Shown: positions 1 to 64,000 of the stretch, piece after piece
Position numbering within the stretch: the stretch's first letter is position 1
How the letters are laid out: each line of letters begins with the position of its first letter
Source of the DNA: Octopus sinensis
Taxonomy: Eukaryota
Direction of reading: 5' to 3'
Assembly: GCF_006345805.1 (NCBI RefSeq)
Contig: NW_021832570.1
Location: 1-64,000, forward strand
DNA length: 64,000 bases
Translations under genes and position numbers: made by a program
The notes under the pieces: model-generated
The model's input: only the letters and a program-made list of their open reading frames with translations
The model's database searches: none
Told to the model about the DNA's origin: nothing

Positions 1-1142
1 TCTTTAAACTCAATCGTTTTAATCTCCATCTAATATTCAAGTAATTTGGGGAAATGAGATAAAATCCCATAATCTGCATCATCTACAAACAAGCATAGTT
101 TTTTCTCAAATAAGACAATTTCCTACAAGATAAATAATGCAATATTTCCAGTTCCTTGTAGTTTTAAATTTAATTAATTAAGTTTTTAGCATAGATCGGT
201 CATAAAATATAGCTTCTGTAACCATAATTTTCGGTCAATTCTTGATATTCAATTCCTTTGCACCAAGAAAATATCGAATCTCTTCAATAAAGGATGTGAA
301 CGAATTAAGAATATCCCACCTGGAAAGGCATCTTACTTTATTGTACTGAAGAAGATCAATATTTTCTGAATTAGTTTTAATTAACAAATCTTTACTCTAT
401 GGTTAAGTCCCTTTTATTTTGTTAATAAAAGCTTCGGCTATGTTTTCACCACTGGTGTAGCCTTTAAGATGTAAGAATGACATAAATTCTTCTCTGAAAA
501 AACGCTTATTAATATATTATTAAAACAATTTACCATATCTTTTTTGTTTTCAAATTCTGGGAAGATTTCGTCAGCTGCTTTAATAAAACACGTTTTTATA
601 TACTTTCCGTCAAAAGGTTTCCCCCTTTTAGCGATTTTGTAACTGATAATAAAGCTGGCAATAGTAGAAGTCTTTAATAACTGTCTTAAATTTTTAAACG
701 TTGACGTGAAACATCCAACATTTCTTTTAAGTTCATCAACAGCTTTTTTCGAATATCACTAGAAGAATAATTTTTTCAAAATTCACCATGTTTGAAATTA
801 AAATGTCTTTCCAAGTTGGAAAATCTCTTGACATATGAGACACGTAGGTAAGTTTTTAGAATTTATGACAAATGCAAACACTTTAGTCAAATTGAATTGA
901 AAAAACGAGTTTTCTACTTCATTTTATTATTATTAGAAATCATAAAAATGAAAACGTGTGAAATCAATTGTAAAAATTTATAAGATTTAATTTTAAAATG
1001 ATTATTTAAATATATGTAAATAAGTTTAAAAAAACCACATAAATATAAGATAGAAAAAGATCCGCTTTTAAAATTATTTTATTGTACCAAATGAAAAAAA
1101 AATGTTTAATGTGAATATTTTCCTATAAGAAAAAAACCACTG
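1..1142 (-). mobile_element. Degenerate hAT (Buster/SPIN, GTF2IRD2/EPM2AIP1-like) transposase remnant, runs off the window start
   Basis: Manual minus-strand translation gives ASFIISYKIAKRGKPFDGKYIKTCFIKAADEIFPEF, FLHLKGYTSGENIAEAF and LLQYNKVRCLSRWDIL, with stops and frameshifts. A CAGTGG-type terminus reads inward from 1142. Confidence 0.75.
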
Positions 1143-1271
1143 GTACTCACTTATTATCCAAAAATAATTATTTTAGTGAAACATTTGAAATCATTATTTA
1201 ATTTTATTAAAATCAATTAAATTTAATTTTAGTTCTTTAACATTAGCGGGTATATAACATCGAGTCTCGTG

Positions 1272-3923
<2,652 letters not shown>

Positions 3924-4020
3924 TTGTTTTTTTAATTATTTTCTTATAAGTGCCAATAATTTATCTTTAAAAAAACCGTTATCCACTTTAGTTTTATTAT
4001 TTGTGACGTTACACGGGACA

Positions 4021-4420
4021 ATATCGTTCTTAGAAACCTCCCCGAACGGAAATTGTGCGAAGATTACTCTGCAGCCTGTGGTTGGTGGGAGGCTCGGTTT
4101 GGTTCGAAGCTGCCCAATTCTCAATCTGTACAGCGTCAATGGGACGAAATCTCTTGTGAGACAATTTTCGAAGCCCTCCTTCCTGTCTCCAATCAATATA
4201 GTGTCGCTTGTTTCCGTGCAGGTCACTGTGAAGGCAGCGGTGTCTGATCAAAGGCTCTCCCTTTCCCTTCCATCGGGAACCTGGTGGACAAGGAATGCCT
4301 AAGAATCGCAATCTCCCTCCGTGTCAGGCTGAAAAACTGCCAGACACACAAATGTCGCTGTGGGGGAACTGTTGACGAGTACGCCGGGTGTCTTGTGAGG
4401 CCATTAATTAGCTTAGCTCT
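4021..4420 (+). mobile_element. CRE-clade non-LTR retrotransposon 3' fragment with the RLE domain deleted
   Basis: Encodes ...LRIAISLRV...HKCRCGGTVDEY, then joins directly to the 3' end GGGTGTCTTGTGAGGCCATTAATTAGCTTAGCT shared with the copy at 50381-50950. Confidence 0.8.
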
Positions 4421-4439
4421 CTATTTACTTTTATAAATT

Positions 4440-6920
4440 AAGAAGAGATAAAAAAAAATAAAAAGACCATGACAGCGGAATAGATTGGCGATTGTATGCT
4501 CATCAGCATGGCAAATGGGGCAAAAGGGGGAGATCGAGATGTCCATTTTGTGTGCATAGTGGTTTAATGAGGAGTGATGACCCAAGGAAACGAGCCGAAG
4601 CTTGTCTGAGCCGAACGGTCGAGATGCAATTCAGAACAGTGAACGTCAGGAGGAGGTTTATTGAGTACAGAGTTAGGCGTCAGCTTAAGAATAGCTGATG
4701 TGGATATCAAATTGTGAATTTTCCTCATCGGGTATGGACATTGGTGCAAGCCGTCGATTTTTGCAAGGATCCGGGAATATAGATTCGCCGGCGTGTTCTT
4801 CAGTGAACGAGAATTTCCGTTTAGCACATTTAGAGCAGAACATGGATGATAGGGAATTCGAGATGCAAATAAAAATTGCGCTCCTCTCATATTTAGATGA
4901 TTTTCAATTGGCAAAAGTTTGTTTCACAGTTTGAGGTTATCAATTTGGGTTGATTTCAGACACCAAGATATTGTGCGCATGGTTTTTTGGTTTTGTACTG
5001 ATTGAAGTGCCATTGTCGAGTTTATGGATAGACAGAGCGCCCGGCTTGGACTCGCATAACTTAATACGGGCCGTATGTATTGTTTGTAAACTCGTCTGAG
5101 GAGTGGCTTCTGGGCGCCTGTAATGTGACCACTTATTGCTTTTAGTATGTTTGTGCGTCTGTTTGCCTTGTCAGAAATGTTAGAGACATGCTTGTTGAAG
5201 GACATACAGTTGGATCAAAAGTAAGTCCGAGGATAGTAGGGGTTTTGCATTGTGGGAGGTCAGAACCAAAGAGAGATAACTTCGGGTGAAGGTTTGATTG
5301 TCTTCTGTCGGAAGAAAATAGGTGACCGATAATTTTGAGGGCGAAGCCTCGAGTCTGTTTTAAATGAACCAAATCTCAACGGAGTATAATTGTTGCTGGA
5401 TGTTGAGAGAGGCTGATATGTAATCTGCGTGTTTAGAAGCAATGATAATGTCATCTGCGTAAGATAAAGTCAAGTTGTTTGGGTCATTCGCCGGAAAGTC
5501 ATGTAAATATAAGTTGAACAGGGAAGGGGACAACACAGAACCCTGCGGTACCCCATTTGGAAGATAGCGTTGTTTTGAACAATGGTCCATAAGGGAGACG
5601 TATCCCATTCGACCCGATAAGAAGTTTGCAAGCCAGGATTTGAGGTTTGTTTAGGTCTGTCTTTAAAATTTTGTGATGAGTCCACACAGAGGGACGCTGT
5701 CAAACGTTGAAGATATCGATTGAAACTATTACTGTTCGTTTTGGGGGTCTCTTCTCATTGAAGCCGTCCAGCACAGATTGCGAATTTAGATTCCTCAGTT
5801 TTATAAAGGACCCGTTTCCATCGAATTGTTACGCGTCTTATAAGGGCGTTTACTTCGTGACTGTAACTTTGGGAGAATTTTGTATAATTCCTTGAGGAAT
5901 GAATTTTTTGGAGGGGAGATGATAAGTGCATTAAGATAATTGACTGCTAAATCAGTCAAACGAAAGTTGATAATGTCGAAATCATTCAATGATTTTTCTA
6001 GAGCGAGACAGTAGTCATTTCAGGAAGCTCTTTTGTAATTCGTATAACACGCCGTTGAATGTCGATGTTGGTTTTTGGGCATTCTCAATAATAATCGGTT
6101 TGTGATCAGAATTTAAGTCGTAAATGACCTTCCAAGAAGTAACTGGGGCCAGAATTGGAGTACACAGCGGGATGTCAGGAGAAAATTGCGTCGCCTTCCT
6201 TGACGGTTTTCTGATGTGAGATGAGGGATTGTTGAGGATAACTAAACCATCAATTGGTCGAATAGTAGAGATCCTCTTGACTTGAGAGATTGATTTTTTA
6301 GCTATATCGGGCTCTTTGCGTTCATATCACCACAAATAACGACATTGTTGAGAGACTGGAGGTTTTGAATAGAAGGGGTCCATCCATGAGGACATAACGA
6401 GTGAGGAGGTATGTATACATTGAGAGTCTCCTAGTTGATGACCCTGTAGAGACAGTTATAGCTGTCATTTCAATCACTTGATCGTTGCCAATTAGCGAGT
6501 AAGCTTGGGAGGTACAGTTAGTGAACGGGATGGATTTTTTGATAAGAGTTAGTAGGCCACCCCCATTTACAGAGCCCGGTCTGTCCCGACGGATGTATGA
6601 ATAACCAGGGAAATCTGGCAAGCGATTTTTGGCCGAGAGCTTTGTTTCTTGCACCAAAGCAATGTCCACGTCGTGCTTCTCCAGGAAGGAATAAAGTTCA
6701 GCAGTCTTCTGAGCAAGATACGTAATAGGTTCTTTTTGCTGGGGCCAGGATTTGGTTCAATGTCTCTGGAAAGTAGAAGGGTGAGTTTGATAAGCAAAGA
6801 GGTCCTTGGGAGCAACGGCTTCGCGCCTGCTCTGCTGCCACCGACGTCGCTGAATCGATCCGATCCGGCAGGGGAGTAGTTGTAGGTCTTTTCGTAGTAT
6901 AAAACTATCACCTGTCACGG
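4440..6920 (-). mobile_element. Vingi/ingi-like LINE (2A-like peptide, APE endonuclease, RT, C-terminal CCHC), frameshifted
   Basis: LLLSRDIEPNPGP (6741-6779); APE DIALVQETKL...YIRRDRPGSVNGGGLLTLIK; RT GVPQGSVLSPSLFNLY...YADD; thumb YKQYIRPVLSYAS; C-terminal GHHSSLNHYAHKM...FCPICHADEHTIANLFRC. Clade assignment is inferred from domain order. Confidence 0.85.
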
Positions 6921-7049
6921 CAAGAAGGTGACCCACATCGACAGATTTTTCGTATAAGCCAAAGAAGTCAAGATAACTTTGGACACGTAAAAGGAATCGA
7001 TGTATGCTATGTCTTTTTTTGTCTTTTCTCAATTTTTTTATTCCGTCTT

Positions 7050-7500
7050 TTCTCATTTTTCATATAGTGTCGACAGTGCTCGAAGTCTAACATATGTTAA
7101 GACTCCAATTTGCATTTTTTTGATATTTTGAATTTTTTCTTTAAATCAGCTACTTTCTGTAACATGGACGACATCCTTTTAGTTTTCAATATTCTCAAAA
7201 CGGTCTTTTCAGTTTCGCTTATGTTGGATGCTATTTGATTTTTATTAAGGTTTTTTGTTTCAGTAGCAAAATAAATTTTTTAATTTTATTTGGATTGTAA
7301 ATATCGGCCTTCGATAATATTTCTTAAACTATGATCAAATTTACTAACGGTGTGATTGTATCCGATTTTTTTAGAAGTTTAAACAATTTTTGGTCGTTTT
7401 TGTAAGTTTTGAAGATGTTTTCGATATCAAGTTTTGTGCACATTTTGGCAATTTTGAATGAAGAGTTCAAATTGAAAAATCATTCTAGTTTTACGACTAT
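7050..7500 (-). pseudogene. Degenerate copy of an unidentified coding sequence homologous to 54200-54660
   Basis: FKLLKKSDTITP...EILSKADIYNP and NQIASNISETEKTVLRILK...LQKVADLKKKFK align with the 54.2-54.6 kb copy at DNA and protein level. Confidence 0.55.
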
Positions 7501-9184
7501 TAGAAATGCCAACGTCCAGCATGTGAAATGACATTTTTCACTTAGGCGTTGGCCAACTAATGAAAATATTTGACATTGATAATTCTGTCGACAAACGCAG
7601 AAAAAAAGCATATTAGTGTGTTCCAGTTTAGTCCAAAAAATTTAGTCTACTCTGTTTATTTAGTCTACTCTGTTTTAAACTGCTGTTTTAGTGCGACTGA
7701 ATATAGTTAGATATTTGATATTTAAGGCATTGTAAAATTCGGAGACCTTATGTATTTGTATAATATTGATTGAGAGTTACCAGAAAATGAACAGACAGCT
7801 TTATCTATTGAATTGACACTCTGAGAGTAATACAGACATGTTCTTTGAAGAGATTTTGCTGAGGCAATTTACATGACGATTTTTACCAAAAGAGTTTTGG
7901 ACCTCCCGAAACTGTAGTACCTTAAATAAAAATTTTCAAGTTCGGATGCGTTTTTAATAACTAAAGAGAGATTTTCATTTTTGTGTTTTACTTGTACTCA
8001 CTCAGTTTTAGTTGGATTAGAAGGTTAGAAGTCTTTTGATCACGCTGAAAGAATGTTTTTCGACATAATGTCCTGGATTTAGGTACTCTTAAAGTTGTTT
8101 TCCTCTATTACGAAAGGCGATAATGTCTTTACAATAAAACTTAAACAGTGATGTTTTGTGGTGAAGAGAAAGAATCGAGTTTCAGAAGTAACAGCTGTGT
8201 TGGAACTTCTTCGTTTACGAAGTTGGATTTATTTTTTAAACGGAATAAGGAGGATAAAAACATTCTCGATAGAAAACTTCCTAAAGATACCTAAATATTT
8301 TATAAAGTCTCAAGAAATCTTATTGGATTAGCAAAACTTGTCATTATCGAGGCCTATTATTATAGCACTTCCAGTAGGAACATGAACAGAATAAATCATA
8401 TTCTCATATGTGCCACACACGGACGATACGACTTTCTTAACATTCCGCGGTTTTGTGCCTGTCCGCCGAGTTCGTCCAAATCATTGCAGTTGTTTAGGGT
8501 TTTCTTCGCGAAAATTAGATCATGTTGCAGAACAGTCGGTCCTGTTGTTCGGAGTCGTTCGCGAAATTTTGGTCTATCTAAAAGAAAGTATTCTTCCATG
8601 ATTTTGTAGGCAGGTGTAGACACAAAAGCGTATTTTCTCTCTCTTTCGAATGTTCATTAAACCACAAAAGGCATACTAACATAGATGAAAACGAAACAAA
8701 TACAAAAAAATGACAAAAAGGTTAAAAGAAGAATAAAGAAATTAACTTAGAAGATGTCCGAGAGAATCAGAAGAATAAGCAAAATAATAATTTAAAATTC
8801 TGAAAATGGCACAAGAAAATGAGGTGGAAAACTTGATTTTTTTAATTGGACTTTTAAGTTGAGTAATTTAAAGCATTTGAACAGTAATATTGTCGTTAAA
8901 CTGATTTTATTCTGGACTAAAAGTCAGCAAATATTTTTGGAGAATAGCCAATTTTTTATATTCTCAAAAATTTCAACAAATCGAAAAGACAGCTTTTACC
9001 ACCTGTCTAAATCAAAAATTCAATAATAATTAAGAATTCATTTTAAAAATAAAATTTATGAGTCTCATTAATGAGAAATGTGATTCCTTATTTTTTTAGA
9101 GAGTTGTCTAATGTTTAGGTCGCAACTAGTCAATTTTAATTTGAGATTTGATTTTAGATTTAGTCTGTAATATTGTTTTTTAAG

Positions 9185-10200
9185 CGTCACTGGTTTTTGT
9201 CTGGACCCGGCATCTGCTCGGACCGCAAGCGTATTTTCGAATAAAAAATATAGAAAATAGTTTATTAACAGTCATAAATACATATTTATTAATTATTTTA
9301 AAAAGAATTTTACTTTGATAAAATTAAATTGGCACGTGAAAAATGGGTCTACTGGTTTTGACTAGAGATACTTTGTCAAAAATCAAAAAATACAAAGAAT
9401 ACCAGAATTTGGATGAAGTTTTGGATAAAAAGGAGAGATATAAAGTCAAACAACATGCAGAAACCTTTTCTTTTGCTGATGGAAAAGCTTATATACGAAG
9501 AAATGGCCTAAAACTACGATTTTTTTGTATTGAAGACGCAGAACTAAAATTACTAATGATTGAAGTACTGGTTGTATCATCTAAAAATAGTCCGAGCATA
9601 ATTCTAATCATTTTGGAAGAGATCGAATGATTAGTCATCTGAAGACAAGGATCTATGGTGTTAGTCGTTCTGAAATAATGCAAGTTATCAATAACTGCGT
9701 CTTTTGTCAGGTAAAAACATTAAAATTTATTTATAGTCCAAAAAATTAATGAATAACAAACGGAAATGGAAATTCGACGAAAACGACATTAAGGTTGTTT
9801 ATCACGTGTTATAATGCGGATTAAGGTGGGGGATAATGTCTATTACGGCAAGATATTGATGCTAAAAATAGACATTATCCATTATATGATCAAATTGATA
9901 CGAAAAAATATAAAGTTATTGCTAAAGAAAATATGAATTTTGATATTCAAGATGAAGAAGGATCTGTCATAAAAAGAACAAATATTGCGAGACTTTATAA
10001 AATTAATTAGTGTTTTTGTTTATAAAAAATAATTCTTAATAAGATTCTTTAGGTACTAATCAAAGAATCATTATTTTATGATTAAAGTTGGAATAGATTA
10101 GGGTTCGCCTTGTGTTAAAATAAGGGTTAGTATAGGTTGGGGATAGGGATAAGGTTAAATTTAGGTTAGCTTTTGGGATAAAGTTGAGATTTTATCACGC
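9185..10200 (+). mobile_element. Ginger-like DNA transposon derivative: integrase Zn-binding domain and C-terminal tail, catalytic core missing
   Basis: Left TIR-like CGTCACTGGTTTTTGTCTGGACC. Spliced ORF from 9343: ...KLRFFCIEDAELKLLMIE/SEHNSNHFGRDRMISHLKTRIYGVSRSEIMQVINNCVFCQ (HHCC), with introns 9565-9590 and 9711-9736. Tail IKVGDNV...YKVIAK...TNIARLYKIN*. Degenerate TTAGGG-like motifs at about 10095-10170. Right TIR not found. Confidence 0.7.
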
Positions 10201-10399
10201 GACAAAAATAAAAATGTATTTTTATCACGGAATAATACTTTTGTATTTTTTATTTAAAAAATGCAGTCATAGAGAGACGTGCGGGATAATAAAAATTAAT
10301 AGGTCGACTTAAAGTAATGTTTCTAGGACCAACTCGACTTGGTCATGGCCAAATACATTGCAAGGTGGTGCAGTTTGGACAAAGGACTCTCTTCGAATT

Positions 10400-11210
10400 T
10401 AATGGATAACCAAACAGCAGAGAACTTATATGTCGTTTGGAGATTGAGTACATTGAGCAATTCTTACTTGACTCGTTTTTTGGCTGTCTTCATCTTTTTT
10501 TCATCAAACGTGGGTCCAATTAGATAGATATCGCGTCCCCCGAAGAGCAGAAATATTAAACACACTTTATCAAAAAAACAAATGCCAAAAGAGAAACTTT
10601 CCCATACCCTGAAAAGACCGAAACAAACAAAGATCTAACCAACATACGGTTAAAAATTATGTGGTTTCAGTTGTTCAGACAAATTGGACCTGTATATAGA
10701 ACAGAGCATTGATAATAATAATTTTTAAACATCTTGGCATCTTTTATTTTTAAATCACCAAAGAAGAAGTCTCCACGTGCATCAGCTTGTATGCCGAAGA
10801 AACCATTCATTCTCAGAACTCTATCTAGCTTATGAAAAAACGGGTCACACCCGGTACTGGCGAATATCTACCGCCAATACTTTGAACCATCAATTGCCTA
10901 CGCCTGCGGATCATGGGGTCCGCGGCATTGAAAATAATAATTTTTAAACATCTTGGCATCTTTTATTTTCAAATCACCAAAGAAGAAGTCTCCAAGTGCA
11001 TCAGCTTGTATGCCGAAGAAAGCATTCATTCAATTGAACTCTATCCAAAACTCTATCGGAACTCTATCCAGCTTATGAAAAAACGGGTCAAATATCTACC
11101 GCCAATACTTCGAACCATCAATTGCCTACGCCTACAGGAGGCGAATCGAGGAGGCCCAACAAAGGGCCCACAGATTAACCAATCGATAGGTGACCTTTCT
11201 GTCGAGTAGC
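10400..11210 (+). mobile_element. LINE RT C-terminal remnant with an internal tandem duplication of about 220 bp
   Basis: KHLGIF and NIYRQYFEPSIAYA (RT thumb-like). About 10705-10910 is repeated at about 10925-11135. Confidence 0.55.
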
Positions 11211-11564
11211 TGTCCTAAAAGAAGAAAAAACATTAATTAAAGATAAGTATTGGACTTAATTACATTCATGCTTTGAAATTAGAATAAGAGTTTTGATGAT
11301 CATTTTGAAGTCCGGACTTCAGTTCCAGATTCAAATCTTTTTCTTGGCCTAGTTTTAGTGGAAGTTCGCCAATTCTGAAATTCGCAAAAATTTTTCAAAA
11401 TTTTTAAAAAAGAAATATTTTGTATAGACCATCGCAATACCGATTTTTTGTAAGAAAAGTACCGTTTTCCCAAGAATTCTCTTTTTTAAAAACGAAAGAT
11501 TGTCAGATTGTTTTTGTCCTGACATTAAAAGTCTCGAAAAGTCAAAAATTTTAAAAACTCGATA

Positions 11565-12050
11565 TAATTGATTTGAAATTTCTAAAAATGAATTGATGAT
11601 TCAATTGTTTTAGCACATTTTCTGTGCCAAATTATTTTTTGGTCTTTAAAATAGAGGCCTTTCCTTTTTATGCCCCGAAACCACTCATGGTCGAATTTAC
11701 ATAGAAGGATATGCTTTTTGATGTGATATGAAATTTGAGTTTATGGATTACTATCCATATGGCCATGCGGCCACTTTTTGTTTACTATTAAATTACAAGT
11801 AAAAACCTAATCAATGACAGTTTTAGTCTGCTATAATATTTTAATTGATTCGTCAATCATTAGTTAATTCTGGCAAATGAGCTGTTTTTATTTCTAATTA
11901 AAATCTTTCGTATGTTTTTATCACATTTTTCCATTCATCAGTGACGTTTAATTCTGGTCTAATATTAGAATAAAAATTTCTTTTCTGTATTTTCCGTTTG
12001 TGACTACTTACCTTCTATTTACAATCGACACTACTACTTAAGACTTAAGT
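11565..12050 (+). repeat. Copy of a ~500-bp interspersed repeat family with a CCATATGGCCAT core
   Basis: Shares TTTATGCCCC...CCATATGGCCAT...CTAATCAATGACAGTTTTAGTCTGCT...CAGTGACGTT...GTTTGTGAC with copies at about 33500-33750, 34640-34960, 36540-37770 and 48335-48795. Confidence 0.85.
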
Positions 12051-13402
12051 AGAATTTTTATTTTCCTATTCGCTTGAATCGACCACTAAAGGAGAAGATA
12101 TTTTTCAAGCAATTTCTATGTTTTTTGACAGGGTTGGATTATCTTGGAATAATGTATGTTGTTGCACAACCGATGGAGCTCCAGCAATGCTTGGCTTTCA
12201 TTCTGGCTTTAGAGGCCAAGTTAGACTTGCTAACCAAGAAACGAAACATATGCATTGTATGCTACATCGATATGCACTTGCTGCAAAAACATTACCTTCA
12301 GATTTAAGATATGTTCTCGATGATGTCGTACATATAATAAATTATATTAAAAAGAGTGCTTTAAATTCGCGCATTTTCAGACTTATTTGCGAAGAATTTG
12401 AAAAGGATGGAAAGGCTTTGTTATTCCACACTGAGGTGAGATGGCTATCTTGGGGAAACTTCTTTGCCAGAGTTTTTTCTTTGAGGAATGAATTATCTGA
12501 ATATTTTATTCGCGAAAACAATTCCAAATCATCGGAATTTATTTCGAAATTAATGGATAGTTCATAGCTATCTAAACTTGCTTACTTGAGAGATGTCTTC
12601 TCTCGTATAAATTCACTCAACAAATCGCTTCAGGAAAGACATGAAACAATAATTGATTTTGTGGATAAAATTAAGTTTGTTAACTGTTTCATATTAATTA
12701 TTAGTGCTTTTTTGATGAAGTTAACACTGTGGAAAGAAAAAGTAAAACTAAATAATTTTACTAGTTTAAATCTTTTGAAGAACAATCTGTAAATATAGAT
12801 GCATTTGAAATCAAAAAAATAACCGAACTTATTTATGCACATTAACATATCTTCAACAAGAAGTAAATAAATACTTTCCAGAATTGAACGAAATTGATTT
12901 GAAATTCATTCGTACACCATTCAGTGTTGATCCACGTTTGGTCGATGAAAATATCGAAGAGGCTTATATTGACATGATCAATAATTCAAACGCAAGATTT
13001 GTATGAAAAACTTGCTTTATCAAGATTTTGGTGCGAAATGTGTAAGCATTATCCTTCCGTAAGCGCAAATGCATTAAATTTGTTGCTTATATTCCCGACA
13101 ACATATTTATGCGAACATGGCTTCTCAGCACTTCTCAATATAAAAATAATCATCGCGCAAGACTGAATATTGAAGATGACATCAGGGTTTGCTTGTCGAC
13201 AACCGAGCCTCTTATTGAAAAAATTGCCTCGAAAAAACAATATCAACCTTCTCACTAATTTTCTTTATTGATTTAATAATAAATTTTGTTTTTAGATAAG
13301 TAAAATTTTTTTGACAAAAAACTTAATAAATATGTAGGGGGTCCGCGAAATTTTTCATTTACTCACAAGGGGTCCGCAAACAAAAAAGGTTAAGAACCAC
13401 TG
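12051..13402 (+). mobile_element. hAT (Buster, ZBED5/SCAND3-like) transposase C-terminal two-thirds; right TIR present, left end deleted
   Basis: TTDGAPAMLG...HCMLHRYAL...LLFHTEVRWLS...PTTYLCEHGFSAL...KKQYQPSH*. Ends GGTTAAGAACCACTG at 13402. ACTTAAGT occurs at both 12043-12050 and 13403-13410 (TSD). 30-nt intron at 12675-12704. Confidence 0.9.
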
Positions 13403-13759
13403 ACTTAAGTAAACGCAGAATCATATTAAAAAATAAAAATACAAAGTGTCTTTATCATTGCCATCAAACGACCTACTACAAAGAGGTTGAAGAGCCAAAT
13501 GTTCACTACTATGCCATCAAACTTTAACTGAGTTAGAAAAACAGTGACTTCAGTGCATGATGAACAATGTTATTTGTAGTTAAAAACGAAATACATGGGC
13601 TTTTGTAAAAGAATTGACACTTTTATACTGTGCAAAAATCCCTTTGCGCATTTCGAAATATCTTTAATTGTCATCGAAATCTTTCTTTAAATAATGAAAA
13701 AATTTATTAGCAATTCTCGAACAAGATAACAGTTTATTATAATAAATTTTAAAAAATGT

Positions 13760-14185
13760 CGAAAAAGAAGTCATGGATTATTTGTTCGTTGGCATGCCTG
13801 GTCTAGGCTGCTTCGGATGCATGCCTCTCCCGATCTTCTGATAGTTTTCTTTTAGGGATACTGGTAATAGGGGTTCATTTGAATTAAAATATTCTTCAAT
13901 GACGATATTGCACAGTGTTTTGCAATTTTTCTCTAATAAATGTCCAAACAGTCGCCATCTAAACTCCATTTCATTTCATATTTTTTTGGCTATTGAATAT
14001 TGAGTGAGGTTCGGATTTGTCGTCTATGGAATGAGTCCAGTTTTTCTTTGCTTTTGTACCCGAGATTGTATAGTAGGATATATAACGAACCGGACAACAA
14101 AGACTGGCTTGTTTCTGTTCCGCCTGTCAGCCATACTCAGGCTCTTGGCTGAATGTATTCCCTTCTCCGCTTTTGGATACTATAG
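13760..14185 (-). mobile_element. RTE-like LINE 3' remnant
   Basis: ORF 13778-13969 begins with EFRWRLFGHLL, the RTE-type post-RT motif. Same family as 47050-47760. Confidence 0.55.
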
Positions 14186-14189
14186 TCGA

Positions 14190-14800
14190 TTCTACAATTT
14201 TACATGAAAATCAACGTTCAGCTTCGGCAATAAAGAGAAAATGGGAAAAGATGTCACAAATTTATTATTAAACAAAAGTTTAGAAAAAAGTGAGAAAACT
14301 TTGGCCTGCCAACACTTCCCTTGGAATGGAGACAAAAATATTGTTTATATTGATAGCAAACTATAAAAATCTGCTGTTGGAGTATTTTTAATGAATGATT
14401 ATGAAAGCTAAAACTGCTGTTTCATAATGTAAACAAATAAAGAAGGAATAATAATGAATGTAATAATTATTAGGTAATTACGATTATGTAATAGCATTTC
14501 AATATAAATAGAAAATATATGATAACTTACGGGAATATTTTCTAATTTATGTAATTAAAATATAATGAACATAGAAAACATATGCGATTGTATTTTTTGG
14601 AAGGCTTCACTTACGAGAAAAAGAAATTTTTCTATTTTAAAAGCCTACATTATAGCTGGGGTACAAATGATACGAAATATGATACGAAATAAAAAAATGA
14701 TACGAAATTATGAGCGAACTTTATATTCGCTCTTTAAATGACCCCATACATTAATGCATTTTCAATATGCTTAACACAATTTTTTTGATAATAAGCTATA
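14190..14800 (+). pseudogene. 3' fragment of a paralog of the Myb-domain gene at 38882-39537, plus downstream sequence
   Basis: 14190-14256 matches 39411-39477 at 64/67 nt (STILHENQRSASAIKRKWEKMS). It continues KKVRKLW, versus KKVSKYW in the intact gene, with in-frame stops. Confidence 0.75.
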
Positions 14801-15359
14801 CAAATCTGGTGTTGAAGTATTTTTAAAAATGATTATTAATACGGCTGGATAGAATGAAGACTCGAAATATTGAAAACATTAGATCTTCAATGATCCAAAC
14901 TCGAAAAAGAAACAAGTCAAAACTTACTGATTATTTGGTTTTAATTAAATTTTCGGCTCAATAATTTAAATTTTTAATAGATTAAAAATCGATAAATCTC
15001 TCGAATCCGCCAAATTTTACCGATCCCCGAAATTAGCGGAATCAAGAGACTTTACTTTATTAACAATACAGGTAATAGGGATTAAGAATTTCATAATTAT
15101 GATTCGATTTGTCACAAGATTCTTTCCAAAATATTCATTATTTTCTCGGCAACAAATCTTTAATCATCCCGAAAGCGTTGGAAAATCAATTGATTTTTTG
15201 AGAATAAAAGGATAGTACGAGACCACAAAATTGAGAAGACATTTTAAAAACAATACATTCTGTATATGTCCATTAGTCTGAAAAGAACAAGAAAATTCCT
15301 TTCGTAATCGTCAAAATTGACATTAAAAATGACTTCAACTCGATACGACGTGATACACT

Positions 15360-15535
15360 TCTGGAAGATTGCTTTACGTACTACCCATCAGTGTATAGCT
15401 ATATTCATAGCTCATATGGAAAACCATCTAGTCTGGTGCACGGCCAATATTACATTCCATCGTGTTCTGGAATCCAACAAGGAAACCCACTGCCTAACCC
15501 TAAACACCAATAAATGTGAAGTTATCAATTTTATA
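15360..15535 (+). mobile_element. CRE-clade RT remnant
   Basis: YYPSVYSYIHSSYGKPSSL and LTLNTNKCEVIN, the latter similar to GLSVNAKKTEIIN in the 19.6-kb copy. Confidence 0.45.
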
Positions 15536-16279
15536 GATCAAAATAATATAAATTAATATAAATTTAATTCAAAAAGGATCAAAATAATATAAAGTTAATT
15601 CAAAAAGTCAATATTTGTCGAGATTAATTAATTGATAAAATAAATACAAATTCACTTGCAAAATAAACTTTATTCAGGATATTTTAGCAGTAGTCAAATT
15701 AATTAATCATCAAACAAATAAAAAACGCAAATATTATAAAAATAAAACATTGATTATACAAAATAATAGAATAACAATTAACAACAGAAATGGAACAACA
15801 GAAGAAAAGAATATAACATGCATTACAAGTGAATAATATATCATATTTAATTCGATAAATTAAAAACATTTAATTTTTCAAAATAAATAACATTTTACAA
15901 TTCTTTATTTTATAGCTTTAGTAATATTATGATCTGGTAGATAGCTTTAGTACTTTCCTAATCAGTCATAATATTGTATTCCTAAAACTAAGATTCGAAA
16001 TGTTAAAATCAAATGTCACACGGCCACAACTGTACTTTACTCTCGCCAGATGTGTACACACCAACATCAAATGTGCAAGTTGGAAAAAAACTTAAAACAT
16101 GAATCCTTTGGTATATTTCTATGAAATCAAAGAAAACTTATAAATTTTAAAAAATATGATGTTTTTTTAAATTACAATACACGTTCAAATGCGTTTAGTG
16201 CAAGTAACAAAGAAGACTTACTGAATTACTTAAGGAACTTAAGAGCAATCCTGAGCTCGTATACCAAAAGAGCTCATGA

Positions 16280-16560
16280 AATTGCTTCGTTATTTCGAAC
16301 ATCTTTTTATTTATTTGGGCCACCATTGATCTTGCATACAACAATGGTAAAGAATTTTGCAATGACCATGTGCCCGTTTATGTGAAAAGTACAAATTAAA
16401 CATTCCGTGGACGACCAAGGGCCCTTGGTACAGGGACAGGTGGAAAGGTTGTAAGATAACATTATTCTTTAAACTAAATTCAGAGTATCAAAGATGGATT
16501 TCATCTAAAAGTACTCTGATGATGTTTTGGACGCTATTGCGATATATCAAAGCTTGTTTT
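16280..16560 (-). mobile_element. Highly degenerate LINE RT remnant
   Basis: Weak AFD / QG..L..MFNLY / YxxD-like motifs spread across frames. Confidence 0.3.
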
Positions 16561-16692
16561 GATTATAACAATACTGTCCATTCCACACAAAAAAAGTCCT
16601 TTAATCTATTATGGGCATAAAATATCCTATTGAAACATCAAGGAGGAACTAGAATCATTGTTATTTAAAAAATAAAAAAGTTAGTTACTCTA

Positions 16693-16738
16693 AAGGGGCC
16701 GCAAAAAAAATCCTGGGGGCCGCATTTGAGAACCGCTG
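16693..16738. mobile_element. Isolated hAT terminus
   Basis: GGGGCCGC subterminal repeats followed by TTTGAGAACCGCTG, which resembles the hAT ends at 13402 and 46790. Confidence 0.55.
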
Positions 16739-19612
16739 GTAAAAACATGAGTTGAGTTGCAGAATTTACAAGCTACATGTATTGGGTCCTGCAGTTTTAG
16801 GAATTCCCGTGTTCAGAGCGAATTCATCACATGGTCACTAGCCTTTTCATCAAAGGAAAATGTTTGCAGAGGAAAAAAATTACTGGCCAAGAGAGTGATG
16901 TCTCCTGTCCAATTTCGGCTGACCAGACTAGTAATGGCCGAAAAAAGAGAGGAGATTGAGATCCTTGACGTGTTTGAGTCGAAAGGCCCTAAAATGCTCT
17001 TTCTAGATGAATAGATAGGTTCAATTGTAAGAGCAAGTGGGAGTAAGTCTTTCGGGAAGGCTAGCGATCGGATGGCATTGAGGGGTTCCGGGTGGTTCGC
17101 CTTCAATAAAAAGAAAGCATCAGCTAAGGGTTTAGAACAATAACGTCTTTCATAATTGTACAGATGACTGTGCGGATTCGTGTCTGTGTTTAATAAGCAT
17201 ACTCTCAAGCGTGCTCTTCAGCATAACCGAGTGTATGTCCTAATTCCTTATTTAACTTATTAATGACTTTTAAATAACTTTTAAACAACTCCATCCCATG
17301 TTAAGACAATTTGAATAACCTTTACTTTTGGTTTACAGAGATCAATAGTTTGTTTACAAGCAGGTCTTATTTGTGAATTTTTTGCCACTTCAACTTAGTT
17401 TAAACCATCTTATAAGGTAATGCCAACTTCGATTAAATTAAGTTCTTTTTTGAGCACTGCGACCGAGATTTATTAGAAAAACCAGCTCATCACCCTTTAG
17501 TCGTTTGTTTTTGAGGAGAAATTTTTTTCACTGACAATCCAATATAACTTTGAAAGCTCGAATTTATAGATTTATATTATAGATTAAATTTTGAGCGATA
17601 GCATAATAATGAATCAGCAATAATGTATGCAGTTCAATTTCCGAAATGTAATATCCGTAACTCTAACTGCAAAGAATAGATCTAACAAAGATTCAAAAGA
17701 ACATTTATATAAATTTATTATTGTATTTATTATAAAATACTTAGACACTCACTATTTTTGATGCAGACGTACCAATGTGGCTTCTGTGGTATCTAAATGT
17801 GTTTATTGTCAGATAAATTGCCAATTTTATTAATTTCTGTCAAAACGATTGCTTGCTAATAAACCCGTAATAACGCATATTATTGCTTCTTCCCAAAGAG
17901 AACGATACTTTGTAGATCTTATCGATTTAAGACACGTTCTCCATTTAAGATACTCACTATAGATTGATATTCTGCGATACTTTTCACAAAACCTGTCATT
18001 ATATATAGAGAAAAACATTTTAGAGGAAATGTTGAAAATTCAGAAATAATGCTAAAAAATATTGAATATGTAGCGATTAACAAATATGTAGCGCTAAAAG
18101 AAACTTGAAATAAGATTATTTGAATTTATCGAGAACCTTGATAACATTGCTTGCATTAAAGTGTCCACATTGTGTGTAGAGTACTATTGAAGATATAGTT
18201 GCATAATAGAAGTTATTAGCCATCTGGAAGTCATTAAGTGAAAGTTCTGATGATTTTTATCCACTATCATCTGAGGATTTTAATGTAAAAAATATTTCAG
18301 ATGTTTCAGATAGATTTTGTATAAATTATGAGAGAAAATTTGGATCATAATGATTTTTTATTGAATTTTCGAAGAGTTAATTTTTTCCTATACGACGATT
18401 CGTTCATTCCGGACGGTGTTTTATCCTCCATCTGCTGTGGTTACCCCCTCCCCCACTGACTTTCGAGAACTTATTTTTTGAAAGCCTTTTACAAAAGGGC
18501 AACCTCCGCAGTTTGCCCAGTGATTCGACGAATCCCAGTTAACACACTTTCTATAACACTCAGCCGCAGAGTTGAACTGGTTTCGTTTGTGCGGACTCCC
18601 ACATCGTAGATAGCGCTACTGTTCCTTATAAAATCTAGAAATATGTCCAAATTTCTGACATTTGAAGCACTAGGCTTCTGGTTTTTTAAACCTTCCGAAT
18701 GAAATTTTATTAAAACCTATCTTCATTTCTAATTCTACCAGGGATTGGGCTTTGGTCTTGTTTTGCATCGTGAGTTTTGCCACCGGAAAAGGCATTCCTT
18801 ACAAACGAATAAAACTAGGAGAGATTGAACAGGATACCAGGTTGAGCAGGTCTACCAAAGCATTTTCTGTTACCCAGTAAGGCAGGTTTAGTATTATTAG
18901 TTTTTAGTTCCGCAGTGTCAAGTATTCAATTGAGTGTCCATAAAGATTTAAAAGAAGATTCCGCTCTCAATCATAAATAAAGTCGTTTATTCTCCTCTGC
19001 ATTCTTAAATAGAAGTTCATAAAGATTCATTATGGTGCTGCGAAATGGGGGCCCTCGGGGCGGTTGGAGATTCACAAATTATATTTGCGACTTTGATCAA
19101 ATCAATTGTAGCGTTATTCGAACATATAAGAATAGTTAGTAGAATATTCTAACCCAACAAACTTCTAACAACAACGTGATTCATACGAAATGGCGAATGC
19201 TTTTGAATTTGTTAGGATCGCTGACTTTGCTGAAACCTTTACCTTTAATGGCTCCGCTCTAGCCACTTGGCAAAAGCAAAGAAAAAACAAGACTCCTAAA
19301 TATCAAAAATTCACAACAATTCAAAACACATTGGATTCGTATTTGACCATTTATTCTTTCACGTTTTTCGTTTTTTTGTTACGTTTGACTCTTTGTTTAA
19401 AACACTTTAATCCGATCGATTAAATTGGAGAGAGTTAAATTGATGGTTATATATTTTAGTGGTACACTATAATAAGCGCATGCCATCAAATCTGGTTCCA
19501 ACATTAAGATTCGATTCAAAGATGACACTCCTCTCCAATATATTTTCACTGCAAAAAAGATGCATCCATTTAGGGCATAAATCAGATTGTAAACTATTGA
19601 TTAGTGTAAATA

Positions 19613-19875
19613 CTAGACCACTTCGCGATGACAATCGATGAGGCAGCTCGACTTGCTGTCTCTCAATTCAATCTGTGGTATCTTGATGATGCCACATTGG
19701 GTGGCCATGCTGACCAGGTTATTCGGGATGTCGAACGCATCGTACCAGCACTGGCTACCCTCGGCCTCTCGGTCAACGCAAAAAAGACCGAGATCATTAA
19801 TGTCTCGTGTTCGGAGGCCGACTTCCAATCCGCAGTGGCCCGCCTCGGAACAACCCTGCCTGGCGCGAACGTTAA
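19613..19875 (+). mobile_element. CRE-clade RT fragment
   Basis: SQFNLWYLDDATLGG...LGLSVNAKKTEII; the YLDD motif in a CRE-like context. Confidence 0.75.
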
Positions 19876-19990
19876 TTAGTTCAATTGATAAATAATTAGT
19901 TTTGACTCTTTATTAATAAAAGGATAAAGTTATATACATATCTTTAATTAATGTTTTTTCTTTTTTTAGGACAGCTACTCGACAGACAGA

Positions 19991-20345
19991 TCACTTATCG
20001 ACACCTCTTCTTTTTGTATTTAATATGAAAGTCAACTCCTCTGACGGGTTTACTGATATTCCCAGTTCCTCTCTAGCGATACGACTATTTGCCTCTTTCG
20101 CAACTAAATGGTTGTCAATTTTTGTGCAATGTCTGTGTTTAGCGCCCATGTTCTTCATTCTTTTCTTGATTGTCACTGATTGGATAGACGTTTCAAGCAA
20201 AACATCTATATTCAATTCAACATAACTTTTTTGGGTCTTGTGAAAGTGCTACTACTATTGTAAGTCCTGACTCTTTGAAGTGAGCAGGCGGTGGCACTCT
20301 ACGCATCTCCTTCCCTTCTTCTCATCCTTCTTTGACTTTGTAGAC
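19991..20345 (-). mobile_element. Possible LTR-retrotransposon gag-knuckle/protease remnant
   Basis: CVECHR followed by IDVLLETSIQSVTI, resembling the protease motif LLDTGAxxSI. Degenerate. Confidence 0.35.
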
Positions 20346-21789
20346 CACCGAAAAAATGCAGTGCTGTCACTCTTGCTGTCTAAATATCAGGAAAGAACTG
20401 GATAAAATATTGTAGCAGACTACAACTGTCATTGATTAGCTTTTAACTTGTAATTTAATAGTAATGGCCTCATGGCCATATGGATACCGATCTATAAACA
20501 CTACTTTCATGCTACTGTATAAAGCTATAGAGGAGAATGAATAAAGCGACTCTGGTTGCGGGGTACAAAAAGGAAAAGTCCTTATTTTTAATACCAAACA
20601 AATAAATTAGCATAGAAAGTGTGCTAAAAAATTGAATCATCAATTCATTTTTAAAATTTCAAATCAATTATATCGAGTTTTTAAAATTTTCACCTTTCGA
20701 GATTTTGAATGTCAGATCTCTGAAAACGTAAACGATCTGACAAATCTCCCATCTTTCTTTCCGAAAAAAACTTGGAAAAACAGTACTTTTTTGAAAAATC
20801 AATTTAAATGGAATGAGTGCACTTTGAGACTAGCTTATCTCACAGAATGGAAAAACTGGTTTATACATTTTATTCTTTAATTGATTTTTTCCAGGCAAGT
20901 ATTCTTAGGAACAAAGTTGGTGATTGGAATCTCGTTCCATTTTTAATAATATATTTAAAAATGAAAATATATTAATTAGCGCACATTAGGTGACAATGAA
21001 TAAATAAATAACAATACATGTGATTTAACGTGCATTATAGTACGTTCTTGTGCCTATGTGTCTCATTTTAAATAATCATAATTTAAATGCCCTACTTGAA
21101 TAATCATAATATTTTGGATTCCAAACACAATTCCAAAATTATTAAAGACAAGAAAAGTTATATGTCTTGTCTACACCGGATGTATAATCCAGCCATATTA
21201 AATCCCCGAAATCAAAAAAATTGTGTTTATTATGTTGAAAATGCATAAATGTTCGGTCTTTTAATCGGCGAATAGAAAAATCCTTCATAACCTATGTAGC
21301 CCGGTTATAATTTAGGCTTGTTTTTACGAGAGTTTCTTCCCGACATGTAGAAAGCCTTGAAGTAAACCTTATATGTGTCGCTTTATACGTTTCAAATAAT
21401 TTCTATGATATTGAAATTTCATCACGAAATCCAAGTTGGCTAGTAGTTGTTACATCACTGATTATTCATATTTTATTATTTTTTTCTTTCCCGTCTATTG
21501 CAGTTTTTCGTTTTAGGCGGATCCTCAGGGTACATATGTTTCGTGTATGCACTATGCTTTAAATACATAAAATTAGAAAATATACTCATAAAAATTATTC
21601 TTAATGATCGAATTGAACTTTCCCTCATAACACATGTAGACGATGCATAATATAGTCTTGACTCTCACCAGAATTTTTTCTCGCATCATAAAAGCCTTGT
21701 AAAAAAACAAGTGCATATGTTTACCAGTAGTAATCAAACATAGCAATTTCAGCTTTAAAATTATTTATTAAAAATAGTCAAACAGCACA

Positions 21790-22295
21790 TTTTTTGGCTT
21801 GCTATCAAAAAATTGTGTTTATCATATTAAAATGCATTAATGTTTGGGGTCATTTAAAAAGCGAATACTAAGTTCACTTGTAATTTCCTAGCAATTGTAC
21901 CCCAGATATAATGTAGGCTTACTTTAATAGGAAAATTTCTTTTCCCCGTAATTGAAGCCTTCCAAAAAAATACAATCGCATATGTTTACTATGTTCATTA
22001 TACTTTTATTACATAAATTAGAAAATATTCCCGCAAGTTATCATATATTTTCTATTTATATTGAAATGCTATTACATAATCGTAATTACCTAATAATTAT
22101 TACATTCATTATTATTCCTTTTTTATTTGTTTACTCTGTAAAACAGCAGTTTTAGCTTTCATAATCATTCATTAAAAATACTCCAACAGCAGATTTTTAT
22201 AGTTTGCTATCAATATAAAAAATATTTTCATCTCCATTCCAAGGGAAGTGTTGGCAGGCCAAAGTCTTCTCACTTTTTTGAACTTTTGTTTAATA
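21790..22295 (-). repeat. Inverted copy of 14265-14800 (extreme 3' end of the Myb paralog plus flank)
   Basis: The reverse complement reads TATTATTAAACAAAAGTTCAAAAAAGTGAGAAGACTTTGGCCTGCCAACACTTCCCTTGGAATGGAGA... and stays colinear with the 14.3-kb copy for about 500 bp. Confidence 0.85.
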
Positions 22296-23527
22296 ATAAA
22301 ATTGTTTATACTTGTGAAATACGCTACATAGATCTTCAAAAGGTGGCTATTGATTATATGTTCATGTGCATGCCTGATCTAGCCACCCCACTTAGTTCTC
22401 GGGAGCAGTCCTTCTCGTGTTCTTTGTACTCACACTCATTCACCACACAATTCTCCAAGTCAGGAAACTCGTCATTTCTTTCTAACTCTCTATTTCAGCT
22501 GTTATCTATCTTTGCTAATGGTCTTCAAGTTTTCTCACTCTCCTTACGTTATGCTCACTCCATAAAAATTCCTCATGAGACAATGCCCAACATAGTAGCC
22601 TACATACATCACTTTATCACCGACCACATCAAACAACTGGAGATTTATCGCCAGTTTAGCCAGCTATTCCAATCCTATCTGGAGAAACAACTCCGACCGA
22701 ATTCCACTTCAAGAGAGTCTCAGGTTCCTCAAGGACCAAGGAAGTAGCAGTGAGTCCTCTCTTTTTATTGACAGTGCTCTTCTAGGTCGTCTAATGAGGA
22801 CAGTTTTTTTAAGCTTGAAATTGAAAAATATGAAGGCAATAGATTTCCAAGAAACTTTTTCCTTCGTATGGCCTTCGATAGTATCTGGCACTTAGATGTT
22901 TTCAAAAGAATTAAACAAAAAAGCTCAATATTAGCTTAAATTTTTTTTGTCAGACCGCAATCTGTCGTCTCTCAGTCTGGATTTCACTTGTAAAATCCAT
23001 CTCTTAAAAGAAGTTCAGGGATCGTGTATGAAGATCATCATGAGAATTCCGGCAACCCCCCAATCCGAATGGGACGGGGAAAAGAGGTAGTGGGCCACGA
23101 GAGTTTAATATTTGTAGGTTTTCACCGCCTCAGCCAATTTTGGTTATCAATATGCATTGTCTCCGTAAATAGAGATATTAGGAAATAGTGATTCTCTGTA
23201 AAATAATTATAATATTTTACGCGTGAAAACCTACAAATCGCTATATCCTGACATCTCTATTTATTGTAAAAGTGATTCCCCAGTTTGCCAAATTTATAGT
23301 TCTCAGATTTTTAAGTGCGTGACATAATATTTACCTTAAAAAACAAAAATCGATTCTTTTCTTTAATACGTAAATATGAAATTTTTTCGACGCCCGAACA
23401 CTCCTTATTTCATAAGTATTCATAATTGCATGCTATTTTTCCTTTAAGCGTAGTTCTTCAGCTCCTCGAACTTTAAGGGTGCGAGCATTTCTTTAGATAT
23501 AGACGTTATGGTTGATTCCATCCATAA

Positions 23528-23950
23528 AAATGGTCGGAATATTTTTACTCTGAAGTACCAAAAGTTGTTCAACAAGACTTTTTAAATATTTTTATTAACC
23601 TCTAAATGGTTCAAACCTAACATCTTTTAAAATGTAGTAAATGAATTCAATTAATCAAATACTGTTGATTTTAACACTGAGATATTCTATTTTAAATAAA
23701 AATGCTACTAAATCTCGCAAATTTGGGAGCAGGTTTGCTTGTATAGCATTAGGCATATAGATTCAGTATACTTGTGTAATTTTTCATACCTTTTCCACCT
23801 CTTCCATCATCTTCAATAAGTTTTCACCTGTCGATATAGCTTCACATAGGGACTCCTAAATTGACTGTTTTCCTGATTCCACCCCTCAATTCGATTGGTA
23901 AACTGTAAATATTTTGGCTCTTTTTCTTTGTTTTCTTTCTTTACTATTAC
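23528..23950 (+). repeat. ~430-bp dispersed direct repeat, second copy at about 36040-36470
   Basis: Both copies begin AAATGGTCGGAAT.TTTTTACTCTGAAGTA.CAAAA and stay colinear through CCTCAATTCGATTGGTAA. Confidence 0.8.
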
Positions 23951-24674
23951 TATTTTCTTATTTTTCCTTCACAGCTACACTTTGAACTTGAAAATTTCAT
24001 CAAAAGATAGTCTATCAGTACACTCGACTAAATTTTTCGCATTTAAATTCTACTAGGAAATTTAGTTCTTCGAAATCATTCATATAAAAAAAATTAAATA
24101 TAAATTGTTAATATTTCGTATTAATAAATTTTTTTAAATTTCTTAATAAAATTTATTTATTATTTAAGGTGCTTTGAAAACATTTTTATCAATGTAAAAT
24201 TTAACTAATAACTCTTTCTCGCCCTGCTTTGAAAGAGGGAGCAAGCTACTCGACTTCATATACAAAATTGACCAGAAAGTGGTAGGACAGGTCTTATCAA
24301 TGTTGAGAAAAGGCAACTGACAAATGCCAGTCTAATCTGATTTGTCTTAATAGTCCTGCCTATTCTCACAAGAGACGGTTCTCAACTCCATGAAGTGGGA
24401 CTTCTACAAATCTGCTCGCGACATACTCGCGAGAATTGAGAGACAACTTTGTTGTAAAAACGGAGAAAAAATTGATTGTGGACTCCTTCGTTGAGTAATA
24501 TGGAACAGGACAACAACTTTGTTCTCGGATTGACACAGGAGAACGTGTTTTTCCACCAATTAGAATTCGGAAGAAAGGAAGGAGATTTCCAGAATTCGGT
24601 CGTTATCATAAAGTTTGTTGATGAAAGTGATCTCATCGGTAATCTAAAACATGTGACAAAAATTGAGTATTCTT

Positions 24675-25819
24675 TGTCACCGTCCATCCAATAAACCACT
24701 CCGTTGAATGGACCGACTACTTTTCGTTAAAATAAAAATATAATTTTTATGAAATAAATGACGATCGAATTATTAATAAATAATATTTTTTTGAATAAAA
24801 AAATATTGCGCATTTCGGCATGGTTTTAATGAAGCTTTTTTTGCATGAAATAAACAAATTAAGGATTATTTTAATTCTGATTCGTCATCCTTTAAAGATG
24901 TTGAAAAAAAGATACAGATTGAAAAAATTTTCGAATCTGATCCGGATTAAAGGCGGAAAACTTACATTCTACAGGAAGACACTGAACGTCTTTTTTGCGA
25001 TTGAGGAATATGAGCTTAAGCTCAAGCACATTGAGGTTACCTATTGTTAAACATGGTCAGTCAGAACGTAATATGGATCACTTTGAACGAGATCGTTTAT
25101 TTGAAGATGCTTCGTAATCGTTATTACAATGTTACCCGACTCAGGCACAAAGCGATCAAAGTTGCTTTTAGATGATGGGCTAGATGCTACAATGTATTAT
25201 GTCATCACTGTTCGAGAGGATTTATACCTCCTAGAAGACGGTAAAGGAAAAATTTTAACTGAGGTACATATTTCAAGGCTGAAAAAGCTTAGCTGACTTT
25301 GATTTTGACATTTTTTGTTTTTAATGTAAATTTTTAAATTTTATTGGTTTTTAAAATTCGGGCTTTGTAAAAGCTAGGGCTTAATAGATATTTTTTTATT
25401 TAGGGTTGGCTTTTAAAATAAGTTTTAGTAAATGTTAAGGTTGTGTTTGATTGGGTTTGGTAAAAATTAACGTTAGGGTTTCATTTTTTAAAAGTTCTGT
25501 TGAATAATTTTAAATTTAAATTTGTAGTTTTTAATAAAAGTGATTTTTCTAATTTAAAAATGATTATTTTAATTGGAAAAACCCTAAAGGTAATGAAAAT
25601 GATAATTAAAATCAATAATTTTTCAAATTTAAGGTTAGGTTTGTGTTGTTCTATGTTTTATTTTTCAGAGGTTATGAAAAACATTAAAAACAACTTTAAA
25701 ATGGGACTCAAGACATATTTAGAAAAAAATAAAACATATTTTATATGGATAGAATTGATTAAAATGACATTTTTATATTGGTCCATTCAACGGCGTGATT
25801 CGTTAAGTGGACATTGACA
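24675..25819 (+). mobile_element. Non-autonomous Ginger-like DNA transposon with both ends (1,145 bp)
   Basis: 40-bp imperfect TIRs TGTCA...CCGTTGAATGGACC (24675-24714 and 25780-25819). 5-bp TSD TTCTT (24670-24674 and 25820-25824). Internal remnant FFAIEEYELKLKHIE/SERNMDHFERDR with a 25-nt intron at 25036-25060, and tail YYVITV...EVHISRLKKLS*. Confidence 0.85.
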
Positions 25820-26210
25820 TTCTTTTAAAATATTTTATTTGGGTTGAGCCTTATAGAGATGTCAGTTCTTTTAGCAACCTTCCGTAAAAAATTCTCTCCA
25901 ATTATTTAATAACAGTAGATTGCAAACCTTCACCATACCCAATAGAAAGAGCGATATTAAACGTTCTCTCAAGGAAAAGTTCAATCTTTATTAGTTTCAA
26001 TTTTTCTTCTTTGTTGTGGACTTTTCTTTATACAAATTCCCTGATACTGGAGTTAAAGAATAATCATCTATTTAAGTTTTTTGAAAAAACAAAAATAAAG
26101 AAAATTGTTCCATTTCCTATTCAACAAAATTGACTTAGGTCAATTTATAAAAGTTTAAAATGTGTTAATTTTTATCCTAGAAACACAATTTGAAAAAATC
26201 AAATAATTAT

Positions 26211-29200
26211 TGTGACCGGTTTTATTTTGGACCAGGTTTTATTTTGGACCGATCGCAAATTTTTTTAATTTTGTTGACGAAAAGGCATATTTTGTAAAGA
26301 ATAACAAAAATCTTCGTTTTTTTGTTCGGAAGAGAGAGAACTTAAGCTAAAAACTATCAAAGTAAGATAATATATTGAATTTAAAGCTATTACATAATGA
26401 AAATCATTTTGGGCGTGATCGGATGTTAAGCCTATTAAGAAATAAAATTTACAGCGTCAAACGTTCTGAAATCTTCAATGTAATTAAATCATGTGTTGAG
26501 TGCCTTTTTGTTACTAATAAGAAAACGTAACTTTAACTTAAATTTGGATTTTAGTGTTAGGGTTAAAATTTTGTTTAGGGTTAAGGAAAAAATGTTTAGG
26601 GTTAGGGTTAAAAATTTGTTTAGGGTTAAGGTTAAAATGTTTAGGGTTAGTGTTAGGGTTAAAATTTTGTTTAGGGTTAAGGAAAAAATGTTTAGGATAA
26701 GGGTTAAAATGTTTAGGGTCAAGGAGAAAATGTTTAGGGTTAGGGTTAAAAATTTGTTTAGGGTTAAGGTTAAAATGTTTAGGGTTAGTGTTAGGGTTAA
26801 AATTTGTTTAGGGTTAAGGTTAAAATGTTTAGGGTTAGTGTTAGGGTTAAAATTTTGTTTAGGGTTAAGGAAAAAATGTTTAGGGTTAGGGTTAAAAATT
26901 TGTTTAGGGTTAAGGTTAAAATGTTTAGGGTTAGTGTTAGGGTTAAAATTTTGTTTAGGGTTAAGGAAAAAATGTTTAGGATAAGGGTTAAAATGTTTAG
27001 GGTCAAGGAGAAAATGTTTAGGGTTAGGGTTAAAAATTTGTTTAGGGTTAAGGTTAAAATGTTTAGAATTAGTGTTAGGATTAAAATTTTGTTTAGGGTT
27101 AAAGAAAAAATGTCTAGGGTTAGGGTTAAAAGTTTGTTTAGGGTTAGTGTTAGGATTAAAATTTTGTTTAGGGTTAAAGAAAAAATGTTTAGGGTTAGGG
27201 TTAAAAATTTGTTTAGGGTTAAGGTTAAAATGTTTAGGGTTAGTGTTAGGATTAAAATTTTGTTTAGGGTTAAAGAAAAAATGTTTAGGGTTAGGGTTAA
27301 AAATTTGTTTAGGGTTAAGGTTAAAATGTTTAGGGTTAGTGTTAGGGTTAAAATTTTGTTTAGGGTTAAGGAAAAAATGTTTAGGATAAGGGTTAAAATG
27401 TTTAGGGTCAAGGAGAAAATGTTTAGGGTTAGGGTTAAAAATTTGTTTAGGGTTAAGGTTAAAATGTTTAGGGTTAGTGTTAGGATTAAAATTTTGTTTA
27501 GGGTTAAAGAAAAAATGTTTAGGGTTAGGGTTAAAAATTTGTTTAGGGTTAAGGTTAAAATGTTTAGGGTTAGTGTTAGGATTAAAATTTTGTTTAGGGT
27601 TAAAGAAAAATGTTTAGGGTTAGGGGTTAAATTTTGTTTAGGTTAAGGTTAAAATGTTTAGGGTTGTGTTAGGATTAAAATTTTGTTTAGGGTTAAAGAA
27701 AAATGTTTAGGGTTAGGTTAAAAATTTGTTTAGGGTTAAGGTTAAAATGTTTAGGGTTAGTGTTTAGGGTTAAAATTTTGTTTAGGGTTAAAGAAAAAAT
27801 GTTTAGGGTTAGGGTAAAAATTTGTTTAGGGTTAAGGTTAAAATGTTTAGGTTAGTGTTAGGGTATAAAATTTTGTTTAGGGTTAAGGAAAAAATGTTTA
27901 GGGTTAGGGTTAAAAATTTGTTTAGGGTTAAGGTTAAAATGTTTGGGTTAGTGTTAGGGTAAAATTTTGTTTAGGGTTAGGAAAAAATGTTTAGGATAAG
28001 GGTTAAAATGTTTAGGGTCAAGGAGAAAATGTTTAGGGTTAGGGTTAAAAATTTGTTTAGGGTTAAGGTTAAAATGTTTAGGGTTAGTGTTAGGGTTAAA
28101 ATTTGTTTAGGGTTAAGGTTAAAATGTTTAGGGTTAGTGTTAGGGTTAAAATTTTGTTTAGGGTTAAAGAAAAAATGTTTAGGGTTAGGGTTAAAAATTT
28201 GTTTAGGGTTAAGGTTAAAATGTTTAGGGTTAGTGTTAGGGTTAAAATTTTGTTTAGGGTTAAGGAAAAAATGTTTAGGGTTAGGGTTAAAAATTTGTTT
28301 AGGGTTAAGGTTAAAATGTTTAGGGTTAGTGTTAGGGTTAAAATTTTGTTTAGGGTTAAGGAAAAAATGTTTAGGGTTAGGGTTAAAAATTGTTTAGGGT
28401 TAAGGTAAAATGTTTAGGGTTAGTGTTAGGGTTAAAATTTGTTTAGGGTTAAGGTTAAAATGTTTAGGGTTAGTGTTAGGGTTAAAATTTTGTTTAGGGT
28501 TAAAGAAAAAATGTTTAGGGTTAGGGTTAAAAATTTGTTTAGGGTTAAGGTTAAAATGTTTAGGGTTAGTGTAAGGATTAAAATTTTGTTTAGGGTTAAG
28601 GAAAAAATGTTTAGGATAAGGGTTAAAATGTTTAGGGTCAAGGAAAAATGTTTAGGGTTAGGGTTAAAATTTTGTTTAGGGTAAGGTTAAAATGTTTAGG
28701 GTTAGTGTTAGGGTTAAAATTTGTTTAGGGTTAAGGTTAAAATGTTTAGGGTTAGTGTTAGGGTTAAAATTTTGTTTAGGGTTAGGAAAAAATGTTTAGG
28801 GTTAGGGTTATTAAAAATTTGTTTAGGGTTAAGGTTAAAATGTTTGGGTTAGTGTTAGGGTTAAAATTTTGTTTAGGGTTAAGGAAAAAATGTTTAGGAT
28901 AAGGGTTAAAATGTTTAGGGTCAAGGAGAAAATGTTTAGGGTTAGGGTTAAAAATTTGTTTAGGGTTAAGGTTAAAATGTTTAGGGTTAGTGTTAGGATT
29001 AAAATTTTGTTTAGGGTTAAAGAAAAAATGTTTAGGGTTAGGGTTAAAAATTTGTTTAGGGTTAAGGTTAAAATGTTTAGGGTTAGTGTAAGGATTAAAA
29101 TTTTGTTTAGGGTTAAAGAAAAAATGTTTAGGGTTAGGGTTAAAAATTTGTTTAGGGTTAAGGTTAAAATGTTTAGGGTTAGTGTTAGGATTAAAATTTT

Positions 29201-32200
29201 GTTTAGGGTTAAAGAAAAAATGTTTAGGGTTAGAATTAAAAATTTGTTTAGGGTTAAGGTTAAAATGTTTAGGGTTAGTGTTAGGGTTAAAATTTTGTTT
29301 AGGGTTAAGGAAAAAATGTTTAGGATAAAGGTTAAAATGTTTAGGGTCAAGGAGAAAATGTTTAGGGTTAGGGTTAAAAATTTGTTTAGGGTTAAGGTTA
29401 AAATGTTTAGGGTTAGTGTTAGGATTAAAATTTTGTTTAGGGTTAAGGAAAAAATGTTAGGGTTAGGGTAAAATTTGTTTAGGGTTAAGGTTAAAATGTT
29501 TAGGGTTAGTGTTAGGATTAAAATTTTGTTTAGGGTTAAAGAAAAAATGTTTAGGGTTAGGTTAAAATTTGTTTAGGGTTAAGGTTAAAATGTTTAGGGT
29601 TAGTGTTAGGATTAAAATTTTGTTTAGGGTTAAAGAAAAAATGTTTAGGGTTAGGGTTAAAAATTGTTTAGGGTTAGGTTAAAATGTTTAGGGTTAGTGT
29701 TAGGGTTAAAATTTGTTTAGGGTTAAAGAAAAAATGTTTAGGGTTAGGGTTAAAAATTTGTTTAGGGTTAAGGTTAAAATGTTTAGGGTTAGTGTTATGG
29801 TTAAAATTTTGTTTAGGGTTAAGGAAAAAATGTTTAGGGTTAGGGTTAAAAATTTGTTTAGGGTTAAGGTTAAAATGTTTAGGGTTAGGTTAGGGTTAAA
29901 AATTTGTTTAGGGTTAAGGAAAAAATGTTTAGGATAAGGGTTAAAATGTTAGGGTCAAGGAGAAAATGTTAGGGTTAGGGTTAAAAATTTGTTAGGGTTA
30001 AGGTTAAAATGTTTAGGGTTAGTGTTAGGGTTAAAATTTGTTTAGGGTTAAGGTTAAAATGTTTAGGGTTAGTGTTAGGGTTAAAATTTTGTTTAGGGTT
30101 AAAGAAAAAATGTTTAGGGTTAGGGTTAAAAATTTGTTTAGGGTTAAGGTTAAAATGTTTAGGGTTAGTGTTAGGGTTAAAATTTTGTTTAGGGTTAAGG
30201 AAAAAATGTTTAGGGTTAGGGTTAAAAATTTGTTTAGGGTTAAGGTTAAAATGTTTAGGGTTAGTGTTAGGGTTAAAATTTTGTTTAGGGTTAAGGAAAA
30301 AATGTTTAGGGTTAGGGTTAAAAATTTGTTTAGGGTTAAGGTTAAAATGTTTAGGGTTAGTGTTAGGGTTAAAATTTGTTTAGGGTTAAGGTTAAAATGT
30401 TTAGGGTTAGTGTTAGGGTTAAAATTTTGTTTAGGGTTAAAGAAAAAATGTTTAGGGTTAGGGTTAAAAATTTGTTTAGGGTTAAGGTTAAAATGTTTAG
30501 GGTTAGTGTTAGGGTTAAAATTTTGTTTAGGGTTAAGGAAAAAATGTTTAGGATAAGGGTTAAAATGTTTAGGGTCAAGGAGAAAATGTTTAGGGTTAGG
30601 GTTAAAAATTTGTTTAGGGTTAAGGTTAAAATGTTTAGGGTTAGTGTTAGGGTTAAAATTTGTTTAGGGTTAAGGTTAAAATGTTTAGGGTTAGTGTTAG
30701 GGTTAAAATTTGTTTAGGGTTAAGAAAAAATGTTTAGGGTTAGGGTTAAAAATTTGTTTAGGGTTAAGGTTAAAATGTTTAGGGTTAGTGTTAGGGTTAA
30801 AATTTTGTTTAGGGTAAAGAAAAAATGTTTAGGGTTAGGGTTAAAAATTTGTTTAGGGTTAAGGTTAAAATGTTTAGGGTTAGTGTTAGGGTTAAAATTT
30901 TGTTTAGGGTTAAGGAAAAAATGTTAGGGTTAGGGTTAAAAATTTGTTTAGGGTTAAGGTTAAAATGTTTAGGGTTAGTGTTAGGTTAAAAATTTGTTTA
31001 GGGTTAAGGTTAAATGTTTAGGGTTAGTGTTAGGGTTAAAATTTTGTTTAGGGTTAAGAAAAAATGTTTAGGGTTAGGGTTAAAAATTTGTTTAGGGTTA
31101 AGGTTAAAATGTTTAGGGTTAGTGTTAGGGTTAAAATTTTGTTTAGGGTTAAGGAAAAAATGTTTAGGGTTAGGGTTAAAATTTGTTTAGGGTTAGGTTA
31201 AAATGTTTAGGGTTAGTGTTAGGGTTAAAATTTTGTTTAGGGTAAGGAAAAAATGTTTAGGGTTAGGGTTAAAAATTTGTTTAGGGTTAAGGTTAAAATG
31301 TTTAGGGTTAGTGTTAGGGTTAAAATTTGTTTAGGGTTAAGGTTAAAATGTTTAGGGTTAGTGTTAGGGTTAAAATTTTGTTGAGGGTTAAAGAAAAAAT
31401 GTTTAGGGTTAGGGTTAAAAATTTGTTTAGGGTTAAGGTTAAAATGTTTAGGGTTAGTGTTAGGGTTAAAATTTTGTTTAGGGTTAAAGAAAAAATGTTT
31501 AGGGTTAGGGTTAAAAATTTGTTTAGGGTTAAGGTTAAAATGTTTAGGGTTAGTGTTAGGGTTAAAATTTTGTTTAGGGTTAAGGAAAAAATGTTTAGGG
31601 TTAGGGTTAAAAATTTGTTTAGGTTAAGGTTAAAATGTTTAGGGTTAGTGTTAGGTTAAAAATTTGTTTAGGGTTAAGGTTAAAATGTTTAGGGTTAGTG
31701 TTAGGGTTAAAATTTTGTTTAGGGTTAAAGAAAAAATGTTTAGGGTTAGGGTTAAAATTTGTTTAGGGTTAGGTTAAAATGTTTAGGGTTAGTGTTAGGG
31801 TTAAAATTTTGTTTAGGGTTAAAGAAAAAATGTTTAGGGTTAGGGTTAAAAATTTGTTTAGGGTTAAGGTTAAAATGTTTAGGGTTAGTGTTAGGGTTAA
31901 AATTTTGTTTAGGGTTAAGGAAAAAATGTTTAGGGTTAGGGTTAAAAATTTGTTTAGGGTTAAGGTTAAAATGTTTAGGGTTAGTGTTAGGGTTAAAATT
32001 TGTTTAGGGTTAAGGTTAAAATGTTTAGGGTTAGTGTTAGGGTTAAAATTTTGTTTAGGGTTAAAGAAAAAATGTTTAGGGTTAGGGTTAAAAATTTGTT
32101 TAGGGTTAAGGTTAAAATGTTTAGGGTTAGTGTTAGGGTTAAAATTTTGTTTAGGGTTGAGGAAAAAATGTTTAGGATAAGGGTTAAAATGTTTAGGGTC

Positions 32201-33249
32201 AAGGAGAAAATGTTTAGGGTTAGGGTTAAAAATTTGTTTAGGGTAAGGTTAAAAGTTTAGGGTTAGTGTTAGGGTTAAAATTTTGTTTAGGGTTAGGAAA
32301 AAATGTTTAGGGTTAGGGTTAAAATTTGTTTAGGGTTAAGGTAAAATGTTTAGGGTTAGTGTTAGGGTTAAAATTTGTTTAGGGTTAAGGTTAAAATGTT
32401 TAGGGTTAGTGTTAGGGTTAAAATTTTGTTTAGGGTTAAAGAAAAAATGTTTAGGGTTAGGGTTAAAAATTTGTTTAGGGTTAAGGTTAAAATGTTTAGG
32501 GTTAGTGTTAGGGTTAAAATTTTGTTTAGGGTTAAGGAAAAAATGTTTAGGGTTAGGGTTAAAAATTTGTTTAGGGTTAAGGTTAAAATATTTAGGGTTA
32601 GTGTTAGGGTTAAAATTTTGTTTAGGGTTAAGGAAAAAATGTTTAGTGTTAGGGTTAAAAATTTGTTTAGGGTCAAGGTTAAAATGTTTAGGGTTAGGGT
32701 TAAAATTTTGTTTAGGGTTAAGGAGAAAATGTTTAGGATAAGGGTTAAAATGTTTAGGGTCAAGGAGAAAATGTTCAGGGTTAAGGTTGAAATTTTGTTA
32801 GTTGAGATTAAGATTTTTATAATTAAAATTAAATTAAGTTTTTTACCGTTTGGACAACTATTAAAAATAGGGGTTTTAAAATCAAATTAAAAATTAGGGT
32901 GTTTTAGAATTAGGATTTTGGGTGTTAGGGCTATTATTAGAATGTATATGTGTTAGGGTTATATTTTTAAAATTTTTAATTAATAGAATTATATTTAGTT
33001 TTTAATTTTTTTAGAATGGAAGACCAATTTTTAAATAAATATCGTAACGGCAACGCTGTAATCATCAAATTTGTTGATTGGTTGCTTTGTGCATACTTCC
33101 ATTTTTTAAAAAACTAAATGAAATCAAGAAAAAACTATACAAAAGTATAATTTAACATTAACTCATATATTTTTAGTGGAATAAAATTTTTATTATTGAT
33201 TTTTTTCTCGGTCCAAAATAAAACCTGGTCCAAAATAAAACCTGTGACA
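26211..33249 (+). mobile_element. Ginger-like DNA transposon (7,039 bp) whose interior is a telomere-like satellite
   Basis: 42-bp TIRs matching at 40/42 (26211-26252 and 33208-33249), TGT...ACA ends. TSD ATTAT (26206-26210 and 33250-33254). HHCC remnant ELKLKTIK/LLHNENHFGRDRMLSLLRNKIYSVKRSEIFNVIKSCVEC with a 25-nt intron at 26362-26386. Confidence 0.9.
26551..32790 (+). repeat. TTAGGG-based complex satellite, ~96-bp monomer (30+21+24+21-bp subunits), ~6.2 kb
   Basis: The monomer carries six TTAGGG, each in TTAGGGTTA context, separated by A/T tracts. A 42-bp variant block (TTTAGGATAAGGG...GGGTCAAGGAGAAAATG) recurs about 11 times. Single orientation throughout. Confidence 0.97.
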
Positions 33250-33804
33250 ATTATTATATTACACTTTTAAAAATGTCATTTATTTATATAATATGAATAT
33301 GTGCATCTTAACTGCAAAAACAAAGATAATCACAACCAATTTCTAAAACAACCTTAATTGTTGAAGGCCTATTTAATATGTCGCGAGCGCAGCGAGCGAC
33401 CGAGCGCTAGACGCGACTTTTACATCTAACAAGCCTGTCATCAACAAATATATTTATTAAATGATTTAAAATTTTAACATTATTTAAAATTAAAATTGAT
33501 ATCCATTTGGCCATAAGGCCATTAATAGATAACTATTAAATTACTAGTAAAAAAAGCTAATCAATGCCACAATATTTTAATTAATTTGTCCCATATCTCA
33601 GTAAACGTTTGATTCTGCTCTTATATTAGAATAAACGTTTTTTCTATATTCACCGTTTGTGACAGATACCTTCTATTCACGATCGACTGACCACTTAAGT
33701 CAACGTATAATCATACTAAATAAAAAAAGCACTTAGTTTTTTTATCATTGTCATCAAGGGACTAAAAGGAGGTTAAAGAGCCCTTTAAATCACTTTAAAC
33801 ACTT

Positions 33805-34150
33805 TTTATTGACCAAAGGACCAGGGTAAGCCAGTTAATTATAATCGCCCGTGATCCCCCGATTCATGCGAGGGAGATCCTTCTGAAAGGTTCGATCCTC
33901 CCCACAATGAACGGACTGAGACGACGATGTCCCAGGGTCAGAGTTCTAGAAGTCCTTTTTCGGTAGGCATTAAGTGCCTCCTGAGCGTTTCCATATCCGA
34001 TTGGAAGGTCCAACTGACATGGTGGACCCCATAACGCCACGCTAAGACCGGAAGGAAGGTAAGAGATCCCCATTTTCAACTGTGTCGTGCCAGAATACTC
34101 GTTGCCTCACGGGCAGGGGAACGATAACGAGAATTGACCCCGAGTGTTCA
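33805..34150 (-). mobile_element. Probable retroelement 3' end; inverted homolog at about 49495-49565
   Basis: Shared TCACGGG..ATTA..ATTAACTGG.TTACCC...CTTTGGTC.(TT)AATAAA tail. Confidence 0.45.
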
Positions 34151-34604
34151 CGACACTAGTATTAGACAACATCTGACTTTTTTCCAGTTGATTTTTAATT
34201 AATATTATTTTATATTTAATTTTAAACATCCAATATTTTATTTAATCTAGCAAAATATATTTGTAGAAAAAGAACTTTACAAAATAAACAAATTCCGAGA
34301 TTCATGTGTTTTTAATAAAATAGACCTCATACAGGGGAAAATTTTTATACTATCATAAACGACTGATTGAGATATTTCTTTAATTCTTGATTTATTATTA
34401 TTTATTGTAAATTGTTTTTACATTCTAGTAATCAATAAAAGCACTGTTTTCCTAAGCCTTCTCTTTTTCAAAATGAAAGATGGGAGATTGGTCAGATCCT
34501 CTACGTTCTCCCTGACATTACATTTAAAATGACATTTAAATTCTCGAACGGTCAAAAATTTTAAAAACTCATATAATTTTTTTTAAATAACGATATCTAA
34601 AAGT

Positions 34605-34635
34605 AAAAAGATAGCTAAGCTAATTAAAGGCCTTA
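34605..34635 (-). mobile_element. Very short (about 30 bp) CRE 3' end
   Basis: The reverse complement AGGCCTTTAATTAGCTTAGCTATCTTTT matches the CRE terminus at about 50923-50950. Confidence 0.7.
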
Positions 34636-36539
34636 CATAATTGATTTGAAGTTTGAAAAATAAACACATGATTCAATTTTTTTAGAACACTTTCTATGCC
34701 AATTTAATTTTTTGGTGTTAAATATGAAGACTTTTCCTTTTTATGCCCTGCAACCACTAAGAGTCGCTTTTATGTGGTTTGTCATGGTATGTTTTTTTTG
34801 CCCCTTAGTTTTTTGCAGTAGCATGAAAGCAGAATTTATAGAGGGATATGCATATGGCCAAGTGGCCATGATTATCTTACTTTAAAATTACAAGTAAAAT
34901 GCTAATCAATGAAACTTGTCTGCTACAAAATCTTTAGTTAATTCTAGCAAATGAGTTGGTTTTTATTTTAATCCATATCAGTTGAATCTTTTTATATATA
35001 CATAACTAATGAAAAAAAATTACGAAACAGAGCTACAAAACCTTGAAAATGAAGTGGAAAAGTACAAACACGAAGCCCAAATGTATGCATCTATAAGATG
35101 CTAGGGCGAAGGAAGAAATCTGAAAATCAAACTATACAATATGTTTTTACGTTTTTTAATATCTCTTCAAAATTTTCCCAGACCACTGAATGTTCGATTC
35201 TCCTCTAATATTACTAATCGTTTCTTTTCCGTATTTATTAATTTGTGACAGTTTTATTTAACTTTTTAGAAAAAGAATCTCGCTTTTTCTTAACATAAGT
35301 TGCAAATCTTGAAAACTACCCTGCGCAAATAATTACTTTATTTAACATGCGAAAATGGAAGAGACAAAAGGACAAAATTACTTTAAGTACTGCACATGTG
35401 TATTTTTTATTTCTTATTGCAAAAAATAATAGTTAAATAACTGGTATGCACCCATAGTCTGCAAGGTGGTTTTACCAGAACTGTAAAAATTGAAAGTACA
35501 AACATATTGTAAATAAGTATTTAGATCTGATACCAGCCGAGAAAATCTGAAACAACGAATTACTCAATTTACATGAATTCATTATTGCATATTATTCAAA
35601 ATAATTTTTGAGTTCTAATAATTATTTTTTCGTTATTTTTTATTAATGATAAAATAATTTTGCTTATATTTTAGTAGAAATTTTTTGAACTGAGTTATTG
35701 TCGGTTTTGGAAATGTTAACTATTGCGGTACAGACGTCGGAAAGTAAGTTGCTATGTTTTTCAAAGATTATATTTAGATTCTTTATTATCGATTAGAGCG
35801 AGAAATTAAATAAAAGCCTCAATAAACTTTATTGTCTTCTCAGAATTGTTTTTTACTACATTTTCGATTTTCACAACACTTGTTCAGGGTAGACTTTTAA
35901 CCAGACTTTTGAACATTCCGATTAAAATCGATAAAATGAAAGTTCCATCTAAAATTCGGCCACCTCTAAATTGCATTTTTATCCCAAATTGACGTTGTTC
36001 CATTTCTCCAAATATGGACGTTACGGTTAATTATATATATAAATGGTCGGAATGTTTTTACTCTGAAGTATCAAAAATTTTTCAATAAAGATTTTTCTTG
36101 TATTTTTATTGACCTCTAATCGTCTTTCATTTTTCAAATCTAACATCTTTTAAAGTGTAGTAAAATAAATTCAATAATTAAGTATTGTTGATTTTAACAC
36201 TGAGATTTTCTATTTTAGATAAAGATGCTAATATCTCGCAAATTTAGGAGCTAGTTTGCTTGTATAACATCAGCCATATTGATCCAGCGTACTTGTGTAA
36301 TTTTTATACCTTTTTCCACCTCTTCCATCTTCCTCAATAAGTTTTTACCTGTCGATATAGGTTTGAAATGAGGATTCCTAAATTAACAGTTTCTTGATTC
36401 CTTTCCTCAATTCGATTGGTAAGCTGTCAATATTTAGGCTCTTTGTCTTTTTTCTTTGTCTTACTGTTTAATTAAAAATTAAAAATTTGATAATTAATAC
36501 ATTTTTAAAAAGCATGGCACTACGTAAGTCTAGAGTAAT

Positions 36540-37770
36540 TACACACAACTTTGTATGTGTAACAAAAAGTTTTAGTGTTTTTATTTAATCTTTAACTCAA
36601 ATTTTTAGGTTAATTTTTCTAGTTCGTAGGGTAATCAAGTTATTTTTTGGTTTATTTTCTTTATTTTTTAGCTTAAAAATCGGCCTAGTCATTATAATTG
36701 ATTTGAAGCTTGAAAAATGAACTTTCATGCAAATTGAATTTTTTGGTGTTAAAAAAGAGGCTTTTCCTTTTTAAGCCCCAAGCGACCCTTAGTGGTTGCA
36801 TTTACATCTGCCATATTTGTTTCATAACCTATTTTTCTTTACTTGTAGCATTTTACAATTGCATGAAAGCAGAGTTTTTAGACTGCTATCCATATGGCCA
36901 TTGGTAGTTTACTTTAAATTATAAGGAATAAAGCTAATCAATGACTGTTTTAGTCTGCTACAATATTTTAATTAATTTGTCAATCATTAGTTTATTCTAA
37001 AAAATTCTGTTCAACATTTTTCAATGTTCAGTGACGTTTGATTCTGGCCAGATATTAGAATAAAGGTTTCTTATTTATATTCCCCGTTTGTGACAGCGTG
37101 CCTTCTATAACGATTTTAATTCATTTAATTAACTGTTCGTAATTAAATAAAAAATGATCTTGAATGAGTTTGCGATTAACAGATTTTTAAAAACACTTTA
37201 AAAGTTATGTAATTTTTATGTGTAACAAAAATTATTTGTGTTTTTATTGTTTAGTTAAGTTAAATTTTTAAGTTATTTTTTTTAGTTTGTAGTTAAATAA
37301 AGCTAATTTTTGGTTAGTTTTTTTTTATTTTTAGCTTAAATAATTGATTTGAAGTTTGAAAAATGAACTTCCATGGAAATTGAATTTTTTGGTGTTAAAA
37401 AGAGGCGTTTCCTTTTTATGCCCCATGCAACCACTAAGGGTTGCATTTACCGAATCGCCTTATTTGTTTCATTACCTGACTTTCTTAGCATGTAGCATTT
37501 TACCCATATGGCCATATGGCCATAGGTAATTTACTTTAAATTATATATAAACAAGCTAATCAATGACAGTTTTTGTCTGCTCCAATATTTTAATTAATTC
37601 GTCAATCATTAGTCACTTCTACCAAATTCTCTTCAACTTTTTCCTATTTTCAGTGACTTTTGATTCTGCTCAGATATTAGAATTAAGGTTTCTTATCTAT
37701 ATTCCCTGTTTGTGACAGCGTGACTTCTATTTATGATTGACTGACCACTCAAGTCATGCATGCATAATTA
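36540..37770 (+). repeat. Two tandem copies of the CCATATGGCCAT repeat family
   Basis: About 36540-37200 and about 37200-37770 are colinear. The second is nearly identical to 48335-48795. Confidence 0.85.
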
Positions 37771-38881
37771 TACTAAGTCCTTTGATATTGTTTAAAAACA
37801 GTACATTAATGGAATTCTGGTGCGAAATAAGAACTCTCTCAGTTAATTCCATTTATTACTCAGTTAATTCCATTTCACACAACATATCGGTGAAACGGCA
37901 ATGTCAAATCATGTATATTTAAAGTCAAAGTATTGAAATCGTCTTAAAGTAGATGATAAAGCTGAACATTGAAAATGTTTTTCAAATTTTTGACAGCAAT
38001 AAAACATGAAAATTTTAAAAATTTTTGCGAATTTGTTTTTTGTAAAAAAAGTTTTAAAAAATTCATTTTAAAATGCATCTTCATGATAAGATTTCGGTAC
38101 TTGTGCATCTCATGCATCATGAAATAAGGCTCGAAATACAAAAAATATCATTACTTTATTTAAAACCGTATTTGTAACAATAAGGTCACCAATCAGGAAA
38201 AGTTTCTTTATATAATTATTTTCTAGATCTAATAAAAATAAAATTCAATTAAATTTTGGTAACTGAGACGTTTCTTTGTATTTTTTACAGATAATTTAAT
38301 GGAATTGGCATTTAAAAAATAAAATAGTAATTGACATTTCAAAATATCTTATTACATGATGCTTTTCACTTTTAACTTTGAGATTCGCTCATTTACAATT
38401 ATCTGTCGAATAACTAAAAAATTCCTTATTAAACTGGGGGACCTGGCAAGCAGAAGGAGAAATGATCATCGGGCTTTTCCAACGCATATTCCGATTAAAA
38501 CAGTTAGAATAGCTATCTTGCGTGGGAATTGCCATTTCATCTTATCCTCTGCTGCTAATTAAATACTGTGAAAATAATTGTTCCTGTAGTTTCATGACTG
38601 TCGTTTGAACAAATACAAAAGCTAGTCGTATTATCTGTCACCCCCGATGAAATCCAACTTGGTTTTCTAGCAGACTATAATTGTAAAATTTTTTTTTTGT
38701 ATTTCACATAAAATATCAAGGGAAACAGATAGTTTGTCTTTTTATTAGCTTTTGCTGTATCTTATAAATTTTTCAATGAGTCTCCCAAAGTTTATAACAC
38801 AATATATTTAATTTCAATTTATTCCAATTATTATTATTTTGTATGAAATGAAATTAAAAGAATAAATATATTCGCGCTTGT

Positions 38882-39537
38882 ATGTCTGTTCAGGTTTATT
38901 CCAAGTGTATTTTGGAAATATTAAAATTATTACTCCAAAATTCTGATTCCAACAAGGAAATTAAAACAGTTAGAATTCTCAAACATCAATTAAATAGGTT
39001 TTTGAATATATGACAAATCAACTCACTGAGTCTGACCTTCTGGTTCTTTTATCCTTATATCACATTCTAGAAAGAACTTCCTCTAAATGAAGATACTGTT
39101 CATTGCCGACTTACATCAGCTCCGTAAGTTAACTTTGATTATCTTAAAGAGATTGTAAATTAGACGAAATTGTAGCTCTTATTAACAGTTATTATGGCTA
39201 TGATATTTTAAAAGACCGGAATATTAGACAAACTTTAGAAAGTTCAGATTTGTTAAAAATTAATTTCAAATCGGAAAAGGAAACTGATTATTTTTCTGCA
39301 GTAAATAGTTCCACAGATTGTATTAAGTCAAATCGACTTTTATGGTCTATAAAAGAAGAAGCGACATTGTTGGATGCTGTCAAGATTTATGGAAAGGATT
39401 TTGACTATATTTCTACAATTTTACGTGAGAATCAACGTTCAGCTTCGGCAATAAAGAGAAAGTGGGAAAAGATGTCATGTGACAAAAAGTTGTTCAAAAA
39501 AGTTAGTAAATATTGGAGAATTCATTTCAAAAAATAA
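38882..39537 (+). CDS. Small protein (~190 aa) with a single C-terminal Myb/SANT domain
   Basis: An open spliced frame results from ATG 38882 with GT-AG introns 38969-38997, 39043-39070 and 39124-39149. C-terminal WSIKEEATLLDAVKIYGKDFDYISTILRENQRSASAIKRKWEKM. The true start may lie further upstream. Confidence 0.75.
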
Positions 39538-40947
39538 TTCTTCATTTGAACATTAATTTTTTGTGTTTATTAAAATGTTTTTAAACCTTACTTGATTTAA
39601 TTTTTTAGTTATTTTAGTACGAGAGTGTTTCAATAATAAAACTAATTTTAGTTTTTAACCCTTTCTTTAAGAAAATTGTTTTACATTTAAATTAGTAGGT
39701 TTATTATGCTGTTTATTGCTACATTCATTAATGTGTATTATTTAATACTAAAGTATTTCATTCCTTAAAATATTGATTTGTACTAAACGAAACATTTTTA
39801 TTGTAAGACAAAAGAGGATAGTGACAACAATTAGGACGGAAAAATAAACGAGACAATTGATCGGGGGAATCGAGATCATTGGAGGGGCGTCCGGTTTTCT
39901 GTCTGGAGGCAAGTCAGTCTGTTATTGATTCCGCTCGATAAATGGGTCGGTCACCCGAATTTGTATCTGGAAGAACTGGATAGATTCTTTGATGGTCTGC
40001 CGCATCTCCGAGGACTTAGTCTCGGCCAGCTTGAGGCTGGGTCTCGTAGATCTAGCCTATAGGTTAGCTTCAGAGCATAGCGCCGTATCTTTTCGATTTC
40101 ATTAGAATTATCTTATTTAGCATCGATTGTGACTCCCAAGTACTGTAAACAGTTAGCATTGATTGGCTTCTCAAAAAATAGTTTTTATTTTTGATTACTT
40201 GCTTTTTTAATAGTTTTATTGATTTTGTTAAATACTTTTTGAACTCACTTTGCGTTATTGATATTTGTAATTTGAGTTATTTAGCTTTTTATGAAATAAA
40301 TTATCAATATGATTTATTTGTATTAAGAATATACGAATTAAAAAGAAATAGATACGTGTCTACAAAATTAGTACAAAATTCCAAAAAGATTTAAATAAAT
40401 AAACAATTTTAAAAGCATTACCATTTGGAAAAAACCGAGACTGCTTATTTTATCTAATACACCGCGCCAATTGTAATGCACATCATTCATCAAGGACAAA
40501 GCGTAAGAAAAATTGAACGAACGCATAGACTAGGGCTAGCTGGCATGCTTAAAAATGAGTAATTTTCCTCTGAGCCGTGCTTGGCCAAAACTTATGTTTT
40601 TAAGCAGCTGGTCGCCACTGTGAGGATTGGAATCTGCCTACCTCTCGGTTCACCCGTACCGCCCAAACATAAATGTTGATGAACTTGATTATCACTCCTC
40701 TTTCTGTCACGGAATTGGACGCTTTCCTCGCTACTTCGTAATTCCGGATTCCACACAAAGCTGGAACCTGATCTTTGCAAAAATAGCAGAAGACCAGACA
40801 GTATGACGACCTTTCCCTTCAATGGAAAAATTGTCTGGTTTGGAACGCTCAGAACATAAGAGAATCACTCGAAAGTTTCGGAATCCTATCCAAAGAGGTC
40901 AAAAGCAAGAAAATACGCTAAATATTCTTATTTTGAAAACTGTAGAG

Positions 40948-41895
40948 CAGGAGTGTCAAACATGGGGCCCTCAAAAGACATAAGTGTAATCCTCAGCGTA
41001 CTTTGGCAAACATAAGTGCGGTCTGATTTAATACAAAAAATTAATTTTTATTTTTTTTATATTTAATTAAAATTTTTAATGATAATAGAATTAAAATGAA
41101 ACAATTCGTTATCTACAATTTGTATTTAATTGTATTGTATTTTTAAATCGTGTTTGTCAATGTCTCGTACTTTTTCTGGACTAAAATAGAAACGGTGCTT
41201 GAAAGATGAACGGAGAGTGTTTCAAGATAAATGGGAATTTCTCTATTTTTGCACAAGGGTTGATGGAAAAATACATTGTTTGATATATAACAAGTTTATC
41301 GCTATACCGAAAGAATACAACCCAATGAGGCATTATCAATCTAATCATCTATCATACAATTATTTCGAACGTATTAAATTGCTTATTAACCAAGAAGGTC
41401 CAATTCGCGTTTCAAAGCTAAATGAATTGCGAAAAAATTTATCTGCGTTACAGGCTCATTTCACAAAAAGTCATAACCAATGTACTGCATTAGTCACTGC
41501 AAGGTATGAAATCAGCACAATGCCTGCAGTAAATGGAACTTCAAAAAGTTTGCAACAAAAATCATTGCTATGTTTGGTTCGACATATAGTGAACAGCTTT
41601 TTTCATTTATGAAATTGACAAAAACTGCTCAAAGAACAAGACTAACTGATAAACATTTATCCTCTTTAATACAAGTCGGAACTACACGAATAGGTCAGCC
41701 TGACATCAAAAATTGTATCTAAAAAAAGATGTCAATCCTCTGGAAGCAGTTTTCACCAAAATTAAAGGACGATGATTGAATAATTTAGTTTCTCTTATTT
41801 GGTTATTCATCATAATAAATATCATAATTAATCTTCCCTTAATGAGAAATTATTATAAATGCGGCCTTCGAAGCGAAATGAGTTTGACACCCCTG
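40948..41895 (+). mobile_element. Internally deleted hAT (SPIN/GTF2IRD2-like), 948 bp
   Basis: TIR CAGG(A/G)GTGTCAAAC. Perfect TSD CTGTAGAG (40940-40947 and 41896-41903). The N-terminal zinc-finger ORF 41199-41612 is fused to a dimerization-domain remnant (MKLTKTAQRTRLTDKHL). Confidence 0.92.
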
Positions 41896-42169
41896 CTGTA
41901 GAGTGTTTGTTCCCTGACAGTCAAAACGTCTTTAATACAAGGATCTTTTACTCGGAGCCTACTCTAAAAAATCGGGTAACCATTAAAAAGGGTTACTGGC
42001 GACTAATCCGAGCACAGGTATCTTCCGAGTGAGTCTTCCTAGGTATAGTCAGGGGTAATGTTCTGGCTATCCGCTAATAAGCATTCCCTTTACTTGTGAA
42101 ACTTTTTCTTAATCAATAATATAAAAAATAAGAAAGTAAATCAACTAACTACGACTAAAAGGTGTCTGT

Positions 42170-43440
42170 CAAGAGCCTAGGGGTCAGCTCTTGACGCAGC
42201 GCTGCGTATGGAATGGCAGTTTTCCGGTGAGCACAGCGACCGAGATTCGCTGAAAAGCCAGCTTGTCTGTCGATCGTTTTTTTTTGACATGATCTTCGAT
42301 CCTATCAACCAGAGTTAAAAGAAGTGTTAAAAACAAGATGTTCAATGTGAGGACCATGACATATACAGAGACATCCTTTTCTACAGGTGGGGTCACTGGA
42401 GGATTCTGCATTTCAATCTCTAAAATCGTAATAAGGTCAACTGTCTCCATTCGCACAACCTTAAGCAAAGACAAGACAAGCTAATAACATAAATAGCAAA
42501 GACAAGCTAGACATCGATAATTTAATAATTTTGAATTACAAGTTCCTAACATTATATCCATTAAGAACCGATAATAATGGAGGAGATAAACATAACAATA
42601 TATAATAGTAAAAGACAATAATGTCTGAATAGGCGGTGCATAGCATCTTAACAAAATATTGGTGGCGTCTCTTGATAGATCGAGCATTCACAGCTATGAT
42701 TTTGATTTGAACTATGTTGCTTGCATTCTCCCTCTAATAGGAGCCGTTGGAGCATTTCAGGTTCCACACCCAGTTTTGTCAGGGCTCCCATAAAATGGCG
42801 AAAGAATAACAAAAAAGCATTTCTGTTGTGCTTTTCCTGATTAGAGAGGGCACTTGTTTGTGGCGAGATATTGTCTGAAGGAGGCTTGTCTTCTTGCGGG
42901 CGTCAGCCGTAGGCATCGAGTTGATGTCGGGGTCGAGTTCAGGTAAAGTCTAAATGCAGACATCGGCTTTGGACAGACTCGGAGTTGGCCCCTTTGCCCA
43001 GATCGATTCAATCCGTTGGCTTTTGTCTAGCGGACCGGGTTTCTAGCTGGCAGATTGTAAACAATCCGTTTTGCTGGGCGGACGGCATCCGCAGTAACAC
43101 TCAAGGTATCCCGAGTTGTTGAAATTTATGTAGATACTCTCAACAAGAGCTATTCTTTGCTTTCGGGCAGCTTTTATGCCTGTGTTCGTCCCGACAAAGT
43201 AGGCACCGGAGTTTTCGGTGCATATATTGGATGTGTGTTCAAACGGTTGCACCGGAAGCATCTTACAGCTGGGAGCTTGTGCCATTTGCATTGGATATGC
43301 CTGAAACCCAAGCTGTAATTCCGACGCTGCTGAAGATTTTATCCTCGGCTCTACCGTTGAGCGTCAGCTTCCCAACAGGAATGCCGGCTCATACCGAGAG
43401 TATCTTTCGTAGTGTTTTTGATTTGTAGCGAAGTCTATCA
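42170..43440 (-). mobile_element. Degenerate non-LTR element (zinc knuckle plus CRE-like RLE tail)
   Basis: CLLCRDEHRHKSC knuckle at about 43170-43210, and LAFQRISVAVLTGK near 42230 (compare WLLERLSIAV and QRISLAIVRGNA in other copies). Confidence 0.5.
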
Positions 43441-43815
43441 AATATATTTATTCGAATCAAATAGTTTTTCTAGAGAGTAAAAAAACAGGTATAAAAATTA
43501 AACTTTGGGTATTCCAACAATCTGAAAATAAACAACGAATACAGTTTTCAGCCTAATTACTTTAAATGATGAGCTATTCAATCATAAACAAATAGTATTG
43601 TAATACGGGAGTGAGAGCTATAATGACTCACAATCACATACCTATGAGAACTACTTCCAACCATTTAAATTGCTATTTAGTATGAATTATTAATATCAAA
43701 ATTTTGTACTCATATGTTAACATAAGAAAAAACCAATAAATAAGTAACCCTAAACTGAGTATAAAAGTCCAATAAAATATTTATTTTTATCAAAAATCAA
43801 AATAAAAAAGTAGAA

Positions 43816-43892
43816 GGGTACAAAAAGTCAGATGAATCATATAAATCACATACTTTGTGAAGAATAATCACATAATCTGACTCCATGCACCC
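43816..43892 (-). promoter_or_regulatory. Putative eukaryotic SECIS element in the SPS2 3'UTR
   Basis: Lower stem GGGUGCA/UGUACCC; helix I GUCAGAU/AUCUGAC; core GUGA (43868-43871) and GA (43837-43838); helix II 7/10 paired; apical AAA (43854-43856) 11 nt from the core. Folded by eye. Confidence 0.75.
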
Positions 43893-43914
43893 AGGAAGCA
43901 CTGCTCAATACTTC

Positions 43915-45271
43915 CTACCATAATTGATTTTCATGATCTTTCGCGGGAACTTCAATGACTCTTACACTATCCTCTATCCTCGCTGTACGGTTCCCCTTCT
44001 GAACCACTCCAATAATCCACGCCTGGTACCCTTCCTGCCTTTGAAGATCCTTACAAAAACTCGCCGCTTGTTGTTGTGGTAAAATTATCAAAAGCCCACC
44101 TAAAAACAATAAAATTTCAAAAACAAAAAAACCCGAAGTTTCAGGACAACGACCACTCAACAGCGGAAAAGGACTCCCACACGATTTATTAAACGAGTGT
44201 AATTTAGCAATAACAGGAATGTTGTAAATCAAAAAGGAGACTTGATTGGTCTGGCAACGTGCCAAATTCTCCGCATGGCCTAAAAGACCATAACCCGTCA
44301 CATCTGTTGCCCCATGTGAATTATAACGTTTCATTAGAATTGAAGCTAACATTTACCCAATTAATAAAACCTTCTCGATTAAGTCTTGTCATTGAGTCAA
44401 TTGCACGTTTATAAGCTTTAATCACATCACTTTGACGGGCTACACTCTTGAGTTTACTCCACTTGTCAGGCCGATTGAGCCACAAGTACATATTTATAGC
44501 CAATTGGGTTCCCAGAGGTTTCGTAAGAACCAACACGTCTCCCTCTACTGCACTTGTTGGCCTAAAATAAATAACAAAAATAACATTAAATAGTCTTTAC
44601 ATATCGAACTTGCAACACCTCCAATGACCATCCAAGGATTAAAAGTAACACTTCCACCCGAAATTTCAATTCCCGCCAATTTAGCTTGATCCTATATAAT
44701 ATTACGTAATCTAAAAGCCACTCTAAATCCACTACGAATCAAATCCACCACAATACTCCTCTCAGCCCCAACAAGTCCTGTACTGACACCCAAAATCATT
44801 TTCAAACAGTCACAATTAGAGACTCCCAAAGCGTAGAGATCGCTGAGGACATTAGAACATGCTATTCTCCCCTAAAAGTTATAAACGACCAAAATAATAC
44901 CATTTTGTAAGGATCGTCAATATTTGGGTAGAAAAAATCAGTAGTTTGTATTAGACTGAGACCTCCGTACCGCAAGGGGACAATACTGCAGTCAATTCCT
45001 TGAATATATAATGTAAGTTACCCATTAAGGATCTGGAAGAATTTAGATCCATGGGGATGTTCGGCTTCTGTCCCTCCAGTAGTCTGAGCAGGACTGACTG
45101 GGGGACTTTGCACCCTCATCCCTTTAGTTCGGTGTATTTTGTGAGAGCAAAATCTCTACGTAAGCCGTATTTCGTTGGGTCGAAACCGACTTCTTGTTTA
45201 TCCTAAAATGATGATATTATATTTAAAATATATGTTTTATTAAAGGTTGAAAAATAACACGGCACAACCAT
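43915..45271 (-). CDS. SEPHS2: Selenophosphate synthetase 2 (selenoprotein, UGA-Sec)
   Basis: FDPTKYGL...[16 protein letters not shown] (TGA at 45116-45118), [62 protein letters not shown]. Introns at 44999-45021, 44872-44900, 44692-44721, 44562-44584, 44346-44370 and 44100-44132. The first intron (45203-45268) and the start codon are tentative. Confidence 0.93.
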
Positions 45272-45625
45272 CAAAAAAATTAGATAATATCTTATTTGAT
45301 TATTAAAATTTTAATTAAACAAATAAAAAAATTATAATTTTTTATTTAAAGTTAATGAAATTCGGTTGAAAGCGGCAAACCTGCTAAACACTTTTTCCGA
45401 TAAAGAGATTATCCCAAAAGCCTGGAACAACATCATAAAGTCATCGGCAATCCATCTACGGGAGGTTCGTCCTGAAAATCCCCGTCCGTACCGAAAATGC
45501 GTCGGGACAACGGCGGAACATCGGGAGAGGCTGCGCGAACTGCTGAGGGAGGCTGGGATCACCTGAATTCTTCTTTCTTTTCGCTATGACGGTGGTTTTC
45601 TGGTTCAATAAATAAAAATAAATAA

Positions 45626-45940
45626 ATAAACAAGAAAATAAATTTCTGCACAAATTTTTCATCGAGGAGCATTTTATTTGGTTGGATTATATAATTCATT
45701 TAATATAGGATGAAGAACAAGATGTTTCAAAACGTGACTTTAATCAGTCAACATTGGAAGACCATTTTGACAAATCAAGACTACCTCGTGTTATGCTGGT
45801 TAGTCATTTAAAAATGCTATTTTTTTATTTCTACAAATATAAATTAAGATGAAAAATTTTTGGATGGCTGGAAGGAAAAATATACTCATTTAGTGCATAA
45901 GGATAATCTTTTATAATTCTCCATGGAAGACGAATCTCAG
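45626..45940 (+). pseudogene. MFAP1: MFAP1 (spliceosomal Spp381 homolog) C-terminal fragment
   Basis: KFLHKF(F)HRGAFYL/DEEQDVSKRDFNQSTLEDHFDKSRLPRVML/MKNFWMAGRK(K)YTHLVHKD. Introns at 45681-45708 and 45799-45848. Frameshifts fall in homopolymer runs. The N-terminal part was not found. Confidence 0.75.
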
Positions 45941-46096
45941 GGTGGGGTCAGACCCGTCGGAGAAATTGAAGGAATTCGTGATCTTCTTTGTACGCCCTCC
46001 GGAAAAACTGAAATACATGATGTTTGATCGTCCTTGAGTAATTAAAAAAATGACCTTTATTATTTTTTAAAATGTAAATATTTGTATATTCTAATG

Positions 46097-46790
46097 CAGG
46101 TGTTCTCAACCGTGGGCGAATCGCCCCCCTAGGGGCGATAATTTTGTACAGGGGGGCGATAATTTTGTACAAGGGGGCGATAATATATTTAGTAAAATAT
46201 TCGAATTTTAATATAATACAGTATTTATACATGTTAATTTTAATAATGTTTCAGATTTATTATATTTTTTCTATAGTGTTTATCCTTAAATTTATATTTT
46301 AAAGATGTTTTATTTTATATTTATTCTAAAGATGTCTTCTCGCTCAATAAGAAAAGTCGTCATTATCAAAACGAATATTTAAAATATGGGTTTATTCAAA
46401 GTACTGAAGATACAAAAACAGCCTTATTGTCTATTTGTCAATGTTCTTTCTCAAATGAGGCGATGAAGCCATCACGATTACAGGATCATCTAAAACGCAA
46501 GCACCCGGATAAAATGTCAAAGCCGATTGAATATTTTCAAAATTTAAAATACAATTTTGAAAATAAGAAAACGATCAAATCGTTATTCACAAAGCCAGTA
46601 CATGATGGTTTATTACATTTGATTTATTATTTTATATTTTGATTTTTGAGTTATATACAAAAAACAACCAATTAAGGGACAATGCCCAAAAATTTTTAAA
46701 TTGTATGTGGACAAGGGGGCGATAAAATTTCAAAGGGGGGCGATAAAATATCTAAGGGGGCGATGAACAAAAAAAGGTTGAGAATGCCTG
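46097..46790 (+). mobile_element. Non-autonomous hAT (Buster/ZBED5-like N-terminus), 694 bp
   Basis: Left end CAGGTGTTCTCAACC, right end GGTTGAGAATGCCTG. Perfect TSD TTCTAATG (46089-46096 and 46791-46798). GGGGCGAT subterminal repeats. Zinc-finger remnant EYLKYGF...CSFSNEAMKPSRLQDHLKRKH. Confidence 0.92.
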
Positions 46791-47049
46791 TTCTAATGTA
46801 TGTAAAGAAGAACTGATGGCAATCCTGTTTCCCCTCACTATTGCTTGGGACACGTTTGTATAATGAATTGACGATAACTATTTGTTAGTAGAAGGTCTTT
46901 TGTTCGTAGAAGGTCTAAAATATAAAGATAACACATTATTAAGAAAAAATTTGTAATGTTGTTAAATGCCTATGCTCATATATGATAATTTTTCGTATTA
47001 ATATACATTACATTCACTCGAACAGAGCAGCCTTTTAGATTTTGTGGTA

Positions 47050-47760
47050 ATTTCAGCCATGTTTAGTCACGAATCAATAGTATTTTCAAAAATCAGTGCA
47101 TAAAACGAGTATCCCCAGTATTCCAAAGATTATTAAAATTAAGAATCTTCCTTGTTACCTGATAATGCTTTTAGAGCATCGAGATCCTCAACCACTTTGC
47201 AGTTTTTTGTTTATTGCAGCTAAATCTTTGTTTAATTCAGTAGGTATGGTGTCTTGGGTTTTCCACGAAATGGGACAAATTAGTTTTCCATCGCGATGTT
47301 CCGAGGAGTGAGACTACCAAAAGACTGGCCAAAAAATCGCCATCTGGAATTCAGGATTTCTGTAGAGATCGACTCGAATTACATCGTTTGTATAAGACTA
47401 AATTTGATTTTTTTTAGGAATTGCATTTTTATAATTTTTTGATAAAATTGGTTCAAACTGTTCATTTCAGATTTGGTGATTTCCCATATCGATCCGTTAT
47501 ACGTCAGGACCGAGACAACTAACGTGTTATTGTCTTTGTATTTAGCTTTCTTAAACGCCAGCTGTTTACGAGTTTATTGTACGCCACATTTGATAGTATC
47601 TTTCTATGGGTGACATCTTCAGAGTCACCCAGCAGTAATCCAACTTTTTATGCCTTCTCCAGAGTTTATCATAGGTCCGTTTAGCAAGAACAATTTTTGT
47701 GCATTCCGTGGAATACAATGCCAGACAAAAATTGGATTCGTTATAAATTTTACTTTTTTC
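47050..47760 (-). mobile_element. RTE-like LINE remnant
   Basis: LLGDSEDVTHRKILSNVAYNKL...SVLTYNGSIW. Confidence 0.6.
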
Positions 47761-47819
47761 TTTGAAAAATTATAAACATTTACGACATTTTAGCTAGTGA
47801 ATTACAACTGATTCACAAG

Positions 47820-48160
47820 GCTAAGGTGAAGATTGTGCCAATTGTTATTACGTGGGATGGAATCGTCTCAACGTTCTACCGCAAGTACATGAAGCTCCTT
47901 GGGATTGAAGAACGTGTTCGGTCTTACATCCAGACTGTAAAGCTGAAGGCCACTCTGGAGAGCATGTTTGTTGAGTACAAACATGGCTTCAGTGAAATCC
48001 TGGACTCTGCAAATTCCGTAAATAGGAACTGGCGGAAATATAATTTCTCTATGAAGATCAGCAAGTCCCTTAAGAGATCCAGAGATTGCGCGCCCCAGGA
48101 GGAGATTGAAGATCATGGCGGGGACGATCAAAGTGGAGTCATGGGGAACTCGGAAAGCAA
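47820..48160 (+). mobile_element. RLE-type (R4/NeSL-like) retrotransposon 3' fragment
   Basis: KIVPIVITWDGIVSTFYRKYMKLLGI resembles the C-terminal end of an RLE domain. Confidence 0.55.
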
Positions 48161-48334
48161 AAAATTTAAGAGTCGTCTAATTAGTGTTTATACAGATGTT
48201 CTTTTCATTGATTTGAAAATTATTTTAAATTTTCGTTAGAAAAAAATCCACTATAGCTCTAATATTGGATAGAATCAAATCCAAATATTTCTATACTGTT
48301 CACTTCACGTATAGGTATATGTCGAATTTCATAT

Positions 48335-48795
48335 TTACATGTGTTGCAAAAATTATTTGTGTTTTTATTGTTTAGTTAAATTAATTTTTAAGTTAATTTT
48401 TTAATTTGTAAGTTAATAAAGTTATTTTTTGGTTAATTTTTTTATTTTTAGCTTAACTAATTGATTTGAAGTTTGAAAAGACTGAACTTCCATGAAAATT
48501 GAATTTTTTGGTGTTAAAAAGAGGCGTTTCATTTTTATGCCCCATGCAACCACTGAGGGTTGCATTTAGAACAGCCACTTATTTGTTTCTTTTGTTTCAT
48601 TACCTGACTTTTTAGCCTATAGCATTTTACAGTAGAATGAAAGCAGGTTTTATAAATTCCTATCCATATGGCCATATGGCCATAAGTAATTTACTTTAAA
48701 TTATAAATAAACAAGCTAATCAATGACAGTTTTAGTCTGCTCCAATATTTTAATTAATTCGTCAATCATTAGTTAATTCTACCAAATTCTTTTCA
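48335..48795 (+). repeat. Copy of the CCATATGGCCAT repeat family
   Basis: Near-identical to about 37230-37640. Confidence 0.85.
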
Positions 48796-48829
48796 ATCGT
48801 CTCGTCTTTTCGAGCTTAGCGATAATGCA

Positions 48830-49400
48830 ATTTCTCGAACCCGTAAGTAAGCAATGGTCCGACGTACGTTTTATAAACATATAAAAATGTTTCCGGACAA
48901 AGGTGAAAGTGAATTATGCTTCCGAAATTTGAGCGCATTTCCTTCTCCTCGAATAGATGTATCTGGCGTAAGAACTCTTGGATCCAACTTCAACCCCAAG
49001 ATATTCAGGTTTTCCATTTTGTAAACCCATGGAGGTTTTTTGGCGTTTTTCGTTTAGTTCCCTGTTTTGCAATCCAAGTGGCGGTGCACTTTATTTTGAG
49101 AGTGTCATCCTTTTGATATTCACCACTCTTCTACTCTTGTTACGTATCCTTTTATTTTCCTTCACATATATCTTTTTTCCACAAAGCATCCGTTATTAGT
49201 ATGTCTTCCGCGTAGATCATGAGACGACTGGTAGGATCTTTCGGTTTTTGAATATCAGCAACGTAAATATTAACAAGTAGAGGGCTCTAGACCGAGCCTT
49301 TAGGTACCCCTCTTTTGAGATCGACAGATTCCGACAAACGGTTTCAGCATCGTATGTATGACCGCCTCATGGATAATTCAATAAAATTATTTTCCACCAC
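48830..49400 (-). mobile_element. LINE RT fragment related to 58930-60103
   Basis: GVPKGSV...PTSRLMIYAEDILITD, versus GVPQGSV...PTSRLIIYADDILVTD in the 59-kb element. Confidence 0.7.
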
Positions 49401-49949
49401 TGACTGAACTGCTTCTTAGACTTGTTTATTCCATAGAATAAATGTAGATGGATACATCTTATCACCTCATTATTTTACCGTAAGTTAGTATCGTTCGGAT
49501 CGGCGATCACGGGGATTACTATAATTAACTGGTTTACCCGTCTTTGGTCTTTAATAAATAAATAAAATAATATCACATCTTGTTTCTAGGTGGTCTACCA
49601 TTTTCATAGCCATATCGAAATGGAGCACAGTTGACTAATTAGCTAAATTATTAACTCGAATCTTTCATATTTTAGTAGCTTTTTTAAGGAGAACATACTG
49701 TATATATGCCTTGATTTTATTTGAAATCTTAGTTTTTAATATATTCGGAGTGCTGTTTAGAGTTATTGGGAAATGTCACGAAGAAAGAAAATCCATGAAG
49801 GCATAGTCATTGGCTAAAAGACGATCACAGACTCAATAACACGGTAGAGACAAATTAAGGAAAATCGATCATTCTATTTTTCATTAACTTGTTGTTTTTT
49901 TGTCGAGTATTTCAAGATATTCTTTAATGCAATTCAATATTCCTCGCTA

Positions 49950-50265
49950 ATTTTTTTTTTTTTTTTAATTTCAAAGTAATTATTGAAATAAGTTAGTCAA
50001 TGACTAAAAGGCACTTGCGGTTGCACGCATGATGGAGTGTGCATTGCCGCGAACGACAGCTATTCCAATTTGTTGGAATAACCATGACACTTCTCGAGGC
50101 TCCCCACGTCGCCTAGCAACTTTTCCTCCGACTTCTCTGATGAAAGAAGTCGTAAGAGGGCCGGTTACCCCAGAAGTCTCCACAGCGATAGGTACGAAGC
50201 GGTACCGTTGTCCAAGATTTGCGTATTTGGCAATTTTTCTTTGCTCTGCAGCATCTCGCTAATTT
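49950..50265 (-). mobile_element. CRE-clade RLE 3' fragment with poly(A)
   Basis: RKIAKYANLGQRYRFVPIAVETSGVTG...EVSWLFQQIGIAVVRGNA. A-tail at about 49951-49967. Confidence 0.8.
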
Positions 50266-50380
50266 GGCAACACATTTTGAATTCGACGAATTAAAAAAGA
50301 TTTTATCTTTCTCATTAAAACATCAGCTTATTAATTGATTTTAAAGTCATTATTAATCATCATTAAAATTATGAATAAAT

Positions 50381-50950
50381 TTGGGGGAACTGTTGACGAG
50401 TACGGTTTGCATCCCCTCGCTTGCCGGCGGAGTGCCGGTCGTGCCCCCCGTCACAGTGAACTCAACTCAGTCATACAGAGAGCCCTCGCTTCAGCAGGCA
50501 TCCCGTCAATCCTTGAACCTGTTGGATTGGATAGAGGGGATGGCAAACGCCCTGACGGCATGTCCACCTTCCCCTACGAGCAGGGGAAATCCCTTATTTG
50601 GGATTCTACCTGCTCGGACACGTTCTCGCTGGGAAATCTCGCTCTGTCCGCCGCCAATCCTGGGCACGCTTCCAGGCAGGCCGAGGAGCGAAAGATTCTC
50701 AAGTACGGCCACCTCTCCAACTCGCTGCTCTTTACTCCAATTGCCGTGGAGTCCTCCGGGATCTTCGGTCCCAAGACACTCCGCTTCCTTCGCTCGCTCG
50801 GTCGACGGATTTCAAGGACTAGTCACGACCCAAGAGAGTTTTCTTGGCTCCTGGAACGTCTGTCGATTGCTGTGATCTGAGGGAACGGCTTCGCCATTCG
50901 CGAGGCTGGTCGGGTGTCTCGTGAGGCCTTTAATTAACTTAGCTATCTTT
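50381..50950 (+). mobile_element. CRE-clade non-LTR retrotransposon, 5'-truncated (CCHC knuckle plus RLE)
   Basis: GTVDEYGLHPLACRRSAGRAPRHSELN...LEPVGLDRGDGKRPDG...LIWDSTC...PIAVESSG...WLLERLSIAV. Confidence 0.9.
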
Positions 50951-51287
50951 AATTTCTTTCTTGCTTCAAAGAATAATAACTTGTTTCATTAAAAAAAAAA
51001 TTTTTGAAATAAGCGATAGTACAAAAATCGCCATAAAATTTCATGAAACCACTCATTTTTTAATTTTAGCTACACTTGTCATTGCGCTTGATTTGATAAA
51101 TCACGATATTAAATAAATATGGAACTCTTAATCATTTCTATTTTTAGTATATTAGATTTACAAAGTACAGGGAAACTAATTAAGATAAACATTTGACTAA
51201 AAGATGCTTTCTCATTGTAAAGACCGACATTATTAATATAAAAATTATTAAAAAACGTAAAAAAAGAGAATCAGAAATTGGACATTC

Positions 51288-53852
51288 CTAAAACAAATTG
51301 AGAATAATTTTATGTGTTTCCATAATATCATCGCATACGGTAATAAATAGGGCAATTTTTTGCCTAAAATGCCTTTTTGCACCAAAAGGTCTATTTATTT
51401 AAATAATTAATTTAAGCTATAATTTAATTAAAATAGATTTATCTACAACGAGTTATAAATGCCTTAAATGCTTAAAAAATTGTTAAGGTCCTAAAAAATT
51501 TTTTTAAGGTCCTAAAAATTTTTTTAAGGTCTTAAAATTTTTAAAATAAATTATTTTTAAATGTTACAAAAAAATATTTTAAAATAACAAATTAGGCACG
51601 CTATAAAATTACTTTTTTTGTGTTCAAATGCCACGTGTACGTTCTACAATAAAGTCTAAAGCTCTAAAAGCCTATGAAACTTACGTAAAAGAATTCACAG
51701 TGATTAAGGCAGTCTATATTGTAAAATATGTATGATCTACGTCAATGCATCAAAAAAATATTATATTGATCAGCATAGACAATCTACAAAACATCTAAAG
51801 CTTTTGAGTAATTTAAAATTATTTTTTTTAGATAACAATGAAGGATTCCAACAATCCTTAGATTCCCTATTCAACGGTCAAACCGAAACGGAAGACTTTC
51901 AGAGTATGCCGATGGAAGTTGCCAAAGCCTTTTCTGAAGCAAACATTCCTCTTCATAAGCTCAATAATCCAAGCTTAAAGGGATTGTTTTAAAAATTGAA
52001 TATTTCGCTTCCTTCCCAGTCAGCCTGTCGCAATTGTATTCCTGCAATCAGTGAACAAAATTATCCAAGTATAAAAGTGATCTAAGGTTAACAAATGATT
52101 AATTTTTAGATCTCAAAAGATTTTTATGGTTGTTGACGAGGGGACGTAAATGGACAGAAGTTTGTAGTTGTTCTCATTGGGAATATCGCTTATCCAGAGA
52201 AGACCTATTTAATTTCGTGTGAACCTTTATATGAATCTGTAACTGCTAACACAATTCTTCAGATTATCGATGAAGAGATTAAAAATTCGAGATTATACGC
52301 AATAATTTCTTCTTTTTTCTTTCTGATGCAGCCCCGTATATGATTTTGGGTAGTTTGTTGAATTATTTTTAGCCGGAAAAACATTGAAAATGCTTTATCC
52401 TAGGATGTTCCATGTAACATGTGTTGCACATTTGTTACAATTGCTGTCTCAGAGTAAAGGCGTATTATTCGGACGTTTGATAATCTTATTGCGACTATAA
52501 AGACATCAATAGTGAAAAACAAAACTAGAAAAAAAAATGTTTTCTACAATTGGTTATCCGCCCGACGTCATCATAACTAGATGGGGTAGTTGGCTGCAAG
52601 CAGCATACTATTATGCAAATATTTTGTATCAATTGCTGAAATTGTGGAGAATTTCAAAGACGACGGAATATTAGTTAAAAAAGTAAAACAAGCAATTGAA
52701 TCGCCAACCTTAAGAAAAGTCTAATGGAAATAAATGAAAATTATCAGATACTTAATCAAATATTGAAAAAAATGGAATCCACAAGTTATACAATAAATGA
52801 TGCACATTCAGATCTTTGTTTGTTAAATTTCCGTCTGATAATGCAGAAATAAATGAATACATACAAAAAAGATTACACAAAAATGACATAGAATCAATTA
52901 TAGAAATGGAGAAAAGTAATATCTCCCCTGAAGAATATGGACTAATAAGAAAATGTCAGTGTACATCATCAACCGTTGAAAGAGCATTTCTATGCTTAAA
53001 AAATTAATTACTAAAGATAGAGGTTTCAATGCGGAAAATGTCAAAAATTATTTAATACCTTACTATAACAAATAATTTTTACGACTTTTTGATTTAATAC
53101 CTTATTAAAATGTGCCTAAAAGTAGAATAAAGTCCTAAAAATAAAATAAAGTAGTCCTAAAATGCCTATTTTTAAGGTCCTAAAAATAAATTTTAAGTGC
53201 CTGAAAAAATTGCCCTAGTAATAATCTAATATCAAAATTTACTATCTCCAAACTTTCGTATTCTCAGGAAAATGATTTTTGAAACAAAAAGAAGTTTTGT
53301 CCTGAAAAAGAGGATTGTCATATCTCTCATGATGACTGTTATTCGGAAAAATAACATTTTTTTTCTCCAAGTATAATACAATGTCAGGTTCTGGGAGTCC
53401 CACATCACATGCACTACACCACTCTGGGGACAGACCCTAAAATAAAAAGAATTAAAAATTGTTTAAATTAATATATGAAACCTTAGCCACTGAATATGCA
53501 ATTCCAGAGTAAATATAACGATCTAGAATCAGTACTTTTCCTTCAGACAAAATAGTGATCATTTCGTTACTAAAAATAAAAAAAATAACAAACTAAAGTT
53601 CCCATCTATTTGCAGAAAAAAGAAGATGTACAGCGTGATCGTCCAAGTCTATTTGACATTTGAGATATGAGTCTATTAATTTTCCTATCTTGGTTTCCCG
53701 GTCTAATGAATTAGCAAACAATCATTGCCTGGAAATTTCATTAATCTAGATGGAATCCCCATTTTATTTAGGGATTCGTATAGGAGCTTGCACTGTGTGG
53801 TTTTTCCAACTTTATCAGGGCCTTCGAACACCACAAGAAACCCCGCGCGCAT
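51288..53852 (-). CDS. DTYMK: Thymidylate (dTMP) kinase; last exon interrupted by hAT
   Basis: MRAGFLVVFEGPDKVGKTTQC...FP/DRETKIG...HLLFSANRWE...LILDRYIYSGIAYSVAK/GLSPEWC...DVGLPEPDIVLYL...HERYD. Introns at 53703-53728 (GC-AG), 53570-53593, 53437-53481 and 53226-53253. The displaced tail TVCDDIMETHKIILNLF* lies at 51288-51339. Confidence 0.9.
51348..53217 (+). mobile_element. hAT transposon (CGGBP1-like transposase), 1,870 bp, decayed, inserted in the last DTYMK exon
   Basis: TIR TAGGGCAATTTTT. TSD GTAATAAA/GTAATAAT (51340-51347 and 53218-53225). Motifs AKAFSEANIPLHKLNNPSL, FMVVDE, LSDAAPYM, HVTCVAH, ITRWGSWL, STVERAF. Introns at 51808-51831, 52087-52109 and 52350-52372. Confidence 0.9.
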
Positions 53853-54199
53853 TATGAAATAGTCGGTTAGTTATATATTTAAATTTTGAATTTTCATAAA
53901 GTACAGTAAACTATTTTAAATTTTCCAATTCAGAAATTGTCTTCACAGTGAACCCTCGAAAATTGGCCATTTTTGGTAGATAAAAATGTTATGGTCAATT
54001 AAACAAATCAATATTTGAAAAAAATTCGAAATAAAAACGTTTAAAGTTAATTAAAATACAATTTAAATTTGTACATTTACGAAGTGGTCAATTTTTGAAG
54101 GTTTACTGAATTTTTAGTCTTTAAAACATTACTGAAAAATAGTTTTTTTAGTATTTCGTTTGGAAGATACAAAAACATCAAAGATAGAGTGTCTGTTTG

Positions 54200-54660
54200 A
54201 AGAAAAAAGATATCGATATATGAACCATATAAACATTTGAACCTTAAAGATACTGTTCTATTTATAAAAATGGCCAGAAAAGATGTATCCCCTAAAAGGA
54301 TTATAAATCGTTTTAAACTTCTTAAAAAATCTGATACAATCACACCGCTAAAAGAAATATTAACCAAGACGGATATTTTCGATCCGATTGAAATCGAAGA
54401 ATTTATGTCGATAAATTACTCTGAAAAAAATGCGACAGATGAAGAAGAAATAACACCATTATTGGATGAAAGTGAGATATTCATCCATGAAGAAGCTACT
54501 GAAATGAAGCCCTCAATAATGAAGTAGCATCCAAGTTAAACTAAATTGAAACGGATCTTATTGAGAACATTAAAAACGGAGACGATGCAGTCTTGTTACA
54601 GCAATTAGAAGATTTAAGAAAAAAATTGAAATATCAAAAAGAAACAAATTGTAATTGAAT
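54200..54660 (+). pseudogene. Unidentified coding sequence, homolog of 7050-7500
   Basis: ORF 54237-54527 (FKLLKKSDTITPLKEILTKTDIFDP), plus downstream NEVASKLN*IETDLIENIK...LEDLRKKLK in another frame. Confidence 0.5.
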
Positions 54661-56299
54661 ATTATTTTGATAAAATTTAGTAATTTGTCTTAATAAAAAA
54701 TTTTGTAATTTTTTAGTTTTAATCGACAAAAAGTTTCCAATAAATATTTTAAAATTATTGATTAAATTCTGCAATTTTTCATTCCCCAAATCTATTGCAA
54801 ATTTGACAAGAACAACAAATAGCAAATTTGAGAGAGTTTACTGTATAGGAAATAATTAAAGAAATCATTGATAGATAACATTAAGACGTTAATAGTAACA
54901 TTATGACATTAAAAAGTCATTTAACGGCTTCTAAGAGATTCATATCGATTTCCTTCTCATTTCTATTGTGAATAAAAAACAGTCTAAAAACATTCTTGTC
55001 TTAATCGGAGACGCTCAAGAATAAGTTCTATCTCCATTTTTGGTCCGTTATTTAGATGTCGGTTTGTATTTTACCATTTCAAATGTTATTAAGTACTAGC
55101 TCAGCAGTTCGCTTCGCTCACTGCGAGCTAGCTCCTGCGGAGGCCCTGCTCGCTACGCTCGCAGTTTCCTTAAATAACTATAAATTTATGTAGATATATA
55201 AATGCGACCTGCTTTGATATAACCTTATTCTAAGGCCTGTGGATAAACGATGTTTGCAGTCCGTCCATCCTTGGCAAATATAAATAAATTTCTCTTCTAC
55301 CTACCCTTGAGCACCCCACATACAGCTGGCCATGTGAAAAGCACTCGTTCTCTAAAAATAAGCCTACTACCTTTAAAGACTGTCCCTGGGCCTTGTTTAT
55401 TGTCATAGCAAAACTTATCTTCAGCGGAAATGTAGTCTCTTAAATCTATCGCAGACCCTTTCATGGTCCATAATAACGTCGACCGATTTATATATTCTTT
55501 CTCTGCCAGGGATTTTCATTAATAAATCTAAATTTATATTAAGTACCTCATCATTAAGTGGAGCTAATATAGCTCGTTCACGCAGCCAGTCGAAATTCAC
55601 GTAGTGTTCAGATAGTTCGGAATAGACGGCATTCAATAATCTTCTGCTGTTTCTACGAAAATACATAATTCTTCCGGTAGCCTAATTTTCTGGTCGTGCA
55701 TTTCTGAAGTGATTGCCCCATTTCCAATATCTAGAAGGATTTGTGGGAATATGCTATTAACGCCTTGTAAATGTACATTTACATCTAAGCTTACCTTTTT
55801 CACGTGTGTCCACAAATATGACGATTTGAGGCAGGCATTCAATTCATCCGCAGGCGTCCCTCTTTGAATAATTGGCAGCGTCTGTCTAAAATCACCTGCC
55901 AATACAACTAATGCTCCCCCAAACAAATGGTCGCTACAATTCTTGATATCTCTATATGTTCGGTCAACTGCTTGAATGCGCCTTTATGAGCCATCGTACA
56001 TTTCCCAAACAATTAACCTAGAATGCATAATTCTATTACCCGTAGTTGAGTCTAACAGCAGTCCTGACCTTGTTCAGCTGTTGTCTAAGTTCCCTCACCA
56101 TTTAAGCACATCTTCCCTCGTTTCTCTTTTTTGTTATATGGTTCATATTCTCTTGTTTGTTAACACTCTCAGATCTCTCTTTATAGGACATTCTTATGAT
56201 TTTGTAAACGCGAATCAGTAATTTATATTAATTTCTACGTAAATTTATTAGTGAAATTTATGTAAAGTGTATTTTTTTATTGATAAATGAACAAAACAA

Positions 56300-56405
56300 T
56301 TGTCAGTTAACTAAATTAAGTCCAGCGAACGGATGCTTGCGCGTTCCCGCGCACGATTGCGAGTGAGATCCTCTGCCTCAACCAAGAGGACTCGCGAAAG
56401 TGTAT
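56300..56405 (-). mobile_element. CRE 3' remnant nested in the Helitron
   Basis: RESSWLRQRISLAIVRGNA. Confidence 0.7.
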
Positions 56406-56865
56406 TATCCAATCAAAGCCATTATACTTATTGCCTCTATGTTTAAAGGAATTGAAACTTTAGCATAATCGAACTTGTCTGTTTCGGTAAAGAAAATGAT
56501 AATCAGCTTCATCTTTGTAGTATTATAAGGAAAAAAATTAAAGCCTGTTAAATCAAGGAGATTTAAATATAGGCAAATTGAAATTTACATGACTAATTTA
56601 AATTTTATTTGCCTCTATCTTTTAAGAAATCTAAACAGTAGCATAATCGAATTTGTCAGTTTCGGCAGTTAAAAGAATCAATTATGTAAATCTCTAATAA
56701 TTTTTGCTTTTTCCTTTTTAGTGGTTTCAAAATCTGATAATTGCACAGTCTATTCATGGTCGATAACAATTAGAGCTTTTATTTTATTTTTTTAACGAAA
56801 ATTTAACAAAAAAGAATTTATGTCATCGAAAAAAGATAGCTAAGCTAATTAATGGCCTCACGAGG

Positions 56866-58215
56866 CTTGAAGGTTGTGGAGGACCTCATCATGTGAGTCG
56901 AGGACTTTCTTGTCGTTCATTTTAACAAAAACGCAGAAAATATTTTTTTTTAATTTTTTGGCTTGAAGGTTTTGGGGGACCACATCATGTGAGTCGAGGA
57001 CTTTCTTGTTGTTCATTTTAACAAAAACGCAGAAAATAATTTTTTTTAATTTTTTGGCTTGAAGGTTTTGAGGGACCACATCATGTGAGTCGAGGACTTT
57101 CTTGTTGTTCATTTTAACAAAAACGCAGAAAATATTTTTTTTTAATTTTTTGGCTTGAAGGTTTTGAGGGACCACATCATGTGAGTCGAGGACTTTCTTG
57201 TTGTTCATTTTAACAAAAACGCAGAAAATAATTTTTTTAATTTTTTACCTTGAAGGTTTTGGGGGACCACATCATGTGAGTCGAGGACTTTCTTGTTGTT
57301 CATTTTAACAAAAACGCAGAAAATATTTTTTTTAATTTTTTACCTTGAAGGTTTTGGGGGACCACATCATGTGAGTCGAGGACTTTCTTGTTGTTCATTT
57401 TAACAAAAACGCAGAAAATAATTTTTTTAATTTTTTAGCTTGAAGGTTTTGGGGGACCACATCATGTGAGTCGAGGACTTTCTTGTTGTTCATTTTAACA
57501 AAAACGCAGAAAATAATTTTTTTTAATTTTTTGGCTTGAAGGTTTTGGGGGACCACATCATGTGAGTCGAGGACTTTCTTGTTGTTCATTTTAACAAAAA
57601 CGCAGAAAATAATTTTTTTAATTTTTTGGCTTGAAGGTTTTGGGGGACCACATCATGTGAGTCGAGGACTTTCTTGTTGGTCATTTTTAACAAAAACGCA
57701 GAAAATAATTTTTTTAATTTTTTAGCTTGAAGGTTGTGGGGACCACATCATGTGAGTCGAGGACTTTCTTGTTGTTCATTTTAACAAAAACGCAGAAAAT
57801 ATTTTTTTTTAATTTTTGGCTTGAAGGTTTTGGGGGACCACATCATGTGAGTCGAGGACTTTCTTGTTGTTCATTTTAACAAAAACGCAGAAAATAATTT
57901 TTTTTAATTTTTGGCTTGAAGGTTTTGGGGGACCACATCATGTGAGTCGAGGACTTTTTTGTTGTTCATTTTAACAAAAACGCAGAAAATAATTTTTTTA
58001 ATTTTTTGGCTTGAAGGTTTTGGGGGACCACATCATGTGAGTCGAGGACTTTCTTGTTGTTCATTTTAACAAAAACGCAGAAAATAATTTTTTTTAATTT
58101 TTTGGCTTGAAGGTTTTGGGGGACCACATCATGTGAGTCGAGGACTTTCTTGTTGTTCATTTTAACAAAAACGCAGAAAATTGACTTGAAGGTTTTGGGG
58201 GACCTCATCATCGAG
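56866..58215. repeat. Tandem minisatellite, 94-96-bp unit, ~14 copies
   Basis: CTTGAAGG anchors at 56866, 56962, 57058, 57154, 57249, 57344, 57439, 57535, 57630, 57726, 57820, 57915, 58010, 58106 and 58185. Length variation lies mainly in the T tracts. Confidence 0.97.
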
Positions 58216-58356
58216 GATATTCTTTCTTATTAAAATTTTTTGACAGGAAGGTTCTTAGAGGATATCAACCTTTTATTGTGCCTCATTATCGAATAACTAC
58301 AAAAGGGAAGGTTTTGACAATTTGATCTGGTTTGTAACAATTTGAATGTGGGTGTG

Positions 58357-58400
58357 CACAGACAGACAGACAGACACACAGACAGACAGACAGACACACA
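58357..58400. repeat. (CAGA)n/(CA)n microsatellite near the Helitron 5' end
   Basis: CACAGACAGACAGACAGACACACAGACAGACAGACAGACACACA, read directly. Confidence 0.9.
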
Positions 58401-58559
58401 CCATACCATTTTATTATTAAGATAGAGTTTCAAGCCAGTACTTTCCAAAAAAATTGTACTAAAATAAAGAATTTTATTTAAAATTCCATAAAATAATACA
58501 GTGATTATAAATTCCCAGACGATGACTTTCCGTCTGTTTAGACAAAATCCAACTTCCTC

Positions 58560-58870
58560 CTCTCTGCTGCACATTATGAGGATATCGCCTAGCTGAACGC
58601 ATTCACAAGAAATCTCATCGACAACAATTTTTCTCAGAATTGGAGTTGCTCTCCGATTCGGTCTGAACCAATGTTCAACGCAACGCCGTTTCTCCCAAAA
58701 CGCAGCTTCCGACGTTTAGGCTGTGTGGTTTCTCTCATTTTGAGGCATTTGGCACCGGACGAACCAACAATCTTCCCATTCCGGGTAGGCCGTTCCCTTG
58801 TGTGGGACGCTACCTGCACGGATACGTTTTGGCGTCGAACCAAACATCGGCCATATCTACCTGGCATGTT
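58560..58870 (+). mobile_element. CRE RLE fragment
   Basis: PTIFPFRVGRSLVWDATCTDTF, versus STFPYEQGKSLIWDSTCSDTF in the 50.4-kb copy. Confidence 0.7.
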
Positions 58871-58929
58871 GTAAACAAAAACTTTTTACATTGAGAAAAT
58901 CTACTTAAAAGATCAAATAGAGCAGCATT

Positions 58930-60103
58930 GTTTTAATTTCACAACGTCGAAGATAATGGAAAAAATTATTTTCAATCGTTTATCGGCTTACGTGGAACAA
59001 AATATATACTCGCGGAGAAACAGTGGGGTTTTAGACCTGGTCGTTCAACCGGTCACTGTTTCTCGCTTCTTGAGGAAGAACTGTCTCGGGCCAAACTCCA
59101 TAAAGCCTGCCTAACGGCGGTCTGCTTGGACGTCTGCAAGGCTTTGACAGTGTCTGGCACTTGGGGTTGCTAGATAAAGTAGCGGAGTTGGGTGCTGGGC
59201 GAAAAAACTGTCAGATGGCTAAAGGGCTTCTTGTGCGAGAGAAAATCGTTCATTCGTTGTGGAAATCTGTTATCGAAGGCCGTGAATCTGAGAAGAGGTG
59301 TTCCTCAGGGATCGGTTCTCAGCCCCTTGCTCTTCATTTATTTCTGGCCGACGTCCCGAAACCACATTTTCCTACGAGCAGACTAATTATCTACGCGGAC
59401 GATATCTTGGTTACGGATGTCTCGAAGTGGGGACCCCGACACAGAAGAAGGTTGTCCTGGAGCAGACTAGAACCGTACTTGGAGGAACTTGAAATCTGGT
59501 GCAATGGTAAAGGCTTGAATCTCGCTCTGGACAAAAGTACCATTTGTTGGATTTCAATGGGTCGTGACAAAAAACCGACTTTCGAGGATTATGGGAACCT
59601 GATTATATCGAAGAACCTACGTTACCTGGGAGTAACTATAGACCCCACCGGGTCATACAAACCCCATGTGCATGCAAAGCGGAAACAAGGAGCGAAAATC
59701 CTAAAAGGACTGAGGCGTTTTTGTCTAAGCGCAGAAACGTTTCTACACATCTACCAGACTTGTGTTCAGCCACTAATAATCTATGGTTCGGAGGGCTGGT
59801 ACCAAACTGATGAAAGGGACCTTCTAATCGCCAAACTCAAAAAAACCAGACGATTTGCCATCAAACTGGCATTCGGCCTGGAGCTCAGCAGTCCGCTGGA
59901 GGACCTGCATGAGCGGAGTGTTGACACGATAGACGCGATCCTGGCAAAACTCGAATTCGCTGAGGGAGATAAGACAGTCTCCCGGGGCAAAACCGAAGTT
60001 GAGACCTTCGTGGCTCTCGTTATCAAGCCCCCTAAGCTCTAATTCCTCGGCCACTTTTCTTTTGGAGCTATTGTATTAAATAAACCATATTCTATTCTAT
60101 TCT
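58930..60103 (+). mobile_element. 5'-truncated LINE (RT plus 3' tail)
   Basis: EKIIFNRL, QWGFRPGRST, LDVCKAFDSVWH, GVPQGSVLSPLLF, YADD, YLGVTID and YQTCVQPLIIYG, ending in AATAAA plus an (ATTCT)n tail. Confidence 0.88.
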
Positions 60104-62159
60104 CTTAATTTCATTTAAAATAGAAAACTATGGGAACCATTTAAATTGATTTCTTTGATGTATCAAAATTATTGTTATTTTAGTCTGGAAACAATTAATT
60201 TATTGTTTTTGATGTCTTTGACCTTTAATGCAAATTAGACAATTAACTTTACGATTGAAATAAATCTGGAGATATTAATTTATCTTTCTTTTATCTTTTT
60301 ATGCATGCGGCATCCTGTTTTGATAAAATATTTTTTCATTTCGAAGAGAAGATGCTTAATATTTTTTAAAAATTCGTCACCATTAAAAAAATGTTCAATT
60401 AACAACTTCTCATTGTATTAAATACAAAATTTTCAATAGAAGCATAAATATTATTTGATAAATTAGTTTTATTGGATAAACAACATTGAGAGGTTACTGC
60501 AAAACATCTGTTTGTAATTGAAAATATTATTAAAGAATAGTTTATTGGTATCACTTTACTCGGCTAGCGGCATTAAGTCGATTAAATTTTGTAGATTTGT
60601 TATCAAATAAAATATAAATTAACTTGGCGCAATTAATTTGAAAAACTGTGTCGGATGCTCTCTAATGTATTAATTACCTAATTTGTATAACATAGAAATA
60701 TCCAAAACAACCTAGAATTCAAACAACTGGGATGAAATCAGCCCTTTCAAACAATCAAACAATTTATAGCCCAATGCCTAAATTAATCTGTTCAATACTA
60801 CTTAAACATTCTATTATTCCAAAAACTGTCGTTTTTGTAGCTCCAAACGGTTGTTTTTATGTGCAATAAAAGTGTATCAGTATCAGATAACTGCGATAAC
60901 TCAAATCGATTATTAGAAAGTCAAGAAATTTTTTTGAGTTTTATATTAAGAGAATGTATATTTTCTTCGTTAAAATTCAAAGCAATAAAATTATTTGGTA
61001 CATATTATTTTATTCATTATAGACTCAAGTTATATTAAACACAAATTAATCTTTTGTAAAAATATTAATGGTAAAGACGAAAACATAAAGGCGTTAGTCA
61101 ATAAAATATTAAAATTTTTAAAAAATTCCAATTGTAAGACAATTAAATTAAACTATAAATAAACAATATAATTTTTGTTTCAAAACAATAAATAAGTAAC
61201 CATAAATTTAAATAATGTTCAAATTAAATATTTTCTAATGTCTATTTAGATAAATTGCTTATTGAAATGCAAATCGACGACAAAGTTTCATATAAAAGTG
61301 TGATTCATGAAAAAGGTATAAAATTTGCAAAAAATAATAAATAGTAACAAAGTTGTCAAAAATATTGATATATTTTCCAAGCAAATTTTCCGAGAAAGTA
61401 TTCGAAGATTATTTTATTCATAAATCTGGTTTTCTGATATATCAATGTTCTTTTAATTCAAATGATCTTATTTTTAGTGAAATGATTCAAAAAAAAGTTT
61501 TCATATAATGTTATAGAATTTTAGAACGATTTTGTACCAAAAAATGACAAAATTGTTAATGAAAAATCCAAACTAATTAAACATGCATTTTCAGAATACA
61601 AAAAACATAAATGCATAAACAACAACCCAATAGGATCCCAAATGCTATCTTGTCTGCCACTACCTCCTCTCCCCCCTCTTAAAAATTTTTGTGAAGAAAA
61701 AATTGTGAGAAAAGATATGAATTCTACAAATAATAATCGATCGAAATCTAAACTCAAAAATCAGTCATTCAAAAATCAGATTTATAGTTCTGATATGAGT
61801 GAAGAAATAAGTTCATCGGAGTTAATAATGGTTATTATTCTTATTAACCTAATTATGTTTATTAGAATAATGAGATTGAAGAATGTCGAAAAATGAAAAA
61901 TGAGTTACATGATTTTTTAAAATCGTCAGTGAATTCCAAAAGTAGTGGCTACGAATCTCGATAATCTAATTAATTCATTAAGCGAGAAAACCTATTTTTT
62001 AATATTTTTAAAACATAAAGCAGAAATTTTGACTTAAAAATCGATTTTATACTTGCTTATTATATAAACAAAATTTAACTAAGATTACACTATTTAACTG
62101 AGATTTTCACTCCTTATTGTTCTAAACTTCTCTTTCCCTTTTTGAGAAAGAATTTGCTA

Positions 62160-64000
62160 CTAGTTTCTACTCTCTACCTTTTCGTTAGAAAAAGTTGTTA
62201 TAGGTCGCGTAGTTTTAAACGAAGTGTCCCGACAGCAGTCATTCATGGGACCAACTAAACAAATGGGCTTCACTGTCCACATTTGTACAATACTTCTCAC
62301 ACAATTAACAACCCAAAAGAATATCTTACGTTGCGTCATGTGGTTCACCAGTTGTTACAACTGTGGAGGCGCACAGAATGCTCCTAAAGCATTCGAGAAA
62401 AGAACCATTCACTCTTTCCAGCTGGAATTATCCAGACGACAATCTCGGGATCTCAGCCCCCGATGGACGAAAGGCTCGAGCATTCTGCTTTCGGGCGATG
62501 TTAAGGAGAATCCAGGATCACATCTAACCATACTCCAACTGAACATCAATGGAATAAGAGGGAAAGTTCTTGAATTACGGACATACCTCAAAAAACACAA
62601 CATCGATGTAGCTGCCTTTCAAGAGATCAGATTAACACCCTCCTCTATTACTCCCTCATTCCCGGGATATAACTGTATCCGCTTAGATTGGTTAAACTGA
62701 CTTGGCGGAGGCCTTCTGTTTATTATCAAAAACGAATTGCACTATACGGACCCCTCGGATGACTTTATTCAGGACGGCGTATCAGAAATATCTGGAATTA
62801 CGTTGATTACTAAATTTGGAAAGATAACTATTGTCAACATATATGTTCCACCCCTCCTGTCTTGTCCAAAGGGATTCAACCAAAACTTCTCAAAGCTATC
62901 CAATTTAAAGAACCTTTTAATTTGCGGAGATTTGAACGCAAAGCATCCGACTTGGCTTAAATCCCAACGGGCAGACTCAAGAGGATGGTCTCTATTGAAA
63001 CAACTCTCTGCCATGTCTTTCCTTAACAATCCGAAGACCCACACTGAAACACCTTATAAGGATACCGAACACTTAACATCTACGGACATTACACTATCCT
63101 CAACTAACTTATCCTCAGCCATTTCATGGGCAGTAGACTACGATCTTAATTCAGATCACAATCCAATCATCATCAGGATTAAGAAAGCCCTTCCTCGTAC
63201 GAACAAAGCAATGTTCTTGTTCGATTACAAGAGCGCAAACTGGGAGGGATATGTTAACTTCATCGACGCAATGCTGCAAAACTTTGATAGTAAACTGTTA
63301 AAATCAATCCACGGAGCTGTCAAGTGCCTAAATGAGGCGACTTTGCTGGGTAGAAAGCTATTTATTCCAAAATAAACTTACCATCACTTCGACGAAAATC
63401 TCGACCAGGAGACAAAAATCCTTATCAGAAAAAGAAACTTTCTTAAAAAGAATCTAATTTCTATTCCCAGAGGAAGAAAAGAAATAAAGAACCTCAACGA
63501 TACCATCACTAAGAAAAATCGTCCACTATCTTACTTACGTCGGACAAGAGACTCGGAAGCCGTACTGCTGATTTTTTTCTGGAGAACGAAAAGATCCCAT
63601 TCACGAAGAACCCTAAAATTCTGGGAATCACTTTTGACACCCGCATGTGCTTTACTGCCCATCTAGAGAAGAACATTGGATCCAGTCAATGAAAAATTGG
63701 ACTAATCAAATCGATATTTGGCGGACTAAAGAAACCGTTCCCGGCTCTCGGCACTCTCTGCAAATAATTCATCGAACCTACAATTGGCTATGTCTGCGTC
63801 GCATGGGGTACTAATCTCTCATGGTCTAACCATCTTAAAATTGAGCCACACTATGCCGAGCCACGGCTAGCAAAACGAAAATTTCCAACTTGAACAACAT
63901 TATCCCAAGTCCGCTGGACCACCTTATTAAGAAAGATGGAAATGGCTTCTTAGGACCACCTGCCAAAGAACTAAGACCTTAACAACCCAAAACACATCAA
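62160..64000 (+). mobile_element. Vingi/ingi-like LINE (2A-like, APE, RT C-terminus), RT core deleted; runs off the window
   Basis: LLSGDVKENPGS (62485-62520); TILQLNINGI...AAFQEIRL; GDLNAKH; TDITL...SDHNPI; then PKILGITFDTRMCFTAHL. Confidence 0.85.

What the first reader, a model, noticed from the sequence alone, without database searches (positions are those of the whole stretch)
26211..33249. A DNA transposon carrying a 6.2-kb telomere-like satellite
The TTAGGG array is enclosed by 42-bp TIRs and a 5-bp TSD (ATTAT) and follows an intron-containing integrase Zn-finger remnant. It is therefore cargo of, or grew inside, a Ginger-like element, and is not a chromosome end or fusion scar. Each 96-bp monomer gives six TTAGGGTTA sites, matching the YTAGGGTTR site bound by TRF-type Myb domains. 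That amounts to several hundred sites. Hypothesis: a mobile family that seeds interstitial telomere-like blocks and may recruit or titrate telomere proteins, mask itself from silencing, or mark breakage/healing sites. I know of no described system with exactly this layout, but I cannot search the literature.
Basis: partly seen in the sequence, partly recalled or inferred. Interest (0 to 1): 0.9.

Follow-up and report, generated by a model that had tools for sequence, protein, structure and literature searches.

The report
Telomere-like satellite grown inside a transposon
A defective cut-and-paste transposon of the Ginger2 type, most likely in the genome of a dicyemid parasite of octopus, has had a short TTAGGG-like patch near its 3' end expand into a 6.2-kb satellite. 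This is a clean new example of a known way that satellites arise, not a chromosome end, and nothing yet shows a telomere-related function.

Summary
42-bp inverted ends (40/42 matching) at 26211-26252 and 33208-33249, flanked by ATTAT on both sides, enclose a 25-nt intron, an integrase H2C2 zinc-finger remnant, and a 6.25-kb array (26551-32801). The array has four subunits (24+21+30+21 = 96 bp) and about 325 YTAGGGTTR sites, all on one strand.

The closest full-length relatives are integrase-only proteins of about 430 aa. In a tree they fall inside the Ginger2/Tdd clade, so "Ginger-like" holds.

Two older, internally deleted copies of the same family lie in this window, at about 9.2-10.2 kb and 24.9-25.65 kb. 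Each carries a degenerate TTAGGGTT-rich patch just after the integrase stop codon. The array is therefore best read as an expansion of a patch native to the family, not captured cargo or a telomere scar.

The host is not an octopus. All conserved genes here have 25-33-nt introns, which points to a dicyemid parasite.

No other array-bearing copy could be searched for. Mobility of the array, telomere-protein binding and the host's telomere repeat all remain untested. Satellites arising inside transposons are well known, so interest is moderate.

The parts
26206..26210 (.). Left target-site duplication, ATTAT
   Evidence: Identical 5-mer directly outside both ends.
26211..26252 (+). Left terminal inverted repeat: TGTGAC plus two 17-bp GGTTTTATTTTGGACC subrepeats
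   Evidence: 40/42 match to the right end. The subrepeat is found only in the two ends. The GGTC-N13-GGTC-N-GTSAC architecture occurs 3 times in the window against 0 expected.
26277..26361 (+). Remnant of the first coding exon (tail of the N-terminal module: DEKAYFVKNNKNLRFF...ELKLKTIK). It has a frameshift and no start codon.
   Evidence: Frame translations. DNA alignment with copy 2 and copy 1. 63.6% identity over 231 nt to 9466-9691.
26362..26386 (+). 25-nt GT-AG mini-intron
   Evidence: Same position and length (25-26 nt) in copies 1, 2 and 3. Its removal restores colinearity with intronless homologues P0001, P0002 and P0003.
26387..26527 (+). H2C2 zinc-finger exon remnant of the integrase/transposase (LLHNENHFGRDRML...SCVEC). 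The DDE core that should follow is deleted.
   Evidence: Pfam PF17921 30.6 bits; alignment A2/A3.
26551..32801 (+). Telomere-like satellite. 96-bp unit = D(24)+A(21)+B(30)+C(21), with 138-bp (DABCEF) and 147-bp (DABABC) variants. About 65 units, each subunit holding 1-2 TTAGGGTTA.
   Evidence: TRF; subunit census and order; about 2% divergence from six subunit prototypes; motif counts.
32802..32990 (+). Decayed, non-amplified TTAGGGTT-like patch at the 3' edge of the array. Includes GTGTTAGGGTTATATTTTT, which resembles the B subunit.
   Evidence: Sequence. 4 TTAGGGTT (up to 1 mismatch) hits in 300 bp, top 0.1% of background windows. Weak alignment to the copy-1 patch (61% over 246 nt).
32991..33207 (+). 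3' subterminal unique sequence of the element
   Evidence: Lies between the patch and the right end. No similarity elsewhere in the window.
33208..33249 (-). Right terminal inverted repeat (ends ...CCTGTGACA)
33250..33254 (.). Right target-site duplication, ATTAT
9185..10180 (+). Copy 2 of the family, an older internally deleted relic. Left TIR-like end 9185-9226; exon 1 9343-9564; 26-nt intron 9565-9590; H2C2 exon 9591-9710; DDE core missing; C-terminal remnant about 9745-10010 (stop at 10008-10010); TTAGGGTT-like patch about 10095-10180. No right end found.
   Evidence: Sequence and frames; Pfam H2C2 28.2 bits; end architecture match at 9186-9224; phmmer colinearity with 430-aa integrases; patch density.
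24898..25650 (+). Copy 1 of the family, a more degraded relic 560 bp upstream of the main element. Exon-1 remnant about 24898-25035; 25-nt intron 25036-25060; zinc-finger stub 25061-25114; C-terminal remnant 25129-25296 (stop); TTAGGGTT-like patch about 25370-25650. No ends found.
   Evidence: It holds the highest TTAGGGTT-like density of any non-array window (5 hits per 300 bp).

Best explanation
The feature is one non-autonomous (internally deleted, pseudogenised) copy of a cut-and-paste DNA transposon whose transposase is a retroviral-type integrase of the Ginger2/Tdd lineage. It inserted at an AT-rich site and duplicated 5 bp (ATTAT). Elements of this family natively carry a short, degenerate cluster of TTAGGGTT-like motifs spaced about 20-30 bp apart, between the transposase stop codon and the 3' end. 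In this copy the DDE core was lost. That native cluster was then amplified in place, by replication slippage and unequal exchange, into a 6.25-kb higher-order satellite. Shown: the ends, the TSD, the zinc-finger remnant, the array anatomy, the family patch in two other copies, and the phylogenetic placement of the closest full-length relatives. Inferred: the order of events, the amplification mechanism, and that no function is needed to explain the array.
For: (1) Single-element boundaries: 40/42 TIRs plus identical 5-bp flanks. (2) The internal order is that of one element: 5' end, N-terminal exon remnant, conserved 25-nt intron, H2C2 exon, [array], decayed patch, 3' end. The array is on the same strand as the ORF. 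(3) Copies 2 and 1 show the arrangement ORF stop followed by a TTAGGGTT-like patch on the same strand. Every non-array 300-bp window with 3 or more TTAGGGTT (up to 1 mismatch) hits lies in these two patches. (4) The array is built of 21-30-bp subunits sharing the core TGTTTAGGGTTA. 199 of 253 subunits are exact copies of nine variants, divergence is about 2%, and the higher-order patterns vary (DABC, DABCEF, DABABC), as expected from recent unequal exchange. (5) Family identity: the spliced N-terminus plus zinc finger is colinear from residue 3 with 430-434-aa proteins carrying H2C2 and rve domains. These proteins form a clade (99/94) nested in Ginger2/Tdd (95/81) in a tree with the reference set of Bao et al. 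2010, and their best BLASTP hits are always Ginger2. One relative is named 'SCAN domain-containing protein 3' by NCBI, and SCAND3 is reported to be Ginger2-derived (PMC3575427, abstract). TGTNR termini, a roughly 45-bp TIR and a 5-bp TSD fit the published Ginger2/Tdd description. (6) A second, unrelated satellite in this genome (95-bp unit, next to a PIF1-helicase element) has 13.8 units here and about 6.8 in a 97-99% identical copy elsewhere. (7) TE-to-satellite conversion is well documented (PMC6947457).
Against: No second copy with both ends is available to show the pre-expansion state. Copies 1 and 2 lack a detectable right end, so placing their patches inside the element is by analogy. 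Patch-to-patch similarity is mostly at motif level (about 61% alignments). The TTAGGGTT motif has persisted in three copies that are only about 60-65% identical, which hints at constraint (a function for the element) rather than neutrality. The assembly of a 6-kb array cannot be verified without reads. Placement in Ginger2 rests on full-length relatives that are only 39-44% identical to a 114-aa window fragment.
Confidence: 0.7

Rival explanations
1. One reading: array-bearing elements are themselves mobile and seed interstitial telomere-like blocks, which bind TRF-type Myb telomere proteins (titration, silencing escape, or breakage and healing sites).
For: Ends and TSD are intact enough for mobilisation in trans. 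There are about 325 consensus YTAGGGTTR sites in one orientation. The motif cluster is retained in three diverged copies. Dicyemids are reported to undergo somatic chromatin elimination and to form circular DNA (PMC6543705).
Against: No other array-bearing copy was found or could be searched for. The host's telomere repeat and telomere proteins are unknown. There are never more than two perfect hexamers in a row, and AT-rich spacers separate them. The only Myb ORF nearby is a generic SANT/Myb domain, not TRF-like.
Confidence: 0.1
2. The TTAGGGTT cluster is a working cis-element of the transposon itself, for example a binding platform for a host factor or the transposase, or a 3' processing signal. 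The array would be an over-amplified version of that element.
For: The same motif, strand and position after the stop codon occur in three copies that are otherwise about 60-65% identical.
Against: Relatives from other organisms (L004, L005, L006, L007) have no TTAGGGTT near the gene. The obvious transposase-binding candidates are the 17-bp subrepeats in the ends. There is no experimental handle.
Confidence: 0.1
3. The enclosure is not a single element. Either two separate element ends happen to flank a pre-existing satellite, or the contig is misassembled across the array.
For: Long satellites are error-prone in assemblies. Copy 1, a relic of the same family, lies only 560 bp upstream, so this is a local cluster of family fragments.
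Against: The 5-bp flanks match. The 5' and 3' internal parts are in the right order and orientation for one element. The array's strand and motif match the family's native patch. The array shows ordered higher-order variation rather than a collapsed consensus.
Confidence: 0.07
4. An interstitial telomeric sequence left by a chromosome fusion or by telomerase-mediated break repair.
For: TTAGGG content and strict strand polarity.
Against: There is no (TTAGGG)n tract longer than two units. The 96-bp higher-order unit has A/T-rich linkers. The array is bounded by TIRs and a TSD. Ordinary genes and transposons extend for 26-30 kb on both sides.
Confidence: 0.02

Closest known systems
Ginger2/Tdd DNA transposons (Bao, Kapitonov & Jurka 2010, PMC2836005)
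   Same: Integrase-type transposase with an H2C2 zinc finger and DDE core and no GPY/F motif. TGTNR termini, TIRs of tens of bp, a short TSD (5 bp, as in TDD-4/5) and an AT-rich target. The closest full-length relatives nest in the Ginger2/Tdd clade.
   Different: The relatives form their own subclade, sister to the described metazoan and fungal Ginger2. They keep an N-terminal G-x-[YF]-P...DG-x-[LF]-YY module that aligns with the Ginger1 YPYY region, a motif the paper reports as absent from Ginger2. The TSD is 5 bp, not the 4 bp of metazoan Ginger2. The window copy has no DDE core and carries a satellite, which has not been described for Ginger elements in the papers I read.
Satellites born from internal repeats of transposons (oyster and other bivalve MITE-like elements such as HindIII and BIV160, Xenopus Xstir, Drosophila Helitron CTRs; table in PMC6947457; see also PMC5139131, PMC8268682)
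   Same: A tandem array lies between the ends of a non-autonomous DNA transposon. Its unit derives from a short internal repeat of the element, and it expands by unequal exchange.
   Different: The repeat unit is made of telomere-hexamer-like cores. The carrier is an integrase-type (Ginger2-like) element. The host appears to be a dicyemid.
Clustered, degenerate interstitial telomeric sequences (review PMC9498494)
   Same: Non-terminal, head-to-tail, degenerate telomere-like motifs interspersed with linker sequence, forming part of a longer repeat.
   Different: Here the origin is traceable to a transposon's own 3' region rather than to a fusion, break repair or subtelomere relocation. No long perfect tracts.
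Telomere-associated retroelements that carry telomeric repeats (Penelope-like Athena/Coprina, Drosophila HeT-A/TART). This comparison is from my own knowledge, not tested here.
   Same: Mobile elements physically linked to telomere-type repeats.
   Different: Those are retroelements that target or build chromosome ends by reverse transcription. This is a cut-and-paste element at an internal site with an internal array.

Membership tests
Ginger2/Tdd DNA transposon | Transposase with an N-terminal H2C2 zinc finger of integrase type | tested here: met
   PF17921 scores 30.6 bits on the window remnant 26375-26530 and 28.2 bits on copy 2. H and C columns are invariant in alignment A3.
Ginger2/Tdd DNA transposon | DDE (rve) catalytic core | tested here: inconclusive
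   Absent from all three window copies, which are internal deletions. Present in the colinear full-length relatives P0001, P0002, P0018, P0021 and P0029 (PF00665, 46-60 bits). This is expected for non-autonomous copies, but no autonomous copy from this genome was seen.
Ginger2/Tdd DNA transposon | Integrase groups with Ginger2/TDD-4/5 rather than with Ginger1, Gypsy, BEL or Copia | tested here: met
   ML tree with reference sequences from PMC2836005 Additional file 1. The relatives form a clade (99/94) inside Ginger2+TDD (95/81), and Ginger1 is separate (97/91). Top BLASTP hits are all Ginger2. This applies to the relatives; the window holds only the N-terminus and zinc finger.
Ginger2/Tdd DNA transposon | Termini follow TGTNR; TIRs about 45-300 bp | tested here: met
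   TGTGA and TGTCA; 42-bp TIR, against the paper's description. Relative L007 has TGTTG...CCACA with TIRs of about 400 bp.
Ginger2/Tdd DNA transposon | Short TSD (4 bp in metazoan Ginger2, 5 bp in TDD-4/5); AT-rich RTATAY target | tested here: inconclusive
   5-bp ATTAT matches the TDD-4/5 length, not the metazoan 4 bp. The target is AT-rich but is not a clean RTATAY. Only one insertion is available.
Ginger2/Tdd DNA transposon | Lacks the GPY/F motif | tested here: met
   No GP[YF] in eight full-length relatives.
Ginger2/Tdd DNA transposon | Lacks the YPYY N-terminal motif (as stated by Bao et al.) | tested here: not met
   The N-terminal module of P0002 aligns colinearly with the YPYY region and zinc finger of Ginger1-5_HM (E 3e-9). 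The G-x-[YF]-P and DG-x-[LF]-YY signatures are present in several relatives. The family is therefore an atypical Ginger2-related lineage.
Ginger1 DNA transposon | CCGG/CCGT-specific 4-bp TSD; GPY/F motif; C-terminal OTU or Ulp1 protease; Ginger1 clade | tested here: not met
   TSD is ATTAT. No GPY/F. Relatives have only H2C2 and rve domains. They lie outside the Ginger1 clade.
LTR retrotransposon (Gypsy) integrase remnant | Direct long terminal repeats; RT and RNase H upstream of the integrase | tested here: not met
   The ends are inverted, not direct. The ORF starts with the integrase N-terminus in copy 2 and in the 430-aa relatives.
Transposon-borne (TE-derived) satellite | Array lies within one element's ends, and its unit is related to a non-amplified internal sequence of other family copies | tested here: met
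   The relation is at motif and spacing level, not a clean unit-for-unit alignment.
Transposon-borne (TE-derived) satellite | Different copies of the element carry different numbers of units | not testable with these tools
   The host genome is in none of the searchable DNA collections. The satellite ORF found no protein hits. The expected behaviour was seen only for the unrelated 95-bp satellite.
True telomere or fusion-type interstitial telomeric sequence | Long perfect (TTAGGG)n tract at a chromosome end or fusion point | tested here: not met
   At most two consecutive hexamers (0 occurrences of three). The array is embedded in 64 kb of genes and transposons.

The most novel reading that the evidence does not exclude
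In dicyemids, which are reported to eliminate chromatin and form circular DNA in somatic cells, transposon-bounded telomere-like arrays such as this one could act in programmed genome rearrangement. They might serve as excision units released as circles, or as internal sites where breaks are healed into new telomeres. The integrase-type transposon family would then be the source of the signals.
Probability: 0.04. Interest if true: 0.85.

Novelty: new member of a known kind. Interest (0 to 1): 0.42.

Why it matters
This locus documents both ends of a transposon-to-satellite transition in one 64-kb window: the unexpanded state (short degenerate patches in two old copies) and the expanded state (a 6.2-kb homogenised array). 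The carrier is a transposon superfamily (Ginger2/Tdd) for which the papers I read report no such cargo.

It also indicates that a distinct Ginger2-related lineage, with a compact transposase of about 430 aa that keeps a YPYY-like N-terminus, exists in a dicyemid and has relatives in microsporidia and marine metagenomes.

If the host's telomere repeat is TTAGGG, roughly 325 consensus TRF-type sites at an internal locus would make a natural test bed for telomere-protein titration or fragile-site behaviour. That remains a hypothesis.

A practical point: a contig filed under an Octopus sinensis assembly shares 97-99% identical repeats with this window and is probably parasite DNA.

Tried and rejected
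(1) I looked up ten window ORFs by exact sequence to identify the genome. None is in the protein collection.

(2) I searched the 280-aa ORF that runs through the satellite to find other arrays in public assemblies. Nothing scored among 3951 candidates.

(3) I scanned for the 33-nt TIR core and the 30-nt B subunit in JGI metagenome contigs, prokaryote genome contigs and viral contigs. There were no matches. These collections are unlikely to hold the host genome, so this says nothing about copy number in the host.

(4) I joined the two flanks with a single ATTAT and searched the window and fetched loci for a paralogous empty site. None was found.

(5) I searched for the right ends of copies 1 and 2 by BLAST and by the GGTC-N13-GGTC-N-GTSAC signature. 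Only the left end of copy 2 was found.

(6) I first took the host to be Octopus because of a 98% match to an O. sinensis assembly contig. I rejected this after finding 25-33-nt introns in MCM6 and SEPHS and no MCM6 hit above 71% identity.

(7) I fetched contigs of distant relatives (L002-L008) to look for TTAGGG patches. None has one. L007 gave clear ends of about 400 bp but an odd 15-bp flanking repeat.

(8) An Rfam scan of the whole window found no RNA family.

(9) I tested whether the second satellite (56864-58181) has inverted ends. It does not.

(10) I checked whether the Myb ORF at 39148-39534 is TRF-like. It gives only weak SANT-type matches.
Full report

Yes. The sequence at 26211-26252 and the reverse complement of 33208-33249 match at 40 of 42 positions. 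The two mismatches are at positions 4 and 7 of the terminus (TGTGACC vs TGTCACA). Each end consists of TGTSAC followed by two 17-bp subrepeats. The 16-mer GGTTTTATTTTGGACC occurs four times in the window, only there, against 0.14 expected. The five bases outside each end are ATTAT.

Between the ends, Tandem Repeats Finder reports one array at 26551-32801: period 96, 66 copies, 83% matches. It contains 344 TTAGGG and 321 TTAGGGTTA, all on the + strand, and never three perfect hexamers in a row. YTAGGGTTR occurs 328 times in the window against 2.6 expected.

The array is a structured satellite. It has four subunits sharing the core TGTTTAGGGTTA:
- D, 24 bp
- A, 21 bp
- B, 30 bp
- C, 21 bp

Together these make the 96-bp unit. 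Longer variants are DABCEF (138 bp) and DABABC (147 bp). 199 of 253 subunits are exact copies of nine variants, and divergence from six prototypes is about 2%. So the array is young or actively homogenised.

The mean is about 4.9.

**2. What lies at the ends of the array?**

Left of the array, ORF 26375-26530 matches Pfam Integrase_H2C2 above the curated cut-off (30.6 vs 25.5 bits). Upstream of it lies a 25-nt GT-AG segment (26362-26386), and before that a remnant of an N-terminal exon with a frameshift. The coding sequence stops a few codons after the CxxC motif, and the catalytic core is missing.

Right of the array is a decayed stretch of TTAGGGTT-like motifs (32802-32990), about 200 bp of unique sequence, and then the right end.

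**3. Two more copies in the window change the reading.**

A self-comparison found that 26264-26487 resembles 9466-9691 (63.6% over 231 nt).

Copy 2 (about 9185-10180) has these parts:
- A left end with the same architecture. The pattern GGTC-N13-GGTC-N-GTSAC occurs only at the two ends of the main element and at 9186-9224, against 0 expected.
- An ORF with a start codon (9343-9564).
- A 26-nt GT-AG segment at the same position as in the main element.
- An H2C2 exon (28.2 bits).
- No catalytic core.
- A C-terminal remnant ending in a stop at 10008-10010.
- About 90 bp further on, a patch of TTAGGGTT-like motifs.

Copy 1 (about 24898-25650), only 560 bp upstream of the main element, has the same order in a more degraded form. 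It ends with a C-terminal remnant (25129-25296, stop) followed by a patch at 25370-25650.

I counted TTAGGGTT with up to one mismatch in 300-bp windows. Every non-array window in the 64 kb with three or more hits lies in one of these two patches, on the ORF strand.

The TTAGGGTT cluster after the stop codon is therefore native to the family. The 6.2-kb array occupies exactly that position and strand. This favours "grew inside" over "captured cargo". A telomere scar is excluded separately, by the absence of any perfect tract longer than two hexamers and by the TIR/TSD boundaries.

**4. Which transposon family?**

I searched the spliced N-terminus plus zinc finger of copy 2 (114 aa) against 1.84 billion representative proteins. 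The best hits were proteins of 430 and 434 aa, colinear from residue 3 (E about 1e-13, 39-44% identity). Their only Pfam domains are H2C2 and the rve integrase core, followed by a C-terminal region that the window's C-terminal remnants resemble.

I built a maximum-likelihood tree using the integrase sequences in Additional file 1 of Bao et al. 2010:
- Ten of these relatives form a clade (99/94).
- That clade is nested within Ginger2 plus TDD-4/5 (95/81) and is sister to the described metazoan and fungal Ginger2 (93/88).
- Ginger1 is separate (97/91).

BLASTP top hits are always Ginger2. One relative is named "SCAN domain-containing protein 3" in a microsporidian genome, and SCAND3 is reported to be Ginger2-derived (PMC3575427).

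The published Ginger2/Tdd features are TGTNR termini, TIRs of 45-297 bp, a 5-bp TSD in TDD-4/5 (4 bp in metazoan Ginger2), an AT-rich target, and H2C2 plus DDE without GPY/F. The window element fits these (TGTGA/TGTCA, 42 bp, ATTAT), and none of eight relatives has a GP[YF] motif.

One feature departs. The family keeps an N-terminal module that aligns with the YPYY region of Ginger1-5_HM (E 3e-9), which the paper says Ginger2 lacks. I therefore call it a Ginger2-related lineage with an atypical N-terminus. This placement rests on relatives, because all three window copies have lost the core.

**5. The host is probably a dicyemid, not an octopus.**

One hit (P0007) is an annotated chimeric protein on contig VCDQ01009780.1 of the Octopus sinensis assembly GCA_006345805.1. 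That contig shares several repeats with the window at 95-99% identity.

The conserved genes in the window, however, have ultra-short GT-AG introns:
- Six in an MCM6 gene, of 25-28 nt.
- Two in a selenophosphate synthetase gene, of 25 and 33 nt.
- The 25-26-nt introns of the transposon copies.

The spliced MCM6 (518 aa) has no hit above 71% identity. Its best hits are spread evenly over vertebrates, molluscs and brachiopods, and there is no near-identical octopus protein.

According to the literature held here, introns under 30 nt occur among animals only in myxobolid myxozoans and Dicyema japonicum (PMC13644364). The median intron length in Dicyema is 27 bp (PMC6543705). D. japonicum lives in the renal sac of Octopus sinensis and has a 67.5-Mb genome with 49% repeats (PMC6736024).

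The most economical reading is that the window, and that "octopus" contig, are dicyemid DNA. This is an inference. I found nothing on the dicyemid telomere repeat, so the telomere-mimicry idea lacks its premise for now.

**6. Mechanism.**

The most likely history has four steps:
1. A Ginger2-type element with a native 3' TTAGGGTT minisatellite inserted here, producing the TSD.
2. It lost its core by internal deletion. All three copies have different deletion breakpoints, the usual fate of cut-and-paste elements.
3. Its minisatellite expanded by slippage and unequal exchange into a higher-order array.
4. Homogenisation continued, which explains the low subunit divergence.

The order of steps 1-3 cannot be fixed. 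Expansion could have preceded the insertion, in which case the array was carried here.

An unrelated 95-bp satellite next to a PIF1-helicase (Helitron-like) element has 13.8 units in the window and about 6.8 in a 97-99% identical copy on the other contig.

**7. What is not shown.**

- No second array-bearing copy, no empty site and no reads were available.
- Whether telomere proteins bind is untested.
- The TTAGGGTT motif persists in three copies that are otherwise only about 60-65% identical. That is the one observation hinting the patch does something for the element, and I list this as a rival.
- Dicyemids are reported to eliminate chromatin and make circular DNA in somatic cells, so a role of such arrays in programmed rearrangement is the most novel reading not excluded. 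I give it about 4%.

**8. Verdict.**

The structural interpretation (inside a Ginger-like transposon, not a chromosome end) is supported and sharpened. The functional hypothesis is untested.

Satellites arising inside transposons are a known kind of event (PMC6947457), and clustered degenerate telomere-like repeats inside longer repeats are also known (PMC9498494). This is a well-resolved new member of that kind, in an unusual host and an unusual transposon lineage. Interest is moderate.

Noticed in passing
window 1654-3364 (+) and 43918-44596 (-): MCM6 and selenophosphate synthetase genes have GT-AG introns of only 25-33 nt (eight measured). Together with MCM6 hits of at most 71% identity to any animal, this points to a dicyemid genome rather than an octopus.
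   Followed up: yes
L001 (contig VCDQ01009780.1 of Octopus sinensis assembly GCA_006345805.1), 6637-14214 and 16514-16845: This contig, filed as octopus, shares several repeat families with the window at 95-99% identity. It is probably parasite (dicyemid) DNA in the host assembly. Its annotated protein P0007 is a chimera of a Tc1-like HTH and an unspliced fragment of the Ginger2-like element.
   Followed up: partly
window 55095-58377; L001 11716-14214: A 95-bp satellite (56864-58181, 13.8 units, 96% matches) sits next to a PIF1-like helicase ORF (55233-55983, minus strand; Helitron-like). A 97-99% identical copy on L001 has only about 6.8 units. No inverted ends were found around it.
   Followed up: partly
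window 39148-39534 (+): An ORF with a Myb/SANT domain (PF00249, 26 bits) lies about 6 kb downstream of the element. PDB matches are weak and of the RCOR1-SANT2/SNAPC4 type, not TRF-type. It is unclear whether it is a host exon or part of a transposon.
   Followed up: partly
L007 2775-5425 (ENA metagenome contig, 24% GC): A relative of the integrase family has nearly perfect inverted ends of about 400 bp (TGTTG...CCACA), flanked by a 15-bp direct repeat AGATTTAAGATTTAT. That is far longer than any Ginger TSD. Its ORF is interrupted by a small palindromic-ended insertion (about 3351-3790).
   Followed up: no
proteins P0009, P0010/P0182, P0013, P0037, P0047: The closest named relatives of this integrase family are in microsporidia (Dictyocoela, Enteropsectra, Pancytospora). 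Others come from marine metagenomes. A family shared by unrelated intracellular or renal parasites may indicate horizontal transfer.
   Followed up: no
window about 3355-3375 (+): The MCM6 reading frame shifts by one base between ...ACRLI and ...[10 protein letters not shown] with no room for an intron. This is a sequencing or assembly indel, or a real frameshift.
   Followed up: no
window 4000-7060 (-), 59100-60040 (+), 62160-63660 (+), 12049-13260 (+), 41190-41720 (+): Several non-LTR retrotransposon fragments (endonuclease and RT-like ORFs) and hAT/ZBED-like fragments fill much of the window. This matches the published repeat-rich (49%) dicyemid genome.
   Followed up: no

Follow-up and report, generated by a model that had tools for sequence, protein, structure and literature searches.

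A selenophosphate synthetase gene with an in-frame TGA

Within the window, i.e., the whole 64-kb stretch of DNA analyzed here, a protein of the SelD/SPS family is encoded on the minus strand at 45202-43915, in seven exons separated by six GT..AG introns of 23-33 nt. The open frame of this seven-exon model comprises 374 codons and contains a single TGA. The gene is an intact selenophosphate synthetase 2 gene, hence of an ordinary kind, and is notable only through its host, a fast-evolving animal with introns of 23-33 bases. Its parts, in the order of transcription, are as follows.

45269..45271, minus strand: probable start codon; the first mini-exon would consist of ATG alone (or of ATG-GTT), with a GT donor after it
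45203..45268, minus strand: putative first intron with a length of 66 nt, or of 63 nt with the donor at 45265, ending in ttttag
45022..45202, minus strand: exon 1, carrying the Sec codon; its upstream boundary is directly preceded by an in-frame TAG
44901..44998, minus strand: exon 2, after a 23-nt intron (44999-45021)
44722..44871, minus strand: exon 3, after a 29-nt intron (44872-44900)
44585..44691, minus strand: exon 4, after a 30-nt intron (44692-44721)
44371..44561, minus strand: exon 5, after a 23-nt intron (44562-44584)
44133..44345, minus strand: exon 6, after a 25-nt intron (44346-44370)
43915..44099, minus strand: exon 7, after a 33-nt intron (44100-44132), with the terminal TAG stop at 43917-43915
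43780..43785, minus strand: AATAAA polyadenylation signal, 130 nt past the stop and 31 nt past a 3' hairpin

Because the in-frame TAG sits directly before exon 1, a splice or trans-splice acceptor is needed at this boundary. The ATG at 45269..45271 is the nearest that could join exon 1 in phase 0, and the junction would place M+DKQEVG ahead of FDP, giving an N-terminal length that presumably matches that of human SPS1. The initial annotation had taken the ATG at 45271 as the start; the codon is present and GT follows it immediately, and its use in initiation is probable. At the other end, homology to human SPS1 stops nine residues short of the TAG.

Family membership was established by profile and structure matches. 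The protein scored 193.6 bits against TIGR00476 selD (cut-off 125), which places it in the SelD/SPS family, and it contains the Pfam domains AIRS (36.8, cut-off 24) and AIRS_C (54.7, cut-off 23.1). Human SPS1 structures matched at E = 4e-125 over residues 30-376, with 336 residues aligned, and Lys32, Asp69, Asp87, Asp110 and Asp265 of human SPS1 all have identical counterparts. Conserved aspartates of SelD/SPS enzymes bind metal and ATP. The best protein matches were 55-62% identical to the window protein, and SPS loci in metagenomes reached at most about 59-72% identity per segment. In a phylogenetic tree none of the arthropod groups contained the protein, and it did not nest in the insect SPS1 clade; it formed a separate, very long branch, with a length about 24 times the terminal median.

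The TGA occupies the selenocysteine site and lies in a conserved frame

The TGA and the two features that follow it closely are located as follows.

45116..45118, minus strand: in-frame TGA at the catalytic position that holds Sec, Cys or Thr; the sole TGA in the CDS
45110..45115, minus strand: GGG-UGC hexanucleotide, also the Gly-Cys codons, directly 3' of the UGA
45070..45106, minus strand: SRE-type stem-loop, in which the KVPQ codons pair with the LLEG codons

The initial annotation had assigned the TGA to the catalytic Sec position (LKG-U-GCKVP), and the alignment bears this out. The codon lies within T-E-L-K-G-TGA-G-C-K-V-P, in the Gly-rich loop LKG-TGA-GCKVPQ, and the piece of the protein C-terminal to it begins at Gly30 of human SPS1 (9hjt), so that the TGA at 45118-45116 corresponds to position 29, the Sec/Cys/Thr site. 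Five control genes carry LKG-TGA-GCKVPQ at the matching place. The 22 residues ahead of the TGA align without gaps, and in frame, with the N-termini of five SPS2-UGA proteins (41-55% identity, E = 3e-7 to 4e-5). On the evidence of this in-frame conservation of the 22 preceding codons, the TGA is predicted to be translated through.

Reassignment of UGA to a sense codon was ruled out, given that the codon occurs once while all Trp and Cys residues use standard codons (TGG for 5/5 Trp, TGT or TGC for 10/10 Cys). A ciliate-type code, which introns of 23-33 nt had brought to mind, was likewise ruled out: introns must be removed for the frame to be open, they are rich in TAA and TAG while the exons are free of both, homology ends at the TAG, and the window contains retrotransposons of metazoan type. 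No alternative Sec-site exon of the Ciona style was found within the 64-kb window.

The same codon would arise by a single base change if a Cys-type (TGT/TGC) SPS gene had recently suffered a nonsense mutation or if its sequence had been misassembled, and SPS2-Cys forms do exist in nematodes (PMC4561486) and, according to the tree, in mites. Such an event would have had to strike precisely the site at which dozens of other SPS genes have TGA, in a gene that shows no other damage: every one of its six introns has GT..AG ends, its frame is open, and it retains the catalytic Lys and four Asp residues. The gene further possesses the SECIS-like hairpin and the SRE described below. We therefore consider a pseudogene or sequence error very improbable.

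A SECIS-like hairpin follows the stop codon

The 3' UTR contains a hairpin on the same strand as the gene, followed by the AATAAA. Its parts are listed here.

43816..43892, minus strand: predicted type-I-like SECIS element, a 77-nt hairpin beginning 23 nt after the TAG stop
43892-43886 / 43822-43816 plus 43884-43875 / 43833-43824, minus strand: helix I, long (10+7 bp)
43874-43872, minus strand: 5' loop UAU
43871-43867, minus strand: core G+UGA+U, opposite the 3' core UGAU at 43839-43836
43866-43856 / 43850-43840, minus strand: helix II, 11 positions, with a 3x3 pyrimidine mismatch at positions 4-6
43855-43851, minus strand: apical loop AAGUA, 5 nt, with AAG present

The internal loop (3+1 / 2 nt) is closed by helix I, and 11 positions lead from it up to the AAG, in agreement with the 9-13 nt to an unpaired AA(R) that characterize SECIS elements. 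Helix II consists of 3 bp, the 3x3 mismatch and 5 bp. The hairpin has an MFE of about -29.0 kcal/mol (z = -4.5), with 0/200 shuffles as good, and the fold in SECIS form, at -27.7 kcal/mol, is near this minimum. The upper stem is weak (-3.7 kcal/mol), with its three consecutive pyrimidine mismatches. The initial annotation had described a hairpin starting 23 nt after the stop, a GUGA rather than AUGA core and a 3x3 pyrimidine mismatch in helix II; the first was recovered at 43892-43816 with a stability exceeding chance, the second as G-UGA-U at 43871-43867, and the third as UCU opposite UUU.

Using a SECIS-pattern scanner, we found the hairpin to rank first among 15 loose matches in 128 kb. Equally strong matches numbered seven in 5.12 Mb of block-wise dinucleotide shuffles (about 1.4 per Mb), corresponding to a chance expectation of about 4e-4 per 300-nt 3' UTR. 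A covariance model trained solely on five arthropod SPS2 SECIS elements aligned the hairpin end to end and in the same register, scoring 12.4 bits (E = 0.01) when the search was confined to the 300 nt that follow the stop. When the whole window was scanned with this model, the hairpin came sixth (E = 2.2) amid AT-rich noise, on a scale where a real SECIS element from outside the training set reached only 15.4 bits. Only the result restricted to the 3' UTR was retained, as modest support for a SECIS element.

Searches of the whole window against Rfam at gathering thresholds, together with three permissive scans, returned no match to a SECIS family. We discounted this result as evidence because the library also misses the SECIS elements of bona fide SPS2-UGA controls, even the fully paired one on the 97-nt scan. 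An orthologue from a close relative, in which covariation of the hairpin could be seen, was sought among the protein matches and metagenome loci; none was close enough, and the hairpin consequently has no support from covariation.

With regard to published descriptions, the SECISearch3 consensus is UGAN/KGAW (PMC3753652), to which the UGAU/UGAU core of the hairpin conforms. Rules derived for human SECIS elements call for 14-15 positions and AAA/G (PMC2761289), and helix 2, with 4+11 positions and an AAG loop, conforms to these as well. Under the SECISearch3 description, consecutive helix-2 mismatches reduce the grade of a candidate, and filtering takes account of an apical loop that is too short (PMC3753652), so that the consecutive mismatches and the 5-nt apical loop count against a SECIS element.

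The hairpin might instead be an antisense C/D-box snoRNA, a miRNA-like hairpin or a small inverted repeat that neighbors the gene by coincidence. Its long perfect lower stem does look generic, and Rfam returned sub-threshold matches on the plus strand, i.e., to SNORD28 (17.5 bits), snoTBR7 (14.2 bits) and mir-154 (15.8 bits). These scores fall well short of the cut-offs of the families (45-52 bits), and E was close to 1 even on the 97-nt search; an antisense C/D-box snoRNA was rejected on this ground. The matches draw on GAUGA/CUGA, motifs that are seen in any hairpin of the kink-turn type. A repeat or transposon end was ruled out, as none of the hairpin's 14-mers occurs elsewhere in the window, which also speaks against an inverted repeat. 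Read on the minus strand, the hairpin satisfies all SECIS spacing rules together. A coincidental non-SECIS hairpin is accordingly the least credible of the explanations that we weighed.

The sequence and stem-loop 3' of the UGA

Directly downstream of the UGA lies GGG-UGC, an instance of the GGG-UG[C/U] hexanucleotide described as enhancing readthrough (PMC4561486). The hexanucleotide has no discriminating value here, being shared by every non-insect SPS2-UGA control; with GGG-UGC present also in SECIS-bearing SPS2-UGA controls, we dropped it as a sign of readthrough.

The SRE-type stem-loop comprises 10 bp with one bulge, plus an apical extension of 4 bp, and accounts for 66% of the ensemble (MFE -34 kcal/mol, z = -3.6). 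A stem at the same codons is present in the five control SPS2-UGA genes, i.e., in six genes together with that of the window. In register, 92.6% of cells were paired, versus 28-61% when the stem was slid. Covariation was weak and not significant (58/500 shuffles). The MFE fold is one extended stem-loop downstream of the UGA, not a three-stem HRE with the UGA at its apex.

These features bear on a second way of reading the UGA, in which the gene would be a paralogue of SPS1-UGA type, such as Hymenoptera and some Paraneoptera possess. In that case a standard amino acid would be inserted at the UGA independently of a SECIS element, with the hexanucleotide and the stem-loop after it helping readthrough, and the 3' hairpin would have no role. 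The GGG-UGC after the UGA fits this reading, being reported as ultraconserved in insect SPS1-UGA genes (PMC4561486), as do the strong stem-loop and the weak upper stem of the SECIS-like hairpin. In addition, the same scanner left many UGA-SPS transcripts from metagenomes without a SECIS element, suggesting that SECIS-less forms may be commoner than described. Against it stands a complete SECIS-like hairpin 23 nt after the stop, for which the chance expectation is about 4e-4 to 1e-2. The hexanucleotide encodes the conserved Gly-Cys and occurs in SPS2-UGA controls with a clear SECIS element, and what follows the UGA folds as a simple stem-loop downstream of it rather than as a three-stem HRE. 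The position of the protein in the tree, outside the insect SPS1 clade, points the same way, and introns of 23-33 nt (PMC13644364) together with a TTAGGG-type satellite speak against an insect. The initial annotation had offered an insect-type SPS1-UGA gene without Sec as its alternative; given the SECIS-like element, the lack of an HRE and the non-insect placement, we regard this as improbable.

Genomic setting and host lineage

The initial annotation had further proposed a compacted genome. The short introns, 23-33 nt in this gene, agree with that proposal, whereas the window itself is gene-poor, with abundant transposon debris and a 6-kb satellite. The neighboring MCM6 gene has introns of 22-30 nt. 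Among animals, introns of 22-33 nt have been reported so far only in myxobolid myxozoans and Dicyema (PMC13644364), and our literature search returned no paper tying selenoproteins to either group. The MCM6 core is 64-67% identical to that of many phyla, and in each of the two trees the window falls on a long branch of no clear placement. An exact ORF look-up gave no match.

Probable selenocysteine insertion at the UGA

Taken together, the data point to a functional SPS2/SEPHS2 gene of a fast-evolving animal, the UGA of which is recoded to selenocysteine by means of a 3' SECIS element, a reading to which we assign a probability of roughly 80%. The initial annotation had reached the same view, namely an SPS2-type gene that has UGA at its catalytic Sec position and a SECIS element with a GUGA core; family, alignment, flanking conservation, SRE and hairpin all agree with it. 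The gene model, the family, the exact placement of the UGA, the conservation of the frame and both RNA structures, with their SECIS- and SRE-like anatomy, are what the analysis shows.

According to the proposed mechanism, the mRNA would carry, in the part encoding the N-terminal Gly-rich loop, a single in-frame UGA at the catalytic codon, and this UGA would be recoded during translation, probably to selenocysteine rather than to another residue. The kink-turn SECIS element, located 23 nt downstream of the TAG, would bring in SBP2 as well as the Sec-specific elongation factor with its Sec-tRNA(Sec), while the SRE stem-loop, starting 9 nt after the UGA, may slow termination and thereby aid recoding. 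The enzyme predicted to result contains Sec and produces selenophosphate, from which Sec synthesis itself obtains its selenium.

The initial annotation had also proposed a retained Sec pathway. The trans-acting Sec machinery, comprising tRNA-Sec, EEFSEC, SBP2, PSTK and SEPSECS, is presumably encoded elsewhere in the genome; within the 64-kb window there was no tRNA and no Rfam match at gathering thresholds, and no Sec machinery was seen. SPS2-Sec is the standard genomic marker of selenoprotein production (PMC4561486), and an intact copy with its SECIS element therefore predicts that the whole selenocysteine pathway is still running in the host.

A more speculative reading, which we consider unlikely though less so than SECIS-independent readthrough, is that the host belongs to a highly reduced lineage of parasitic animals, with a dicyemid- or myxobolid-like genome, and that this gene is its only SPS, undivided and serving both Sec insertion and SECIS-independent readthrough. 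One gene would then do both of the jobs proposed for the ancestral metazoan SPS. Sec insertion would proceed through a lineage-specific minimal SECIS element (GUGA core, 5-nt apical loop and a tolerated 3x3 pyrimidine block), and readthrough would be driven by the GGG-UGC hexanucleotide and the strong SRE. Were this dual role real, it would provide the first evidence that a lineage of this kind uses selenocysteine, and the stripped-down SECIS element would probably have co-evolved with a divergent SBP2.

With selenocysteine insertion by a conventional SPS2 as the preferred reading, the finding adds another SPS2 of familiar type and leaves knowledge of SPS2 and of Sec decoding unchanged. The gene is nevertheless a useful case for curation, since ordinary annotation would truncate or miss it owing to the combination of an in-frame stop with introns under 30 nt. 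The minimal SECIS element also offers a natural test of the least helix II that a SECIS element requires.

Comparison with known systems

The closest solved structure is that of human SPS1 (SEPHS1; PDB 3FD5, 9HJT), which shares the metal/ATP-binding Asp residues and Lys32 but has Thr where the window gene has UGA, and has no SECIS element. Metazoan SPS2-Sec (SEPHS2; Mariotti et al. 2015, PMC4561486) shares the family and domain layout, the UGA residue in LKG-U-GCKVPQ, the SRE-type stem-loop and a kink-turn SECIS element within the 3' UTR; the window gene differs from it in its long branch, its identity of only 55-62% to the best matches and its introns of 23-33 nt. The insect SPS1-UGA genes (Hymenoptera, Rhodnius, Pediculus) have in common with it the UGA codon, GGG-UG[C/U] and a stable local RNA structure. 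They are SECIS-less and carry an HRE, whereas the window gene, of non-insect origin, has a SECIS-like element and no three-stem HRE.

Compared with the arthropod SPS2 controls, in which fully paired type-II SECIS elements lie 234-567 nt after the stop, the element described here is minimal, i.e., it begins 23 nt after the stop and has a GUGA core, no helix III, a 5-nt apical loop and three consecutive pyrimidine mismatches in helix II. A GUGA_AA form of functional type has been documented in green algae and in 12/21 SECIS elements of Amphimedon, including that of its SPS (PMC3473315). The GUGA_AA elements of Amphimedon queenslandica, Chlamydomonas and Ostreococcus likewise have G 5' of the UGA quartet and AA apically (PMC3473315). 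Amphimedon queenslandica and the green algae use GUGA in most of their SECIS elements, whereas the window offers a single one.

A selenophosphate synthetase gene in seven exons

The minus strand of 45271-43816, where the initial annotation had proposed a hidden selenophosphate synthetase (SPS) gene with an in-frame TGA, does hold such a gene. By sequence reading and anchoring of exon ends, we resolved seven exons whose spliced frame of 374 codons is open apart from a single TGA (45118-45116) and terminates at a TAG (43917-43915):

45202-45022, minus, SPS exon 1
44998-44901, minus, SPS exon 2
44871-44722, minus, SPS exon 3
44691-44585, minus, SPS exon 4
44561-44371, minus, SPS exon 5
44345-44133, minus, SPS exon 6
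44099-43915, minus, SPS exon 7

The six introns, all GT..AG, measure 23, 29, 30, 23, 25 and 33 nt in order, and G+C content is 43% in exons versus 21% in introns. The gene is hidden in the sense that a mechanical ORF list gives it as fragments only. Given that an in-frame TAG lies directly 5' of exon 1, an upstream exon is required. The nearest compatible one comprises an ATG (45271-45269) and a GT donor, with an intron of 66 nt, or of 63 nt with one extra codon, and we infer that this ATG is the start codon; alternatively, the AUG might be provided by a spliced leader. No second Sec-site exon was found within the window. Directly upstream of the gene, a G+C-rich patch (45366-45566) shows ORFs of 66-76 aa that overlap across the two strands, without family assignment, and may represent either a promoter region or the remains of a transposon.

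The protein was searched as two separate pieces, one before the TGA and one after. The 345-residue piece after it matched NCBIfam TIGR00476 selD at 193.6 bits (cut-off 125), contained both the Pfam AIRS and AIRS_C domains, and aligned with solved human SPS1 structures at E = 4e-125, with residues identical to human Lys32, Asp69, Asp87, Asp110 and Asp265. In the structure-sequence alignment, Gly30 of human SPS1 corresponds to the first residue after the TGA (context TELKG-TGA-GCKVPQ), which places the TGA at position 29 and thus bears out its earlier assignment to the catalytic Sec position. At this site SPS2 carries Sec, some lineages have Cys, and vertebrate SPS1 has Thr. The 28-residue piece before the TGA was below usable length for a Pfam search. 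Its last 22 residues, however, aligned gap-free and in frame with the pre-TGA sequence of five other SPS genes, right up to the stop (identities of 41-55%, E between 3e-7 and 4e-5), so that coding conservation spans the TGA. Use of TGA as a general sense codon was rejected: it occurs once, while all five Trp codons are TGG and all ten Cys codons TGT or TGC.

Ultra-short introns in a repeat-rich window

A compacted genome had also been claimed, which holds for the introns of both genes (SPS, 23-33 nt; MCM6, 22-30 nt) but not for the window overall, which is repeat-rich. Besides the two genes, it contains non-LTR retrotransposon fragments (pieces of RVT_1, Exo_endo_phos_2 and EEP endonuclease), hAT-like ORFs and a TTAGGG-derived satellite of 6.2 kb:

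6322-6911, minus, non-LTR retrotransposon fragment
50335-50880, plus, non-LTR retrotransposon fragment
59161-60042, plus, non-LTR retrotransposon fragment
62224-63375, plus, non-LTR retrotransposon fragment
12118-12567, 41199-41612 and 46427-46642, plus, ORFs like hAT/ZBED-type transposase remnants
26551-32801, satellite of ~6.2 kb

One of the three hAT/ZBED-like ORFs has a weak Spin-doc zinc-finger match (E = 0.0026), and the other two have no Pfam match. The satellite, an interstitial telomere-like repeat of degenerate TTAGGG/TTAAGG units with 51-nt and 96-nt periods, is nearly C-free on its plus strand (GC skew near +1). The ORF at 56858-57208 (minus) repeats a 32-residue unit (MNNKKVLDSHDVVPQNLQAKKLKKNIFCVFVK) ~3.5 times in tandem, corresponding to a DNA repeat of ~96 nt. 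A search of the 64-kb window for tRNA and other Rfam families found none.

In the MCM6 gene (~1357-3920, plus), eight junctions could be resolved, each to a GT..AG intron of 22-30 nt, and ultra-short introns are therefore a property of the genome rather than of the SPS gene alone. In a survey of 51 animal genomes, myxobolid myxozoans and Dicyema japonicum were the only ones with introns below 30 bp (PMC13644364); in the library searched, we found no literature linking selenoproteins to Myxozoa or Dicyema. A further MCM6 junction (3299-3365, plus) is a 67-nt gap that does not resolve cleanly and contains an out-of-frame stretch that would encode VEPRHIKEA, as in conserved MCM6; either a micro-exon with atypical splice sites or a single-base error in the assembly could account for it.

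Database searches revealed no close relative of either protein, the best SPS match having 62% identity and the conserved MCM6 core being 64-67% identical to its counterparts across many phyla. Neither a look-up of exact ORFs nor a scan of metagenomes gave anything closer. In an MCM6 tree the window sequence lies on a long, unplaced branch. The genome is that of a fast-evolving animal.

A stem-loop follows the UGA

From 45125 onward, 86 nt form a clearly defined stem-loop (z = -3.6; -34 kcal/mol; 66% of the ensemble). In its core (45106-45070), the codons for K-V-P-Q pair with those for L-L-E-G. Five control SPS2-UGA genes have the same stem at matching codons, and in a gap-free alignment 92.6% of cells are paired in register versus 28-61% with partners slid. 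Covariation is confined to two pairs, a level equalled by 58 of 500 shuffles, which indicates that the arms are largely set by the amino-acid sequence. The stem-loop corresponds to the SRE described by Mariotti et al. for every eukaryotic SPS gene with a UGA (PMC4561486). It is not an HRE, the three-stem structure of hymenopteran SPS1-UGA, which has the UGA at its apex.

A SECIS-like hairpin follows the stop codon

The SECIS-like hairpin reported 23 nt past the stop was located at 43892-43816 (minus, 77 nt, from 3' UTR nucleotide 23). It folds at -29 kcal/mol (z = -4.5), with no shuffle as good, is not a repeat in the window, and is followed 31 nt later by AATAAA. The SECIS form (-27.7 kcal/mol) costs 1.3 kcal/mol relative to the optimum (-29.0) and parses, on the minus strand, as:

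helix I, 7 + 10 bp
5' internal loop, UAU
core, G then quartet strand UGAU, facing UGAU
helix II, 11 positions (3 bp, UCU/UUU mismatches, 5 bp)
apical loop, AAGUA
3' internal loop, UC

Both the GUGA core, in place of AUGA, and the 3x3 pyrimidine mismatch of the initial annotation are thereby recovered. The core agrees with the SECISearch3 consensus UGAN/KGAW (PMC3753652), and the 4 + 11 positions from core to AAG fit the human rule of a 14-15-position helix 2 and AAA/G (PMC2761289). The upper stem is weak (-3.7 kcal/mol); SECISearch3 would penalise such a stem, as well as the three consecutive mismatches and 5-nt loop seen here (PMC3753652).

The 22 nt between stop and SECIS are occupied by an 8-bp hairpin (GAAGUAUU-GAGC-AGUGCUUC; 43895-43914, minus). 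Antisense C/D-box snoRNA-like hits at 43827-43883 (plus) were far below threshold in Rfam (SNORD28, 17.5 bits versus a cut-off of 50) and were judged noise because GAUGA/CUGA kink-turn motifs are shared.

We wrote an ungapped SECIS-pattern scanner, which is conservative and misses some elements, and ran it on both strands. Of 15 loose candidates the hairpin was clearly the top one (helix I 10 bp, helix II 8/11, -15.9 kcal/mol). When the window was shuffled forty times (block-wise, by dinucleotides; 5.12 Mb), seven equally strong hits arose, i.e., ~1.4 per Mb or ~4e-4 per 300-nt 3' UTR on one strand. The scanner recovered control SPS2 SECIS elements 234-567 nt past the stop. A covariance model trained on five arthropod-type SPS2 SECIS elements, window excluded, is weak, since a real SECIS outside the training set scored only 15.4 bits; across the window it placed the hairpin sixth amid AT-rich noise (12.4 bits, E = 2.2). 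Over the first 300 nt past the stop, which is the search space appropriate to the hypothesis, it gave E = 0.01, and it aligned end to end in a register identical to the hand parse. The lack of a SECIS match in an Rfam scan of the window is uninformative, given that controls were missed likewise, even a fully paired textbook element scanned singly.

Selenocysteine insertion versus SECIS-independent readthrough

An insect-type SPS1-UGA gene, read through independently of a SECIS, might also explain the TGA. Directly after it comes GGG-UGC, a hexanucleotide that, according to Mariotti et al., is ultraconserved among insect SPS1-UGA genes but lacking from insect SPS2 (PMC4561486). However, it merely encodes the conserved Gly-Cys, and TGA-GGG-TG[T/C] occurs in all non-insect UGA-containing SPS genes that we fetched, including ones with a clear SECIS. 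In a tree of 27 SPS proteins, moreover, the window protein (terminal branch 1.77 versus a median of 0.074) falls outside the insect SPS1 clade and all other groups. This placement, the presence of a SECIS-like element and the absence of an HRE make the SPS1-UGA reading unlikely. The data support the original interpretation, an SPS2-Sec selenoprotein gene; its two RNA elements are an SRE and a minimal SECIS of the GUGA type.

For many SPS genes that carry TGA-GGGTGT at the Sec site, in metagenome and metatranscriptome contigs (L010-L016, L023, L026-L031, L035-L037), the ungapped scanner found no SECIS in the 0.2-2.3 kb of 3' flank; either it misses them, or SECIS-less UGA-SPS genes extend beyond the described cases in Hymenoptera and Paraneoptera.

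SPS2-Sec is already a well-known kind of gene, and the modest interest of this one comes chiefly from its unusual genome of origin. It may combine Sec insertion with some SECIS-independent readthrough; a "dual function" was proposed by Mariotti et al. for unduplicated metazoan SPS2 (PMC4561486). The helix II layout recurs in a candidate SECIS of one control transcript, from an SPS gene with a UGA (L025, 1615-1694); it lies 288 nt past the stop and has 3 bp, then three U.U mismatches in a row, then 4 bp. Finally, the G ahead of UGA is shared with the GUGA_AA variant that predominates in Chlamydomonas and Ostreococcus and accounts for 12 of the 21 elements in the sponge Amphimedon, that of its SPS among them (PMC3473315).
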